Positions 1 to 64,000 of a DNA stretch of 64,000 bases are shown here, one piece after another. The notes under the pieces are model-generated. The model worked only from the letters and a program-made list of their open reading frames with translations. It made no database searches and was not told the origin of the DNA. The stretch is from a virus: the IMG/VR virus record IMGVR_UViG_3300025168_000054, positions 15,959-79,958 of that record. One strand, given 5' to 3'. A program made the position numbers and the translations under genes. How positions within the stretch are numbered: the stretch's first letter is position 1; each line of letters starts with the position of its first letter.

Positions 1-30
1 GAAAGCACTTACCCCACGACGTCTGAGCCG

Positions 31-723
31 TTGCGATTCGGTAAGAGCGGTATCAAGCTGCGACTGTACGTCCGTCGGCTGGCTACTTACGACCAGTTTG
101 GACCAACGGACACGTTTCTTGAGAACCGAACTGCGACATCGAGCTTTGATTATTTCAATGTCATTCAATCCGATAATCGTCTGAATCGCGTAGAAGCTGA
201 TGAAAAGTTCTACCTGTTAGCGGAGTTGGACCCGCTGGAGCGGAACACGCTTCTGAATCGCTTGACCGCCGGCTCAGTGAATCAAGTCAGCACTTTCGTG
301 TGGCAAGGCCGGTACCAGAACGAGCGTAACGGAGTCGATAACGCCGACATCGCCATCGTGCCTGACCCGACGCGCCAGCTGGTCAAGACAACAGGCTACT
401 ACGCCTACCACATTTGGCCGATGCCGGACCAGGACTACGATATCGACGCCCAGGTCTTGATGCAGCCGAAGGAGCTGGTCAACGACCAGGACCAGGTGCC
501 GATTAAGCAGGAGGCGTTCAGCGCCTTCATGGAGCTCGCGCTGGCCTACATGAGTCGGTTGGACGGCGTAGACCAAAACAGCGAGATGAAGCACCGCGCG
601 TTGTATCGCCAACTGGTGCGACGTTTTAGGTCGCAGCACGGCGACAACAACGGAATCGTTGAGAACCGCGCGTGGGGGGACATCGGCCCGCGCTTCCGGT
701 ATGGCACGTTCAGCGAGGGCTGA
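31..723 (+). CDS. Head-tail adaptor / tail tubular protein A-like (probably 5'-truncated by the window)
   Basis: IWPMPDQDYDI motif followed by a helical C-terminus, typical of podovirus adaptors; lies upstream of a nozzle-like gene. Confidence 0.6.
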   Translation: MRFGKSGIKLRLYVRRLATYDQFGPTDTFLENRTATSSFDYFNVIQSDNRLNRVEADEKFYLLAELDPLERNTLLNRLTAGSVNQVSTFVWQGRYQNERNGVDNADIAIVPDPTRQLVKTTGYYAYHIWPMPDQDYDIDAQVLMQPKELVNDQDQVPIKQEAFSAFMELALAYMSRLDGVDQNSEMKHRALYRQLVRRFRSQHGDNNGIVENRAWGDIGPRFRYGTFSEG

Positions 724-726
724 TGC

Positions 727-736
727 GTGATATACT
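727..736 (+). promoter_or_regulatory. Extended -10 promoter-like motif GTGATATACT
   Basis: One of seven GTGnTAnnnT motifs located shortly upstream of start codons. Confidence 0.5.
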
Positions 737-763
737 TCCTCGTCCACTGTAAGGAGCAACAAC

Positions 764-1249
764 ATGGCAACTGCACCACCTCCGGGCCCACCGCCCAAGA
801 TCGGCGACGTCTTCTGTCGTGACGACGAGCACATGGGACGCTACGAGGCTTCCATCGTGTGGCGGAATGTACGAGACGGCGGCCACTGGGAAGCGATGCT
901 CGTAACCAACGAGAACTTCTTCCCGCTGTCCTCGGCTCGTTTTACGCAGGCGGTTCATCACACGAACTGGCGGCCCGCAACGTGGCGCTGGAGCGACGAG
1001 GCATTCTTGTTCGCCCCGGCAAACCTCCGATGGGACGCCGCCTCGAACGCTTGGGTTGAAATCAAGGGACCTGTGCCCGAAGAGGCTGCGTCGGCGATTC
1101 CTCCGAAGACGATGATTCCGGCTCCGAAAGACCGGGAGCATCATGCTACATGGCGGTCACGTTGTCGCCGTAAGTTCCCGGCTCTTGACTCCGACGAAGG
1201 GCTCGCCCTGCTCGGTGAGGTCTGGAACGAGTACAAGACGAAGGGGTAA
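764..1249 (+). CDS. Hypothetical Trp-rich protein
   Basis: 161-aa ORF with strong RBS AAGGAG. Confidence 0.8.
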   Translation: MATAPPPGPPPKIGDVFCRDDEHMGRYEASIVWRNVRDGGHWEAMLVTNENFFPLSSARFTQAVHHTNWRPATWRWSDEAFLFAPANLRWDAASNAWVEIKGPVPEEAASAIPPKTMIPAPKDREHHATWRSRCRRKFPALDSDEGLALLGEVWNEYKTKG

Positions 1250-1252
1250 GGA

Positions 1253-3463
1253 ATGGCTGGACCTGGTCAGCGCGCTGTCTCGCAGGTCCGCATTCAGAGC
1301 GGACAGGCACAGGTCCAGTACGCCCCGACGAACCTTGCGTACAAGATCAAGAACCTCGAGTTGACCCCGGAGGGAACCCTCCGGGCGATTCGGGGCTCTT
1401 GCCCGTACGAGCCTGACCGTGGGGGTGACCAGTACGGGGCCTTTACGGGTAACCTCGCCAATGGTTTCGACCTCTTCTCTCGCGTCTTGTTTCCCGAAGA
1501 TGTGATCACTATCTACGGCGTCTTTCACGCAGGGTTGCTGCGGGGAAAAGCGCCGACCCTCTTGGTGAGAGCGGGAGATCGCCTCTACATTCATGCGGGT
1601 TGGCGGCGATCATGGAAAGAGATCTATCGCGGACTGACGGATGACGGCCGCGCAGGTCATCCCGACATGTTCACCGTGGTCAACGACACGATTGTCTGGA
1701 CCAACGGCATCGACCCGCCCCTGGTCATTTCCCACAACGGCATGGTTGTGCCTCTGGGATTTGATAAAGCTCCGGGTGTCCCTGAAGCCATGGGGCCACT
1801 TCAGCCAGGCGACATCACTAAGGACTACCCGAACCAGGACGGCTACACGTGGCCAGGCCGCATCGGCACTATCGGCGATTACGTTGACAACAACGACGGA
1901 GCCGTGCTTGCTGGTCGTTGGAAGTACGCCACCGCTTACGAGGATGTCCACGGAAACATCTCACCGCTATCAGGCGAGAGCGTCGAGATCGCGGTTGCCC
2001 TGCAGCGGGCGAACGCGTTTATCGAAGAAGAGCTCATTCGTGACGCGGGAGATAACTACACTATTGGCGCGGTCAGAAAGGTTGACCAAAGCACCAAGAT
2101 CGACGACCTGCCTCGGCAGTTTGTGGTCAAGGGGTCGGGAGATGCGCCCCCGCACGCGGTAGCTACGCGGCTGTACCGCACGCCCGACGGCAACCGCTTT
2201 CCTGGCACCTACCGGCTGGTGACCCGCATGGCGGGCACGCGGAACTTTGTTTACGCCGACAACGTGCCTGACAGCCGCTTGGGTGAGCCCGCCAAGGACT
2301 ACCTGCCAGTTCCGCGCTTCGGGGTCATGACGTCTCATGCGGGCGCGCTGGTGATTGCTGAAGGACCGTATGTCATGCGCAGTGACGTCGGATACCCCGG
2401 CACCTTCCCCTCGGAGTTCGCTACGACGCCTGACCCTGACGGAGCCGTCGTTACGGCGCTGGCCAGTCATCAAGGTAGGCTCCTTGCCTTCACAGAGCGG
2501 TCGGTGGTTGACATCACCGAACCGGGGGCGCCCCCGGTTGTGATGGCCCGCGGCATCGGTTGTGTGGCGCCTCGATCGCTTCAAGGTCTTCCTGACGGAA
2601 CGCTCATCTGGCTGAGCCGAGATGCTTTTTACGGCTGGAATCCTGGTAGCGGGATGGTCAAGCTGAGTGACCCGATCCACCGGCTGGTGAAGACGGAGCT
2701 TGCTACGGGGTCACTGCGCAACGCGGTGTCCATTATTGAGCCGGAGAGCCGTGACTACCGTTGCGCTGTGGCTCGGGCGGGTTCGTTCGACAATGAGCTC
2801 ATCCTGGCGTTTGACGGACAGGGTTGGCGCGAGATTGACCTTGGGTACAAGATCAAGGACATGTGCGTCACTGATGACCCCAGATACCTGGTGTTGTTCG
2901 CCGGAGGAAGACGAACCCTCGTCGGCACCACGTCATCCGACACAGTCCTGGGGCAAGAAGCGCCTTCCTTCGGTAGCGGCACCACAGCGCCAACTGTCCT
3001 GGCTTACGATGTTTACGTCATGAGCCATGAGACTACCGCAGGCACGGGTCCAGGGCTGACCTACGAGTTTCAGAGTGCGTGGCTTCGTGGCGACGACAAC
3101 GCGCTGCAGCCGATCCACGTACACAACCTGTACATCGGCATGATCGACGAGGTCAATGAGACCATCGACGTTGAAATCTTCTCCAACGGGTCGTTTGCTC
3201 CTGACGCGGACAGTCCCCGCAAGCTCAAGACTGTGGGGGTTGAGGTCAAAGACCTGCTTGGTGAGCTCGAGCTCGGCAAAGGAAAGACCCACTCGCGGCG
3301 ACTGTTCTGGCGCAGGCTGCCTGTCGGCCTCCAGAGCGTGAACACGTGGGCGTTTAAGCTCAAGTCGAAGACGCCGTTTCACATCGCGTCGTTCGCTTTC
3401 CAGACGTCGTTTGCGACCATGGGCGACCAGCTCGCCCGCATCCCTCTGGGCGAGGACGAGTAA
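1253..3463 (+). CDS. Tail nozzle / tail tubular protein B (P22 gp10-like beta-propeller)
   Basis: VTALASHQGRLLAFTERS...GIGCVAPRS...LIWLSRDAFYGW signature; 736 aa; position. Confidence 0.75.
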   Translation: MAGPGQRAVSQVRIQSGQAQVQYAPTNLAYKIKNLELTPEGTLRAIRGSCPYEPDRGGDQYGAFTGNLANGFDLFSRVLFPEDVITIYGVFHAGLLRGKAPTLLVRAGDRLYIHAGWRRSWKEIYRGLTDDGRAGHPDMFTVVNDTIVWTNGIDPPLVISHNGMVVPLGFDKAPGVPEAMGPLQPGDITKDYPNQDGYTWPGRIGTIGDYVDNNDGAVLAGRWKYATAYEDVHGNISPLSGESVEIAVALQRANAFIEEELIRDAGDNYTIGAVRKVDQSTKIDDLPRQFVVKGSGDAPPHAVATRLYRTPDGNRFPGTYRLVTRMAGTRNFVYADNVPDSRLGEPAKDYLPVPRFGVMTSHAGALVIAEGPYVMRSDVGYPGTFPSEFATTPDPDGAVVTALASHQGRLLAFTERSVVDITEPGAPPVVMARGIGCVAPRSLQGLPDGTLIWLSRDAFYGWNPGSGMVKLSDPIHRLVKTELATGSLRNAVSIIEPESRDYRCAVARAGSFDNELILAFDGQGWREIDLGYKIKDMCVTDDPRYLVLFAGGRRTLVGTTSSDTVLGQEAPSFGSGTTAPTVLAYDVYVMSHETTAGTGPGLTYEFQSAWLRGDDNALQPIHVHNLYIGMIDEVNETIDVEIFSNGSFAPDADSPRKLKTVGVEVKDLLGELELGKGKTHSRRLFWRRLPVGLQSVNTWAFKLKSKTPFHIASFAFQTSFATMGDQLARIPLGEDE

Positions 3464-5673
3464 TGTCTGGTGACTACCTTTTCCCTAAGCGGAAGTTCAA
3501 GGAAGGCGAGCCGCTTGACAAGGCGGAGATCAACGACGCCTTGCAGGTTTCCGCCGAACGCCTCAACGGACACCTCAACCCTCACAACATTCGAGCGCCT
3601 TTGGCGCAGAGTGTGGCGTCTGCCGCAGAGGCGTTCTTTCGAACTGAAGTTGCTGCTGTCGACGTAGATTCTTTGATGCAACACGCACCTTCCTCTACTC
3701 CAGGCAAGAGTCCGCAACCGAGTGCGTCAGACGCGTTTCTTCTCGAGCAAGAAACCGGGTGGGTTCCTGTAACGGGTAGCGAAGACATGATTGTTGAGAT
3801 GACCACAGGGTCTTCTGCACTCATCGTCACCGCGCAAGCCGCTCACTGCTACGCGGGAAAGTACGACGGCGCTACCACGCGGTATGAAACTGACGTACCC
3901 GTATTCAGCAATCCTCCACTCAAAAATGGCCGGGTACGCCGCAGTATTGTCGCTCAACTTAGGGTGACGATTACGCTGGGGTCGAACGTAAAAACTCAAA
4001 CGCTGTCGGTCAGAGACGCCCGTAACTTCAATAACCACGTTAATCAGAGCAAAGAAATCGCCAGAAGCATTGCTTCAAACAGGGTATTCAACAATCAAGG
4101 ATTTTCGATTTCAGCAAATGGGCGAACTCTAAACTTTAAAGCTAAAGCTCCAGGAGCAAAACCTTCTGTCGCAACGATTCAATACACATCAGAAACTGGA
4201 GATTCCTTTACCCAAACTGTTTCTTTGACGGTCCTTAACGACGGTGCTTCAGCATCAACCAGTGAGGCGCTTGACTCTCTGGACTCTTGTAATCCCGCAA
4301 CGAGCCCCACGGTTGTTCTTTATTACCCTGCGCAGATTCAGTACGCGTTGCGGGTAGACGGCGTGGTCATCACAGAAACCATCACTGGTCGCTTCGACAA
4401 CGAGCAGGCGCCACTGTCCCCGGTGCGTATTCGTTCGCCAAGAGACGAGACCGCACTCGCAGCCGGCACGGACGTCGATAATGGTGTCACCGGCCCAATG
4501 ACCGGCAGGTTTCGTGAACGGCCTGACGCAATCAACATTCCGATGTTTAGCGTACGCCTGACCGCATCGGTCAATGTCGAACCAGGAGACCACGTCGTCG
4601 AGCTGGTTGTTCGCCGTGTGCCTACGGGTAGAAAGCGTTCGTTTACTCCTCCACCCCCGGAGGTCGGTCTTCCTGTGTCGGGTACGACGTACCTGCCCAG
4701 AGCGAGCAGGGTGTTCATCTACTCTCGGCAGCTGTCAGTTACCGACGCGTCGATCGAACCCGTGACTTCGGCGGTGTTCGGCGAACCCTCGGTCGTTGCC
4801 TCTTTTTCGGATGAAGACGTCATCAGTAACGAATCGCTTGTTGTCGACAAGCTGCAGCCGGTGGCTGACTCCACTAACGATGTGGGCTCATTTCAGGTCG
4901 CGCGGGGAGCGATCAACGGCGACCATCTCGGGTCGTTCTCGTCGGTCTTGGCTGTGGCGTCGTCTGAAAATATCTCGACACCTACGATTGATTCAGCGCT
5001 GAATCCTTACGACTACCCGCCAGACTTCAGCGCGCACAGCTTCTCCGCTTCTCTCGACCTCTTTAAAGAGAGCGCTGTAAACTACGCCTTGCTGGATGCG
5101 GCAGTTCTGCAAAACCCCGAAGGGGCCGCCGTGTCACTCGAGGGTTCTGCGGCAAATCCTTTGGAGTGTGTTCTGACGATCGAGGCCAACGTGTTTTTGC
5201 GCCGCCTGGTTCACACCAGCAGGTCTCAAAGCGAGATGCACTTGGCCGGCGCGGTCTTTATCATCGGGCTGTTTGACACGACGCTCGGCGAGTATTGCTT
5301 CTACAGGCCCAGCATCGCATGGGTCAACAGCAACAACTACATCGCGTACCAGGCGAGTAAAGCTTCGACAAACTTGTACAATCTCAGCAACAAGGTCGGT
5401 CTGAACTACCAGTCGCGCTATGGTCTCGGCGGCGTAGTAGCCGATAGGGTCACCTCGGGTGATTTGCCAGGTGACTTTGTCGACGTGCCAGTGACTGCCC
5501 ACATCAACTTCAGCGGGGTTGATAGTGCCGGCAACTCTCGAGCACTCATTAAAACCGTTGACAAGGTTGCGATATTTGGCGCAGCTGTGTGGATGGGGAA
5601 CAGCAGTTCTTCTGGCGATACCAAGTTTGTTCCGTCATCCGTGACGATCAACGCTGTCGCAATGAAGTCGTGA
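3463..5673 (+). CDS. Virion tail protein (beta-rich, fibre/appendage-like)
   Basis: TAATG-coupled to nozzle gene; N-terminal F-x-x-G...E-I-N tail-attachment-like motif; Ser/Thr/Val-rich. Confidence 0.6.
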   Translation: MSGDYLFPKRKFKEGEPLDKAEINDALQVSAERLNGHLNPHNIRAPLAQSVASAAEAFFRTEVAAVDVDSLMQHAPSSTPGKSPQPSASDAFLLEQETGWVPVTGSEDMIVEMTTGSSALIVTAQAAHCYAGKYDGATTRYETDVPVFSNPPLKNGRVRRSIVAQLRVTITLGSNVKTQTLSVRDARNFNNHVNQSKEIARSIASNRVFNNQGFSISANGRTLNFKAKAPGAKPSVATIQYTSETGDSFTQTVSLTVLNDGASASTSEALDSLDSCNPATSPTVVLYYPAQIQYALRVDGVVITETITGRFDNEQAPLSPVRIRSPRDETALAAGTDVDNGVTGPMTGRFRERPDAINIPMFSVRLTASVNVEPGDHVVELVVRRVPTGRKRSFTPPPPEVGLPVSGTTYLPRASRVFIYSRQLSVTDASIEPVTSAVFGEPSVVASFSDEDVISNESLVVDKLQPVADSTNDVGSFQVARGAINGDHLGSFSSVLAVASSENISTPTIDSALNPYDYPPDFSAHSFSASLDLFKESAVNYALLDAAVLQNPEGAAVSLEGSAANPLECVLTIEANVFLRRLVHTSRSQSEMHLAGAVFIIGLFDTTLGEYCFYRPSIAWVNSNNYIAYQASKASTNLYNLSNKVGLNYQSRYGLGGVVADRVTSGDLPGDFVDVPVTAHINFSGVDSAGNSRALIKTVDKVAIFGAAVWMGNSSSSGDTKFVPSSVTINAVAMKS

Positions 5674-5680
5674 GGTTGAC

Positions 5681-6508
5681 ATGGCAATCGTAACGCTACC
5701 GACGACGTTTATTGACGGGTCATCCCTCCCAGTCGAAGACCTCAACAAGTCGCTGTATTCAACGACCCCCGGAGAAGGTCTGTACTCTGAGCCGAACGGC
5801 GGGGTAGAGCTGCGACCCACCGAAAACGGCAGCGCTGACTTCGCGCTAAGTCGTGAGCATCTTCAGCCTGAGCAAGTGGTCAAGACGCGATTTGATGGTT
5901 CATGGCACACGCTCGACAACATGAGCGATGTTAGCGGCCAGACCACTGTGGAAGCCAACAACGGGGTAGTCGCTCGTTCGCAGGCGCTGCCTGGCTGTGG
6001 CTTGCGGGTCTACGTCCCCTTCAACGCTGCGGCTTTGCGGTGGAACATTTCTTTCTTCTTCTACGTGGCGAAGTGGTTCGGGTTGTCTGAGGCAAACGAC
6101 GCGTTTTACTCCGAAGGTGGAAAAATCTTGGTGGCGTTGTTCGTGGACGGAGTTGAACAGCGGTCTTGGCGGCGAGAGTTCCCAATGACCTGGTTCAAGA
6201 GAGCGGTCAAGGACTACACGGTCAGCTCTGCCGACAACAACAACAAAACACCGACCTCAACAGAGGCTGAGCAGGCGTCGTTCATGAACTTGAGCTACCT
6301 GCAGGTCAACGTAGGCCAGGGTTTCCACGAGGCTTATCTGGGGTTCTACGTCAAGCCGACCCAGGCACTCTCAGGAGACATCGCGGTTTTTCGTCGTGAC
6401 ACGGTGCTGAAGTACGACAAGAGCGATTTCCTCATCTCGAAAGACCTCGAGCTCTATCAGCGGCTGGGGATCGGTTGTCGCAATGCCCGCGTCGTCGCAT
6501 TCCGATGA
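5681..6508 (+). CDS. Virion tail protein
   Basis: N-terminal TFIDGSSLPVEDLN resembles the start of the preceding gene; RBS GAGG. Confidence 0.55.
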   Translation: MAIVTLPTTFIDGSSLPVEDLNKSLYSTTPGEGLYSEPNGGVELRPTENGSADFALSREHLQPEQVVKTRFDGSWHTLDNMSDVSGQTTVEANNGVVARSQALPGCGLRVYVPFNAAALRWNISFFFYVAKWFGLSEANDAFYSEGGKILVALFVDGVEQRSWRREFPMTWFKRAVKDYTVSSADNNNKTPTSTEAEQASFMNLSYLQVNVGQGFHEAYLGFYVKPTQALSGDIAVFRRDTVLKYDKSDFLISKDLELYQRLGIGCRNARVVAFR

Positions 6509-6510
6509 CC

Positions 6511-6520
6511 GTGCTAATCT
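6511..6520 (+). promoter_or_regulatory. Extended -10 promoter-like motif GTGCTAATCT
   Basis: Intergenic, 18 nt before ATG 6539. Confidence 0.45.
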
Positions 6521-6538
6521 CATCCTCGGAGGTCTGAC

Positions 6539-7258
6539 ATGGCAGCTCTGGTCATCATGGGCGTCGGCGCGGCGGTTGCTGCGGGCGGTCAGCTTGCGTC
6601 AGGTATTTCTGCCGGCAACGCCGCGAAGAAGCAGGCTCAGGCGCAGAAGCGCGCTGCAGGCCGCTACGCCAAGGCGTTGCGGTCGCAGGCTTCGAAGATG
6701 CAGGGCGGTATGTCTGCTGCGCAGAAGCGGACGCTCAAGACCGACGCGGCGCTCGACCGAGCCGCCCTTGGTCAGCAGGCTCGTGACGAAGCGAAGCGCG
6801 GTGGTCAGAGCCCGTCCGTAGCTCTCGAGGCGGAGCTGGACGCATCGCTGCAGGCGTCAATGGCTGAGCAGCAGAAGATGATTGACCAGATGAGCAACCA
6901 GGAAGCTCAGGCGAAGGCTGCGCAGCGCCAGTCTTTGAGGGGTCAGGCCCTTCAGACCGAGATGCAGGCGCAGGCTATCGACCCCAATGCCATAAAGCAG
7001 GCGACGATGGCTCCGATGTACGGCCAGATCGCAGGCACCGTTGGCGGTTCCGCGGTGAGTCTGGCGTCTCCGACGGCTGCAACGCAGGTTTCAGGAATAG
7101 CCGGGCAGCAGCTCGCGAATCGGAACCAGGACTACTTGGCCGCGATTCAGGCGGCCACGGACTTTGACGACCTTGATCCTTCGATGAAGCTTATGCAGAC
7201 CCGAGTGCAAACACTCATAGACGGCCCCTCGGACCGCTACGACACGCGAAGGCGATAA
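6539..7258 (+). CDS. Internal virion / ejection protein (T7 gp14- or P22 gp7-like)
   Basis: Hydrophobic Gly/Ala N-terminus followed by Ala/Gln coiled coil; first of a small-medium-giant trio. Confidence 0.7.
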   Translation: MAALVIMGVGAAVAAGGQLASGISAGNAAKKQAQAQKRAAGRYAKALRSQASKMQGGMSAAQKRTLKTDAALDRAALGQQARDEAKRGGQSPSVALEAELDASLQASMAEQQKMIDQMSNQEAQAKAAQRQSLRGQALQTEMQAQAIDPNAIKQATMAPMYGQIAGTVGGSAVSLASPTAATQVSGIAGQQLANRNQDYLAAIQAATDFDDLDPSMKLMQTRVQTLIDGPSDRYDTRRR

Positions 7259-7260
7259 TC

Positions 7261-10083
7261 ATGACGTACGCTGACCTGGTTGCTTACATCAGATCCGGTG
7301 TCGCTAACGGAAGTTGGTCGGCGAGCGCGGCGGCAGACGCGCGGGAGTTCTTGACGAAGAACCGCGAAGAAATCCGCCAGAAGCTGGGCGAGTACGAAGA
7401 AAAGAAGGCAGAGGCGAGGGCAAACGGTCTCGAAGACCACGCCAATCTTATCGAAAGTTCCATGGACACGTTCATGGGGCATCTCATTAGGCAGGCATCT
7501 ACGGCCGACGCTACTTCAATCGACGTGTTCAAAGACAGTGTCAAAGCAGCCGACAAAGTCATTGACGACCTGACCTTCAAAACAATCGAGAAGGTGCCCA
7601 GCGCGGTTCAGGTTCTTCTGCGTCAGATCGAGGGTAGCGAGAAGGGCGATATTCACAATCTCTTGGCTGAATCTCGTTTTGCGAACGCAGACATGTTTGA
7701 GCCGACCAGCGCCGGCAATCTTTCGGGGGCGTCAGGAGGACAATACTTGGTGGCCAAGGCACTTCTGGGCAAGGCCGAGCAGGGTAAGCTAGTCGATACG
7801 TTCCAGTCTCCGGGCCTACCGGAAGCGGCCTACAAGAACTACCAGACAAAGTTCGATGACGACGACCCGGAGTTTACTTCGTACTCATGGGCTCAAACCT
7901 ACGTCGATGGCAACGAGGCGCTGCAGGACCAGATTGACGCCGCGGTCGAGTCGATGCTGGACCCTCTCGGCATTCCAGTGGAAGACGCTACGCAGCAGTC
8001 ACTCCTAAGAGATGTGTTCGAGGGAACGGCAGTTCGCGGAGTGCAGCTCGAAGTGGCGAAACGCGACAAGGCAGCCTTTCAGGCACTTGTCGATAAGAAG
8101 GCATCAGGAGGCAAAGTCAACCAGTCTGACGTCGACGCGGCGATCAGAGGCGCTCACAGCCTGTCACTGACGAAGCATGGGATTCTCGGCGATACGGCAG
8201 AGTCTCTGGTTCAGCGTGAGCTGTCGAAGGTGAAGGACCCCACTGGCGGAATGACTGCGGATGAGGCCGTGGTTGCCCGTTTCGGTGAGTCCGTCATGGA
8301 CACGCTCGATTACGATCGCATCGCGCTCCTCGACGGCGTGGACTCCTCGGGTCGTCCGCTCGACAAGTACAGGAGCAAGAAGGACGTGCTCGACAGCACC
8401 CTCGGCAGGGCGTACCTGAAGCAGGTTGACCTCCGAAAGAAGCTGGCCGACAACTCCTCGTTCGCGGAGTACGCGCGGTCTCACGGGCTGAACGTCTTGC
8501 CTGGACAGATGCCGACGCCGGGACAGATGCGTCGATTTGGCCGCGACATCCGTAAAGGGACGCGGCGTCCGGTTCAGCCGTCTGGAGTGATGGCTGAACT
8601 CATCGTGGTCGATCCCGACCGCACGGTGACGCTCGGCGAGGGGGCGGAGGCCCGTCGTGTCTCGTTCACGGTGACTGGCGAAGACAATACCACTCGCTAC
8701 CTCACCAAGGAAGAACTCGAGGAGAAAGGCAACGCGGCTCTCAGCGATGAGAAGACGTACCCGATTCGTGAGATTGACCTCGACAACCCGAACGCACGCG
8801 AACTTCTGTCCGCAGCAGTGCCTGGGCTGAAGCGAGATATGCAGATCATTGACAAGGGCTATCTGAGCAGCAACGACGCTATCGCAGACAGGTTCAAGGG
8901 CTCCAGCGTCTTGGTCGACGTCACTACCGGCAAGGTCGTCCTCATCGGACAGGACCGCAAGGTCATGGAGGTTGTCGATGGGGCTGGCGAGATTGGACAG
9001 CTGAAGACATTCGCCAGCAACCCAGAGTACGCGGCTATCGCCGCAGACAACGATCGGTCTCGTCGAGGAGAAGCCGGCAACGCGCTTAAGTCATTCGACG
9101 AGCGCTTTCAGAAAGGCCTTCGGGTCGACGACGTGGGCATCGCCATCCCTGAGGGCGTGACGATGACCGCGGAGGTCGCTCGTAAGAGGATTACGGGTGA
9201 GATGGGCAGGCGCAAGACTGGTCAGTCGCAGGCCGAGTTCAACATTATTGGCCGGGACGAAGACGGGAACCCCACCTACTCGGTCATCAACGTACGCGAC
9301 ATTTTCGGTGAGCCTAAGGCGCTGCCGTCCGCGGACACCGCTCGGTCTTCTCGTAAGGATCGTCGAACACGCCGTAAGGATGGAGCCCCTGGCAAGCGGG
9401 GGCGTGCGGACTACCGCGAGGAGGCGCTTCCGCCTCTCCAGCGGGCGGTTGCAGCACCGGCTCCTGAGGCTGCTCCAGCGCCTGCTCCGGCTCCTGATGA
9501 TGCTCCAGCACCAAAGGAAGATAAGGCTGCCCCCGCGCCTGCTCCGGCACCAGCGCCTGCTCCGGCACCCGCTCCGGCACCGGCGGCAGAGGTTGCCGCG
9601 CCTGCGGTTGAGGCCTTGGAGGCAGCCTCGGAAAGCGCGCCAACGCCGTTCTCTCCGACGGTCGCTTTCGACGCGAGGCCGGCGCAAGACCTCGGAGAGT
9701 TTGCTGGCGTAACGGGTGACCCGAGCTTCCCCGTAGCCGACCGGCCGAGTTTCGAAGACTTGGCGGGTCCACCTTCATACGGCGCGGCGCTCACGGGGGC
9801 GATAATGGGGATGACTCCAGCCGATCGACAAGTAGTGAGATTTTCCCGCACTGGCAGAGGCAAGGCTCTGAGTCGCGCCATGAACCCGTATGACCCTAAC
9901 GAGTTCAAGCAGGCGGTAGATCAGTCCAACTACAAACGAGCTTTTCAGGCTTATGGGGTAGACCCTGAATCGCTGCCCGAGCCCGAAGACGCAAACGTCG
10001 AGATGGCGCGCATTCTTTCGGGACAACTCGCCGAGGAAGAAGAGGAAGACGAGAAGCCCGCAGGGTCCTCTCCGGCTAGCTGA
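7261..10083 (+). CDS. Internal virion / ejection protein (gp15-position)
   Basis: 940 aa, helical and charged, with a Pro/Ala linker; between the small and giant ejection genes. Confidence 0.6.
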   Translation: MTYADLVAYIRSGVANGSWSASAAADAREFLTKNREEIRQKLGEYEEKKAEARANGLEDHANLIESSMDTFMGHLIRQASTADATSIDVFKDSVKAADKVIDDLTFKTIEKVPSAVQVLLRQIEGSEKGDIHNLLAESRFANADMFEPTSAGNLSGASGGQYLVAKALLGKAEQGKLVDTFQSPGLPEAAYKNYQTKFDDDDPEFTSYSWAQTYVDGNEALQDQIDAAVESMLDPLGIPVEDATQQSLLRDVFEGTAVRGVQLEVAKRDKAAFQALVDKKASGGKVNQSDVDAAIRGAHSLSLTKHGILGDTAESLVQRELSKVKDPTGGMTADEAVVARFGESVMDTLDYDRIALLDGVDSSGRPLDKYRSKKDVLDSTLGRAYLKQVDLRKKLADNSSFAEYARSHGLNVLPGQMPTPGQMRRFGRDIRKGTRRPVQPSGVMAELIVVDPDRTVTLGEGAEARRVSFTVTGEDNTTRYLTKEELEEKGNAALSDEKTYPIREIDLDNPNARELLSAAVPGLKRDMQIIDKGYLSSNDAIADRFKGSSVLVDVTTGKVVLIGQDRKVMEVVDGAGEIGQLKTFASNPEYAAIAADNDRSRRGEAGNALKSFDERFQKGLRVDDVGIAIPEGVTMTAEVARKRITGEMGRRKTGQSQAEFNIIGRDEDGNPTYSVINVRDIFGEPKALPSADTARSSRKDRRTRRKDGAPGKRGRADYREEALPPLQRAVAAPAPEAAPAPAPAPDDAPAPKEDKAAPAPAPAPAPAPAPAPAPAAEVAAPAVEALEAASESAPTPFSPTVAFDARPAQDLGEFAGVTGDPSFPVADRPSFEDLAGPPSYGAALTGAIMGMTPADRQVVRFSRTGRGKALSRAMNPYDPNEFKQAVDQSNYKRAFQAYGVDPESLPEPEDANVEMARILSGQLAEEEEEDEKPAGSSPAS
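9445..9605 (+). repeat. Coding Pro-Ala tandem repeat (GCTCCG/GCACCG units)
   Basis: APAPEAAPAPAPAPDDAPAPKEDKAAPAPAPAPAPAPAPAPAPAA. Confidence 0.9.
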
Positions 10084-10089
10084 GGCCTC

Positions 10090-10122
10090 GTGTTACACTC
10101 ACCCGCAACCCAGGTGAGTGTA
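10090..10122 (+). promoter_or_regulatory. RBS-sequestering hairpin with an embedded extended -10 motif
   Basis: TACACTCACC (10094-10103) pairs perfectly with GGTGAGTGTA (10113-10122); GTGTTACACT at 10090-10099. Confidence 0.65.
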
Positions 10123-10123
10123 G

Positions 10124-13100
10124 ATGTCGTACCTGACCTCTCTTGAGAAGCGCGCGTCCTTCCCTCTGCGCCCTGCTGAGCAGAAAGAAGAGGTCAAAGT
10201 CGACGAGGTGGCCGCTCCGGCGGCTCCCGCGTTTACTTCAACGGTCCCAGGTACGGGGATTCGCCCCATCAGCGATCTTCTCCCCTCCGAGGGCAAGACG
10301 CCTGAGTACTCCTTCGGCGATGTCCCAACGCCGAAGGAGAACCCCTTTGACATCGCGTTCGGTTCTCGGGAGAAAGTCGCCGCGCTGTACTCTGAGATAG
10401 TCGATACAACCGCGAGAAAGCGCTACGAAGCGGGTCAGTTGGCGGAGAAGTACAACTTCGACGACCAGGAAGAGGAGGGGTTTTTCGTCGGCCTCGCCAA
10501 GGAAGCGGGGGAGACTCTCATGGGGCGGGAGATTCTGCCGCGGGAGCCTTCGGACGAAAAGGTGGTGCTCAAGCGCACAGACGTTGACTCCTACATGGTT
10601 GAGTCACCAGTCTCAGTCTCAGGACGGCCTTCGCCGGTAACGGGACTATCTCAGCTCGTGCTGGGTGCCTCTGCGATTGATCCCGAGTCTCGCCCAGCGC
10701 GAGAGCTCAAGAAGCAAGGTCGAACGGCGAAGAAGATTCCCAACGCAGAAGATATTCGTGTCAACGTCACGAACGAGCGGCTTCGCGCAGCGTTTATCTC
10801 TCAGGCTAAAGACAAGGAGTCCGGGGCTCAGTCGTATAGCGCCTATGTGCAGCGCATCGCCGATAACCTCGCGAAGGAAGGCAAAGACGCCACTTTCCGA
10901 GACGCGCAGCTCTTTATCGCCGGGAACGTGATTGCACGCTTGCCCAAGCCTGCAGGGCAAGGTGACCCCGGCATCGTCGTCGCACAGCGTGATGCAGTAA
11001 ACCTCGTGTCGCAGTACACCGACCCGAGCTTCACGAGAGGCTTAGCGCAGACGTTGCCGATGGCCCCGCTCCGGTTGGGTGTAGCTGGGTCGGAGAAGCT
11101 GGGCGACCGTATTGACCCCAGTCGAGTTTTCGACCCGTACGTGGAAGAAGACACAGAGATGAAGCGGTCTGACCCGCTGGGTGCTCGCGCACGCGGGCCT
11201 ATGACCGCGAGCGAAGCAGAGCGTGCCCAGTTCCTTGAGCAGCGGATGTTCTTCCCGGTCGACTTTGAGTACGACGAAGACAAGTCGCTGAAGACATCGA
11301 CGACTGCCGCGCAGACGATGAACGACCTCATCGTGGACGGTTCTTTGATTCTTGGTGGGGCCGAGGGCAACTTCGACGACATGTACGGGGAAAGGAGTGT
11401 CACCGAGGTCTACAGCTCGAAGGTGATCTCAGGCGAGAGCGACCAGAACCGGCTTATCGCTCTGGCGGCAAAGGCGGGTATCCCCGTCGACAAGACCTAC
11501 GCTGTCACCAAGGCAGAGAGCACCGGAAATCCCGCGTCGTTTGCGTTCAACCTGCACCTGGGGCAGCACAACCCCAAGGACCCCAGCAACCCGAGGAACC
11601 GAACCGCCGAGCAAGAGCAGCGGCTGCGCCAGCTGATGGCATCTGAGGGACTCAAGGTGAACTTCGAGTCTCGGGCGGCGCAGAACTACTACGGAAAGAA
11701 CGCGCGCCGGGCGCTCGATCTCGCGGCAGCAATCAACCCGGTAGCGGCTGTTCAGGGCGGCGCCTTCGGCGAGTTCCAGGTCACGGGCAAGTACGGTGAC
11801 GCGCTTGGCTACGTCAAGGAGACGTTCCCCGAGGTCGAGACTGACGAGCAGGCCGCGGGCGTCTTTCTCAACATGTTCAAGCAGAGCCCCGGTGTCGTCG
11901 GCGATGACATGTTCGTTCGGTGGTTTCAGCGGAACCCTGACGCGCAGAAAGCAGCAAACGACGGGGACATCTCAGGTCTCGCGAAGGAGTACTACGGCAG
12001 CCTTAGCGACCCCGAAGAGGTGGGCATCTCTGCTGCGGAAAAGGCGCGCCGAGAAAAGCAGGTCGAAACTCGCGACGGTTGGGTGGGCCGAGCGACCAAC
12101 GCCAGCGAGGCGTACCTCGGCGGCATGATTGATTCCGCGCGCAAGGCCACGCGGCCGGAGGCACAGTCTGCGGAAACTTCTACGGATGATCCCCCCACGT
12201 CGCTGTCTCAGCAAGGACTGCTCGAGAACGAGAGCGTGTTTACTTCTGAAGAGTCTCGGGAAGACATCTCTCAGGTCGAGGAGGCGCTACAGCTGCGCGC
12301 AGTCGAAGTCGAGACAGGCGTTTCGACTGTGATGACCATGTTTGGCGACATGGCTCAAGCGCCAACTCCAGGGTCCTCCGCGTTTATCGCTGCGGTTGCC
12401 CCGATTAAAGACGCGAAGGAAAACGACGCACAGCTCTATACGGTCGTAAAGGACAACAGAGACGCTCCGATGGGCACCGGCTATCGGAACGTGGCGAACT
12501 TCCTGTTTGAGCGTAAGGTCAACACGACGCTCGGGGAACGCTCTCTTTCGGACCTGTCTGCAGAGGAAACAAAGAGGCTGAAGGCCGAGGCGCGACAGGA
12601 AGCCTTTGCCGTGGTCACTTCCGCGCAGACAGAGAACTTGTGGCGTACTTCGTTCTACACGTCGTTCGACTATCTCTTGGGCGAAGAGGCCGACAGCGTG
12701 TTTGCTGCGATGGCACCTCGAATCGAGGTCATGGGCCGCACCAAGGACGGCTTCGTGTTTCGCCAAGAAGGTGATGTCCTGGCTGCCGCTGCGGCGCTCG
12801 ACGCGCCGGCCGTACTGGGACAGTCGTTCAACATCGGAGTTATCGGGAACTACCTATTCCCTGCGATTGAAGCTGCGTACACGGAGTACGAGCAGGGTAA
12901 TCGCGGCGCGGCGTCCCTGGCGTTTGCTGTCACGGGGGAGACTGTGGCAGCTGTCGCGGGGTCGTTTGGGGCGTACATCCCATACAGCAATGACATTGGC
13001 GTCGAGTTCCTGAACGAAGTGCATCGCGCGGGCGTTCAGGGTGTGGCTGAGCGGCAGAACTTTGTTGAGGTGGGCCTGAGCTCAGGAGCGGACGTCTTTG

Positions 13101-16100
13101 GTTTTGCCGCGGAGTCACTGCTTGAAACTGAGATGGGGCGCGAGACGCTTGACATGCTCATCGCATCGGGGTCTCTCCCGATTCCTTATGAGCTGACCTC
13201 GCCTGGCCGCAGGCACCTCGCCGTAGTCGACATGGCTCGAGCCACAGGGACTGCCGTGGGCATGCTGGGGGGCCTTGTTGCCGCTGTTGGCGTGCCGGAT
13301 GCGACCGACTTCTTGCTTATCCCTAAAGTCATGAAGACAGGTCGACGTGCCTATCGTTTGATCAAGGACATTGACTTGTCGGTTGATGGGCTCGAGGCGC
13401 TCACAGAGACGAAGACATTCTCTCGGGCTGTGGGGTCGCGCTCAGAGATGTTCCTGCACGGAGAAGCTCGACGCACCACACTGGCCCAACTGGCAGCGAC
13501 GCTTGAGCAGACGTCGGCAAAGGACCTGCAGGGTGCTTCGAGCGACGAAATCGCGACTCTTCTTCAGTTGGTCGATGATATTCTCGACACTTCCCGTAAG
13601 CAGGATGCGACAGACGGGGTCTTCCGTAACGATCTGACAGCCAGCGTGAAGATCGAGGTGGACCTGGAAGCAGAGAGTGCGCTGAGACTTCGAGCAGAAA
13701 CTCAGACGCCCGCAGGGGAAGCCGCTCGGTACGCGTTGGACAAGGACCTCTCGAAGGACGTTCACGCCACTATCGTTGAACTCATCAAAGAGGCGTCGGC
13801 GTCAAAGGACCCTCGGCGAGTCGAGTTGGCCGAGGCACTGGGCGAGCGGCTGAAGGCTTCGCAGCTGCGCGAAGCCGTGAGCCTCTCGCCAGGCCAGACA
13901 GACGCGTTTTTGTCGGCCGCAGAAGAGGTGGTTGGTCCAAAGAAAGTCTTCGGATTCACTGAGCGTATCGAGATTCTCCGTGACGCACTCCTCCTCATCG
14001 ACCCTGCCTCCGATGGTATGGCGATTCGGAAGAAAGTGTTCAGTCGCCGGGTCACTGAAGATCGCCTTAGTCGCGTGGCCAACACGGACACTGCCGACCT
14101 GCCGGGCTTTGTCGATCCGACTCTGAGCAAGGGCTTGGACCGCTACGGGCCTGTGACCGAAGAGGCTCTTAAAAAGTCTCTAAGCACTGTGAGATTGGCT
14201 GACGCCAAGAAGGGTGAGATCCTCCAGGCTCGCACAAAGCTGCAGGGTTGGCACGATCGGTTCAAGGCCGCGGTAGCCGACAACAGCATTCTTGACCCTC
14301 AGGTTCGGAGCGTGTTGCTCGACGAGTTCAAGGCAGAGAAGCTCGGAGATTCAAACTACCGGGTCTTCAGCAACTCCGATCGAAGCCGACAGAGTAGCTA
14401 CTACCGAGGCGTCATAAAGGGCATCGAGGGTGTCGCAGGAGATGCGACCAACGCGGCGTTTGGTCAGAACATCCTGGCTCGGGGTCTTCAAGGCGTACTC
14501 GCTGCCGCTGATTCGCGCGGGGCCGCGTACAAGAGGTTCGCAGTCGCACTGGTCGACAAGAGGAAGCTCGAAGCGCTGGATTCCAGCATGGACGCCGAGA
14601 AGTTCCTTGCAGGCGGAGAGACCGCTCTGCGCATGCGGAGGTTCCGCTACGCGCTCCAGTCAGCCACGAAGGAGGGAGTGATGCAGATCATGCTCTCCAA
14701 TCCTGTGATGAGTCGGCTGATTCCAGAAGGCATTCGCGCGCAGTACGCTGTGTCCGCTTCGGCGAGGATGGCGAAGCGTCAGGAGATGCTGCGGCAGGGC
14801 AAGTCTCCGCTGGACCTCACCAACTTGCTGAAGCGAGAGGCTCTGACGAAGCTTTCACAGCGTCTGGCAGTGGCAACGACCAGCGGCGATCAGGCAATGG
14901 CCGCAAAGCTGACTGCCGACATTGACGAAGTCAAGTCTCCGCAGTTCTTTGCCAGGGTTTCCCAGTGGATGGACGATTCCATCACAGAGGTGAAGACCGC
15001 AGCCGCTGAAGGTCGAGAGCCGAATCTTCCCGGCATCGAGCTTCCTGTTGGGATCGACCCCGCCATCGTCAACCGTATGGACATGGATCCTAAGCCGCTG
15101 AGCGCTACCCGTAAGTTCTTCAGGGAGAGCTACTCGCCGGCGTTTGGTTTCGGTGCGGTGGAAGAAGTCCCCGCGGGTCCCTTGACCGCAGAGTTGCGCA
15201 CACGGCGTGCGCGACTTTCTACCTCGGAAAAGCTCGCCAACGAGGTCGTTCTTGACCACATGCTTCGCTACATGGCAGGCGTCGATCGAACCGACACCCG
15301 CGTCATCGCAGAGCGCAAGGTCACCGACTTCCTCGAGAAGCGTCTGACGGTTCGGTCAATCGGGTCGTATGACTTCGAGTCTCGTCGAGTTGAGCTGCGT
15401 ACGCAGCTTGATGACTTGTCTGAGCAGATTGCCCAGAGACGCTTCGGCCAGTCGGTCAACGACCTGGAACCACGAGCGCGCGTCCAGGTTCGCAGCGATG
15501 CGTTCAACGTCATCATTCCGTTGATGACTGACTGGGAAGCATCTTTGATCTTGGCACGCTCGTCAGAAGAGCTGAAAGAGATCCTCGCGAACGCACGCCT
15601 CATCGGTCCGCGGCTGCCTGGCGAGGAAGCCGGAGACGTCATTCTCTCGACCTTGTTTCAGGACCCGGAGTTTATGGCGCGCCTGCGTAAGACAGGCGGG
15701 GCTACGCGACGTCGCCGCAAGGCAAAGCCTGCCGCAAAGGCGGCACCAGAAACGGCGGAGACTACAGAAGCTCCCGCTCTGCCCGCTGCATCCGCCGTAG
15801 ACACGGCCGCAGCAACCGACCGCCCGGCTCGGCGCACCCGTCGGGCGGCAGTCACTATCGACAAAGAGGCAGCTCCGACTGGTCAGGTGTATGTGGCTAA
15901 GGTCGACGAGCTCGACGAGGGCGTACCTGACTCAGTGCTTGAGGCAGAGTCTGCCTTTGGTAACTCCGCGCTGCTGTGGAGCAGTCTCAGTGATCGTATG
16001 GGCGGCCTCCTCGAACAGAGTGAGGTACTGCGTGGTTCGCCTACCTTGGGGTCGGCTTCGTCTACCGTTGTCGGTCAGCGCGCAGTGGGCAGCATCGGCC

Positions 16101-19100
16101 GGCAAGTCCTCGGAGTCATGGTCGAAGGTCTGCAGGGCCTTAAAGCAGAGGATTCCTCTGACTTCTTCGTCAAGTTCGCGGAGGCGCTTAAGTCGACAAG
16201 TCGCTTCGACGAGCCCATTCGTTTGGCCGTGACTAACAACCCGGAGGTTGTGGTCACGTTGGCAGAGGTGTTCAGCAAGCAGGCTCGAGGCAACCTGACT
16301 CAGGCAGACGTCACTGCCGTCGAAAACCTGCTGCGTAAGGCGGGTGTACTTTCAAGCGAGTTGAGTGCGCAGGACCTGCTGAAGGTCAACGGCGAGGAAA
16401 CCAAGGCGGCACTGGCGGCAGATACGGTTGCTCGGGCCGATGAGTTCGTACCGTCTCCCGCAGCTACGAAGGCTACTCTGCCTGAGGAAGTTGCGCGGAG
16501 CTCTGCGCTCGAGGAGGCCGTCGAAAACATCGCCAAGGCTACGGGCTCCGATGAAATCCGCAGGCTGCTCACGGACTTGAAGGACTCTGACCACGGGCGA
16601 AACATCGAGGCCGTGCTTCGGGCTATCGACATGATCGGCCCCGAACGACTCAAGAACATCTCACTGGTCATTGAGCCGGCAGAGGGCCAGTCCGCGGCGA
16701 AGCGGATGTTCGACTTCACCAACGAGACCATCCGCGTCTACGACGACGCTCTCGAGTCCGGCGAGTTTACGCCTGAGGTGCTGTCGCAGTTGTGGCAGTC
16801 GCTGACTCGGTATGTGCCTGACGCTGAGGTCAAGGCCCTCAAGGACGAGTGGCTTAAGGAGCGCGACGCGTTCATGCGGGCGAACCCTGATCGCTTCGGT
16901 CGGGACATGACTCCGATTGGAGACTTTGTTCCAGACGAAATGACGCTCCTGTCCTTTGACCAATGGATTGCTAACGCTGCCCGCAACGTAGTTCTCGCGG
17001 AAATAAACCCAAAAATCACAAATAACCCGGTCCTTCAGGCTTTCGTCGACACGGTGTCTGCGCTTGTCGAGCAGTTCAAGCTGCGCGGCAAGAAGGTCGG
17101 GGCCATGGCCCTGGAGTTCTTGAACAAGGGCAGCCAGAAGTATCAGGAGATGGTGCGCGATGGCTCCGTGGACACGGCGATTCGCCGAGCGACGCCTGAG
17201 CAGTACTTCGGTGAGCAGCTCAAGTGGCAGGCGTTCCTCGACAACCCTGACGCGCGCAAGCCCTCAGTCAAGGCCGTAGGCGAGATGGAAGCCATCGACG
17301 AGTTGATCGATGGTGCTGCTGAGACCACGGTTAAAACTGTTGAGACATTCCTTGCGGAACGCTTCGGTAAGCGCGCGATTCTTACCGAAGAAGGTTTTTC
17401 CCTTCTCAAGGCAGAGGCTGTCAAGGACGATGTCTCTCGCGTACTGTTTTCGGGGGTCGCCGCGCGGCTGCAAGAGCTGGGTGTGTCGGCCCTCGATGCA
17501 GAGGGCAAGCCGCTGTCTCCCTTCCAGATGACGGAGCTGTTCAAGGAAGTGCGCCGCGGTTTGGTCGAAGAAGCCGCGGACGCGGCTAAGCAGGAAGGTG
17601 GCGAAAACTTCAAGAAGGTACAGCGGCTGGGCGAGTTGGAAAGCGAACTCGCCAAGTTGCGCGCCGCGGGTGAGACCGAAACTCCTCGCGTGATCAAGTT
17701 GAGCGAAGACATCAACGAGCTTGACGCTGACCTTCGGGCGACGGCGGAAAGTGCCGGCGAATCGACGTCTCCGTTCCAGCGTATGCTTGAAACGAAAACT
17801 CAGTCAGAGCGAAAGGTGCTCGCACAGAGCATCCTCGACAGTGTCGTCGCTGTGATCGCAAAGATTGATGAGTCTCCTGGGCCGATGACTCTGGATGAAC
17901 TGCTCGAGGGAGTTGAAGATCAGAGTGTCATCAACGAGGTCCGGCACTTGCTTGGCGTCGCCGGCAAGCGCGGTGACCTCTTGTCGCAAGTTCGAGATGA
18001 CGGGCGCCTGCTCCTGGCAAGAGCCCCTGGCCGCGTAGTGCTTCCCGAAGAAGACCTTTACGTCCAGACGCTTCGGGCGGAGGCTGAAGGTCGCGCGTAC
18101 GAAGCCGACGAACTCGCCGATGAGGTTGACAAGATCCTCGGTCTGAGGCCTGACATTGCTCGGGACGAAGCTCGTAAGCTGGCTTCGGGCTACCTCGAAG
18201 AGCTTCGACAGGCCGCAGCCACTGCTCGCCGTCAACGGCTTGAGCGTGGGGCTATCGACGCAAGTATGCTGGACGAGCTTTTGCTGAACGAGGCATCGTC
18301 TCTGGCAGCTGACGCCGCACGCACGGGTCTGCGGGCCGACCTCGATGTACAGATTGATGAGATCGTCGCCGCCGTCCCCGACGCAGGGACGGTGCCGTTC
18401 AACACGACGAGAAAGGTCTCTGACGACTTCGACATCGTTTCTTTCGAGTCAAACCCTGGGGTCGAGCAGGCCGCGTTTGCCTTGTCCAACGCGAGCAGCC
18501 TCAGAAAGAGCCCGCCGAAGAGCATCAAGAAGGGCGCGAACGAATCGGCCGAAGCGTTTGCTGCGCGGAGTAAGCAGCTCATGGCGACAAACCGCTCTGC
18601 GGCTATCACGCTGGTCATCGACATGTTCGAGGGTCTGCGCCCTTACATCGCGCTTCCGGCCGAGATTGTAGTCAAGCGCAACAAGGTCGATAAGACCATC
18701 TATCTAAAGGACGTCCTGCCTGGACAGGACTTTAGCAAGCTGCGGGTTTTGGATACCAAGGCGTTCTTGAAGAAGTACACCGAGCTGATCGAGGAAGCTC
18801 TCAAGGAGCAGGGGCTACTCGAAGAGGTCAAGTCACTCTCGTCGGCGATGCAGAAGAGCGAGTTCGACGACGCCGTCGCGCGTGCTCGTAAGCAGAAGTC
18901 CGTAGAGGCCGAGCCTGTGGTGGAGCCTGCGGCAGTTGAGCCTGCAGCCGCTCGGACGGCTACTGACGACCGGTTTGTGTTGAAAGCCCGTGAGATGTTT
19001 GACGACGGCAAGACTCCTCGTGCCGCGGAGAGTGTGCGAGAGGCCATCGAAAAGAACGCGGGATCTGGCGCCGCGAAGGCGTTCGGCGATGAGTACAAGT

Positions 19101-22100
19101 CCCTCAGAGACGCCGCTGTTCAAGCCCGTGTTCGTCAGGACGCCGCTGAGGCCACCACCGGTGCCGCTGAGCCTAAGGCGACTCCTTCTCCCACGGTTGC
19201 TTCGCCAACGACTACGCGGTCTTTGCCCAAGGCAGGAGAAAAGCACACGCCGCCGACGCCAGCAGAGGCTCGCGCAGAGACTGCTGCCGCGCCGAGGAAC
19301 GAACGCGGTGTCTCACTGGGCAACCCGGCACCTTCCAGAGATGACCTACCTAAGATCGAGACGGTCGTTAAGCCCTACCGCGAGATGGGCAAGCAGTCTC
19401 CTGAGACGTTGGCTGAGCACGCGAGTGCTCGTGGAATCGACCTCGCCGATCACTCGACGCCTGAAAGTCTCGCGAACGCTGTGGGTCAGGCAGACGTAAA
19501 GTCTGCGCGCGTGGCGCAGGCTGTGTCGGGTGACGCGCCTCCGGCCGCGGCCAAGGCGGCACCGCCTGAGGCCTTTGCCGCAGCGGCAGACATCACTGCC
19601 GCAGAGGCGAAGACCGTCAATGCGATAGACGCCATGGTCGATGCGCTCGCACCGGAGAACGCAGACAAGGTCGCCAAGCGTGTTGCACGTCTCCAGAAGC
19701 TTATCGACAAGTCGGAAGAGATCGAGGCGCTTTCAGCCAAGCAGGTGGTCGACTACGTCTTTGACGACCTGGATGTTGGCGCGCGAGAGACTCTGGCGAA
19801 CTCCGGGGCAATCGACGACATCGTCAAAGACCTGACGAGGATTTTCAACCAAAACGTCGCGGACGTAAAGCGAGAGTCTCGGCGGCTTCGTCGAACCTTT
19901 GAGAGTCTGCAGAAGCTCGCCAAGAAGCTGGAAGGCAAGGATCGTGAGCGGGCTCTCCGTGCTGCTGCCCGAGCGGAACGGCAAGCAACATCCATGGAGG
20001 AAGCTCTTCGCGAGCTCTTGAGGTCTGACCGGCTGGACGAGTTCGCCGATCTTCTCGAGACTGAGCGAGCAGCCGGCAAGGTTCGGCGGAAGGCAGAAAA
20101 GCAGGCCCGAGAAGAGGCCATCATCTCGTTCATCAGCCGTGGGGCACCTCCCCGCCCTCCAGGTACGCCTAAGACCCCGCGCAATCGCGGAGTAGATAAG
20201 GTCCCTAAGAACGTCAAGGGGATGGTGTATTTCCTCGACGACTCACAGGCGATTATCTACGCGTTCAAGTCGGCAGATGCTGAGACAGGTCTCCACGAGA
20301 TGGCGCACGTTTTGCGGCGCAACTTGCGGGACGCAGACCTCCAGGTTTCTTTGGGCTGGGTCAACTCTCAGCTGGAAGCGCGGGGCATGGAGAAGGTGCG
20401 CCTGGCTTACGGTGTTGACAGCCGGACGGGCAACTTCATTGGTCGAGGTGACTCTGTTCACTACGCCGAAGAGCTTTTTGCTGAAGGCTTTGAGCAGTAC
20501 ATGCGCGAGGGCGTGGCCCCGACGAAGATGCTCGAGAACGTCTTCAAGATCATGAAGGAGCTTCTGCACAACATCTTCGTCTCGGCCAAGCGACAGCCGG
20601 AGAAGATTGAAATCAGTCCTGAGATGTACGCGGTGTTTGACCGCGTCTTCGGGGCAAAGCAGACGTTCACGATGGACGACATGCCCGACGCGATGATGTT
20701 CCTCAACGTGCAGGACGACCTCGGTCGATCTGTCGTGGGCCTGGGTGGCCGGCTTGAGACTGACCTCATCCTTGAAGACACTGTGACAGGTCGTTTCCGC
20801 CAGCTTGAGATGAGCCTCGACGACTATCGCCGTCGCATGGGCAAAAGCGGCGAGGCGGGTATCGTCGGCAAGGTCGCGTCGAAGCTGCCTACTCCTAAGG
20901 CGGCTGTGGGTGGTCTCGGCTTGGGTTCACGAACCAGCCAGTACCTTGACCCTGTCAGTAGCCGCGTGCTGTCTGCCGAAGACCGCATGCTTCTCAACAG
21001 GTTCCGCCGCGGTGAGATCGAAAGGTCTGATCTGCCCAACCGACTTCTGCCTGAGATCGAGAAGGGCTTGCGTGTGACTGGTGAGGCGGCGGTGCTCGTT
21101 GGCTCGCTCACACTGAAGGCTGCGCGCCTTATGTACGGCGACGATGCTTCTCGCGTCATCCGCACGTACAACCCGGCTCAAAGAGTCCACATGAAGGCGG
21201 GAGCGAGGGAGGGTGAGGAGTTCTCTAACGGCGCGTCAGTCTTGATCAACGACATCTCTCGACGCATGGGTGCCTCTGCCGAACGCGCGCTGAACGACAT
21301 CATCAGCTACTTCTCAGGTCAGTCGGCGCAGCTGTTGACTGGGTCGGAGAGAGGTAAGAGACTCAATGCTACGAATGTAGACATCTTCGAGCACGTCTCG
21401 AGAATGTTCCACGACATGCTCTGGAGGATGGACCCAGAAGCGCGGGTTGCCTTGATACAAGCGGCAGAAAATCGTTTGAGCAAGCCGCTGCACGCGACAA
21501 CTCAGGATGACATCCTTCCGCTGTCAGGTTTGTGGAACGGCTACGTCGTCCGCAACCGAGCAACCCCAGAGAAGTCGGCGCTGTCATTTTCCGGGGAAGG
21601 AATCTTGCTGAGCAATGACTACATCGACGTAGTTAAGCCTGGACTTGCGAAGGGTGGCTCTATCGAGATCGATAGTTTTTTGCAGGACACTCTCGGAGAC
21701 CTCTATGTCGCAGTGACCGGGCAGCCCCTCAGTAAAGGTACGAAGGTTCCTCCCACAGCCTTGGATATGGCTGCGCTGCTCGTGCTTCACTCCGGCGGCT
21801 CGATGCTGAAGGCTTCCGATGGAAGCGCGGTTCACCTTGACCAGGTCTTGAAGGCCGCCGGCGTGAGCCGCGGAGAGGCTTTGATCAAGGGCGTTACCGC
21901 CGAAGTCAACGGCTCGACCGTCAAGGTCCCCGGACTCATGACGACGTCAGTCGCCGTTGAGCGTCGCTTGCCAGTGCTCATGTCTCTGGGGCATGCCGGG
22001 TTTGCGTCAGGCATGCTCGACGACGCGGCGAAGTGGGGCTTTGGTCTTACCGGACGAGAGTACCGAGCGTTCATGCGCTACGTCACAGGTCAGCAAGGGG

Positions 22101-24709
22101 CCATGTCTTTGAGCGATATCGAAATGGCGAAGAGCGTCATTAGCCGCTTCGGTATTTCGGCAGAGTTTGTCACCAACTCACGTCGTCATGGGCAGTATTA
22201 CCTCCCCAAGCAGGCTCGAGACGCGCTGCGAGACCAGATGTCGCAGGCAGCACGGCAGTTTGATTACGGCGAGAAGGGTGGGAAGAGCTCCGTCGCAAGA
22301 GACGCCTTCGGCATCTACAACTCGTTGCTGTACTCAACGATGGTGTTTGGGGCAGTTGTAGTCAAGCCGTTCTACCGGCTGGCGTCGTTGATCGACTTGG
22401 GTCTCGGTGCTCTGGGTATGGGGGGCGCTCGCGCAGCCACAGCTGCGGTCACACGAGCAGGCGTAAGTACCTTGCTGGCGTTTGCTTACGAAGGGTTCCC
22501 GCTACTGTCTGCGGAACGCGCCGCAGAAGCTGTGGGGCTTGCCGGAGACGCCGGCCGCGCGGTTGTTCGACGTGTTCGAGGTGACGTAGATTCCGCGAAA
22601 ACTGTGTTGGATTTCAAGCAGCAGATTCGCGATGTAGCAGCCGAGTCTGGAGACAACCTTGCTCGTATGATTACCGAGACTTCAGCCAGCGCGAAGTACC
22701 GCCCGGAAGTGCGCCCCATCATGGAAGCGCGAGCAGACATGATCTTCGTCATCAATGGTCGTCCTTACCGGGCTTCTGACCTTCGGCGCATCTTCGTTCG
22801 GTCTGGCCTGTACAACAACATGTTCAAGTCCATCAAGGCCACGTACATGGCGGAGGGCGGTTCGCTCACTGAAGTCATGGACCGGGTGAAGCGCAGCGTG
22901 AAGGAGAAGTACGGAGATGACGCGGCTAACGTGAAGATGCTCGACAGCTTCCTCGAAGAAACGACAGACACGAAAAATCCGTTCAACATCATGGGCGGTA
23001 TCCGCGGAGCCGGTGACATGGCTCTTCGTCACGGCCTTGAGTCTGCCGACGCGTGGGCAGACCTTGAGCGCACAGGTCTGGCGGTCACATTCATGGAGTT
23101 GGGCCACTCACCGCAGACGGCGGCCCGTATGGTCGTTGAGGCGGTTTACGACTACCGAGGCTCTATGACCTCGGCTGATCGCAGCATGTTCAACAAGGTG
23201 ACGCGACCGTTCTTTGCTTTCACCAAGAACGCGATTCACCATCTCACAAACATGATGAGCTCTCCTCTCGGGCGGTTTTACGCTCGTTCGATGGCGAAGC
23301 TGCCGTTCCTTTCAGCTGACGCTGCGACTGCGGTGCTGTACGAGTTCCTGGTCGGACCTTACGGAATCAACACCTCCGCGATGAACTCAAGCGAGGTCAA
23401 CGCGTACTACGACATGAGAAACTTCCTCGAGTACGGTCTGGGCGAGCAGGTTGACCGAAATACTCTGCAGCAGTACCGAGAGATTCTGCCGGATGAGGCA
23501 AAGGACATTAGCGACCAAGAGTTGATGGACCACGACTTCGGCGGATGGACCATCCGCAACGGGTACAACGGCTACGACAACGTGCCGGAAGACGCTCGAG
23601 TGTCTGTGCGTGCTTTGATCGCCAGCAGGTCGAAGCTGTACGCAAAGGGCCGGTACCTGTACGTTGCGAAGGTTCTACAGGACGAAGAACTTCGGGAGGA
23701 GTTCGTCAAGCTTGGTGGAGCTATGGCGGTTCAAGATGAGCCCAGCCGTCGCGGGCAAGCTTCCTATATGTACAACCGCTATCCGACGATTCAGGTTCCT
23801 TTTCCGGTGCTGAACGCCAGCGCGCAAGAGGCGATGCGGCTTGGCCTCAGTGATTCCGTTTACTGGATGCTGCCGGATAACTTCGTCCACTCAGGCATCG
23901 CCGAAGCCAGCGCCATGATGGCTACAGCGTTGGTTGTTCTCGATGAATCTTTGAATGCAATCCCAGGGGGAAAGCCATTCTTCCCCGACGTCGCGGCAAC
24001 GCGTGCCCAGCGTGCGGCAGCGCCTTTGATAGACATACGCGGGTACGGCAGTCCGATTGCTGCCGACATCATCAAGGGCGGCGCCGCGTTGTTCGGTAAA
24101 GGCAACTTGTTCGTCGAAGTCGACCCGCTCATCGCACGCGTGCTGCAGGGGTCAATGATTCCTGTCGCTAACGCCGACGACATCGACGAAGATGACCTGG
24201 GTATCTTGCTTCAGCTCGCCCAGTCTGACCCGGAGCTTTACAACCAGGCGATCAAAGTCTTCAGCCAGATGATGGGCGGCAGCGTGGGCCGAGAAATACA
24301 GTTCCCTGCCTTTGCAGACGAAGTTCGAGCTGCGCGCATGATTGTCAAGGACGGTAGGCGAGAAGTCGTGTTTGCCAATCGCGGCGGTGTCTTTGACCGT
24401 GAGTTCCTCGAAAAGGGCGCTAAAGACTCAAGCGAGAAAGCCGTCCGAAAGAAGCCGTTTCTGGTTGGTAAGTCCGCGGTGCTGTTTAAGATCACGCCGC
24501 TGGGTCAGCTCAATCAGGCGCTCTTGCAGTACCGTAAGACTCCTCAGGAAGGTCAGCTCGAAGCACAGAAGGAGCTTCGGTCGGAGATTATCCGCTTCAT
24601 CACAGCCCAGGGCCGACAGGTCGGTATGCGTACTTCCGGGGCTGACGAAGAGCGCGTGACAGAAACAATCGAGCGGGCTGCGAACAAGGTCTTCGAAGAG
24701 TACAAGTGA
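10124..24709 (+). CDS. Giant internal virion / large polyvalent protein (muramidase-like and zincin metallopeptidase-like domains)
   Basis: 4861 aa; AVTKAES...GAFGEFQVTG...LAKEYYG; ADAETGLHEMAH...EELFAEGFEQY; C-terminal VYDY...PFFAF motif. Confidence 0.8.
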   Translation: MSYLTSLEKRASFPLRPAEQKEEVKVDEVAAPAAPAFTSTVPGTGIRPISDLLPSEGKTPEYSFGDVPTPKENPFDIAFGSREKVAALYSEIVDTTARKRYEAGQLAEKYNFDDQEEEGFFVGLAKEAGETLMGREILPREPSDEKVVLKRTDVDSYMVESPVSVSGRPSPVTGLSQLVLGASAIDPESRPARELKKQGRTAKKIPNAEDIRVNVTNERLRAAFISQAKDKESGAQSYSAYVQRIADNLAKEGKDATFRDAQLFIAGNVIARLPKPAGQGDPGIVVAQRDAVNLVSQYTDPSFTRGLAQTLPMAPLRLGVAGSEKLGDRIDPSRVFDPYVEEDTEMKRSDPLGARARGPMTASEAERAQFLEQRMFFPVDFEYDEDKSLKTSTTAAQTMNDLIVDGSLILGGAEGNFDDMYGERSVTEVYSSKVISGESDQNRLIALAAKAGIPVDKTYAVTKAESTGNPASFAFNLHLGQHNPKDPSNPRNRTAEQEQRLRQLMASEGLKVNFESRAAQNYYGKNARRALDLAAAINPVAAVQGGAFGEFQVTGKYGDALGYVKETFPEVETDEQAAGVFLNMFKQSPGVVGDDMFVRWFQRNPDAQKAANDGDISGLAKEYYGSLSDPEEVGISAAEKARREKQVETRDGWVGRATNASEAYLGGMIDSARKATRPEAQSAETSTDDPPTSLSQQGLLENESVFTSEESREDISQVEEALQLRAVEVETGVSTVMTMFGDMAQAPTPGSSAFIAAVAPIKDAKENDAQLYTVVKDNRDAPMGTGYRNVANFLFERKVNTTLGERSLSDLSAEETKRLKAEARQEAFAVVTSAQTENLWRTSFYTSFDYLLGEEADSVFAAMAPRIEVMGRTKDGFVFRQEGDVLAAAAALDAPAVLGQSFNIGVIGNYLFPAIEAAYTEYEQGNRGAASLAFAVTGETVAAVAGSFGAYIPYSNDIGVEFLNEVHRAGVQGVAERQNFVEVGLSSGADVFGFAAESLLETEMGRETLDMLIASGSLPIPYELTSPGRRHLAVVDMARATGTAVGMLGGLVAAVGVPDATDFLLIPKVMKTGRRAYRLIKDIDLSVDGLEALTETKTFSRAVGSRSEMFLHGEARRTTLAQLAATLEQTSAKDLQGASSDEIATLLQLVDDILDTSRKQDATDGVFRNDLTASVKIEVDLEAESALRLRAETQTPAGEAARYALDKDLSKDVHATIVELIKEASASKDPRRVELAEALGERLKASQLREAVSLSPGQTDAFLSAAEEVVGPKKVFGFTERIEILRDALLLIDPASDGMAIRKKVFSRRVTEDRLSRVANTDTADLPGFVDPTLSKGLDRYGPVTEEALKKSLSTVRLADAKKGEILQARTKLQGWHDRFKAAVADNSILDPQVRSVLLDEFKAEKLGDSNYRVFSNSDRSRQSSYYRGVIKGIEGVAGDATNAAFGQNILARGLQGVLAAADSRGAAYKRFAVALVDKRKLEALDSSMDAEKFLAGGETALRMRRFRYALQSATKEGVMQIMLSNPVMSRLIPEGIRAQYAVSASARMAKRQEMLRQGKSPLDLTNLLKREALTKLSQRLAVATTSGDQAMAAKLTADIDEVKSPQFFARVSQWMDDSITEVKTAAAEGREPNLPGIELPVGIDPAIVNRMDMDPKPLSATRKFFRESYSPAFGFGAVEEVPAGPLTAELRTRRARLSTSEKLANEVVLDHMLRYMAGVDRTDTRVIAERKVTDFLEKRLTVRSIGSYDFESRRVELRTQLDDLSEQIAQRRFGQSVNDLEPRARVQVRSDAFNVIIPLMTDWEASLILARSSEELKEILANARLIGPRLPGEEAGDVILSTLFQDPEFMARLRKTGGATRRRRKAKPAAKAAPETAETTEAPALPAASAVDTAAATDRPARRTRRAAVTIDKEAAPTGQVYVAKVDELDEGVPDSVLEAESAFGNSALLWSSLSDRMGGLLEQSEVLRGSPTLGSASSTVVGQRAVGSIGRQVLGVMVEGLQGLKAEDSSDFFVKFAEALKSTSRFDEPIRLAVTNNPEVVVTLAEVFSKQARGNLTQADVTAVENLLRKAGVLSSELSAQDLLKVNGEETKAALAADTVARADEFVPSPAATKATLPEEVARSSALEEAVENIAKATGSDEIRRLLTDLKDSDHGRNIEAVLRAIDMIGPERLKNISLVIEPAEGQSAAKRMFDFTNETIRVYDDALESGEFTPEVLSQLWQSLTRYVPDAEVKALKDEWLKERDAFMRANPDRFGRDMTPIGDFVPDEMTLLSFDQWIANAARNVVLAEINPKITNNPVLQAFVDTVSALVEQFKLRGKKVGAMALEFLNKGSQKYQEMVRDGSVDTAIRRATPEQYFGEQLKWQAFLDNPDARKPSVKAVGEMEAIDELIDGAAETTVKTVETFLAERFGKRAILTEEGFSLLKAEAVKDDVSRVLFSGVAARLQELGVSALDAEGKPLSPFQMTELFKEVRRGLVEEAADAAKQEGGENFKKVQRLGELESELAKLRAAGETETPRVIKLSEDINELDADLRATAESAGESTSPFQRMLETKTQSERKVLAQSILDSVVAVIAKIDESPGPMTLDELLEGVEDQSVINEVRHLLGVAGKRGDLLSQVRDDGRLLLARAPGRVVLPEEDLYVQTLRAEAEGRAYEADELADEVDKILGLRPDIARDEARKLASGYLEELRQAAATARRQRLERGAIDASMLDELLLNEASSLAADAARTGLRADLDVQIDEIVAAVPDAGTVPFNTTRKVSDDFDIVSFESNPGVEQAAFALSNASSLRKSPPKSIKKGANESAEAFAARSKQLMATNRSAAITLVIDMFEGLRPYIALPAEIVVKRNKVDKTIYLKDVLPGQDFSKLRVLDTKAFLKKYTELIEEALKEQGLLEEVKSLSSAMQKSEFDDAVARARKQKSVEAEPVVEPAAVEPAAARTATDDRFVLKAREMFDDGKTPRAAESVREAIEKNAGSGAAKAFGDEYKSLRDAAVQARVRQDAAEATTGAAEPKATPSPTVASPTTTRSLPKAGEKHTPPTPAEARAETAAAPRNERGVSLGNPAPSRDDLPKIETVVKPYREMGKQSPETLAEHASARGIDLADHSTPESLANAVGQADVKSARVAQAVSGDAPPAAAKAAPPEAFAAAADITAAEAKTVNAIDAMVDALAPENADKVAKRVARLQKLIDKSEEIEALSAKQVVDYVFDDLDVGARETLANSGAIDDIVKDLTRIFNQNVADVKRESRRLRRTFESLQKLAKKLEGKDRERALRAAARAERQATSMEEALRELLRSDRLDEFADLLETERAAGKVRRKAEKQAREEAIISFISRGAPPRPPGTPKTPRNRGVDKVPKNVKGMVYFLDDSQAIIYAFKSADAETGLHEMAHVLRRNLRDADLQVSLGWVNSQLEARGMEKVRLAYGVDSRTGNFIGRGDSVHYAEELFAEGFEQYMREGVAPTKMLENVFKIMKELLHNIFVSAKRQPEKIEISPEMYAVFDRVFGAKQTFTMDDMPDAMMFLNVQDDLGRSVVGLGGRLETDLILEDTVTGRFRQLEMSLDDYRRRMGKSGEAGIVGKVASKLPTPKAAVGGLGLGSRTSQYLDPVSSRVLSAEDRMLLNRFRRGEIERSDLPNRLLPEIEKGLRVTGEAAVLVGSLTLKAARLMYGDDASRVIRTYNPAQRVHMKAGAREGEEFSNGASVLINDISRRMGASAERALNDIISYFSGQSAQLLTGSERGKRLNATNVDIFEHVSRMFHDMLWRMDPEARVALIQAAENRLSKPLHATTQDDILPLSGLWNGYVVRNRATPEKSALSFSGEGILLSNDYIDVVKPGLAKGGSIEIDSFLQDTLGDLYVAVTGQPLSKGTKVPPTALDMAALLVLHSGGSMLKASDGSAVHLDQVLKAAGVSRGEALIKGVTAEVNGSTVKVPGLMTTSVAVERRLPVLMSLGHAGFASGMLDDAAKWGFGLTGREYRAFMRYVTGQQGAMSLSDIEMAKSVISRFGISAEFVTNSRRHGQYYLPKQARDALRDQMSQAARQFDYGEKGGKSSVARDAFGIYNSLLYSTMVFGAVVVKPFYRLASLIDLGLGALGMGGARAATAAVTRAGVSTLLAFAYEGFPLLSAERAAEAVGLAGDAGRAVVRRVRGDVDSAKTVLDFKQQIRDVAAESGDNLARMITETSASAKYRPEVRPIMEARADMIFVINGRPYRASDLRRIFVRSGLYNNMFKSIKATYMAEGGSLTEVMDRVKRSVKEKYGDDAANVKMLDSFLEETTDTKNPFNIMGGIRGAGDMALRHGLESADAWADLERTGLAVTFMELGHSPQTAARMVVEAVYDYRGSMTSADRSMFNKVTRPFFAFTKNAIHHLTNMMSSPLGRFYARSMAKLPFLSADAATAVLYEFLVGPYGINTSAMNSSEVNAYYDMRNFLEYGLGEQVDRNTLQQYREILPDEAKDISDQELMDHDFGGWTIRNGYNGYDNVPEDARVSVRALIASRSKLYAKGRYLYVAKVLQDEELREEFVKLGGAMAVQDEPSRRGQASYMYNRYPTIQVPFPVLNASAQEAMRLGLSDSVYWMLPDNFVHSGIAEASAMMATALVVLDESLNAIPGGKPFFPDVAATRAQRAAAPLIDIRGYGSPIAADIIKGGAALFGKGNLFVEVDPLIARVLQGSMIPVANADDIDEDDLGILLQLAQSDPELYNQAIKVFSQMMGGSVGREIQFPAFADEVRAARMIVKDGRREVVFANRGGVFDREFLEKGAKDSSEKAVRKKPFLVGKSAVLFKITPLGQLNQALLQYRKTPQEGQLEAQKELRSEIIRFITAQGRQVGMRTSGADEERVTETIERAANKVFEEYK

Positions 24710-24715
24710 TACACT
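24706..24715 (+). promoter_or_regulatory. Extended -10 promoter-like motif GTGATACACT
   Basis: 18 nt before ATG 24734, ahead of RBS AAGGAG. Confidence 0.45.
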
Positions 24716-24733
24716 CCCGACAAGGAGACTCCT

Positions 24734-25183
24734 ATGTCTGACTACAACTACGGCGGATGGGGCCACTACGGCTTTGCCGCGAACGACAACGGCACGATCA
24801 CTGCCGCATACACCGCGCTGTCGCTCGGACAGGTCGCAGGCATTTCGCGGTCTCAAGGTGTTCCTGACGACGCGCATCTGTACGACATCGTGTTCGAACT
24901 CACCAGCATGGTGACAGGTGCCGGGGCTCCAGGGAACATCTCGTTCTACCTGGCGCGTGACGCCGCAGGGACAAAGCCGCTTACGCCGCTTCTTACCGCA
25001 CCTATCGTCACGGCGCTCGGGGCAAACGTAGCGACTGGCGGCGCTCACGCGAAGATCTCAGTCGACTTCCACAGCACCAGCGGTGTCGGCCCTACGGCCT
25101 ACAACACGCTGCAGCTCATTGTTCGTCACGACGGCTCAGCTGACAACGTCACCGCCGACATCTTCCTCAGCTGGCGCTCCTGA
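24734..25183 (+). CDS. Small beta-sandwich virion-like protein
   Basis: 149 aa, Ala/Gly/Thr-rich, strong RBS, last gene of the structural block. Confidence 0.55.
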   Translation: MSDYNYGGWGHYGFAANDNGTITAAYTALSLGQVAGISRSQGVPDDAHLYDIVFELTSMVTGAGAPGNISFYLARDAAGTKPLTPLLTAPIVTALGANVATGGAHAKISVDFHSTSGVGPTAYNTLQLIVRHDGSADNVTADIFLSWRS

Positions 25184-25184
25184 G

Positions 25185-27338
25185 TCAGTCCTCGCCCTGG
25201 GCGAGAGCTGACCAGGAAGAGTCGCTGTAGGTGACCTGTTCGTCAATGAGATCCAGCTGGGCATCCGCGACGTCCGCTGTCTCGATGTCCGGGCGTTCAG
25301 CCGTCATGAGCTCCTCGTAAACATCGCGACGAAGGCAGACGCATGGAGACGGAATGCCGTCGATGCGTTTGCTTCGCGTGACCCCTCGGGTCGTGACGTT
25401 CAGCCAGTCGCGCGCGCCCCAGCGAGGAACAACCTCGTCGAACGTATAGCCGTATCTGTCCAGAATCCCTTGAAGAGCGTGCGGTTCGATGCAGATTTCG
25501 TCCCACTCGGGCTTGCCGTCGTCCCACCGCCCAGCCCAACCGTTGCCAGGAGTACCATTCTCCAGAGCAGCGCGACTTCCCCAGAAGCGGTGACGGTTCA
25601 TCGTCGCCCACGAAGCGGCAGCCACGAAGGCGTCGCGAGCACGGTCGGCGTCGTTGGCTCCGTCACGGACAGCCTGAATGAGGAACTCGATGGGGTCACG
25701 CGTCGGGGTCGGAACCCCCAGTGTTTCGCAGACTGCTTGCGCCAGGTCGAGACTGGCGACGTAGGCTGCGAGACGACCACCGACCGCGGTGTTGGTGATG
25801 CCGGCGTAACTGTCCCGCCGGGCCTCAAAGGCGGCACGAAAGTCTGGCCACGAGTCCTTGTGGTAGACGAGGTACTTGACCACGCGGCGGCCCAGGTGAC
25901 CATAGTGGACGTACAGTCGCCCTCTGACCGTGTCTGCCACCACTCGGGCAGTCTGGGCAGGGCCAGAGATTGGCGCTCCTTGCAGGGCCAGTACGCGGGC
26001 ACGGATGCCGCCGTCCTGGGTGAACGAGGTCAAACGCTGCTCTCCGGTCGAGAGCAGCACGGTATTCCACGAGTTGACCTTGTCGATTCCCTGCAGCGTG
26101 CCTCTTCCTCGGCCCTTGCCTGAGCAGAAGTCGTAGAGAACGTCAGCCACATGCTGCTTGTTTTTGACTCGCTTGGTCTCGTCGAGGATGAGCGGGATGC
26201 TGTGGAGGAAGCCTGCCGCACGTTCGACCCACACCTTTGTGCTGTCCCACGAGTAGATGTAGCCTTCGTCGTCATCGTCAGCCGGGTAGCCCCACACTGA
26301 CGCTGCGACGCGCAAGCTCGTGGTCTTTCCGCTGGAGGTCTCGTTTGACCAGTCAACAGCGTAGTTCTGGCAGCGCACGATGCGCTGCAGTACCGACGCG
26401 ACTGACGCGTAGATGGAGAGCATCGCCAGTGGGTGGTCGCGGAGGAGCTCGACCACTTCGAGCCACCCTTCCCACGAGCCGCCGGTTCTAAGCGACTTCA
26501 TGATGGGCTCCATCCCTTCCTTAGGGAACAGCTTGAGTTCCATGTGCTTGTCGAGCTTGATGTGACCGTCGGGCAGAAGAAAGGACCCATCGCGCTGCCA
26601 GCCCAACCGGCTTGCGCCGTTGGTCAGGGGCACCTTGTGCTGGTTGATGTCTTCGTACGCGGTCAACCACCGCACGGTATCGGCTGCGGTGATGGACGTG
26701 ACCGGGGCTCCGTAGTCGATGAGCGACACGATCTTCCGAGTATCGAACAAGACGGACCGTTCGACGGTGTGAGTCCGCCACTTCGGCCGACCCTTCCCTG
26801 GTCCAGGGGGCTCGACCCACGCCACCTCGATCTGCATGTGACCCGTCTCGGCGTCACGCCCACGCTGGGTGATGATGATGGGGGCGGTAGCAATCTTCTC
26901 GCGGGTCACCGTTCCTTCGTCGAAGTTCGCCTGCAAGGTGTAGACGCCGCCCAGGTCGACGTCGAAACCTGTGGGGATGAGAAGGGAGGGGAACCCTTCG
27001 ACCAAGTAGTCGGGCAGATTCTCGTTCAAGGTGTTCGTCACGCCCAGCTGCTGCAGTACGTTCTGCTGCTGCTGCTGCCGGGCTCGACGCTGCGCACGCT
27101 TGATCGTCTGGGTCAGTTCACGCGTTCTCGCTCCCATCCCTCGGACTGAGCCAAGGTGTGTGAGCAGCGTTTCAAACTGAAACTCGTGCTCGCCCCAAGC
27201 GTTGGCGAACTGCTCGACGCGAGCCAGCGAGAAGAAGGCTGTAAAGGCGGGCGCGCGGTCAGCAGACTCCATCGCCTGTACGGACTCGACAAACTCATTC
27301 AGCTCAGCAACAAGATCAACACTTTCACTGTCGGACAT
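25185..27338 (-). CDS. DUF927-family replicative helicase
   Basis: RLGW motif, GGSWEGW, Walker A ETSSGKTT, Walker B LILDE, GKGRGR, LLSTGE. Confidence 0.85.
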   Translation of the reverse strand: MSDSESVDLVAELNEFVESVQAMESADRAPAFTAFFSLARVEQFANAWGEHEFQFETLLTHLGSVRGMGARTRELTQTIKRAQRRARQQQQQNVLQQLGVTNTLNENLPDYLVEGFPSLLIPTGFDVDLGGVYTLQANFDEGTVTREKIATAPIIITQRGRDAETGHMQIEVAWVEPPGPGKGRPKWRTHTVERSVLFDTRKIVSLIDYGAPVTSITAADTVRWLTAYEDINQHKVPLTNGASRLGWQRDGSFLLPDGHIKLDKHMELKLFPKEGMEPIMKSLRTGGSWEGWLEVVELLRDHPLAMLSIYASVASVLQRIVRCQNYAVDWSNETSSGKTTSLRVAASVWGYPADDDDEGYIYSWDSTKVWVERAAGFLHSIPLILDETKRVKNKQHVADVLYDFCSGKGRGRGTLQGIDKVNSWNTVLLSTGEQRLTSFTQDGGIRARVLALQGAPISGPAQTARVVADTVRGRLYVHYGHLGRRVVKYLVYHKDSWPDFRAAFEARRDSYAGITNTAVGGRLAAYVASLDLAQAVCETLGVPTPTRDPIEFLIQAVRDGANDADRARDAFVAAASWATMNRHRFWGSRAALENGTPGNGWAGRWDDGKPEWDEICIEPHALQGILDRYGYTFDEVVPRWGARDWLNVTTRGVTRSKRIDGIPSPCVCLRRDVYEELMTAERPDIETADVADAQLDLIDEQVTYSDSSWSALAQGED

Positions 27339-27365
27339 CCGTGCTCCTTATTGGTTGACCGTTGA

Positions 27366-29435
27366 CTACTGAGGTCCCAGAGGAACCAGGTAGTTTGCGA
27401 CGGTGGTGGCAAGGTCATCCGGCGACGTGCCATCCTCGACTACGAGGACAGGATGCGCAAGACGAAGTACCTGGAGAGTCATCTCAATCCCGTTCTCGGT
27501 GATGAACAACGCCACGTGACGCTTGAGAGAGCGGAACTTTCCGCCGCGAGCACGACCACTGGAAGCGTCGTAGCGCTCGCGCAGAGCTTCCGGCAACTCG
27601 GGCAGCGACGGCGTCACCTGAACGGCTTCCGGTGCCGCCTGTGGGGGGAGTGACGGCGCGACCATACGGGCCTTCGCGGGAGGCGGGGCGCCGCCCAGGT
27701 TGATAACCGTCCAGCCCGCGTGGTCTTCCTTGGCAGGCATGACCGTCGAAGTCAGCATCACCATCTGCGGGACCTCACGAAGAGCTTGCATCATGCTGCC
27801 CAGCGTGGATGGATCCCATCCCCGGTCTTCCGGGGCAAGCACCGACAACGGGGTCGGCAGCATCTCATCCAACACGGCACACATGGCGACGAGCACAGAC
27901 ACGCGCTGCGCTTCCGACAGACCCACCTTCAGGTAGCGGGCATCTTCGTCACCATCGAACAAGCCGTAGTAGAAAACGTCACGTCCGCTGTCCGTCACCA
28001 TGACGCCGAACTCCCACCCATCGGGCAGGTAGCCGCTGACACGCTGACAGAATCCGTCGACCCGGTCTTCAAGCAGCTTCGCGACAGCCTTCTGAGACAA
28101 CCTCTTGAAGTTAGAGAACTTTTCCGCCAAGGCGTAGTTGGTATCGACCAAGTTCTTGGCTGCGGTCAACTGATGCCACTTGGTTGCGGATTCGTTGAGA
28201 GCTTCGAGCTTGGCCTGCGCCTGGGCGAGCGCTGTACGAGTGTCATCGACAGACACCGCACTGCGGCTGTCCATTGTTGCGGGTAGTCCTTCGAGGTCAG
28301 ACTCATGCCGCAGAATCTGGGCGCGAGCACCTGACAGAGCTTCCTTGTCCCGCTGGCGAGACGCCCGGAGCTCTTGCAGCTTCTTGGTCTGAGCGCCCAG
28401 GTCCTTGACCTTGTCGGCGTAGAAGTCGTGGCACGCTCGGAGATGAGCGTTGCCGACCGGCGAGGAGCAGATGGGACAGCCGTCAGCATCCTCATCCAGA
28501 GCCCACGCCAGAGCATGTACAGCCCCTACGCTGCCCTTGTACTCAAGGGTCTCACTCTGTTCAAGGTTGCGGATGTTGGCGTCGGCGACGACAACTTCCG
28601 CCAAGAGACGCTGTTCTTCTGCGCGCAGTTTGCCAAGCAGATCATGCAGCAGCTTCCGCTTGTCAGCCACGCCCGAAGCACCCGCTTCACGAAGGTTCTC
28701 TTCATGCAGTGCTTGGGCCTCTTTCACTGCGTCACGAGCAGCGAGCACGGCCTCGCTTCGAGGCTTCGCGCCTACCTCCGACAAGAGCTTGTCGCGCAGC
28801 GAGGTCTGAGCCTTGGCGTCCGACCGCAGCTTGCGCGCCTGCTTGTCGGCAGCGCTGACTGCTTGCATGAGCTTGTCGACGGGAGCCATGTCATCGCAAC
28901 CGACTGTGAGCTCAGAGAACATGTCGACGTCGGCGCCGAGAGCCGTCAAGACGACACCGTCATCGAGGTCAGAACAGACCCACGTAAGGAATCGTTCCCG
29001 CGCTTTCTTCGCAGACCCGGTCAGGACCTCGCGGACTTCGCGGAGGGGGAAGTGCGGGCTGTGTTCTTTGCTCGTGTGGGGAATGATCCAACGAGGGCGA
29101 ATGTGGATCGGCGTCTTGATCCTTCCTTCGTCCCGCTTAGTCTCCCACTGGCAGTGCTCTCCGTTGCTCAGATTGACCCGAGCGAAGACGACGCTGCCAT
29201 CGTGACCATGTTGGTGTGCCAAGCTCATCAGCAACGCGGGGTCGCTGGTGATCGCACGGCCTGCGACTTCTTCGGCCGCTCCGCTGACAGCGAGGGCGAC
29301 CGCCTGCACGACCGCACTCTTGCCGATACCGTTGGGTCCGACCACGAGGGTCTTCTTGGATAGGTCGTAGCTTCGAGGGTTGCCGTCAGGCGACTTGATA
29401 TTGAACGAAACGCTTGTGATCTCAGGCGTACTCAT
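27366..29435 (-). CDS. Rad50/SbcC-like SMC-family ATPase
   Basis: Walker A GPNGIGKS, long coiled coil with CPIC zinc hook, signature LSEAQR; start at 29435 inferred from ATGA overlap. Confidence 0.75.
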   Translation of the reverse strand: MSTPEITSVSFNIKSPDGNPRSYDLSKKTLVVGPNGIGKSAVVQAVALAVSGAAEEVAGRAITSDPALLMSLAHQHGHDGSVVFARVNLSNGEHCQWETKRDEGRIKTPIHIRPRWIIPHTSKEHSPHFPLREVREVLTGSAKKARERFLTWVCSDLDDGVVLTALGADVDMFSELTVGCDDMAPVDKLMQAVSAADKQARKLRSDAKAQTSLRDKLLSEVGAKPRSEAVLAARDAVKEAQALHEENLREAGASGVADKRKLLHDLLGKLRAEEQRLLAEVVVADANIRNLEQSETLEYKGSVGAVHALAWALDEDADGCPICSSPVGNAHLRACHDFYADKVKDLGAQTKKLQELRASRQRDKEALSGARAQILRHESDLEGLPATMDSRSAVSVDDTRTALAQAQAKLEALNESATKWHQLTAAKNLVDTNYALAEKFSNFKRLSQKAVAKLLEDRVDGFCQRVSGYLPDGWEFGVMVTDSGRDVFYYGLFDGDEDARYLKVGLSEAQRVSVLVAMCAVLDEMLPTPLSVLAPEDRGWDPSTLGSMMQALREVPQMVMLTSTVMPAKEDHAGWTVINLGGAPPPAKARMVAPSLPPQAAPEAVQVTPSLPELPEALRERYDASSGRARGGKFRSLKRHVALFITENGIEMTLQVLRLAHPVLVVEDGTSPDDLATTVANYLVPLGPQ

Positions 29436-29998
29436 ACGGTTGCTCCGGGGTTGGTCATGTTGCAAAGCTGTTCGGATACCACACCAAACGGCCCTTTCTC
29501 GTAGTACCAGTAGAGATGAGGCAAGAGCGCAGCGGGTCGAGACACCATAGTGTAGAAAACGAGGGCGCTGCCCTTGGGCGCGCCTACTGCGCGCTCGCCG
29601 TCGGGCCGGACGAACTTGACCCGAGGCGAGAGGAAGATGACTGCTGCGGTGTTGGGGCAGTTCACTACCCACTTGCTCCAGTATTTTGTGTCGGTATTGG
29701 CATAGACCAGCAGCGCCACGACTTCGCAACCTTCCGTGCAAGCCTTGGCGGCCTTCTCGAACCAGTGAGAGATGCCTCTGCCGTACGGCGGGTTGCACCA
29801 CACGCGCTTGCCGTAGTCGGACCAGCGCACACGGAGTGCGTCGGTCTTGGGGTCGATGAACGGATCGACCCGAGCCGCGTCGAGGTTCGTTGCGCAGGCA
29901 TCGAGGTCGAACATGACGACCTCGTTGACTTGATCGAAGAGCCCGACGGGGGTCATCCAGTCGTCCTTACCCAGCGTGCGGGTAGTCGGAGCGGTCAT
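29432..29998 (-). CDS. Phage DNA N6-adenine methyltransferase (Dam, PF05869-like)
   Basis: DDWMTP, FDLDAC, WCNPPYG and NTDTKYW motifs. Confidence 0.9.
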   Translation of the reverse strand: MTAPTTRTLGKDDWMTPVGLFDQVNEVVMFDLDACATNLDAARVDPFIDPKTDALRVRWSDYGKRVWCNPPYGRGISHWFEKAAKACTEGCEVVALLVYANTDTKYWSKWVVNCPNTAAVIFLSPRVKFVRPDGERAVGAPKGSALVFYTMVSRPAALLPHLYWYYEKGPFGVVSEQLCNMTNPGATV

Positions 29999-30243
29999 GA
30001 TGGCTCCTTGCAACGGTGTGATCCTTCGTGACCCTCGGGCAGCGTGCATGTGTAGAGCTTTTGGCTCTTCCCGATGAAAACGCCCGCGCCGCACGGCAGC
30101 CACGGAAGAGGTCGACCCTCGCCGCCCTCGGCGTAGAACTCTGCGAGCTCTCGCGCTTGGCGCAGAAGCTCGCGCAGTCGTTTGGCTTCGTCTTCGAGGC
30201 GCTTGTAGCGGTGAGCCCAGTATTTTCCGCGTACGTCGATCAC
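29995..30243 (-). CDS. Hypothetical protein with C-terminal Cys/His motif
   Basis: Translationally coupled on both sides; C...CTLPEGHEGSH. Confidence 0.7.
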   Translation of the reverse strand: MIDVRGKYWAHRYKRLEDEAKRLRELLRQARELAEFYAEGGEGRPLPWLPCGAGVFIGKSQKLYTCTLPEGHEGSHRCKEPS

Positions 30244-30437
30244 TCGTCACCTCCCTTGGCGTAGCCCTCACTCGCCCATCCTCCGCCTTGTAGGGAGAAG
30301 TTGGTCTTGGAGACCTGTCGGACGGTGCGGGGGGCTCCGCACGCTGAACAGGCCTGGTCTTTCCGAACGTCTTTCAGTGAGACCAGGACTTCGAACTGAT
30401 GGCCGCACTTCCGGCACCGCTGCGAGAACAGCGGCAT
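30240..30437 (-). CDS. FmdB-family zinc-ribbon protein
   Basis: MPLF..RCRKCGHQFE...CSACG...FSLQGGGW..EGY. Confidence 0.85.
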   Translation of the reverse strand: MPLFSQRCRKCGHQFEVLVSLKDVRKDQACSACGAPRTVRQVSKTNFSLQGGGWASEGYAKGGDE

Positions 30438-30736
30438 CACTCTTCCCACCCGATGTAGCGGAACGTCGGCGTGTTCTGCCCCATCCAAGCTCCGCTGGTG
30501 TTGAACGAAAACCACTCAGCGGCGTCCGAATAGCTGCATTCTCCGTCCTCCATGATGGCTTCAACGCACATCTCAGCGTCGTAAACGGCCACTACGAACC
30601 CAGGCTCTCTCGGCCAGTGGTCCTCAGGGGTGTCGGTCATGCCCACAATGCAGGGGTCATAGACGCTGCGTGGTTCGAGCAGCAGCGCGTCAGGGTTGTA
30701 GTTGGCCAGGGCTTCGAGGATCTCTTCGTAGGTCAT
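30437..30736 (-). CDS. Conserved phage hypothetical protein
   Basis: VAVYD...AAEWFSFNTSGAWMGQNTP motif, familiar from aquatic phages. Confidence 0.75.
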   Translation of the reverse strand: MTYEEILEALANYNPDALLLEPRSVYDPCIVGMTDTPEDHWPREPGFVVAVYDAEMCVEAIMEDGECSYSDAAEWFSFNTSGAWMGQNTPTFRYIGWEE

Positions 30737-31203
30737 TCCTCACCACCTTCGTCGCGGACGATGATGCGGCCCCACACCTTGTAGTCGTCACCTGGTACAC
30801 GAGCGACGCCCTTGACCTTGTGGTACTCGTCAGCGCGGGTGTCCCAGACCCAGGCGATCTTACCCTCGCGGACGAACCCGTCGATCATCTCAAAGGTCGG
30901 TCGACCGCAGGTTGTGTCCATTACACCGACGTACTGCCCTGGTCGGATGATCCCGTGGAAACGAGGGGTGCCGTCCCACAGGCGGCCAGCCACCACAGAG
31001 TTCGGCCACGCCTTCCAACCGCCGGCATTCGCAGCGCGGCTCCTGTAGTCGTCGCGGCCTGCGACCACCGTGATGGCATGCTCAGGGTACGCCTCACTCA
31101 ATCCTTCGGTCAGACTGTCACGCCACTTGTCGACAGTCTGGTCTCCGTCCAACCGGTCGTGTGCCAGGAAGAACCTGTAGTCTTCGTCTTTCGTCTCTGT
31201 CAT
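30733..31203 (-). CDS. Hypothetical protein
   Basis: RBS AAGGAG before ATG 31203; ATGA overlap downstream. Confidence 0.75.
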   Translation of the reverse strand: MTETKDEDYRFFLAHDRLDGDQTVDKWRDSLTEGLSEAYPEHAITVVAGRDDYRSRAANAGGWKAWPNSVVAGRLWDGTPRFHGIIRPGQYVGVMDTTCGRPTFEMIDGFVREGKIAWVWDTRADEYHKVKGVARVPGDDYKVWGRIIVRDEGGEE

Positions 31204-31263
31204 ACCACTCTCCTTTGTGTAACAGTGTAGTAAGCCGTTCCGTGCCTTTGTCAAACAGTTGTA

Positions 31264-34086
31264 TCACACTTCTACCCAGGTGCGGCCCACGTCCGCCTCA
31301 CAGGTAAACGTCACCGGCCAACCCGGTACGTCGATCGTCATGCACTCCGTCATCTTCTTCTGCGCCCACTCCGCCAAGTGCTCAGGCACCTCGACGATGA
31401 GTGAGTCATGGACTTGCGCGGTCAAGCCTGTGCCTGGTCCCCACTGCTGAAAGGGGAACGCCTCCAGCACGCGCTGCTCGGCGATGGCCATGACGGCGGC
31501 TTCGCACGCGAGGATGGGAAAGTTGACGACCTCGTTTTTCTTGCCGTCCTGCAAGCCTCCGCTTCGTCGACCGAACAGGGGGTCTTCCATGTAGCCCTGC
31601 TTGTCGTAGAGCATGAGCATGTCTTGCCAAGCCATCATCCAGTCGGTCTCGGCGTCGTGCCAGACCCGGTCGAAGAACCGAACCTGGTTGAGGTCGAACT
31701 GAAGGTACGGCAGGTCGGTGTGTAGATACTCGCTGCCGTCCTTGCGCTGCCGAAAGCCCGTGAGCTCGGTCGAACGAATCACGGAGTGCTTGGTCTCAGC
31801 AGAGGCCCAGTAGATCGACGCATAACGGTACGTCTTGGTCAGCTCTCGAAGCTGGCCCGCCTTGCCTTTCTTGCTTGGCTTATGCGTGGCCTTCAAGCTG
31901 AAGCCCTTTGTCCAACCTGAAGCCTGTTCAAAGTCTTTGCCGAACAAGTCGTGCGCCAACCAGCAGTGCGGGTCGAGGTCATCAGCGAAGCAGTCGAGCA
32001 GTCGTTGGATGCCCCAGTAGTTGGCGGTAATGACCAAGTGCGCCGCACTGAGGTCGCAACCCACCAGCACGTGGCCCGGCGCTGCGCAATACAACGACCT
32101 CACGCCACCCAGGTCTTTGCGGCTGGATTGGTTCTGCATGTTGGGTCCGCTCGACGAGAGGCGCCCAACAGCGGTCGTGTGACTGTTCCACGAGGAACGC
32201 ACGCGCCCGTCGGGATGTAGTGACCCGCCGTCCTTCAGGGGGCGTAGGCCATACAGCTGCGTACCCAACACCTTGGTCCTGACCCGTCGATACTGGCGCA
32301 AGGTCAGAAGGAACTGCCGCTGCTTCTTGTTGATGTCAGGGCTGGCCATGTGAGACCGCAGCACCGCATCACCTGTACCCGGCAGACCAGACTCGGTGTA
32401 GAAGTCTTTGGCGTCCATGCCGTAGGGGATGCCCAGGTCCCACCGCTCATACAGCAGGTCACGGACCTGGTCGAACGAGCCCGGATTGAAGTCCTGGTTC
32501 GCCTTGCGCTTCGCCCCCACTGCTTCGGCAAGACCTTGAAGCTGGTCGTAGAGGTCTACGGCGACCTTCTCAAACCGGTCGGTCAGCAGCGACGCCTTCT
32601 TCTGGTCGACGTAGATGCCGTTCTGGTGCATCTGCACACACATGTCCTGTCGCGCATGGTCGAGGTTCCGCAGGTCCCAGGGACGGGCAGAGGGCCAGCT
32701 GACCGGCTTCGCCCACTCGGGCAACGGCTTGTCTGCTCCGTTGGCGTTGGCGGATCTACGCAGCGGCTCTGTGATGCGAGCGTTGACCACGGTGTCGTAC
32801 TCGCAGTACGTCAACCGCTCCTTGTCGAGCACCTTCCCGCCGCTGTTCTTCTCACCGCTCTCGCTGGTCTCCCACTTGTGTACGTCAGTCAGCCGACGAC
32901 CAGTGGGCTTGAGACCTTTGGGCAGGTCAGGGTGGGTGAAGCGAGCATCGAACAGTGTGTCGTGAGTCGGTTGCGGATTGACCCCGAGCCAGTGCTCAGA
33001 GACTTGGCGATCGAAGTACCCCGCGTTGTGCCCCACCTTGGTCTTGCTGGTGTTCGTGAAGAACTCCCGCAGCACTTCCTTGATGGCCTCCTCCCCGCTC
33101 GGCGAGTAGTAGCGCCGACCCGGCGAGTCTGTGCCCATGATGTTGATACCGACGCTACGTGCCAGCTGGAAGGGCTCCTCCCAGGGCATCGTTGGATTCC
33201 CGTGCCTGTCCAGGTCAGGAGTTGCAATGGCCAAGCACCGCACACCGATGTCGCGGACGTTGATACCGTCGGTCTCGTAGTCGTAGACCCAGAAGGGTGA
33301 GGGGACTGCCAGCCATTCTCGGAGCTCGTGCGCGGTCGGCTGCTCTGATAGTTCGGGCTCAAGCCACCGAAGTACGTTGTTGAACCAGCGGAAAGCCTTA
33401 CCCAGCGTGGCGTAGAACTGCGGGCGTAACTTCGGAGAGTGCTTGACATAGCCAGGGTCGTAAGTTGAAACGACTTTAACTTTCCAATCATTGCTCGACT
33501 GAGTCCAGTCGTAGGCTTGCCAGGTCAAACGGCTGACCTTGACTTCTCGCATGTCGCCCTCGAGATGGGACATGCTTGAGGTGGTGTCGAGCACGCGCTG
33601 CGCTGCCGTACTGCCCAGCGGGAGGATGTATCCGTAGGCTGAGAGGTGAGATTGCAGGTAGGGGGCGCAGCAGTCAGCCGGGTGAGGTAGCGCTTCTTCG
33701 ACCTGACGCTTTGCCTCGGCCGCGGACGTGCCTTCCTTACGCAGCTTCTTCGTCAGTGCTTTACGCCGACGGCGTAGTTGCGCCTCCATCTTCTTCCACC
33801 CGTCTCTCGGAGCGCAGGCCGTCACGAAGAACAAGTCGATCATCGACCTGTTCAGCCCCGTGGCTCTCAAAGCACGGTCCCACTCGGCACCGTCCAGCCC
33901 GCTCAAGGGGCGGCTGTGCCTCACGTCTTCGCGCTTGGGCGCTTCAAGCACGGCAGCGACTGTCGTGCTCTCGTGTATCTCGGGGGGCACAGGCTCCCAC
34001 CCGTCTCCGACGAGACAGCCGCCCGGCCCCATGGGGCACTGATTGCACTTGGCGCCCCTCTTTCGGGGGTCGAATCGACTACTCAT
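31264..34086 (-). CDS. polA: Family A DNA polymerase with N-terminal UDG-family-4-like domain and 3'-5' exonuclease
   Basis: Exo motifs DYETDG, HNAGYFD, YCEYD; GRLSSSGPNMQN; motif A CDLS, motif B R...K...Y...Y, motif C VHD; N-terminal CxxC/EAP/RP..G UDG-like motifs. Confidence 0.92.
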   Translation of the reverse strand: MSSRFDPRKRGAKCNQCPMGPGGCLVGDGWEPVPPEIHESTTVAAVLEAPKREDVRHSRPLSGLDGAEWDRALRATGLNRSMIDLFFVTACAPRDGWKKMEAQLRRRRKALTKKLRKEGTSAAEAKRQVEEALPHPADCCAPYLQSHLSAYGYILPLGSTAAQRVLDTTSSMSHLEGDMREVKVSRLTWQAYDWTQSSNDWKVKVVSTYDPGYVKHSPKLRPQFYATLGKAFRWFNNVLRWLEPELSEQPTAHELREWLAVPSPFWVYDYETDGINVRDIGVRCLAIATPDLDRHGNPTMPWEEPFQLARSVGINIMGTDSPGRRYYSPSGEEAIKEVLREFFTNTSKTKVGHNAGYFDRQVSEHWLGVNPQPTHDTLFDARFTHPDLPKGLKPTGRRLTDVHKWETSESGEKNSGGKVLDKERLTYCEYDTVVNARITEPLRRSANANGADKPLPEWAKPVSWPSARPWDLRNLDHARQDMCVQMHQNGIYVDQKKASLLTDRFEKVAVDLYDQLQGLAEAVGAKRKANQDFNPGSFDQVRDLLYERWDLGIPYGMDAKDFYTESGLPGTGDAVLRSHMASPDINKKQRQFLLTLRQYRRVRTKVLGTQLYGLRPLKDGGSLHPDGRVRSSWNSHTTAVGRLSSSGPNMQNQSSRKDLGGVRSLYCAAPGHVLVGCDLSAAHLVITANYWGIQRLLDCFADDLDPHCWLAHDLFGKDFEQASGWTKGFSLKATHKPSKKGKAGQLRELTKTYRYASIYWASAETKHSVIRSTELTGFRQRKDGSEYLHTDLPYLQFDLNQVRFFDRVWHDAETDWMMAWQDMLMLYDKQGYMEDPLFGRRSGGLQDGKKNEVVNFPILACEAAVMAIAEQRVLEAFPFQQWGPGTGLTAQVHDSLIVEVPEHLAEWAQKKMTECMTIDVPGWPVTFTCEADVGRTWVEV

Positions 34087-34462
34087 CGTTGTTCTCCCAA
34101 CGGCATCGCCGTTTGTTTGGGAAGCCTTTGTAGACTTCGATCTCGTGGTGTGATGCGTACCTTCGGATGGCCTGCTCAAGAGCGACAGTCGTGCGCGGCC
34201 AACCAACACGGTCTCGGATGATTGGGTACGACATGCGTTCGGTATTGCGCAGTCGTATGGCCTCGATCAACATCGACTCTCGTAGGAACCTCTTGGGGCT
34301 GTTGCTTCGGTCAATCTTGCCAAGGTGCTGATGAATCTGCTTTCTCAACGTACTGACGTTGACGTCCATGTCTTCGGCGACGTCCTTCCACTTCTCACCA
34401 TGCTCCACCCGAGTTTTTGCTCGGCGGAGCATAGGAAACGTCCACGTACGTTGAGGCGCCAT
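34079..34462 (-). CDS. Putative double-HTH DNA-binding protein
   Basis: WKDVAEDMDVNVSTLRKQ and SYPIIRDRVG HTH-like segments. Confidence 0.55.
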   Translation of the reverse strand: MAPQRTWTFPMLRRAKTRVEHGEKWKDVAEDMDVNVSTLRKQIHQHLGKIDRSNSPKRFLRESMLIEAIRLRNTERMSYPIIRDRVGWPRTTVALEQAIRRYASHHEIEVYKGFPNKRRCRWENNDE

Positions 34463-34662
34463 TAGCCGTCCACGCGGGTCATACCGCCCAAGAACCGCTC
34501 GACACTCTTGCACCAGGTTCGATGCTTCTCGTCGATGTAGACGACCAGCACGGGGTACCGAACCGGATCATCGGCGTGCTCGTTCACGAGCATCCGCACC
34601 CGGTAGTAGTTGCCATTGCGATGCTGCCAGCGGGTTCCTGGCAGAACGTCTGTTTGCGCCAT
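34462..34662 (-). CDS. DUF1653-like protein
   Basis: WQHRNGNYYRV...VLVVY...W....RF. Confidence 0.65.
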   Translation of the reverse strand: MAQTDVLPGTRWQHRNGNYYRVRMLVNEHADDPVRYPVLVVYIDEKHRTWCKSVERFLGGMTRVDG

Positions 34663-34677
34663 GTCTCACTCCTGCAG

Positions 34678-34709
34678 GAAAGCCCCCGCCGTCATCGACG
34701 ACGGGGGCC
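34678..34709 (-). terminator. Putative intrinsic terminator after the SSB-like gene
   Basis: GCCCCCGTCGTC-GAT-GACGGCGGGGGC hairpin followed by a short TTT tract. Confidence 0.55.
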
Positions 34710-34726
34710 AGGTTGATCGCTCTCAA

Positions 34727-35335
34727 TCAGCGAGAAGGTGGGGGCGGGAACTTGCCGTTGCTGGGAGGCGGGGGCGGCATCTTAGCGGCGGCCGGGGCCG
34801 ACACCTTGGACTGCCGGCGCCAAGCGAACTGGCGAGTGTCCTCAGGCTTGTCGCCCTTGGCTTCGTGCTGCTCAAACTGGTCCTTGTTGAGGAAAGACTT
34901 GACCTCTCCGTACACACGCTGTCCCTGAGGGACGTCGTCGGGACGACCGAGCCACGCAATGTGGGCGGTGCGGCCAACGAGGTGCTGAGTGCTCAGGCCG
35001 TTCTCGGCCATGTAGTCCTCGGTGATACCGGAGGAGAGAGCGACTCGCTTGATCGCGGCGACCATGCCGTTGATCTTCTTGTTGCGAGTCGTCTCGTCCA
35101 TCGCCTGAAGAGCCGGAGCCATGTTGCCTTCAGCGTCGAAGGGGCAGCTACCAATCTCGCGGGTGATGGCACCGTTGGGGAACTTGATGTGGATGAAGTA
35201 CGAGAAGTTGCCTTGGCGGTCAAGAACGCCACGGTCCTCGAACTCCACGACCTCGACGGGGTAGTAGCCGGTTCCGGGGGGAAGGTTGCCAGTGCCGACG
35301 GAAGCGGCAGTTTCTGCGGGAATGAAGAAAGACAT
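34727..35335 (-). CDS. Putative ssDNA-binding protein (DUF669-like OB fold)
   Basis: LPPGTGYYPVEVVEFE start, Pro-rich disordered tail, immediately downstream of a Sak4-like gene. Confidence 0.55.
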   Translation of the reverse strand: MSFFIPAETAASVGTGNLPPGTGYYPVEVVEFEDRGVLDRQGNFSYFIHIKFPNGAITREIGSCPFDAEGNMAPALQAMDETTRNKKINGMVAAIKRVALSSGITEDYMAENGLSTQHLVGRTAHIAWLGRPDDVPQGQRVYGEVKSFLNKDQFEQHEAKGDKPEDTRQFAWRRQSKVSAPAAAKMPPPPPSNGKFPPPPSR

Positions 35336-35400
35336 CTTCGATCCTGGTTTAGTTGGTTTTTGTGGTTGTTGTTAGGTCCGGTTTACTGCCGGAACAGCCG

Positions 35401-36390
35401 TCACTCGGACGGAGGAGGTGGAGCCTTCGAGCCCTTTACGGGCTTCGGTGGATCCAATACTTTGAAAAGATTGTCGCTGCGCTGCTTCTGGATGACACCT
35501 CGTGCGATGCCGTCCTGCACTGCCCAGCGAATGTGCAGCTGCGTCTCTCGTCCGCTGCCCTTGGCGAACTTCTGCGCCTTGTTGACGCCAGCGTTTACGG
35601 CCGCACTGACGTCCCCCGTCTGCACGGCCTTCGCCACGAGGTCAGCAACTTCGTCCTGCCACTCAAGCCCCGGACGGCGAGACAGCCCGTAGTCGACAGC
35701 GCTGGCACGAAGAAGCTCACGGACATTCGGCGGGCTCTCGGCATAACCAACACCGTTACGGTCTCCGGTTACCCAAGTGCTGTCCCATGGGTTGACGTAG
35801 AGGCCGCCTTTGATCCAAGGGTCCGGGTAGTCGCTGTTGACGACAGCGCGAGCGTTGAAGTCGCACCAAGCCGGGACACGAACAACCTGGCCCTTGCTGC
35901 CCAGGGAGGGTCCACCGGGGACGAAGGTGCCATCCATACCTGACCCTGGCGCCTGCTCGTGGGCGACCATGAAGACACTGACACCGATGTGCCGAGCCTT
36001 CTCGGCCAGACGCAGCAGCTTGTCCTTGAGCTGTTGGTACGGCCAAAACTTGTCGACCTTGCCGCTGTTGGTGATCTTGGGGTTGTCCTGCCAGAACCTC
36101 AAGCTCGTCTCGCACAACGCCGTCATGCCATCTACGCAGATGGCAGGGTACGAATCGACCAACCCCTGCTCTTCCAGCATGGTCATGAGGTCAAGCAAGT
36201 CAACGAGAGTTCTGACTGGGTGGTCATAGACCGTGGGTTCAAACCCCCACTCATTCTGAGTGACGCTCTTGATCGCGTTCATCCCCTCGCCCGGAATCCA
36301 CAGGGCGTTGGGGAATGCGCTCGCGACCATCGAGGTCTTCATGCGCTTGGGCTGGCCAAAAACCATGCCCATGACCGTGGCATTCGCCAT
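35401..36390 (-). CDS. AAA_24 / Sak4-like ATPase (single-strand annealing)
   Basis: FGQPKRMKTS (variant Walker A), ICVDGMT, MVAHE, PSLGSK...PAWCD. Confidence 0.7.
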   Translation of the reverse strand: MANATVMGMVFGQPKRMKTSMVASAFPNALWIPGEGMNAIKSVTQNEWGFEPTVYDHPVRTLVDLLDLMTMLEEQGLVDSYPAICVDGMTALCETSLRFWQDNPKITNSGKVDKFWPYQQLKDKLLRLAEKARHIGVSVFMVAHEQAPGSGMDGTFVPGGPSLGSKGQVVRVPAWCDFNARAVVNSDYPDPWIKGGLYVNPWDSTWVTGDRNGVGYAESPPNVRELLRASAVDYGLSRRPGLEWQDEVADLVAKAVQTGDVSAAVNAGVNKAQKFAKGSGRETQLHIRWAVQDGIARGVIQKQRSDNLFKVLDPPKPVKGSKAPPPPSE

Positions 36391-36524
36391 GGTCGCCTCC
36401 AGTGATGTAGTTGTTGTTGTAGTGCCCCGAGGGGCTCGCCGACTGTAACACAGACGATCGAGTTCCCTGCGGCTGTTTGTGGTTTACAGTCAGGGCGGGG
36501 CTGTAAACTAACTCGGCTCTTTCC

Positions 36525-36932
36525 TTATTCGTCAATCTCCCAGTGATGCTGGGTACCGGGCTCATGGCATCGGCGGATATTACGAACGCTGCCCCCCGTC
36601 AGACCCAGCTTTTCGCTCAGGAAATCAACAACTTGTTTGACATTGAACTCCTTGCAGGAGAACAAGTCGAAGCTCACATGTCCTCGCAGAGGCCACGTAT
36701 GAATACTTCCGTGCGACGTGGTCAGGATTACAGTGCCCGTGACTCCTCCGTCGTCCTCGCCGTTCTCGACCATAGGGTCAAGCGGCACGGCGACCATTTC
36801 CGCAGGCTTCAGAATCTGCATACCTACCATCTCGACCAGTTCGTTGAGCACCGCACCGATCAACTCAGGGTCGTTGAGGCGCTGCGACTCTTGGGTCCAG
36901 GCGTCAATGATTACGTGTCTACCTGTTTTCAT
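36525..36932 (-). CDS. speD: Pyruvoyl-dependent AdoMet decarboxylase (SpeD) homologue; substrate uncertain
   Basis: GRHVIID, GGVTGTVILTT-SHGSIHTWP self-cleavage motif, DLFSCK. Confidence 0.88.
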   Translation of the reverse strand: MKTGRHVIIDAWTQESQRLNDPELIGAVLNELVEMVGMQILKPAEMVAVPLDPMVENGEDDGGVTGTVILTTSHGSIHTWPLRGHVSFDLFSCKEFNVKQVVDFLSEKLGLTGGSVRNIRRCHEPGTQHHWEIDE

Positions 36933-36937
36933 GATGA

Positions 36938-37918
36938 TTACTCCGGGCCGTACTGGCATAGTTCAAACGCGCCGCACTTACCGTAGCGGTGGTAGCAAAC
37001 GAGCTCGCTCTGAGCCATTTGCCAGTCCCCCTCGGTCACGTACGCTCTCTTGTGGTTGACGAGCTGGTTGCCCAGCGACATCGCCCTCGAGTAAATCTGC
37101 CGAGCCAACTGTTCGTCACGCCAAGGTGTGGCGGGTACGTGCTGACGACTCACGGTCCAGGGGCTGCGCCGCTGCACCAAGTTCAAGATGACCCCTCCGA
37201 AGTCCTCGTACAACTGCTGGCCCATGATGCGGTTGACGGCGAACTGGCCGTCCATGGCGTACTGCTGAGCACGAGTCTTGCTCACACTCCCGCCGGTCAC
37301 CTTGTGATCCCAGATGTACGTTCGCCCGTCGGAGCTATGCTTCATCACGAGGTCGAACCGCTTGGTCAATTCGATGGGCTTGCCGTGCTGCAGCGCCGGA
37401 ACGCCACGAACAGGCTCCTCAAGCCCAGGGCAATCCAGCAACGTAGGCTCTGAGAGATTCTTGTCGAGCCATAGGCCGAAGTCTCCTTCGTGGTTGTGCC
37501 CCAAGGTCAGCTTGACCTGGTTCTCGACAGACACCACACGGTCAGAGACATAGGGCTCCTTCTGAAGATATCGACGGAAGACATCAAGCGTCGTGCCGAT
37601 GTAGGGGTGAGCGTCTACGCCTTCGAGCTCTCGCCGACGCACCCACTCACGAACTGCCGCATCGGGAGGTAGGAAGTGGTCAGGGTCTGTGACGTGCTGG
37701 CCTTCGTACTCGAAGCCTCCCTGCTCGCAGCCCTTCTGAGCGTAGTAGTGAGCGAGCACGGTGTGGCCCATTGACCCCAGTGTCAGCGCCTCGGCGTTGA
37801 TGAACTCACGCTGCTTGACGTTAATGATGAACCATAATCGGTCACACTTAAAGGCTGGTCCCCAGAAGGACCAGCCTGTTGTGCTTCGACCGGTGTCGAT
37901 GAGGATGGGCTCAGGCAT
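36938..37918 (-). CDS. Cas4/RecB-like PD-(D/E)XK exonuclease with Fe-S cysteines
   Basis: KCDR...GSMGH...RFDLV...IWDHK...Q...C.....KC....LC. Confidence 0.8.
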   Translation of the reverse strand: MPEPILIDTGRSTTGWSFWGPAFKCDRLWFIINVKQREFINAEALTLGSMGHTVLAHYYAQKGCEQGGFEYEGQHVTDPDHFLPPDAAVREWVRRRELEGVDAHPYIGTTLDVFRRYLQKEPYVSDRVVSVENQVKLTLGHNHEGDFGLWLDKNLSEPTLLDCPGLEEPVRGVPALQHGKPIELTKRFDLVMKHSSDGRTYIWDHKVTGGSVSKTRAQQYAMDGQFAVNRIMGQQLYEDFGGVILNLVQRRSPWTVSRQHVPATPWRDEQLARQIYSRAMSLGNQLVNHKRAYVTEGDWQMAQSELVCYHRYGKCGAFELCQYGPE

Positions 37919-38264
37919 CGGGGAACTCCCCGGCGTCCTGCCCGAAGCTCAGCAGCTGGTCCTCGGTGATGATCTCCAGGGGGCCCTGGACGATGGTGAT
38001 CTGGCAGCCACTCCTGGCTCCCACGTTGCGCTGGGTCGGCGCCGAGTGGCTCCTCCCGACCTGTCGGAACACCTTCTCCGCCGGGCCCTCGAAGACCACG
38101 GTGCGGACGGTGCGGACCCACTGGCCCTTGAACTCCTCGAGGGACTCGCCGAGGGTGTCGGCACCCATCGCCATGACGCGGGCGATACGGCGTTCGCGGG
38201 ACGTTCGGGCCCTCATCTGCGCCTCGACGAGGGTCAGCTCTGTTGCGGTTTTGTCATCACTCAT
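37911..38264 (-). CDS. Hypothetical protein
   Basis: Coupled ORF with high GC3 and an RBS. Confidence 0.7.
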   Translation of the reverse strand: MSDDKTATELTLVEAQMRARTSRERRIARVMAMGADTLGESLEEFKGQWVRTVRTVVFEGPAEKVFRQVGRSHSAPTQRNVGARSGCQITIVQGPLEIITEDQLLSFGQDAGEFPDA

Positions 38265-38458
38265 GTCGTCTCCGGGGGGTCAGGAAGGGGTTGCCAGAAG
38301 AACTGGCCGATCTCCGTGCAGGGGCACCACACCTCGTAGTTGAACCAGATGCCGTCTTCCTCGGACTTGAAGCAGCCGATGAAGAAGGCGTCGCCATGCC
38401 ACATGAGCACTTCTTCGTCGGACGGAGGCAGGGTGTGCCGACTGTCGATCCAAGTCAC
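38261..38458 (-). CDS. DUF551-like small protein
   Basis: WID....LPP....VL....WQPLPDPP pattern; GTG start overlapping the upstream stop. Confidence 0.6.
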   Translation of the reverse strand: MTWIDSRHTLPPSDEEVLMWHGDAFFIGCFKSEEDGIWFNYEVWCPCTEIGQFFWQPLPDPPETT

Positions 38459-38721
38459 GGCTGCTCCTTGAGCCAGTCTTCGTGCGCCTTCGCGCACGCC
38501 CTGGCGTAGTTGACGATGTCGGCCGGGGTCTGCTCAGCCGACGTCGCGATGACGCAGGCCGCCCCCGGCAGGTAGTTGGCCTTGCCGCTGGAGAGGTTGT
38601 TTCTCACATCGACCTTTGCTTCGATGTCGTCGAAGCGTCCCCCCGCGGCCACACAGAAAAACAGAGTGCAGCACAGCCAGACAAGCATGAGGGCAATCTC
38701 TGTGGTGGTTCGATCTGTCAT
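38455..38721 (-). CDS. Small membrane-anchored protein
   Basis: N-terminal hydrophobic helix. Confidence 0.65.
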   Translation of the reverse strand: MTDRTTTEIALMLVWLCCTLFFCVAAGGRFDDIEAKVDVRNNLSSGKANYLPGAACVIATSAEQTPADIVNYARACAKAHEDWLKEQP

Positions 38722-39242
38722 GCGTCTTCCTGGGGCATCACGGTGAGTGTGGTGTACTCAGGAGTCGGGTCGTCGTAATCGTAGCGTCGCTCCTCGTACT
38801 GGTAGTACTCGTACTGGTAGTACACGGTGCAGGGTGCGGAGATCATGTGAGGTAGCACGTTCGCGCAGAAGTTCTGGATCTCATCCTCATAGTTCTTCAG
38901 CTCCGAGGAGACGTGCCAGACGCAACCATCCTCTGACCTTTCAGGGAGGATGTTCCGGAAGACGTAGTCGCTGGTTGTCGACGGTGTTTCGACGAGAACG
39001 TGCTGATGCCCGACGTCATCGAGGTCGCGACTCCCCGGAGTGTAAGACCCCCAAGGGATGAAGTCGCAGCGTCGCACTTTCGCCCAGTCGCTGAGCCACG
39101 AGAACTCGAAGTGCTCTGCAGCTATCTGCCAGGTCTTCTTCTGAGTGGTCTCGTCCGGTCTCACCTTCTCGAGGAAGTCGACGACCGCTCGCCCTGTGTC
39201 GTTCAGCGTCGCGCTGAACTTGACCGCTGTGTACATTCCCAT
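38718..39242 (-). CDS. Conserved phage hypothetical protein
   Basis: MGMYT...ELKNYEDEI..F motif. Confidence 0.7.
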   Translation of the reverse strand: MGMYTAVKFSATLNDTGRAVVDFLEKVRPDETTQKKTWQIAAEHFEFSWLSDWAKVRRCDFIPWGSYTPGSRDLDDVGHQHVLVETPSTTSDYVFRNILPERSEDGCVWHVSSELKNYEDEIQNFCANVLPHMISAPCTVYYQYEYYQYEERRYDYDDPTPEYTTLTVMPQEDA

Positions 39243-39243
39243 G

Positions 39244-41202
39244 TCAGTCCTCCCCGAAGAGCGCCGTCAGTACGGACGCCTTCATCTTGTTGTGATCGTC
39301 GATGCCGAGCAGCTTGTCGTCCATGCCCTGGTACTGCTCAGCCGCCAGGAACTCCTTGATTGCAGTGATCTTGTCAGCCAGGACGCCCACGACCTTCTCG
39401 TCGTAGGACTTCCGAGCCAAGACCACCTTGAGCAGCGTGGGTCGACCACCGATGCGGTCGAAGCGACCCTTCCACTGCTCGAAGTCGCCCGGCCGCCACG
39501 GAAGCATCGCGAAGATGGCGAGGTCAGAAGACTGAAGACCGTCGACAGATTCTCCGAAGGCTTGGCCAGTGCCGATGAGCAGGCAGGGCCCGCCATGGTC
39601 GCGGTAGGTCGAGATCATGTCCTCACGTTCGCGGTCGTCTGTACCACCATGACCCCACCAGATTACGGGCTTGACGCCCCCGAAGTTCTTCTGCTTGACC
39701 TCCTTTGCCAGAGCCTTCTCGATGTACGAGGTCCAGTCCTCACAGTCCTGGCGACGGGCTGTGAACAATACGACCTTGCCTCCACCGCGCAGCCCGTCGA
39801 GAACTTCCTCGATGACGTACTTGCGCTTGCGGCTCGCCGCTTCCATCAGGTTCGCTTCGAGCGCTCGCTCTCGGTCAAACTCACTGTGTGTCTTGAGCGC
39901 TTCCTTCTCCGCCTTGGCGATGACTCGCTTGAACGCCGCGGGCCGGTTCTGGTCTGACGGATCGAGCCACACGACCTGGACTCGAGTGGCAGGCAGCTGG
40001 CCATGCGACTCGGTGTGCGTCACCTCTTGCATCAGGTAGGAGGCACGGTACTTGAGCTCGTCGAGGTGGCTGCTGCCCTTGTCGTCAAGCCCGCCGTACT
40101 CACCTTCCTTCGCAGCGCAGTACCGCTTGGCAAACGACCCGAAGCCCATGCCGTACGACCCAGGAGCAAGCAGGTCGAGCTGGCTCCACAACCGGCGAGG
40201 GCGGCCGTCATCGAGAGGAGTGGCGGTCAATCCCACGCGCAGCTTGAGAGACGGCAACCTACTCACATCCATCGCAGCTACCGCACGAGTCTCTCTCGTG
40301 TCGGTCTTGGTGCGGCGCTTCTCAAACTCAATCTGACCGGTGCTGTCGAAGATGGCCTTCCACCGCTTGGGCTGGCCAAACGTATGGAGCTCGTCGATGA
40401 CCAGGACTTGGGGCTCCAGCTGTCTGACACCCTCCAAGTTGTCGGGCAGAGATTGCGCACCGAAGATGACGAAAGGTCTCTGTCCGCCGGCGTCCCCTAC
40501 CTGTCCGGCCCAATCGCAAGAAGCGAGGTAACCGTCAAGCGTCTCGTCGCCTCTGCGCATCTGGCCTTTGGGGATGACCCGGTGCGGAACGATGTTCGTG
40601 TACTCCTGCACTTGGTCCCACCAGACCCGGCGAGCCTTGGCGGGAGCAACGACACACACCGGACCTGGGCGAGTCAGGCTGGAGAGGATGGCTGTCAGAG
40701 TCTTGCCCGCGCCGCAGGGGTAAACCAGCTTCGACCAAGGGCGGGTCGTGGCCCAGTAGACTCCTCGCGCCTGGTAGTCGGTGATGAGATCGGTGACAAA
40801 GGGCTTGACCTCGCCGTCGCTGACCAGGCCTTGCACAACCTGCCGTCCGTACTCGGCCATGGTGTCCAGAGCAGCCTGGGCCGTAGGCCACGCGAAGATG
40901 TCGTCCACGTTGATAGCGTGCTCAATCTGGTAGCGAACGCATGCTCCCGCCAGGTCGTGCTCGAAGAGCCACGCTGCGTTGACCGGGACGTACGCCTTGT
41001 AGTAGGCGTAGCTGTTGACTTCAGCTGCAGGGTTGTCGCGCAGCTCCTTGGTCATGCGGTTCCATCGTCGGTCGCGAGCGCGGTGACCGTACGCCAGCAT
41101 GCCAGGCAGGCGTGTTTCAAGGTTGGCCAGGAGTGCCCCAACACGCCCGGTCACTCGGTAGATGTAGTGAGGTTGATCTTTGAGCGGAGAGAACACGGTC
41201 AT
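39244..41202 (-). CDS. Superfamily 2 (SNF2-like) DNA helicase
   Basis: PCGAGKT, VIDELH, LTATP, LWSQL, QWKGRFDRIG. Confidence 0.9.
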   Translation of the reverse strand: MTVFSPLKDQPHYIYRVTGRVGALLANLETRLPGMLAYGHRARDRRWNRMTKELRDNPAAEVNSYAYYKAYVPVNAAWLFEHDLAGACVRYQIEHAINVDDIFAWPTAQAALDTMAEYGRQVVQGLVSDGEVKPFVTDLITDYQARGVYWATTRPWSKLVYPCGAGKTLTAILSSLTRPGPVCVVAPAKARRVWWDQVQEYTNIVPHRVIPKGQMRRGDETLDGYLASCDWAGQVGDAGGQRPFVIFGAQSLPDNLEGVRQLEPQVLVIDELHTFGQPKRWKAIFDSTGQIEFEKRRTKTDTRETRAVAAMDVSRLPSLKLRVGLTATPLDDGRPRRLWSQLDLLAPGSYGMGFGSFAKRYCAAKEGEYGGLDDKGSSHLDELKYRASYLMQEVTHTESHGQLPATRVQVVWLDPSDQNRPAAFKRVIAKAEKEALKTHSEFDRERALEANLMEAASRKRKYVIEEVLDGLRGGGKVVLFTARRQDCEDWTSYIEKALAKEVKQKNFGGVKPVIWWGHGGTDDREREDMISTYRDHGGPCLLIGTGQAFGESVDGLQSSDLAIFAMLPWRPGDFEQWKGRFDRIGGRPTLLKVVLARKSYDEKVVGVLADKITAIKEFLAAEQYQGMDDKLLGIDDHNKMKASVLTALFGED

Positions 41203-42059
41203 TGTTCCATCCCATGGAAGTCCAGAGGTTGATCGAGGAGCGCGGCGACTGGTCCCTTCCAGCCGCAGCTCTGTCGATGATTGCAGTACGCGTTCAGCTG
41301 TCGTGTGGGGTCAAGCCACCACCACACGGCATTGCGCCGGCAGCGGGGGCACTCGACCAAACGGACGGCTTCGTCGTTGACCACGCCGCCAAGAGTATGT
41401 CCAAGGTCAGCGCGAGCATCAGGGTCAAGGTGCAGGTTGCGTGAGCCTGTATACACAGGGACCTCACGCAGCGACAACGCGCTGGCCAACTGCACTACGT
41501 TGCCCAACGGCGCCCACTTGAGGATGTCATCGACACGAAGCAGCGGCGCTTCAACGTGCCTGAACTCGAACGAGCTCTGATGCTTGTAGTCTTCCAGGTC
41601 GCACGCGGGCAAGAGCCACGACCGTGAGATGTCCTTACAGCTTCTGTCGATGGTCTGGCCACAATGCTCTTCGGCCCACCGCCAAGCTATCGAGTATTCG
41701 CTCTTGGTGATGTCTCGGTCCAGCGGCAGCACAACCCGGAAGCGATGAGCCACCGGGCTGTGCGACCAAGACGTGTGCAGAAGTACACACCACTGCCCCC
41801 ACGTGGTCAACGCTTCGTCGATGGTGGTCCCATCGTCGTAGTCGAGGACCAGGCAGGAAGCCTCTTGCGCGTTTGCCTTCTTGCGGCGGGGAGGCTCAAA
41901 CCGTGCGGGGCTCCACTGCGGGAGCTTGCGCTTGTCCCACACCCGGTACGCTTCGCCCGGCTGGGCCAGCAGTTCGACAAGTTGTACCATCGACAGCTGA
42001 CGTAGCGTCGCCTCGGTCAGGAACAGGTTGTCGAACAGGCTGACCCAGAAGCGCCTCAT
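41199..42059 (-). CDS. AEP-superfamily primase (prim-pol) with C-terminal zinc finger
   Basis: LVLDYDDG, HTSWSH...RFRVVLPL, IDRSCKD; CPRC...CNH..SC. Confidence 0.8.
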   Translation of the reverse strand: MRRFWVSLFDNLFLTEATLRQLSMVQLVELLAQPGEAYRVWDKRKLPQWSPARFEPPRRKKANAQEASCLVLDYDDGTTIDEALTTWGQWCVLLHTSWSHSPVAHRFRVVLPLDRDITKSEYSIAWRWAEEHCGQTIDRSCKDISRSWLLPACDLEDYKHQSSFEFRHVEAPLLRVDDILKWAPLGNVVQLASALSLREVPVYTGSRNLHLDPDARADLGHTLGGVVNDEAVRLVECPRCRRNAVWWWLDPTRQLNAYCNHRQSCGWKGPVAALLDQPLDFHGMEQ

Positions 42060-42313
42060 GCGTCGCCGACCACTTCACCGCAGTACATGTGCGCGGCGTG
42101 CTGCACCTTGGCGATGGTGTCGATCACATCCTTCGCAACCTCCAGGGAGATGTCTCCGGCGTCACACACTGTGGCGATGGCGAATGCCAGCTCTTCAGCG
42201 ACCTGTCGATAGGAGTCACCGCTCTTGATCGCCTCGTCGATTACCGCGCTGGTCGGTCGGTAGACCTTGCCGTAGTTGATCATTCTCATGAACTTGCCGT
42301 CGCGCTTAGTCAT
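42056..42313 (-). CDS. Hypothetical protein
   Basis: Coupled ORF. Confidence 0.65.
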   Translation of the reverse strand: MTKRDGKFMRMINYGKVYRPTSAVIDEAIKSGDSYRQVAEELAFAIATVCDAGDISLEVAKDVIDTIAKVQHAAHMYCGEVVGDA

Positions 42314-42610
42314 TCAGTTGTCCTTCGACGGTGGGTACCACCGCGCTGTCACTTTGTTGGTGTAGTTGTTTTCGCCAGAGTAGTAGAGAGCGCGCTGCCG
42401 CTTGCGCGTCCAGCCTGCCTGCTTCAGGTAGGCGCCGAGTTCGAGCCATCGTCGCCGCTCTCCGACGAAGTCTTCGAACAGGTCGGAGAAGTCTTCGTGG
42501 AATGCGATCTCGCTGACGCTCACACTCGGTAGCTTCGATGTGTTGGCGAGGAAGACGGCGATGCGGCCTACCACTTCTTCGCCGGACCTCTTGCAATATG
42601 TGTTGTTCAT
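42314..42610 (-). CDS. Winged-helix-like hypothetical protein
   Basis: LGAYLKQAGWTRKR resembles the C-terminal wHTH of VirE-type primase/helicases. Confidence 0.45.
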   Translation of the reverse strand: MNNTYCKRSGEEVVGRIAVFLANTSKLPSVSVSEIAFHEDFSDLFEDFVGERRRWLELGAYLKQAGWTRKRQRALYYSGENNYTNKVTARWYPPSKDN

Positions 42611-42843
42611 TCGGGTCCCTTCCAGTGTCGGTAAAAGTTCCAAAGAAACCAGCTCCCAAGAATCAACTTGAGTTGCCAGCCGGTTTTGTAGTGTCTGTAC
42701 GGTTTCGCTCGTACTTTAGGTACGACGATGGGTTCTTCTTCTCTGGGTGATATGTACATTAAGTTCCTCACGGCGCATCTCTGCACCGCAGCGCACAGGT
42801 TAGCGGCCACGCACACAACTGTCAAACAGGGTATGATGTCGCC

Positions 42844-43353
42844 ATGTCTGACCTCGAGAACATCCCTGCCCCCGACCAGTTGCTCGCTCGGTTGAACGAG
42901 CAGGACGCGGCGCTCAGCGATCCCGAAAAGGCCGGAGCTCTTCGAGAGTTGCTGCGCGCAGGCATCACGGTCGGTAAAGCAGCCAACCACCTCGACCTTC
43001 CTGTCTCTGTCGCATGGCGCATGGTCACTTCGGACAAGGCCACGCAGAAGGCGATGAACGATGGCGACGACCTGCGGCGCAGGCAGCTTCGAGCAACGCT
43101 CGAGAACCGCGCTGACGACATGTTGCAGGTCATTGTCAGTCTCGCTCACGACCCTGACATTGACGGGTCGGTCAGGCTGAAGGCAGCACAGGACATTCTC
43201 GACCGGACGGGGCTGCTGGACAAGAACACCGGAGGCGGTAAGTCCAACCAGCAGCAAGCCGCTGCGGTCATCGAGCTCTCGTCTGTTGATCGAGACTTCC
43301 ATGACCGGCTGCAGCGCATCACCGTCCGAGCAGGTACTCGGTCGGATGATTAG
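42844..43353 (+). CDS. Terminase small subunit-like HTH protein
   Basis: HTH (KAANHLDLPVSVAWR) plus VRLKAAQDILDRTG motif. Confidence 0.6.
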   Translation: MSDLENIPAPDQLLARLNEQDAALSDPEKAGALRELLRAGITVGKAANHLDLPVSVAWRMVTSDKATQKAMNDGDDLRRRQLRATLENRADDMLQVIVSLAHDPDIDGSVRLKAAQDILDRTGLLDKNTGGGKSNQQQAAAVIELSSVDRDFHDRLQRITVRAGTRSDD

Positions 43354-43814
43354 TCTTTAACGATACGGTCGATGCCGTACTTCTCTTCGAGCTTGTGCTT
43401 TAGCTCTTGGAGATCGTCAAAGCGGGGATGCCCCATCAGTGTGTTGACGATGGCTTCGGCTGACTCTGTGAGAGGCAGCGACCGAAGAACATCATCAAAC
43501 TCTTGAGCGACCTGCTCGGCCACCCTCAGGGCGTTGGCCTTGCGCTTGTAACCGTAGCCTTTGTGTCCGTCGCTAAACGTCAACCCTGTCGGCCAATGCG
43601 TAATCTTCCATCGCTTGTGTTTGGTCGAGTGACCAAACTCGACTTCCCACGTCGTGGGGTCGTCCTTGTCCTTGATCGTGTGGTCTACGATGTTGCGCGG
43701 GTGTACGGCCAGCTGACCGTAGCACCGAGCGTTACGCGCAATGACCTGGTAGGCACCGTCAACCTCGGGTAGCCGAGTGAAGACGGTGATGTCGTGAGTG
43801 CGCCACTTGTTCAT
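43350..43814 (-). CDS. Hypothetical protein
   Basis: WKITHWPTG motif; RBS GGAGG. Confidence 0.7.
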   Translation of the reverse strand: MNKWRTHDITVFTRLPEVDGAYQVIARNARCYGQLAVHPRNIVDHTIKDKDDPTTWEVEFGHSTKHKRWKITHWPTGLTFSDGHKGYGYKRKANALRVAEQVAQEFDDVLRSLPLTESAEAIVNTLMGHPRFDDLQELKHKLEEKYGIDRIVKD

Positions 43815-43815
43815 G

Positions 43816-44322
43816 TCAGTCCTCCCAGATGCGAGAGGCATCAAGCAGCGCCGTCATAAACTTCTTGAGCTTGTCTCGCTTGTCGTCGTCCCCGTCACCC
43901 TCGAGATCCTTGATGGTGATGTAGTCGCGCTGCATCGGAGACAAGAAGTTCACCCGCTGATGCTCGTTGTCGAACCGAACATCAACCCAGCGGGTGCCTA
44001 CCCGGTACTCTGCGGCAGTGCGTCCGTCGTGGTCTGTGATAACCAGCGCCGCCAACTGGATCGGCGGGATGAACGTCTCACGAACAGGCACCGCAAGGGG
44101 CATGTCGCCGGGCTTCATGTCCGAGAAGCCCAGCACCATGTCCTCGAGCAGCACAAGGCGGCGCGACTCGCCCTCGGTCTCCTCGTGGTTGGTGATGATC
44201 TGACACAGGCTCCAGATGTCACCTGTAGCCAGCTCCTGGTACCAGAACTCTTGGGGGTCAGGCCAGGTGCGGGTGCTCTCGTCCAAGACTCTGCCGTTGG
44301 ACTGCAGGGTGTAACGGTTCAT
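43816..44322 (-). CDS. Hypothetical protein
   Basis: RBS AAGGAG at 44322 start. Confidence 0.7.
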   Translation of the reverse strand: MNRYTLQSNGRVLDESTRTWPDPQEFWYQELATGDIWSLCQIITNHEETEGESRRLVLLEDMVLGFSDMKPGDMPLAVPVRETFIPPIQLAALVITDHDGRTAAEYRVGTRWVDVRFDNEHQRVNFLSPMQRDYITIKDLEGDGDDDKRDKLKKFMTALLDASRIWED

Positions 44323-44350
44323 TGCTGCTCCTTCGTGTGGTGTTGTGTGC

Positions 44351-44623
44351 CTAACCTGCGTTGCGCTGGCAGGCAAGTGTGAGTGCTTCTTCCAGTGTGA
44401 GCGGGTCGATGGACCCGTCCACGTCTCCATCATACGAGTGGCACAGGTACCACCCGTTGGGATCGAGCTCGTCTTCGACGTAGCCCTCCGCCCACGTGAC
44501 TCCCCAGACGTTGTCGCTCTCAGGCTCTACCGGGTAGGACGCAACCCACCGCACGTGTGGGTCGAGTACCTGCAGCGGCTCGAAACCGAAGGAGGCCAGC
44601 ATGACGTCCTGTTCCTGGCTCAT
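44351..44623 (-). CDS. Acidic hypothetical protein
   Basis: RBS GGAGG, ATGA overlap. Confidence 0.65.
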   Translation of the reverse strand: MSQEQDVMLASFGFEPLQVLDPHVRWVASYPVEPESDNVWGVTWAEGYVEDELDPNGWYLCHSYDGDVDGSIDPLTLEEALTLACQRNAG

Positions 44624-44742
44624 GCGACCTCCTGCCCTTCGATTTCGGTGAACTCGATACCGGTAATCCAGCCCGGCTTCCAGCCATTGCGGCCCAGGCG
44701 GTTCTGCTGTGCTGCCTTGATTGCAAGTGCATATCCAAACAT
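44620..44742 (-). CDS. Small hypothetical protein (40 aa)
   Basis: RBS GGGAG; coupled on both sides. Confidence 0.55.
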   Translation of the reverse strand: MFGYALAIKAAQQNRLGRNGWKPGWITGIEFTEIEGQEVA

Positions 44743-44743
44743 G

Positions 44744-45181
44744 TCACTCTCCCTTGTTGTTGAGGTCGTGCTTGACGAGCCAGATGCCCGGCTCGCTCCC
44801 GCTGTCGATCGCACGCATCAGACTCTTGACGAACTTGCTGTCCGTCAGGCTGGAGGCGTTGGTACGCAAACCGATGTGGTCGTACACGTCGCTCGCCTTG
44901 ACGATGTTGTCACTGTCGTGGTTGCAGACACGCTGCCAGGCGTAGGCCCGAGTGTAGAACTTCTCCCAGTTCTTCTCGGTGATGCGACCGATACCGACCG
45001 GCATGGTCAGCCAGATGAGCTGCTCGGTCTTCGCCGAGAAGACGCGGAAGTCATCGTCACCGTTGTCGATGACCGTGCGCTCGCGCTTGTGCTTGCGGTA
45101 GTAGGCGATCTCCTCCGGGTCAGTGACCATGGGGAAGGTGACATCGCGGGAAACATCGGCGTAGTTAAAATTAAGGGACAT
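44744..45181 (-). CDS. Conserved phage hypothetical protein
   Basis: TMPVGIGRITEKNWEKFY.R...HIGLRTN motif. Confidence 0.75.
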   Translation of the reverse strand: MSLNFNYADVSRDVTFPMVTDPEEIAYYRKHKRERTVIDNGDDDFRVFSAKTEQLIWLTMPVGIGRITEKNWEKFYTRAYAWQRVCNHDSDNIVKASDVYDHIGLRTNASSLTDSKFVKSLMRAIDSGSEPGIWLVKHDLNNKGE

Positions 45182-45207
45182 GTGTATCTCTCTTTGGTTG
45201 GGTTGGT

Positions 45208-45255
45208 TTAGTTGTTGAGCGCAGACATCAGACGACCGTTCAAGACGTCAGGCAT
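45208..45255 (-). CDS. 15-aa minigene or gene relic (MPDVLNGRLMSALNN)
   Basis: Same RBS and first codons as the upstream gene. Confidence 0.4.
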   Translation of the reverse strand: MPDVLNGRLMSALNN

Positions 45256-45503
45256 GTCTCTCTCCTGTGTGATTGATCTGGTGCCCGTAGGCAAAGTGTC
45301 CGTTGTCCAGGTCCACGACCACTCGGTCCTCTGACACCGTGGTCCAGAGAACCTCGGTCACCTCATGCCCGTACTTTTCGCCGGGTCGCTCGGTCACCTC
45401 CAGGTGGGTGACCGTTGCTTTGAGGGGTGCGTCACGTCCCCAGCCTCCGCGCCAGATGACGACGTCTCCAACCTTCAGTACGTCAGGCATGTCTCTCTCC
45501 TGT
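45245..45503 (-). repeat. 24-bp exact direct repeat ACAGGAGAGAGACATGCCTGACGT (45245-45268 and 45480-45503)
   Basis: Exact match read from the sequence; partial third copy at 45762-45781. Confidence 0.9.
45248..45490 (-). CDS. SH3/KOW-like small hypothetical protein
   Basis: LKVGDVVIWRGGWG...LDNGHFAYG.QI. Confidence 0.7.
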   Translation of the reverse strand: MPDVLKVGDVVIWRGGWGRDAPLKATVTHLEVTERPGEKYGHEVTEVLWTTVSEDRVVVDLDNGHFAYGHQINHTGERHA

Positions 45504-45512
45504 TGAAGTGAC

Positions 45513-45770
45513 TCAGGTGTTGCCGGCGGAGTTGCCGTCTACCCAAACTTGGTAGTCGTCATACGGGTAGTTGAGCAGGTAGTCCGTGCCTTTCGGGGCA
45601 ACCCTCCTCTGCAGGAAGTTGCCCTTGCTGTCACGCAAGTCGCGGATGACCCAGGCATCCTCCGACTTGTCAGACCAGTAGAACGTGGAGCCGTCCTCGA
45701 GAAGATCGAGAGCGTGAGGCGTGAGCGGGCCCATGCCACAGGCGGGGGGAAGTGAGTGAGTGTCGGGCAT
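45513..45770 (-). CDS. Hypothetical protein
   Basis: RBS AGGAG. Confidence 0.7.
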   Translation of the reverse strand: MPDTHSLPPACGMGPLTPHALDLLEDGSTFYWSDKSEDAWVIRDLRDSKGNFLQRRVAPKGTDYLLNYPYDDYQVWVDGNSAGNT

Positions 45771-45779
45771 GTCTCTCTC

Positions 45780-46166
45780 CTACAGGTTGATGCCGCACGC
45801 CAACGTGTGCGGCTTTCCGTTTGTGACGTTGAAGACCGCGAACTGGCTGGTCAGCAGCGGTTGGTTGTTGCCCACCACGAACGTCTCGAGCTCGTAGGGG
45901 TTGTACCGAACTGCCTGCTCCGTTCCGTCGAGCAGGCTGAGGTGAGTGATCCACCCCTTGGCGTAGGCATGGACATGCTCCCTGCCCTCACGCCTCACGC
46001 GAGCACGGCCGGAAGGTTGCACCCTCCAGGTCACGTACTTCAACACGATGCGCTTGGCGTACCCAACCACCAGGGCATGCTGTCGCACACTCCATTCTCG
46101 GCGGCGCTGGTTGAAGTACACCTGCACCGGGCGCTCTCGGTCGAAGAGCTGGTGGGTGCGCTTCAT
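45780..46166 (-). CDS. Conserved phage hypothetical protein
   Basis: VYFN....WSVR...GRARVRREGREHVHAY motif. Confidence 0.75.
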   Translation of the reverse strand: MKRTHQLFDRERPVQVYFNQRRREWSVRQHALVVGYAKRIVLKYVTWRVQPSGRARVRREGREHVHAYAKGWITHLSLLDGTEQAVRYNPYELETFVVGNNQPLLTSQFAVFNVTNGKPHTLACGINL

Positions 46167-46167
46167 G

Positions 46168-46764
46168 TCAGTTCTCCTCGATGACGATGACGTCGTTGCT
46201 GTTGACCCAGAGGGTCTCCTCGGTTTCGTTCTCGACGTTGATGCCGAGACGCTGGCCCGGCTTGTACCGGTCCTGACCTGTCCAGAAGACATGGCCGACC
46301 TTGCCGATGTTGTGCTGACTCTTGGGTCCAGCACGCACCACCCGGATGAAGTCTCCGCGCTGAACCTGCCGGTCCGTCTCCTCGACCAGGTGGGCGAGAC
46401 TCTCAGCCCGCCGAGGCGACGGCGTCGGGGGCGGGGGCTGCGCCGCGCTCTGCGGTGCAGTGCCGAACGGGTAGCCGGCAACGGCTCCGCACTCTCGGCA
46501 GTAGTCGAATCCGACCACGCCGTCGTATCCGAAGTGGGTGGTGTTGCCGCATCCTGCGATGCAGCTCATGGTGGCGGTGGGGGTCGAGGTGGTGGGCATG
46601 GTGCTCTCCTTGGTGAGGTAGTCCTTCGGGATGAACATCCGCGAAGGCTTGATGGTGCGGTGCTGTCCTGCCTGGTAGGCGAGACGCATCACGTCGTCGG
46701 GCTGGCCGGAGTGGACCCGGCCATCGTGGTCAGTCCACTGCAGGCGTGTCTTCACACCTTCCAT
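46168..46764 (-). CDS. Hypothetical protein with zinc finger and SH3-like domain (alternative start 46599)
   Basis: CIAGC...CREC; strong internal RBS AAGGAG at 46599. Confidence 0.6.
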   Translation of the reverse strand: MEGVKTRLQWTDHDGRVHSGQPDDVMRLAYQAGQHRTIKPSRMFIPKDYLTKESTMPTTSTPTATMSCIAGCGNTTHFGYDGVVGFDYCRECGAVAGYPFGTAPQSAAQPPPPTPSPRRAESLAHLVEETDRQVQRGDFIRVVRAGPKSQHNIGKVGHVFWTGQDRYKPGQRLGINVENETEETLWVNSNDVIVIEEN

Positions 46765-47345
46765 TGCTTTGCCTTCGACGTACAGTCGCCTTCGTAGGTG
46801 TATGTGGCTTCGCACATGTAGACGGTGCCGACATCCGGCACGTACTTGGCCGTCTCCGTGAACGTCTCCAGCACGGCGGTGTAGCCACTCTCCCAGACCC
46901 AGTAGTCGTCCTCGTGCCGGAGCGTGAACTTGATCTGTGTAGGGGGAAGCGCACGCGTCCCCTCCGTCTCTGTCCACAGAACCGGAGTGATTCGATCCCA
47001 CGTCTCGTCGTTGAAGTCGATCCAGATCTCGCCCTCTTCGTCCCGGAGGATGCAACTTTCCTCGAAGTTGTACTCCGCCTCGTTCTCCCAGTGCTCAGCG
47101 CACGGGGTGTTGAACAGCTCGGGCAGGCCAGCGGCCTTGACCAAGGCGTCCATGTCGTGGAACTTGCTGGTGCTCGACTTCGCAGCGAGGTCCGTCTTGT
47201 GCTTAGCCACCAGCTTGCGGAGGGCCTCAACGGCATCCTCCTGCATCGGAGCCCACGCCTGGCATGGGTACTCCGTCGACCGGGCGTGCCATCCCGGCGT
47301 CCGGTTGGTGTCTTCCATCTCTCGCAGTTTCATCTTCGGGTCCAT
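46752..47345 (-). CDS. Acidic hypothetical protein
   Basis: RBS CAGGAGAGAGAC-ATG. Confidence 0.7.
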   Translation of the reverse strand: MDPKMKLREMEDTNRTPGWHARSTEYPCQAWAPMQEDAVEALRKLVAKHKTDLAAKSSTSKFHDMDALVKAAGLPELFNTPCAEHWENEAEYNFEESCILRDEEGEIWIDFNDETWDRITPVLWTETEGTRALPPTQIKFTLRHEDDYWVWESGYTAVLETFTETAKYVPDVGTVYMCEATYTYEGDCTSKAKQWKV

Positions 47346-47412
47346 GTCTCTCTCCTGGTTGGGGTGGGTGTGGGGCACCTGTCAGGCCGTGCCCCCCTGC
47401 GCCTTGTGTCTC

Positions 47413-48603
47413 TCAGGCGACGAAGTCGAGCGCGCCGTTGCGCAGGACCTTGACCGTCTCGCGGTCCTGCTGGCGCCAGTCGTTGATCTGACGCATCAGC
47501 AGAGCTGCTCCCTCCTCGGTCAACTGACGCGCCTCGAGACCCACGCCGCTCGCATGGGCGGCGTAGGTCATGGCGTCCACGATGGACGACGCTGAGCCCT
47601 GAGCCGACGTCGTCTCGTGAGTCAGCCCCTCGACGATGAAGGGCACGACCTCCTTGGCTGAAGGCAGCATCGAGCCGACCTTGCGCAACTCTGTCGCCAG
47701 TCCGTGCTTGGACTTGACGAACGCCTCGGCAGGTGTGGCGTACTCCTCCTTGCTCTCGACCTCCGACGTCGACCAGATGACCGGCACCTCCTTGAGGCTC
47801 TCGTGCATGGCGATGCCCATGCCTGACGCCTCGATCATCTGAGGCAGCACCTCCGACAGAGCCGGGCGCTTCTTGCTGCCGTTCTTGATGGTCTCCAGCA
47901 TGTTGCTGGTGTGCCGGTACGCGACCTGTCCGAAGGTCTCGTAGACGATGACCATGCCATTCGAGCAGAACGGATTGAAGTCAGCTGCTCTGAAGAACAG
48001 ACTACTCGCGCGGGCCAGGGAAGTGCTTACGTCAATCGCTGTCATGCGCTTGCCGTACTCGAAGGGCTCGGTCGAGACTCTGGCACGCATGAGCCGATCC
48101 GAGATGCTGAGGTCGACGACCATGGCGTCTTCGGTCACGTTACCGAGCAGCGACGCAAGCGCATCGCTGTACGACTGGTGCTGGTACGACGACGACACCA
48201 CGGAGTCGACGATGCGCTCGCTCTTCCCGCGACGGCGGGTCATCGTGGTGTTGACCACGACGTCGCGGTTTCGCTCCGCTCGGCTGCCGGCTTCGTTGAT
48301 CATGTCGGCCAGCTGATCGAACAGACCGAGTTTGAGGTGGTCAGCGATGGTGGTCGAGTGGATTCCGACGAATCCGGCGAGGTCGCGTGCCGCAGCCAAC
48401 GTCAGGGGTACGGGGTGTTTCGAGATGGGGGTCTTGAGGACGAAGACATCATCGGCTCCGACTTCCACAACATTCGCGGTGTTGATGGTGAGGGGCCGCC
48501 GGTCAGCGTCGCGCTCCAGCTTACGCAGGCGGTCGACGACATCACCCACGGGTGTGGGGTCGGTGTTGCGGTAGAGGGGGAGGGCAGGGACGAACATGGT
48601 CAT
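47413..48603 (-). CDS. DUF932-like protein
   Basis: SVVSSSY...FCSNGM...RHT motifs. Confidence 0.6.
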   Translation of the reverse strand: MTMFVPALPLYRNTDPTPVGDVVDRLRKLERDADRRPLTINTANVVEVGADDVFVLKTPISKHPVPLTLAAARDLAGFVGIHSTTIADHLKLGLFDQLADMINEAGSRAERNRDVVVNTTMTRRRGKSERIVDSVVSSSYQHQSYSDALASLLGNVTEDAMVVDLSISDRLMRARVSTEPFEYGKRMTAIDVSTSLARASSLFFRAADFNPFCSNGMVIVYETFGQVAYRHTSNMLETIKNGSKKRPALSEVLPQMIEASGMGIAMHESLKEVPVIWSTSEVESKEEYATPAEAFVKSKHGLATELRKVGSMLPSAKEVVPFIVEGLTHETTSAQGSASSIVDAMTYAAHASGVGLEARQLTEEGAALLMRQINDWRQQDRETVKVLRNGALDFVA

Positions 48604-48605
48604 GG

Positions 48606-48713
48606 TCAGCTCCGGTTGGTCTTGTTGCTGTGCTTGCGGATGATGACGTCCCGAAGAAACGGGTCGCTCAGGTTGTCGAGCCCGAAGGCTCGGCGGATGG
48701 CGGCGGTGTTCAT
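48606..48713 (-). CDS. 35-aa small ORF not in the ORF track
   Basis: GAGGAG RBS; MNTAAIRRAFGLDNLSDPFLRDVIIRKHSNKTNRS fills the intergenic gap exactly. Confidence 0.55.
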   Translation of the reverse strand: MNTAAIRRAFGLDNLSDPFLRDVIIRKHSNKTNRS

Positions 48714-48721
48714 GTTGCTCC

Positions 48722-49693
48722 TCACTTTGCCGCTGCTGCGGCGGTGTTGTTGTTGTTGAATCGCTGCCGGTCGAACGTCGACAGCAGCGCATGCTCGGGG
48801 TGCCAGTCGGTACCGAGCAGCACGGCGGGGTCGAAGCGCACGACGAACCCGGACTCGTCACGCTTGGCCTTGCCACCCTTGGCGGACAGCACGACCCACC
48901 CGCCGGCTGCGGGATCCATCCACCGCAGGTCGTCGCGGTCGCCATCGAAGGTCGGACGACCAGCGAACTCACCTCGACGGATGAGCTCGGCCGCTACCTT
49001 CTTGGCCACGGTCGTGGTCGAACCGAGCGGACCACCGACTACGATGGCGGTGTTGACGCCGCGCTCCGCCCACCGAAGCGAACGGCGCATCGACTTGGGG
49101 TCCTCGCTCAGCGAGAAGGTGGTGTGCCACCCTTCTCGAATGGCGGCGAGATGCGCCGGCGTCACGGGCCGCTTGGTGTAGTCGTAGAACTTCGGCCGCG
49201 CGTCACGCCACCAGGGCAGCTTCGACCAGAAGCGGTTGTCACTGGTGCCGTCTGCACGCACTGTGGCCTTGAAGTCGTCACGGATGGCACGTCCCTCCAG
49301 CATGAGGACCTCGCCGTAGAAGTCATGGGCGGCGCGCTCCTCGTCGAGGAACCACCGCAGCGTCCGCTTGCGTCGAGCGATGAGCGCACCACCCGACACG
49401 TTCTGACCAGTCTTGTTGATGCAGCCATCGCCGCAGCCCTCACTGGCGAACGGGCAGAGAGTGAATCCCTCGATCCCCGACTCATCTGCGGGAGACAGGT
49501 ACTGGATCCCAGTCAGGACCCCGCGCTTCTCGGACAGCTTCGCCTTGTAGATGTTGGTGCCGAGGAACGTGGCGTAGCCGCCACTCTTGGTCTGCCGAAG
49601 GTCGTCGTAGACCTCTCGGACAGACCGGAAAGGATTGATGCCCAGGCTGACAAGAGCAGCTCGTGCTCGGGCAAGTCGTCGTGCTTCGCTCAT
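48722..49693 (-). CDS. GP88-family protein (radical-SAM-like Cys cluster)
   Basis: LCPFASEGCGDGCINKTG, VRADGTSD, FYDYTK, TFSLSE, DGDRDDLRW.D, KG.KAK.D.SGFV. Confidence 0.8.
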   Translation of the reverse strand: MSEARRLARARAALVSLGINPFRSVREVYDDLRQTKSGGYATFLGTNIYKAKLSEKRGVLTGIQYLSPADESGIEGFTLCPFASEGCGDGCINKTGQNVSGGALIARRKRTLRWFLDEERAAHDFYGEVLMLEGRAIRDDFKATVRADGTSDNRFWSKLPWWRDARPKFYDYTKRPVTPAHLAAIREGWHTTFSLSEDPKSMRRSLRWAERGVNTAIVVGGPLGSTTTVAKKVAAELIRRGEFAGRPTFDGDRDDLRWMDPAAGGWVVLSAKGGKAKRDESGFVVRFDPAVLLGTDWHPEHALLSTFDRQRFNNNNTAAAAAK

Positions 49694-49740
49694 GTATTGC
49701 TCCGTGTTGTGGCACAGCGTATTGTGCTGTGCCTTAAGTG

Positions 49741-50202
49741 TCAAGGGTGGATGATCGTGCAGTTCTCCTCGGGGGCGAGGCTGATACGCTCGTCAAGGTC
49801 CTCCGAGAAGACGCGGAACGCGACGGCGCACGGCTTGGAGCTGTGCTGGATGAACTGGTCGAACAAGAAGCCAGGCTGCGTGTCTCGGTCTCCGAAACAG
49901 GCTCCCGCACCGAGCCACTGCACGAACTCTTCTTTGCTGTCCCACAACCCGACGCCGTGACCGACGAGGGAGCAGTGGGCAAGGAAGCACATGTAGTGCC
50001 AGTCGATGTCGTCGTGGCGGTCGAGGTACCGCTGCTCTCCCCACTCCTCGACCTGGAATGCGCGCCAGCACGACTCGATGAGGTACTCCATCGACTCCTT
50101 GATGACGTTGGTGACGGCCTGCTCGGTCTCGGTTCCGGGGTCCTTACCTTCGAAGAGGAACTCGATCCACTCGTGGGCGGCGTAGTCTCGTCCGACCCTC
50201 AT
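49741..50202 (-). CDS. Acidic hypothetical protein
   Basis: GHGVGLWD motif; ATGA overlap. Confidence 0.65.
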   Translation of the reverse strand: MRVGRDYAAHEWIEFLFEGKDPGTETEQAVTNVIKESMEYLIESCWRAFQVEEWGEQRYLDRHDDIDWHYMCFLAHCSLVGHGVGLWDSKEEFVQWLGAGACFGDRDTQPGFLFDQFIQHSSKPCAVAFRVFSEDLDERISLAPEENCTIIHP

Positions 50203-50576
50203 GCCTCACCTCGCGCGGCCATCGCCTCGCGGCAGACCTGGACCATCTTGTCGAAGGTCATCCGGGTCGACAGCCAGCGGTTGACCCCGCCGGTGTAGTC
50301 CTTCCGACCCTTGCAGGACCGGGCGTACCCGACCAACTCTCCGCCCGGCATCGGCGCGCCGAGGCAGAGGTACAGGCTCTCGCCGTGAAGGATGACTTCA
50401 CCTGGCACGGCGATGCCCCCCTTGCAGGTGCGGACCTTGAAGGTGCCGGGCTTGAGCCCCAGGTCTTTTGCGACCGACTTGCACGCAAGCTGTGCGGCGT
50501 TGAGCCAGCGCCGCTTGGCGGTGGCGTTGTCGGGTGCGGCAGCCATCAGGTCTGCCATGTGCTTGAGTCCTTCCAT
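50199..50576 (-). CDS. Conserved phage/MGE hypothetical protein
   Basis: KGGIAVPGEVILH...RSCKGRKDYTGGVN motif. Confidence 0.75.
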   Translation of the reverse strand: MEGLKHMADLMAAAPDNATAKRRWLNAAQLACKSVAKDLGLKPGTFKVRTCKGGIAVPGEVILHGESLYLCLGAPMPGGELVGYARSCKGRKDYTGGVNRWLSTRMTFDKMVQVCREAMAARGEA

Positions 50577-50693
50577 GTTCTCTCCAGAGTGAGCGCCGAC
50601 GCAGGGAACCTGCGCCCCAAGGACCGTCCTTGGCTCAGACAACGAGAGCCCGGCAGCTGAAGCCGCCAGGCTTTCACCCGTCGCACGAATCAC

Positions 50694-50939
50694 TCAGCCG
50701 CGCATCAGTCGAACCTCCCAGAGAGGTTCGCAGCAGGAGCAGCGATCCACTGGGAAGTACGAGACCCCTTCGACCCGCGCCTTGCGCAGCCTCCAGCGCT
50801 TGCCACGCTTGACCTTGAGGACGACGCGCTGGCCATCCTTCAACGTGCTCGACACCTCGTAGGAAAGGAACAGCGAGAACTCTCCCTTGTCCTTGAGAAT
50901 GTCGAACATCCCGACCCTGCGGTCAGCCTTGATGAACAT
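50694..50939 (-). CDS. Hypothetical protein
   Basis: Tiles in the early operon. Confidence 0.55.
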   Translation of the reverse strand: MFIKADRRVGMFDILKDKGEFSLFLSYEVSSTLKDGQRVVLKVKRGKRWRLRKARVEGVSYFPVDRCSCCEPLWEVRLMRG

Positions 50940-50942
50940 GGC

Positions 50943-51236
50943 TCAGCCGGGGCCGCGCGCCCATGGGGGCAGGCGGCGCTGGTACTGGCTGTAGTTCTGC
51001 ATGAGCGCCTCCGTCTCGCTCATGCGCTTCTCAGGCTTGGCGTAGTAGTTGCCCTCCTTGATCAGTTTGCCATCCTTGACCAAGTTCTCAAGCTCTCGCT
51101 CGGCGCCCAGCGGCGGGATGCTCATCTCCCGTGCCACGCCCCATGCGGTGGCGCTCTGGCCCCACTCGAGCGTGGAGACCCACGCTTTGACCAGTCCTCT
51201 CGTGGTCGATTCCGGGTTGGAATGTCTACTCATCAC
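50943..51236 (-). CDS. Putative winged-HTH protein
   Basis: ATAWGVAREMSI.....ERELENLVKDGKL. Confidence 0.55.
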   Translation of the reverse strand: MMSRHSNPESTTRGLVKAWVSTLEWGQSATAWGVAREMSIPPLGAERELENLVKDGKLIKEGNYYAKPEKRMSETEALMQNYSQYQRRLPPWARGPG

Positions 51237-51244
51237 TCACCTCC

Positions 51245-51670
51245 TCAGATAAAGCCGGGCACGCAGCGGCACCCGGAAGCAGTGAAGACCACGTGGCAGA
51301 CCAAGCACTGCTCGTGCTCGATCGCCGCGAAAGGTCGGTGGCGGAGAGGCTCCGCCTGCGCGGCGAAGAACGCCTTGCGTGCCGCGGCGTGTCGGTCCTT
51401 GCGGGCCAGGAGCTCCACGTTTTCGTGGTAGTACTCCCACTTGCCTTCGACTGGGCAAGGCCCCGAGAGGTCGCGGCAACGGTAGCCGACGACCTCCCAC
51501 TCCGAGAGGTCGGTGACCCCCTGCGCGGCGAGTCGCTTGCACGCGCCCTCGGCGTGAAGGTCGCCGCGAGTGGCGATCTCTGTGTCGAGGGCGTCCACGA
51601 CTCGAAGGTCGAGTCGTTCCAGTTCGCCCCTGGGGAGGATGCTGGTGATCACAAACGTGCGGAGACTCAT
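51245..51670 (-). CDS. Hypothetical protein, Cys-rich C-terminus
   Basis: RBS GGAGG; ATGA overlap. Confidence 0.65.
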   Translation of the reverse strand: MSLRTFVITSILPRGELERLDLRVVDALDTEIATRGDLHAEGACKRLAAQGVTDLSEWEVVGYRCRDLSGPCPVEGKWEYYHENVELLARKDRHAAARKAFFAAQAEPLRHRPFAAIEHEQCLVCHVVFTASGCRCVPGFI

Positions 51671-51930
51671 GTCTCACCTCCGTCGGTGAAGCGGCCATCC
51701 CACATGGGGGCAGCCGCCGCACACCGAGCGATGTCAGCCACCGCGACCACCTCCTTGACCTTGACGAGGAAGGTAGTCAGGGAGATTTCGTCCGTGTCTC
51801 CGCTCCCCATGTACAGCCGCTCCGCGAGGAGGAAGATGTCTCTCTTCACGGTACTCGCGATGTCCTGCTTCACGATGAGCCCGTACGACCCTTTCATCAG
51901 TTCCTTGACGCGCTTTTCTTCCCTACTCAT
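51667..51930 (-). CDS. Hypothetical protein
   Basis: RBS GGAG before MSREEK. Confidence 0.6.
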   Translation of the reverse strand: MSREEKRVKELMKGSYGLIVKQDIASTVKRDIFLLAERLYMGSGDTDEISLTTFLVKVKEVVAVADIARCAAAAPMWDGRFTDGGET

Positions 51931-51975
51931 GTCATGCTCCGTTTGTTGGGTGAATGGCATACACACTTGTCATGC

Positions 51976-52044
51976 CTGAGAACGTCCAGATCGTGGACGT
52001 TCTCAGCCACGCACGGCCCACTACCTTAGCAGTAGCGGGCCGTG
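51976..52044 (-). other. Two tandem 13-bp hairpins in an intergenic region
   Basis: CTGAGAACGTCCA/TGGACGTTCTCAG is perfect; CACGGCCCACTAC/GTAGCGGGCCGTG has one G-U on the minus strand. Confidence 0.7.
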
Positions 52045-52053
52045 GTGTGCCTC

Positions 52054-52206
52054 TCAGGTGAGGGCGAGGACCGTGACGGTCCCCATCATGGCGCCGATGA
52101 GCGCCAGCACCAGGGTGCCGACCAGTCCGGTCGGCTGCTCGTCCCGGCCCGCGCGGACCGGGATGCGAGGCTGCGTGGCCTCGATGGCGTAGTCTTCAGC
52201 GGTCAT
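52054..52206 (-). CDS. 50-aa small membrane protein not in the ORF track
   Basis: ATGA overlap; C-terminal LVGTLVLALIGAMMGTVTVLALT helix. Confidence 0.6.
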   Translation of the reverse strand: MTAEDYAIEATQPRIPVRAGRDEQPTGLVGTLVLALIGAMMGTVTVLALT

Positions 52207-52421
52207 GCCACACCTCCGACCCGTGCCGGGGGCTCGGTCTCGGTCTCGCCTGCGGCCTCCCAGATGAGGTCGAGGGGGCAGAGGACTCGGGGGTCCTCGG
52301 TGGTGACCCCGTCGCCGGGGACTTCGACGATTCGACCGAAGTCGAAGTCGAAGTCGAAGTCGCCGAGCGTGTCGGCGGCGATGGCCAGCGCAAGGCTGGC
52401 GTGGGTGGTCGTGAACGTCAT
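52203..52421 (-). CDS. Acidic small protein
   Basis: RBS AGGAG; DFDFDFDF repeat. Confidence 0.6.
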   Translation of the reverse strand: MTFTTTHASLALAIAADTLGDFDFDFDFGRIVEVPGDGVTTEDPRVLCPLDLIWEAAGETETEPPARVGGVA

Positions 52422-52457
52422 GGTGTTGCTCCTGGTGTGCCCCCGGAGGGGCGGGGG

Positions 52458-52697
52458 TCAGCGGGACAGTGCCCGCTTGAGGGTGGGTGCCTTCGGCTGG
52501 AAGGCGGACAGGAAGACTGCACCTGCAGCCTTCCTCATCTTGCGGAGAGCACGGGCCTTGCGGTCGTACTCCTCGACCAGGGCGACGAATGCGGTCATCG
52601 CATCGTCGTTCCCGTCGCCGGGATACTCGGCGTCCATGCGCCGCCTGAGGCTGCGCAACTCCCGCTGCGCAGCTTCGATCTTTCGTGGCTGTTTCAT
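52458..52697 (-). CDS. Hypothetical helical protein
   Basis: Tiles in the early operon. Confidence 0.6.
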   Translation of the reverse strand: MKQPRKIEAAQRELRSLRRRMDAEYPGDGNDDAMTAFVALVEEYDRKARALRKMRKAAGAVFLSAFQPKAPTLKRALSR

Positions 52698-52701
52698 GGC
52701 A

Positions 52702-53145
52702 TCAGCCGTACTTGCTGAGGGCGTGGTCGCTCCAGAACTGGGCCGCTTCGATGGCCTCGTGGGGCTTCATGCCCGAGTCCCACCACTCTCGGGGAGCGAC
52801 AGTGGACCCGATGCTCCCGTAGGCGGTGAACACCTTGGGGTCATCGCCGGCGACGCCGATGACCACCATGTGGTCTGCCGGTCGGCACGGGCGGTTGATG
52901 AGGCGGCTCGGGCCGGGGCGGTTGCCCCGCTTCACGTACTCCACCTCTTCCTCGGGGACGGACTCGTCACCACAGTACGGACCGTACAGAGCCGACTGGA
53001 GCGTGCCGGCCAGCTCCTCGAGCGGGACGGCATCGACGAAGAATCCCTCCCGCACGCTCATCAGGATGTCGATGAGCTTGTGGTGTCTCTCGTCCAGCCC
53101 GTGGTCAGCGTGGAAGATTGGCGTGCCCTTGGGGGTAGCGGTCAT
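52702..53145 (-). CDS. Conserved phage hypothetical protein
   Basis: LYGP..GD...RGNR.G.SRL...TAYG...APRE.WD...FW..HAL motif. Confidence 0.75.
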   Translation of the reverse strand: MTATPKGTPIFHADHGLDERHHKLIDILMSVREGFFVDAVPLEELAGTLQSALYGPYCGDESVPEEEVEYVKRGNRPGPSRLINRPCRPADHMVVIGVAGDDPKVFTAYGSIGSTVAPREWWDSGMKPHEAIEAAQFWSDHALSKYG

Positions 53146-53295
53146 GGTTCTCTCCGATGCAGGCTGAGTGAACGCACGACGAGCAGACCTGCGGACATGC
53201 AGGAGCCTGCTGCGCTCGCCGTGCGGGATGGTTGCTCAAGCGCATGAGGCTGCTCGACCCTGTCGGGGAGCGGCGTCACACCTTGGCGCGATTGC

Positions 53296-53429
53296 TGGGA
53301 GCGGAGGGCATCGAACCCTCTACCGTCAAGGTCTCGTGTCGAGGTGATCAGCCTCTCCACGGCAGCGTCCTCAGGTGATCAGCCCGTGAACATCTGCGCG
53401 ACCAACGGCCCTTACCAACCGGCGCTCCC
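53296..53429 (-). ncRNA. tRNA-like RNA with a long hairpin replacing the anticodon arm
   Basis: Acceptor stem GGGAGCG/CGCTCCC + A; T-arm GAGGG-TTCGATG-CCCTC; GG-containing D-like loop; 134 nt. Confidence 0.7.
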
Positions 53430-53537
53430 TCAGGATGAACCTGAGGCCCAATCAAGGCTCTCCTCTTGCGAGGTTGTAGGCGTGGAATCAGACGCCTCGT
53501 TACTTGTATACCGCTGCCTTGACTCAGCGGTGAGTGG

Positions 53538-53762
53538 TCACGGGATGAGGTAGGAAACCTCAACCTCGTACAACCCGCTCCACTCTCCGAACGGGTCGAT
53601 CACTGCATCGCAGTGCTCGACCTCCGCCAGGAACACCTGGCCCTCATGGGTCACCGCGACGCGGAGACCCACTTCGATTGCTTTTCCGACGATGAAGATT
53701 GCGTCTTCATCGTCGGAGAAGTTCGCCTTACTCAAGGCGAACTGTCGCAGGGCGGGGGTCAT
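53538..53762 (-). CDS. Hypothetical protein
   Basis: RBS GGAGAGAGAC-ATG. Confidence 0.6.
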   Translation of the reverse strand: MTPALRQFALSKANFSDDEDAIFIVGKAIEVGLRVAVTHEGQVFLAEVEHCDAVIDPFGEWSGLYEVEVSYLIP

Positions 53763-53775
53763 GTCTCTCTCCAAT

Positions 53776-53822
53776 GCCGGAAGGAAGGAACCCACACACA
53801 TCTCCGGCGGGGTGCATGTGGG
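53776..53822 (-). promoter_or_regulatory. 5'-UTR H-type pseudoknot motif, copy 1
   Basis: S1 CCCACAUGCA/UGUGUGUGGG, S2 GCCGGAG/UUCCGGC, 3 nt before GGAG. Confidence 0.6.
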
Positions 53823-53868
53823 CGTAGGTTGTGCAGGTTGGTGATCCGGTCCTGCGCCGGGGTGGGGG

Positions 53869-54183
53869 TCAGCAGGAGCGGCGCAGGCCGCGGCATCCCA
53901 CCGGACGACCGCTCTCGTCGCGGACGAGGTCGCCTGGGGAGAGAACGTCGTCTCGGGGAGCCGCGCTGGCGACCATCCCCGAGACGACGAAAACGGTGCC
54001 CTCGACGGGGGCGGGGAGGCCGGTGACCTCCCCGCAGGCGGTGGTCACGGTCGGGATGCCACCCACAGGGGCGGCCTCCTCGCTGACGGTCGCCACTCGG
54101 GCGACCTCTCCCGAGGGCGGGATGGTGACCACACCGCCGGGGGCGTGGATGTTGAGGGCGTGAGGAGTGAGGTTGATGAACAT
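53869..54183 (-). CDS. Conserved phage protein (NLTPH family)
   Basis: INLTPH...IPPSG.VARV...VVS..V...R.D.LSP...VRD..GR.VGC. Confidence 0.8.
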   Translation of the reverse strand: MFINLTPHALNIHAPGGVVTIPPSGEVARVATVSEEAAPVGGIPTVTTACGEVTGLPAPVEGTVFVVSGMVASAAPRDDVLSPGDLVRDESGRPVGCRGLRRSC

Positions 54184-54197
54184 GGTGAAGCTCCAAG

Positions 54198-54246
54198 GCC
54201 GGAGAGGAAGGAATGAACCGCAGACGCCTCCGGCGTACGTCTGCGG
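54198..54246 (-). promoter_or_regulatory. 5'-UTR H-type pseudoknot motif, copy 2
   Basis: S1 CCGCAGACG/CGUCUGCGG, S2 GCCGGAG/CUCCGGC, 3 nt before GGAG. Confidence 0.6.
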
Positions 54247-54299
54247 ACAGTAAGGCACACCGACATGTCATGCCGGTGTGAGGTATGCCGGAAAGTGTG

Positions 54300-54880
54300 T
54301 GACACTTCCGGCGGGGGGATGAACCTCCGGTGACGTGCTGTGCTCCTTATGTCACAGCCACGTCTTTGCTCCGAAGGCTCGAAATAAAACTGTCACAGAG
54401 GGTCACACGGAATAGGCCAGGAAGAACCTGGACTATCGTTTCGGGCAAACATTGTCCGATTACACGAGACGTAAGGAAGAACCTCACCTCTCGCGGGCGG
54501 TGACACAACTGAGACATTCGAGACAGTACCTGCCCATAGAGAGAGGTACTTAGGGGGGGTATGGAGGCTCCTCCCCCCTTGGAAGGGGGTAAACCTCACA
54601 CGCCACGAGACCCTCTAATAATCAGTATACATTAGATCATATTGTAATCTATCAGGTTGAACCTTGATAAAAACGAATGACCCTCTGTGACGGAAACCGT
54701 TGTCCGTCTGCGCTGACGTCGAGAACCCGCATGGGCAGGGCCTCGGCGTCTGCGGAGACGTGCGGCAGAAGTGCTGATCTGCTGATTGTAGATTCAACAC
54801 TCCTCCCGCTACGATTTGTAGCAATCACCCGCACAGTTCGTCGTCGTCCTCCCACGGCTTGGGAGCGGGAGGAAACTTGA
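54300..54880. other. Non-coding, lower-GC region; candidate replication origin or early promoter region
   Basis: No credible ORF; AT-rich core near 54615-54680; recurrent GTCAC/GTGAC; inverted repeats. Confidence 0.45.
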
Positions 54881-54892
54881 GGTTGTCCCATG

Positions 54893-55300
54893 TCATCGGG
54901 CACCCCCGACGACGAGCCCGGACAGGTCCGCCGCTCGCCGATTACCGGCGGCGTGGTTGGCCGCCGCGCCGGTCAGGACCGACGTGGTCTGGCCACACCA
55001 GCCCGCCGGGCCGCGGCCGTTGACGCCGCCACCGCGGCCCTTCTTGCGGGACCAGAGGCGGGAGCGTCCGCCCTCCCGCTTCTTCTTGCGGTCGCCTCCG
55101 GCCCACTGGTAGCCGTGGCCGGTGCCGATCACGGACGGTCCACCGGCGCGGGTCTCGTCGCTGGTGTCGTTGCGGGTGTCCACGAGCGTGGACCCCCGGC
55201 GGGTGTCGCGGAGGACCTTGCGGTCCTCGCGGGTGGTGTAGCCCTTGCGCGGAATCCGCGCGGAGCGCACCTCGGGCATGATGAAGTCGGGACGGCCCAT
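54893..55300 (-). CDS. Arg/Gly/Lys-rich basic protein
   Basis: RBS GGAGG; very high GC3. Confidence 0.65.
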   Translation of the reverse strand: MGRPDFIMPEVRSARIPRKGYTTREDRKVLRDTRRGSTLVDTRNDTSDETRAGGPSVIGTGHGYQWAGGDRKKKREGGRSRLWSRKKGRGGGVNGRGPAGWCGQTTSVLTGAAANHAAGNRRAADLSGLVVGGAR

Positions 55301-55429
55301 GGCGGTCCTCCGGCGTTGTAGGTGGGTCACACTCAGTCACGCCCGTGCATCGGACGCGTCCACCGCGCACCACGTGGAGGTGGTGACCATTGCGCGGCAT
55401 GGGAGCCCCGTGCGGGGCCCCCGTCGGTC

Positions 55430-56563
55430 TCACTTCCAGTCGCTGGCGGTCGTGTGCTGACCGCGGCGGAAGTTCACGTTGTCGGCCGTTGCGGCCTGCG
55501 ACTCGAGCCCCTGAGCGGTCAGGGCGCCCCGTGCGGATCCTCCCTTCTCGGTTGCTTCGAAGAGTGCCGCCTCCGCGGAGATCTTGCCCCCGACGGCGTC
55601 GGTGATGGACCGCAGCACGCGGCGTGCCATATCACTATCTACCTCAACCTTGCGGACGGCGTAGTCCGCGCCGCTGACAGCGGGGCACACGAGGGTGGGG
55701 CGGCTGCCCTCCCTCATGTCTCCGAGCTTGGTATCCTTCACGATGCCGGCGGCGGCGATGATCTCGGCGCAATCCGCGAGGGAGAGGAACTCCCCCACGG
55801 CCCAACCGCTGGCGGTTGGGGTCGCGGCGTCAACGCCCTTGCGGGAGATCTTGAGCTTCTTGCCCGTGAGGGTCCAGGTTGCGCAAGCCTTGGAGAAGGC
55901 GCCCTTCTCGATCCACGGCCCCGCTTTCGCGGGACCCGGCCGGTAGACCGTGCAGCGCTGATCGTCAATGACGACGCGACGGTCAGTCTTGTCGGCGTTG
56001 TCGTCCGCCATGAGGCGGATGGTCTCATCGTAGGAGTCCGTTTCCAGGTAGACATTCTGGAGCGGGTGAATCACACTTCGGATCTTGCCGATCGGTGCGG
56101 GTGCGGCATCGGGGCTGGCAGGCATGGGGCTGGCGATGCCCTCGGCGTAGCCGAGGATCGCGCCGAGCATCCGCTTGACGTCATTCCCGGAAGGGAAGAC
56201 GGGCACGGAAGGCTTGCCACTATCGGGCTTGGGCTGGGACCACGCGCCGGGGCGCTTCGCAGCGTCGATGTCGCGCCACGCCGCACGGGCGGAGCGGAAC
56301 ATATCGGCCACGGCGTCCGGGCTATCGACCATGGAGGGCAAAGCCCTGCCGGCCGTATGCGCGGTCATATCGTCGGCGACCAGGGCGACGACGCCGGCCT
56401 TGATGAAGGTGGTGTCATCGGTGATCGCCGACCACACGAGGGGCGCCGTCACGGCGTCCGCCGACACAGCCGCGCCGATGGCGGGGCTGGACGGGAGGAC
56501 GAGCGTCTCGGTGGTCTCGGTGGTCTCGGTTGCGGTCTCAGGGTTGATCGTTGCGTTGATCAT
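55430..56563 (-). CDS. Hypothetical protein, first gene of the early region
   Basis: RBS GGAG before MINATINPE; ETT repeat. Confidence 0.7.
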   Translation of the reverse strand: MINATINPETATETTETTETLVLPSSPAIGAAVSADAVTAPLVWSAITDDTTFIKAGVVALVADDMTAHTAGRALPSMVDSPDAVADMFRSARAAWRDIDAAKRPGAWSQPKPDSGKPSVPVFPSGNDVKRMLGAILGYAEGIASPMPASPDAAPAPIGKIRSVIHPLQNVYLETDSYDETIRLMADDNADKTDRRVVIDDQRCTVYRPGPAKAGPWIEKGAFSKACATWTLTGKKLKISRKGVDAATPTASGWAVGEFLSLADCAEIIAAAGIVKDTKLGDMREGSRPTLVCPAVSGADYAVRKVEVDSDMARRVLRSITDAVGGKISAEAALFEATEKGGSARGALTAQGLESQAATADNVNFRRGQHTTASDWK

Positions 56564-57269
56564 GGCGGTATCTCCACTGTTGTTGTAGGTACCCAGAATG
56601 GGCATATGGGGCGTGGTTAGGGTGCGGCCGGAGCCCCCACTATGGAGAGCCCCGGCCGCGCCTCGATACCGCACACGATCGGCGTTGATCCGTTCGTTGC
56701 GATTCTTGATCTACCAGCGTTTCATGCTGGCGGCTTGGTTTCACGTCTTGCGACTGGCAGTGATATCCGCCGACACACTCGATAGCGTCGCGCGTCCCGG
56801 TCCCCGTATGGCGCTTCCGATCCGTTGCGATCCCTTGGGATTATGCGTGGTCGGTTGCGCCGGGTAGGTACCTCCTCGGAGGTACGCGGCCGGTCAGCGT
56901 TCGTGCGTAGTGCGTCGGCTATCCGTCGCTCAGGTTAGAACACCCAATAAGCCAGGGTGTCGCGCCGCTACCATCTCCGGGGGTCGTCTCCGGGTTGATC
57001 TCTACCATCATTGCGCGGTCTATGGTTGGGATGCACGGGGCGGCGTCTCACGACGGTACCCCGTACACCTGGAAGGGCGGCGCATTCTGGGAGAATGGGT
57101 TGCGGTTTGCATGCGTTGTCAAAGACTCAGGAGAAGCACTCGGTCCCACCGTCAATCCCCCACATAGGGGCGATGGGATGGCGGCGCGTTTTCTACATTG
57201 AACTCCGGGGTGGGTGACGTTGACAGTATAGCGTGCGGCGCCGTGCCCCCCCGACCCGACCCTGGTTTT

Positions 57270-57287
57270 ATAACGAACGTTCGTTAT
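57270..57287. promoter_or_regulatory. Perfect 18-bp palindrome ATAACGAACGTTCGTTAT (operator-like)
   Basis: Exact inverted repeat in the divergent non-coding region. Confidence 0.6.
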
Positions 57288-57391
57288 CAGCACGGCGCGG
57301 CACGCGACCCCCCACCAGCCAAAAACAAAATGTTAGGGACCCACTATAGGGGGGGCCCCTTTTCAATCGGAGCCGGTTTTCAAAAACAGGT

Positions 57392-57401
57392 GTGTTACAA
57401 T
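57392..57401 (+). promoter_or_regulatory. Extended -10 promoter-like motif GTGTTACAAT
   Basis: Upstream of ATG 57436. Confidence 0.5.
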
Positions 57402-57435
57402 CGTGTGCGTGTTACGCGTCTTCGGGAGACTATCC

Positions 57436-58071
57436 ATGCCATCGACGATTCGGTTGAGTTTGAAGTTGACGGAGCAGCAGGCTGCTGCACTTGACAGCGT
57501 CAAGACTGACCTTAGAAACGACTCCAAGGTTCAGGCATTGGGCGGCGAGGTCACCGACCATACGGCACTTAGATACATCCTTTACGAGGCCTTAGACGGT
57601 CGGGTGTATTCGAGTCGGACGTATGAGCCTGAGGAGCTTCCGTTGTTCGTGGCTCACGCGGAGGAGTCCTTGGTCGATTCCGCGGTGGAGGCTGTGGATA
57701 TCGGCACACCTGAGCACGATAGCCCTGAAGAGGATGTTATTCCTGTGAAGGTGTACAGTCGGCCCCACGATTGGATCTACTCGGACGATAGTGAGTGGGA
57801 TTTCCCTGAGTCTCAGGCGGAGATGCACACGTACTACGAGAATGCGGGCTGGCTTCGTGTTGCTGCGCCTTTGGAAGATCGCCTTCTTCAGTTCTACTGG
57901 ACGCCGGACGGTGCCGAGCAGGGACTGGCGGTCTTCTCTGGTCGAGACAGCTATCGTCGCGTGGTCGTGTCTCAGCGTTCGCCGGACGTGGGCGTAGCGC
58001 ATATGATTCCCGAAGACTGGGACGAGCCTCGCACGGCTACTGGCGACATCGGCATGTGGTCACCTGGTTGA
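57436..58071 (+). CDS. Hypothetical protein with a possible N-terminal ribbon-helix-helix domain
   Basis: IRLSLKLTEQQAAALD...ALRYIL; RBS GGGAG. Confidence 0.6.
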   Translation: MPSTIRLSLKLTEQQAAALDSVKTDLRNDSKVQALGGEVTDHTALRYILYEALDGRVYSSRTYEPEELPLFVAHAEESLVDSAVEAVDIGTPEHDSPEEDVIPVKVYSRPHDWIYSDDSEWDFPESQAEMHTYYENAGWLRVAAPLEDRLLQFYWTPDGAEQGLAVFSGRDSYRRVVVSQRSPDVGVAHMIPEDWDEPRTATGDIGMWSPG

Positions 58072-58084
58072 CGAGGGAGCTCCG

Positions 58085-58387
58085 ATGGTAGGGTTTGCGA
58101 ACTTGGGAGAGATCATGGCGTCGCGAGAAGACGAGCCGCAGGCCCCTCAAGCACCCCAGGTCGTGGCGGTCCCCGGCAAGAACGCCCCCGCAGGCCACTG
58201 GGGCTGCTACCTGTGGCAGACGAACCCTGGGTCGTGGCAGGATGTCGCAGATGCGCTCGAGCAACCGTTCGACGTGCTGTACGGTCTTGCGATGGACTAC
58301 TGCTGGGCCGTAGATTTCGACTGGCCGCTGCAAAAGCAGGTCGGAGAGCGCCGCGTTGTGCGCGAGTTCATCCGAGGAGCGCCGTGA
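58085..58387 (+). CDS. Hypothetical protein
   Basis: GTGA-coupled to the next gene. Confidence 0.65.
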   Translation: MVGFANLGEIMASREDEPQAPQAPQVVAVPGKNAPAGHWGCYLWQTNPGSWQDVADALEQPFDVLYGLAMDYCWAVDFDWPLQKQVGERRVVREFIRGAP

Positions 58388-58800
58388 GGGTCGTTTTCTA
58401 CGGCGGTCGGCACTTCAACAACGTCTACAAGCTGTACGAAGCCTTCTACATGCTGTACCGGGGACGCGGAATGGCCGAAATGTACGTCACAGACGACTTT
58501 GGGGCCGCTGAGCTGCTGATTTCGTACGGAAATGCGGCGGATTTGGACGTTCACTCCATCCCTGCGCCCTGGTTGATGCACGGTAGGGCGGCAGAGAGCC
58601 GTCGCAGGCGCACATTGCTCGAATCGGCGCCCGATATGGTCGTATTGTTGCCGGGCGGGCGCGATGTGGAGAATATGGAGGCGGCAACGGCGGCTGCGGG
58701 GGTCCCAATCTGGGATTTGCGCGAACTTCCGTACGTCAACCTGGGTGACGGCACCCAGATTGGCGAATACGAGCAACCCTGCGACGAGCTGCTCTTCTAA
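58384..58800 (+). CDS. Degenerate YspA/SLOG (DUF2493-like) protein
   Basis: VVFYGGR...APW..HGRAA...PDMVVLLPGG...M...AAGVP. Confidence 0.65.
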   Translation: MRVVFYGGRHFNNVYKLYEAFYMLYRGRGMAEMYVTDDFGAAELLISYGNAADLDVHSIPAPWLMHGRAAESRRRRTLLESAPDMVVLLPGGRDVENMEAATAAAGVPIWDLRELPYVNLGDGTQIGEYEQPCDELLF

Positions 58801-58827
58801 AAGGGCCGCGCATATGATTGTCGCCCA

Positions 58828-59463
58828 TCAGATGTCTTCCGGCGGCGTCATGTTGTCGGTCACGTCGTACATGTCGAGGGGAGATTCCGCGAACAGTCGG
58901 CGGCGCCCGTCTTCGTAGTCAAACACGTGGACGTTCGCACCGGTCTCATCGTCGGTGTACTGGAAATGCTCTCTGATCCCCAGGTCCTGCGGCTTGAGCA
59001 TGTGCTCGTTGAACGCCTTGGACACTCTGTCCTTGTAGTCGTCGGGCGTTGCCTTGGGAAAGACAAATGGGTTGATCTTCTCGCGGACCATGCTGTCGCT
59101 GATGAGGTCGCGTTCGATCTCATCCCCGGTTCTCATCGAAGGCGGTGGTTCGCCGGAGACCTGCGATTGTATGAGACGGCCGAGGTTTCTCGATCGCACA
59201 ACTTCAGTACGGTCGATGATTTCATCGTCGGTCAACGGCTTGGGTACAAACCCTCGGGGAGGACCCGATGCGCGGGCTTTCGACGCATTGGGCCCGAGCA
59301 TCTCCAGGTTGTAGCCGTACGGAGTTTCCGTGGTTGTCGCGACCGTGCCGCTATCGTACGTGGTCGTACCCTCCTTGAGTCGGGGGTTCAGACCAACCGT
59401 AAACTCGCTCGCCATCTCATCTTTGAGATTGGCGCACGCGTCACCTGGCGAGTAGTTTTTCAT
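58828..59463 (-). CDS. Hypothetical protein
   Basis: TGATG-coupled to the upstream gene. Confidence 0.7.
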   Translation of the reverse strand: MKNYSPGDACANLKDEMASEFTVGLNPRLKEGTTTYDSGTVATTTETPYGYNLEMLGPNASKARASGPPRGFVPKPLTDDEIIDRTEVVRSRNLGRLIQSQVSGEPPPSMRTGDEIERDLISDSMVREKINPFVFPKATPDDYKDRVSKAFNEHMLKPQDLGIREHFQYTDDETGANVHVFDYEDGRRRLFAESPLDMYDVTDNMTPPEDI

Positions 59464-59834
59464 CAGGTGATGAGGATTCGCGTCTGCAGAGTAGTCGACG
59501 GACCAGTGCTGCCGGAGTTGCCCGCGGCGTTGGATCCGATGTACAGAATCCCGAAGTCGATGGTCAGCCCGAGGGGAATCGTGTACATCCTCGTGCTGTT
59601 TCCTGGCGCGTAGAAGATGTAGTGTGCGGCGTTTGTCCCGCTGGCCTTACCTGAGGTCGCGTCCCAGATACGGAGGTATGCGTCGCCCGACCCTGCGCTG
59701 TTGTCCAGGTAGACGGCGAAGATGGTAGTCCCCCCCGACTTCCCCAAAATTGGTGACGTGCCGCCGACGACGTTGGCGTCGGAGATTTCGTTGCCGGCGA
59801 GATTGCCCGGAAGTACGCGATTAACAAGGCTCAT
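59463..59834 (-). CDS. Small beta-rich virion-like protein (paralogue of 59838-60209)
   Basis: Shared LDNS...Y/F...G..T..D/H....GL pattern. Confidence 0.6.
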   Translation of the reverse strand: MSLVNRVLPGNLAGNEISDANVVGGTSPILGKSGGTTIFAVYLDNSAGSGDAYLRIWDATSGKASGTNAAHYIFYAPGNSTRMYTIPLGLTIDFGILYIGSNAAGNSGSTGPSTTLQTRILIT

Positions 59835-59837
59835 AGT

Positions 59838-60209
59838 TCAGCTCCCCACGAGAAGGGTGGCAGCGGGTTGGCCGGGCCCCACGTTGTTATCGTCGGCTTC
59901 GTCTGCCGTCGCTCGGATGGTCACGGCCGTAGTGAACGACAGGCCATCTGCGATAACGACGGTTGTGCGGGTAGACTGCTCAACCCGAATGACGAGGTCC
60001 GGTAGAGTGCTCCCGGCGGTGGCTGACAACGCATTGTAGAACTTGAAGAAGGTGTTGGCCCCTGTGTTCTGGGAGTTGTCCAGAACCAGCGAGTGGAGCG
60101 AGACCGCACCGTCAAAAAGGTCGGCAGTACCTACGTGGTTTGTGACGGTTTCCTTGGCAATAATGTCAGGGAAATCGGAGGTACCGAGGGGCGTAGTGGT
60201 CAGGGCCAT
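59838..60209 (-). CDS. Small beta-rich virion-like protein
   Basis: Thr/Ala-rich; RBS AGGAG. Confidence 0.6.
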   Translation of the reverse strand: MALTTTPLGTSDFPDIIAKETVTNHVGTADLFDGAVSLHSLVLDNSQNTGANTFFKFYNALSATAGSTLPDLVIRVEQSTRTTVVIADGLSFTTAVTIRATADEADDNNVGPGQPAATLLVGS

Positions 60210-60236
60210 TTAGAGTTCTCCTGCGCGGGCAGCTTA

Positions 60237-60536
60237 TCAGCCGCCTGTTGCCTTTGTCACGGTCTTCTTGTTGCTCCAGGTAGCCTGGCAAGACCAGTAA
60301 CGAGCCTTGTGTTTAGGGCCTGGGTTGTCGCAGTTGTGTCGTGCCCGGAAGTTCTTGCGTCGCTTGGGGTCGTCACGCTTGATTTCCATGTTGGCGTCCC
60401 CGAAGGTCACCTTCACGACGTTGCCGTTCGGCTTCTTCACGAACACGACGAACTTCTTCCGTCCGTAGGAAGGTTCGCCCTTTCGGATGCGCCTCGGCTT
60501 GTTGAGCGCCGGAGTCTTTTTCTTCTTCTCGGCCAA
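60237..60536 (-). CDS. Conserved basic phage protein (KKF.V...FGD..M.I....P.RRK.FRARH.C...ARYWSC family)
   Basis: Motif recognition; TTG start after GAGG. Confidence 0.8.
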   Translation of the reverse strand: MAEKKKKTPALNKPRRIRKGEPSYGRKKFVVFVKKPNGNVVKVTFGDANMEIKRDDPKRRKNFRARHNCDNPGPKHKARYWSCQATWSNKKTVTKATGG

Positions 60537-60583
60537 AACGCACCTCTGCTGAGGGACAATAACACACAAGCGCCGATGGTAAG

Positions 60584-61558
60584 TCAGTCTCCCAGCAGGT
60601 AAGCCCAGATTAGCGGCGCAACAATGGTGGCGTCTGACTCGATCATAAACTTCGGGGTGTCGACATCGAGTTTGCCCCAAGTGATTTTCTCGTTGGGTGG
60701 CGCTCCTGAGTATCCGCCGTAGCTGGTCACAGCGTCACTGATCTGGCAAAAGTATCCCCAGAAGGGCGTCGATGTCTCTTTGAGGTCTTGAATCAATGCG
60801 GGCACAGCGCAGATGGCGAAGTCTCCTGCAATCCCGCCACCAATCTGAAAGAAACCAACGCTCGGAGTACCGTTGAGATCTTTGGTCTGCTGCTGGTACC
60901 ACTCTATCAAGCGAACCATCTGCTCTGTGCCTGAGACCACAGACGTATGACTCTGTAGGTTTCCTTTGAGTGCAGCGACAGCGAACATGTTGCCGCAGGT
61001 GCTGTCCTCCCACCCCGGCGTAAACACAGGGACACCGCAGCGTGACGCAGCGAGCAGCCAGCTGTCTTCAGCCTGTTGGAAGTGACGCTGCACTTCGGGT
61101 AGTGCCAGCACACTCTGAAGATGTTCCGCGGGAAGGGCTGAGCGTCCCTCTTGGTCGAATGCTTGCCAGCGTGCCAGAAGTTTTTCTGCCAAGCGGCGCA
61201 TCACTGTCTCGGGAATGCACGTGTCTGTCACGCGGTTCATGCCCTGCTCGTAAAAAGCACGGTCTTGTTCAGCCGACAGTGCTCTCCAGTTTTCGATCTC
61301 AACGTACGTGTCTCCCTCCAAGAGAGCGTAGGCATCTTCCTCTAAGTTCGCTCCCGTGCAGCAGATTCCATGCACTAAACCAGCGTCGAGCGCGCGCGAT
61401 AAGATTCGACCAATCCGAGCAGTGGACATCGCTCCGGCCAATGTCACAAACATCTTTCCGCCCGCTGTGATGTGGGCTTCGTAGGCTCGTGCAGCTGCTC
61501 GAACTTGTCGAGCGTTGTAGTGTAGATAGTGTTGGTCGACAAAGTCGCGTACTCTCAT
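60584..61558 (-). CDS. Deoxyhypusine synthase-like protein (bacterial type, SpeY/homospermidine-synthesis candidate)
   Basis: TLAGAMST, TGANLEED, NRVTD, PGWEDS, IGGG, YSGAPPNEKITWGK with the catalytic Lys, ESDATI. Confidence 0.92.
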   Translation of the reverse strand: MRVRDFVDQHYLHYNARQVRAAARAYEAHITAGGKMFVTLAGAMSTARIGRILSRALDAGLVHGICCTGANLEEDAYALLEGDTYVEIENWRALSAEQDRAFYEQGMNRVTDTCIPETVMRRLAEKLLARWQAFDQEGRSALPAEHLQSVLALPEVQRHFQQAEDSWLLAASRCGVPVFTPGWEDSTCGNMFAVAALKGNLQSHTSVVSGTEQMVRLIEWYQQQTKDLNGTPSVGFFQIGGGIAGDFAICAVPALIQDLKETSTPFWGYFCQISDAVTSYGGYSGAPPNEKITWGKLDVDTPKFMIESDATIVAPLIWAYLLGD

Positions 61559-61671
61559 TCAATCCTCCTGCCAGGCTCTACACGGGGTCCATACTTCTTA
61601 GGGGCAAAGGCACCCTGCTTGGACTAATCTTCGACGCGTAGATCTTTACTTTAAAGCTGCGAAAGAGAGTA

Positions 61672-62667
61672 ATGCAAGATTTCGATCCGAACAACGCTGC
61701 GTCTACAGAAGGTCTGTTTGGACTGTCAGACGAGCAGCCTGCGCTTGTGCGGGTGCTCCCTGTGCCTATTGACGCAACCGCGAGTTTTATGCGTGGAACG
61801 GCTGACAGTTGGAAGTACATCTTGCGCGCAAGTCATCAGGTTGATCTCTTTCATCCTCACGTTGAGTCTCCGTGGCGAGAAGGCATCGTGTTGGAAGATG
61901 TGCCGTCGAACCTTCGACAGCTAAACACAGAGGCGTGTGCGTTGGTCGCTGCGGCGAGATCCGGCGCAGCTTGCACCGACGAGGTCAACAAGATCGGGGA
62001 GACGGTTGCCGACGAAACTGAAAGGTTTGTCTCTGCAGCCTTTCAACGCAATGAAATACCTGCCATCTTGGGCGGTGACCACTCAGTGCCCTTCGGCGCT
62101 CACAAGGCTGCTGTCGCTCAGTTCGCTGAGCTGGGTGTCCTTCATATCGACGCACATGCAGACCTGAGACCGGCCTATGAAGGCTTCACGCACAGCCATG
62201 CGTCCATCTTTCACAACACCCTGAGTTTGGGAATCTCATCTCTCGCACAGGTCGGGATTCGAGACCTGTGTGAACTCGAAGCCCAGCGACAGCGCAACGA
62301 TCCAAGGATTCATACTCTGACTGATTTTGATATTGCCGACACCAAAGCACGTGGCGCAGACCTTAAAGAGCGTTTCGTAGACCTGGTAAAAACACTGCCT
62401 GAGTCTGTGTGGGTCTCGGTCGATATCGACGGACTTGATCCCTCGCTATGTCCCAATACCGGTACGCCAGTACCCGGTGGACTAAGCTGGCGTGAGTTCC
62501 GTGTTTTGATGCAGGCATTGGGGGAGTCAGACAAAAATATCGTAGGGTTCGATCTTTGCGAGGTTGGGCCTCATCCGTGGGACGCTAATGTCGGCGCACG
62601 GGTCTTGTTCGAACTGTGGTGTTGGAGTGTGAGCTCTTATCGAAGACGCTCGCAAAACCACGCATGA
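61672..62667 (+). CDS. speB: Agmatinase (ureohydrolase family)
   Basis: GGDHS, HIDAHAD, SHAS, GIRD, SVDIDGLDP, TGTPVPGG; Mn ligands intact. Confidence 0.92.
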   Translation: MQDFDPNNAASTEGLFGLSDEQPALVRVLPVPIDATASFMRGTADSWKYILRASHQVDLFHPHVESPWREGIVLEDVPSNLRQLNTEACALVAAARSGAACTDEVNKIGETVADETERFVSAAFQRNEIPAILGGDHSVPFGAHKAAVAQFAELGVLHIDAHADLRPAYEGFTHSHASIFHNTLSLGISSLAQVGIRDLCELEAQRQRNDPRIHTLTDFDIADTKARGADLKERFVDLVKTLPESVWVSVDIDGLDPSLCPNTGTPVPGGLSWREFRVLMQALGESDKNIVGFDLCEVGPHPWDANVGARVLFELWCWSVSSYRRRSQNHA

Positions 62668-62691
62668 ATACTTTATTGCGACTCTGAATGG

Positions 62692-63075
62692 TTACTCAGC
62701 AGCGGTTACCTGCAGTGTATCGACGAGAAGGTCCCTCACGGCGGAACACTCAGGGCGCTGTGCCGTTGACTGGCCGTACTGGAGACAGCTGGCCCACTGG
62801 CACTGCACGCTCATGGGGTCGCCGCCCATTTTCGTCCGGCACTGCACGGGAATCTCTGCCAGAGTGGCTTTGATTTCAGCGTCAATGACAACGGGCTTGC
62901 TGGCTTCGACCAGAATCTCGGTCTGTCCGTCGAGGATGGCGTCGATGCTCTGTGCTTGCGCCTCAAGGGCCTTTGCAGCGCCGTCAGGCTTAAGGCCCCA
63001 CCCAGCGCCGAAGCCTGCGCCGACGCTGACGACAACCGCAATGACGGTCAGAGTAACGGGGTCCATCTTAGTCAT
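62692..63075 (-). CDS. Membrane-anchored lysis-cassette protein (spanin-like?)
   Basis: N-terminal TM helix and four Cys; follows the holin-like gene. Confidence 0.45.
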   Translation of the reverse strand: MTKMDPVTLTVIAVVVSVGAGFGAGWGLKPDGAAKALEAQAQSIDAILDGQTEILVEASKPVVIDAEIKATLAEIPVQCRTKMGGDPMSVQCQWASCLQYGQSTAQRPECSAVRDLLVDTLQVTAAE

Positions 63076-63271
63076 CCTTGCTGATGCTCTTGGGCGCAGC
63101 GAGGCCCTTGGCGGCTTCGCCTGCGATGAAGGCGATGGTCACCCACATCCACGCTTCGTCACCGATCTTGCCGTAGAAGCACAATCCTGTGCCTACGGAC
63201 CACGCGAGGAGGCGCCGGTAACTGATCTTCTTCACGGGGTCGAAGAGCATGTCAGTCATTTTGGTGATCAT
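63068..63271 (-). CDS. Putative holin
   Basis: 67 aa with two hydrophobic segments and a charged tail; TGATG-coupled to the amidase. Confidence 0.6.
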   Translation of the reverse strand: MITKMTDMLFDPVKKISYRRLLAWSVGTGLCFYGKIGDEAWMWVTIAFIAGEAAKGLAAPKSISKDD

Positions 63272-63870
63272 CAGGTCCCCCACGCGATGCAAGCATTCGC
63301 AAGGATGTAGCCCAGCAGCGCCAGACCATCGTGGTCCAGGTACTTCTGGTGGTCTTCGTTGTCCATGAACACCGGCTCGAAGCACACCCCGCTTAGATTT
63401 CCAGGGCCGGCGTAGATCCCCTTCACAGTGTAGTATCCATTGGTCCACTCGTCGGGGCTTGCGGCCCGGACCAAGTGACGGCTGATCTCGGGGAGCTGCG
63501 CGCTCATCTCGGTCGCGACTGCCTTCGCCAGGTTCTCTCCGCCGTGGCTGCGATAGTCGTGCAGAGCAAGGGAGTATGACCCGCCACCCGCGTTTAGGTG
63601 ACACGCAACATATGCGCACATGTCGTCGGGGTGCGACATTGCGATGCCGATGGCCTGCTCATGCCGGTCGCTGTACCAGCCCGAGTCGAGCACGTAGACG
63701 GTGTGTCCTTCTGACTCAGCCATTTCCTTAGCGGCGTTGATGTAGAGCGGCGTGAGGTTGGCTTCACGTTCGTCGAGCTCGACTTTTCCGTCACCGTCGA
63801 GGTCAGCTCCGGCCCCCAGGTCGTTCTGCCCAGGCTTGCCGTAGTGCTGCCTATCGAGAATGAGCACCAT
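63271..63870 (-). CDS. Endolysin, N-acetylmuramoyl-L-alanine amidase (Amidase_3)
   Basis: ILDRQHYG, E, ACHLNA, CFEPVFMDN zinc/catalytic motifs. Confidence 0.85.
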   Translation of the reverse strand: MVLILDRQHYGKPGQNDLGAGADLDGDGKVELDEREANLTPLYINAAKEMAESEGHTVYVLDSGWYSDRHEQAIGIAMSHPDDMCAYVACHLNAGGGSYSLALHDYRSHGGENLAKAVATEMSAQLPEISRHLVRAASPDEWTNGYYTVKGIYAGPGNLSGVCFEPVFMDNEDHQKYLDHDGLALLGYILANACIAWGT

Positions 63871-63871
63871 T

Positions 63872-64000
63872 TCAGACTCCCGCGGCGGGCTTCACGACAG
63901 CGTCGACCTTAGCCTGTAGGACTTCGTGTCGACCGTAGAGGCCTCCTACCTTCCGCTCCACTCGTTCGGTGGTCTCGAGGATCTTGGACCCTTGGTCGTG
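63872..64000 (-). CDS. Partial ORF entering from beyond the window
   Basis: Open frame of 43 codons ending in TGA just before the amidase ATG. Confidence 0.6.
   Translation of the reverse strand, partial: HDQGSKILETTERVERKVGGLYGRHEVLQAKVDAVVKPAAGV

Follow-up and report, generated by a model that had tools for sequence, protein, structure and literature searches.

In the repZ leader of the plasmid ColIb-P9, the loop of a hairpin pairs with the bases immediately 5' of the Shine-Dalgarno (SD) site and the start site is kept open (Asano & Mizobuchi, as reviewed in PMC4705826). At the E. coli rpsO (S15) operator, a pseudoknot and a double hairpin are in equilibrium at the ribosome binding site (RBS) (PMC3985624). 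In the mycobacteriophages of Cluster K, a 13-bp start-associated sequence termed SAS, GGGATAGGAGCCC, occurs in 11–19 copies, and the related ESAS has arms of 17 bp and a spacer of 4–13 bp. Their function is unknown, and they are phage-specific repeats fused to the RBS of some non-structural genes, with variably spaced inverted repeats just upstream that are conserved along with the family of the downstream gene (PMC3203893). The PeSLs of T4-type phages are mobile regulatory cassettes made of an early promoter and a terminator stem-loop (PMC2839356, PMC4122927).

Two copies of an RNA element in an uncultured marine phage resemble the first of these systems in design. The DNA analysed here, called the window, is a stretch of 64,000 nucleotides that covers bases 15959-79958 of an IMG/VR virus record, which is 79,958 bp long and has direct terminal repeats, and all positions below are those of the window. 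As in the rep leaders of IncI-alpha, IncB and IncL-M plasmids, the loop of the first stem (S1) is complementary to bases 5' of the SD. In the phage element the second stem (S2) ends 3 nt before the GGAG. As in the activator pseudoknot of the IncI-alpha/IncB type, the 3' arm of the knot otherwise masks the SD, although the masking hairpin is weak here. The pairing in ColIb-P9 repZ is GGCG/CGCC (4 bp plus extensions), whereas the phage element has a 7-bp GCCGGAG/YUCCGGC stem, and the sequences are unrelated. In contrast to repZ, no leader-peptide ORF ends at an inhibitory structure. The stop upstream of copy 1, at 53869, is 47 nt 5' of S1, and copy 2 stands at the end of a non-coding leader of about 700 nt. 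With regard to the competing antisense RNA of repZ, a consensus search showed no plus-strand promoter-like site facing the motif. Translation begins at a weak GUG in repZ and at a strong AUG here. The setting also differs, being a replication-control region in repZ and a phage early-gene cassette with two tandem copies here.

The likeness to rpsO is that two exclusive folds of roughly equal energy, according to rough estimates in the present case, are available at the RBS. However, in rpsO both the SD and the AUG are part of the knot and the 30S subunit is trapped by S15, whereas the SD of the phage element is outside the knot, 3 nt further on. The two share no sequence similarity, and no protein candidate was identified for the phage element. 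The likeness to SAS/ESAS is in form only: inverted repeats with a variable spacer stand upstream of an RBS, and copy 1 is kept with its 74-aa gene in a sister phage (G001). On the other hand, the phage element has 7-bp arms, a spacer of 19–23 nt that itself pairs with upstream sequence, 2 copies and a different sequence. Like the PeSLs, it is a stem-loop module at borders where ORFans are inserted, deleted or replaced between close relatives. Unlike them, it shows no sigma-70 promoter-like or terminator-like consensus and is fused to the RBS. Judged by sequence, the element is a member of none of these types (repZ, rpsO, SAS/ESAS and PeSL), because the sequences are unrelated, a leader peptide is absent and there is no promoter or terminator consensus.

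Genomic setting

The GC content of the window is about 60%, and DNA near-identical to the phage was found in marine and seawater metagenomes from many studies. The phage encodes a family A DNA polymerase fused to a UDG, a DUF927 primase-helicase, an SNF2 helicase and a PD-(D/E)XK nuclease. A run of minus-strand genes extends from about 25 kb to 64 kb of the window. A gene of the deoxyhypusine-synthase family (60584-61558, minus strand; Pfam DS, E 7e-39) is found in the right arm of the phage. The structural arm ends with a 4861-aa ORF on the plus strand (10124-24709). N4-like phages possess a giant virion RNA polymerase gene, which the position of this ORF recalls; the resemblance is positional only. 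In a check for an N4-type context (hairpin promoter, virion RNA polymerase), neither the 4861-aa ORF nor a 414-aa ORF gave a match in PHROG or PDB.

A stretch of about 700 nt (54890-54184) has lower GC and no coding signal, and the motif copies and two small ORFan genes are located at or after its 3' end. Inside it there is a sigma-70-like hexamer pair (54670-54641), as a consensus match only. This non-coding region also contains 40 nt (54757-54796, minus strand) starting with TGAATCTACAATCAGCAG, which are 100% identical in both phages, and a related word, GAATCTAC(G/A)AT, is repeated just upstream of them. The 40-nt stretch may be a phage-specific promoter or operator. The segment 54822-57303 has no counterpart in G001. 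Further upstream (54893-55433, minus strand), the strong third-position GC signal runs on for about 500 nt in the same frame past the stop of the 414-aa ORF at 55430. This signal corresponds to a 145-aa ORF at 55330-54893, and could be explained by stop-codon read-through, a split gene or a sequencing error. Downstream of both small genes, a tRNA-shaped RNA (53296-53429, minus strand) has two identical 7-nt loops, CUGAUCA. With the closing CCUC/CCUG these read GAUCACCUC, which we take to resemble the 3' end of 16S rRNA (anti-SD region).

Architecture of the two copies

The features of the locus are listed below in the order of the minus-strand transcript.

54312-54287, minus strand: third element, a plain hairpin in which GCCGGAA/UUCCGGC arms pair directly (11 bp, CAC loop)
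54280-54256, minus strand: fourth hairpin, CACACCG-11 nt-CGGUGUG
54253-53824, minus strand: swapped cassette (copy 2, 104-aa gene and 3' spacer), with blastn borders adjoining the 5' edges of the motif copies
54246-54191, minus strand: copy 2, whole (direct reading, pattern matches, covariance model 71 bits)
54246-54238 and 54226-54218, minus strand: S1 of copy 2, CCGCAGACG / CGTCTGCGG, 9 bp; as RNA CCGCAGACG / CGUCUGCGG
54237-54235, minus strand: L1 of copy 2, UAC
54234-54228 and 54204-54198, minus strand: S2 of copy 2, GCCGGAG / CUCCGGC, 7 bp
54227, minus strand: L2 of copy 2, G
54217-54205, minus strand: L3 of copy 2, UUCAUUCCUUCCU, 13 nt, pyrimidine-rich
54197-54195, minus strand: spacer CUU, followed by SD GGAG (54194-54191), 7 nt and AUG (54183)
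54183-53869, minus strand: 104-aa ORFan gene (PHROG 30542/21731, no assigned function), served by copy 2
53822-53769, minus strand: copy 1, whole (direct reading, pattern matches, covariance model 91 bits)
53822-53813 and 53800-53791, minus strand: S1 of copy 1, CCCACATGCA / TGTGTGTGGG, 10 bp with 2 G-U; as RNA CCCACAUGCA / UGUGUGUGGG
53812-53809, minus strand: L1 of copy 1, CCCC
53808-53802 and 53782-53776, minus strand: S2 of copy 1, GCCGGAG / UUCCGGC, 7 bp with 1 G-U
53801, minus strand: L2 of copy 1, A
53790-53783, minus strand: L3 of copy 1, TTCCTTCC, as RNA UUCCUUCC
53775-53773, minus strand: spacer AUU, followed by SD GGAG (53772-53769), 6 nt and AUG (53762)
53762-53538, minus strand: 74-aa ORFan gene, served by copy 1

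An earlier note on this DNA had described two pseudoknot-capable elements 3 nt before the SD of consecutive genes, and both direct reading of the sequence and pattern matches bear this out. The spacing is common to the two copies: the 3' arm of S2, 3 nt, GGAG, 6–7 nt and ATG. S2 and L3 are kept in sequence and S1 is kept in pairing, while L1 (UAC vs CCCC) and L2 (G vs A) differ. Under the classical rules for H-type pseudoknots, an L1 of 3–4 nt over a 7-bp S2 and an L3 of 8–13 nt over a 9–10-bp S1 are sterically adequate. The geometry of both copies would thus allow an H-type pseudoknot. Three features were absent from the earlier description, namely the competing hairpin that sequesters the SD, the third GCCGGAA/UUCCGGC hairpin at 54312-54287 and the cassette-swap borders at the motif.

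The link of the element to two translation starts was also upheld. For the ATG at 54183, support comes from distant homologues of the 104-aa protein, which without exception begin with MFINLTPH at the equivalent ATG. The ATG at 53762 is supported by homologues of 73–74 aa, and its GGAG-AGAGAC-ATG cassette is reused at other genes of the phage. The homologues P0002 and P0003 are 87–88% identical. The 104-aa and 74-aa proteins are unrelated to each other, and Pfam and PHROG assign no function to the proteins around them. In the protein database the 74-aa gene is represented by an 85-aa gene call from GTG 53795, for which the GGAG of the knot loop would serve as RBS (53795-53808, minus strand). 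Either this call is likely an error or the motif contains a minor alternative start. In both copies the motif shares the reading frame of the downstream ATG (GSFLP). A coding reading of the motif was nevertheless rejected: GCCGGAG is in different frames in the two copies, the homologues of both proteins use the short start, and GGAG-AGAGAC-ATG recurs.

Two competing folds

In the nested minimum-energy fold of both copies, S1 is accompanied by a small hairpin, YUCCG/UGGAG, which masks the SD. It is weak (–4.6 and –4.9 kcal/mol) and arises automatically because S2 contains GGAG/CUCC. Since the 3' arm of S2 is used in this hairpin, the knot and the SD-masking hairpin are mutually exclusive. In effect, the 5' arm of S2 is an SD mimic and its 3' arm with L3 is an anti-SD mimic. 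The energy of the knot was estimated roughly from ViennaRNA stacking energies with a Dirks-Pierce-type penalty. The values obtained in this rough way were –25.7 kcal/mol for copy 2 and –22.4 kcal/mol for copy 1, against –23.2 and –22.9 kcal/mol for the nested folds. It is therefore plausible that the knot is energetically competitive, and a two-state equilibrium is plausible as well. Folding is about equally good on the antisense and sense strands, and strand specificity is therefore supported by position only.

Chance expectation and covariation

Inverted repeats of the form GCCGGAR-N8-25-YTCCGGC occur three times in the window against 0.06 expected, and there are no others in the 80-kb genome. 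At any one site that has an S2 arm, the probability of an S1-type stem of 9 bp or more with the right L1/L2 geometry is about 1.2e-3, and such a stem is present at both sites. Generic knot-compatible arrangements of 9+7 bp were counted 8 times in the genome and about 3 times in shuffles. Since such arrangements are not rare, the signal lies in one architecture repeated at one distance from two starts. The element is real and not a product of chance, as the excess of inverted repeats and the shared architecture at two starts show.

For covariation, copy 2, copy 1 and the copy 1 of the sister phage were aligned, and the last of these three sequences is near-identical to copy 1. Standard pairs were found in all 48 pair cells (16 pairs in 3 copies), while controls with slid partners gave 30–54%. 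Within S1 there are 5 invariant pairs, 3 compensatory double changes and 1 one-sided change. Within S2, 6 pairs are invariant and 1 changes between G-C and G-U, and no compensatory change was found in S2 among the three aligned copies. Pairing is thus kept through sequence change in S1, as the earlier note had proposed, and S2 contributes no such change. That note had also called the S1 sequences different; they still pair, but the stems are related, with 5 of the 9 aligned pairs identical and 4 different (3 of them compensatory). By this alignment the copies are homologous sequences, S1 has drifted under a pairing constraint, and S2 is the less well supported of the two stems. The knot itself, as opposed to an S1 hairpin with conserved sequence, is plausible.

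Since S2 has no compensatory change, it is explained equally well by common descent or by a protein that recognises a conserved sequence. Known types of translational repressor include T4 RegA, gp32, gp43 and S15. The element could be considered an operator at which a phage or host RNA-binding protein would read the S2 helix together with the pyrimidine L3 next to the SD and shut off two early genes jointly. Conservation of S2 and L3 in sequence and of S1 in pairing is the pattern expected of such a protein, and the S2 helix sequence is present a third time in the leader. There are also precedents: T4 gene 32 uses a 5' pseudoknot (PMC535899, PMC3014915), and the knot/double-hairpin equilibrium of rpsO is fixed by a protein (PMC3985624). 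However, Pfam and PHROG gave no candidate RNA-binding protein among the neighbours, and there would be two targets only. We consider a protein operator of this kind quite improbable.

Neighbouring hairpins

The third element has the arms of S2 in a plain hairpin, and the seventh pair of S2 is A-U in it, G-U in copy 1 and G-C in copy 2. Together with the fourth hairpin it forms a 62-nt block (54256-54317) in which the two phages differ by 2 substitutions, against about 69% identity in the leader around it. In both phages the first RBS of the operon follows directly after this block. The block could serve as a promoter, for processing or for protein binding.

These neighbours bear on the possibility that no functional knot exists. 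S1 would then be an ordinary intercistronic hairpin for RNA stability, processing or weak termination, and the S2 complementarity would be a relic of a simple hairpin ancestor. The third element, which pairs the same arms directly, fits this explanation. A gene start elsewhere in the window (34712-34660, minus strand) fits it too, having a 12-bp GC-rich hairpin with a 3-nt GAU loop, then UUUCC and GGAG-UGAGAC-AUG, with no S2 knot arm. So do the lack of compensatory changes in S2 and the fact that the copies align as homologues, sharing 5 of 9 S1 pairs. Against it, the 5' arm of S2 stays in the S1 loop in both copies, with an L2 of 0–1 nt, despite the divergence of S1. An intrinsic terminator was rejected for both copies, as neither fits the consensus, with a loop of 11–12 nt and no T-run. 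S1 also travels with the downstream rather than the upstream gene, as described below. A plain hairpin is considered unlikely on balance, while deserving serious attention. A consensus search found no promoter-like or terminator-like site at either copy.

Cassette exchange between phages

Comparison of the two phage genomes by blastn revealed a mosaic. A block of 98.2% identity (52699-53823) ends at the base before S1 of copy 1, and the next homologous block starts at 54254, 7 nt before S1 of copy 2. In G001, the intervening 53824-54253 is replaced by 305 bp with a different small gene, a plain RBS and no motif. Logan contigs of the marine run X6, aligned at 80% likeness, give a third upstream context that also breaks at 53823. 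The joints in these contigs are no more than indicative; one repeats 53760-53823 (exactly S1 through ATG) and another jumps from 54206 to 53867. Whatever lies upstream in the three contexts (own genome, G001 and X6), S1 is therefore kept with the gene downstream, and the break is at 53823 in all of them. This argues against S1 being the terminator of the upstream gene, and it indicates that the unit is motif, SD and gene. In these alignments, the unit behaves as a swapped cassette whose boundaries are marked by the motif.

The same borders raise the possibility of a linker for recombination at the DNA level, in which the repeated 5' module would offer short homology for insertion, deletion or exchange of ORFans and have no RNA function. 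It is consistent with the bracketing of 53824-54253 by both copies and its replacement in G001, and with the marine contigs that break at 53823, repeat 53760-53823 or skip from 54206 to 53867. Other repeated RBS cassettes, GGAGAGAGAC-ATG, exist in the genome, and PeSLs provide a precedent (PMC2839356). However, identical runs between the copies are just about 7–18 nt, and the S1 arms have diverged by compensatory changes, which homology for recombination does not need. The module also lacks the promoter-plus-terminator composition of PeSLs. A role as linker without RNA function is a slim prospect, and a linker role as such is compatible with the reading preferred below and not exclusive of it.

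Distribution

No catalogued RNA family was matched in Rfam, either at the gathering score over the whole window or at E up to 10 over 53400-55000, which agrees with the earlier description of the motif as new. At E up to 10 over 53400-55000, none of preQ1-I/II/III, SAM-II/V, fluoride, guanidine-III, pistol, twister, hammerhead and hatchet appeared. Among the matches listed in scans of IMG/VR, JGI metagenomes and GTDB, G001 (IMGVR_UViG_3300006735_000002 = Ga0098038_1000012, 81,570 bp) was the sole relative with the motif. Copy 1 is present in it and copy 2 is absent. Its copy 1 differs from that of the own phage by 2 substitutions, both unpaired (L2 and L3), and the next 300 nt downstream are identical.

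In IMG/VR, the strict pattern found G001 alone. The loose pattern gave more than 116 matches, all due to chance save G001, and none of the chance matches had S1 in the right geometry. Scans of IMG/VR anchored on the 74-aa, 104-aa and 340-aa proteins returned only G001 or distant low-GC phages without the motif, and a JGI metagenome scan with the 74-aa alignment returned the G001 contig only. A pattern scan of GTDB genomes gave at least 120 matches; among the matches listed, all were due to chance and none had the right geometry. The covariance model suggested in the earlier note was built from the three copies (model R1) and run over both phage genomes. It yielded no further copy, the best additional score (18 bits) being the plain hairpin and RBS at 34660-34712. 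An RBS-adjacent knot scan of both genomes, which recovered copy 2 and missed copy 1 because of its loop-length limit, found no further element and one chance-like match on the opposite strand of G001. A widespread motif class thus found no support in the IMG/VR, JGI metagenome and GTDB scans, whose listed matches included just one near-identical sister copy. The element is uncatalogued. On this evidence it is restricted to a single lineage of marine phages and has two to three copies, so that very few sequences are available for comparison.

Ribozymes are often located between phage genes, and a self-cleaving ribozyme or a small pseudoknot riboswitch could be imagined at this place. A compact H-type fold beside the SD is also seen in preQ1, SAM-II/V and guanidine-III. 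However, an Rfam search up to E 10 gave no family, the loops L1 and L2 are not the same in the two copies, the genes downstream are ORFans unrelated to each other, and one lineage only carries the element. Unlike pseudoknot riboswitches, the element has no conserved unpaired pocket nucleotides and no coherent regulated gene set. The riboswitch option of the earlier note is therefore unlikely, since L1 and L2 are not conserved, the ORFan genes are unrelated and no pseudoknot riboswitch model scores. Taken together, riboswitch and ribozyme are highly improbable.

Proposed role of the element

We favour the reading that the element is a cis-acting RNA module of the translation-initiation region in a mobile small-gene cassette, and that it sets the openness of the RBS or lets a trans factor switch it. 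Its probability is put at about 0.45. In the sense (minus-strand) mRNA, the GC-rich S1 hairpin would display the SD mimic GCCGGAG in its loop. The loop would pair with YUCCGGC, an anti-SD-like sequence ending 3 nt short of the real SD, and an H-type pseudoknot with a single-stranded SD would result. Without this loop pairing, YUCC(G) would pair with the real SD (CUCCG/UGGAG) and the double hairpin would mask it. RBS openness would then be set by the module itself or switched by a trans factor, and the compact fold 5' of the cistron may also protect the message. We infer that the knot forms in vivo, that its effect is activation rather than repression, and that RNA stability may be affected. 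The module most likely tunes the translation of cassettes that are swapped between phages.

A broader version of the proposal is that the element is a recurrent, uncatalogued phage device. It would be a portable leader with a knot between loop and SD flank, switched by a phage protein or RNA, and serving also as a joint for the exchange of ORFan early genes. This version is speculative and rather unlikely. If it is true, expression control and cassette mobility would be joined in one element of about 60 nt. The wider importance of the element hinges on whether similar leaders in other phages share the mechanism. Should the knot form and govern ribosome access, the element would be a phage case of the plasmid-type activator pseudoknot logic, with an SD mimic and an anti-SD mimic carried along with the gene in one portable unit. 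It would then also supply a compact, transferable part for translation control and help to explain how newly acquired ORFans are expressed immediately in a new genome.
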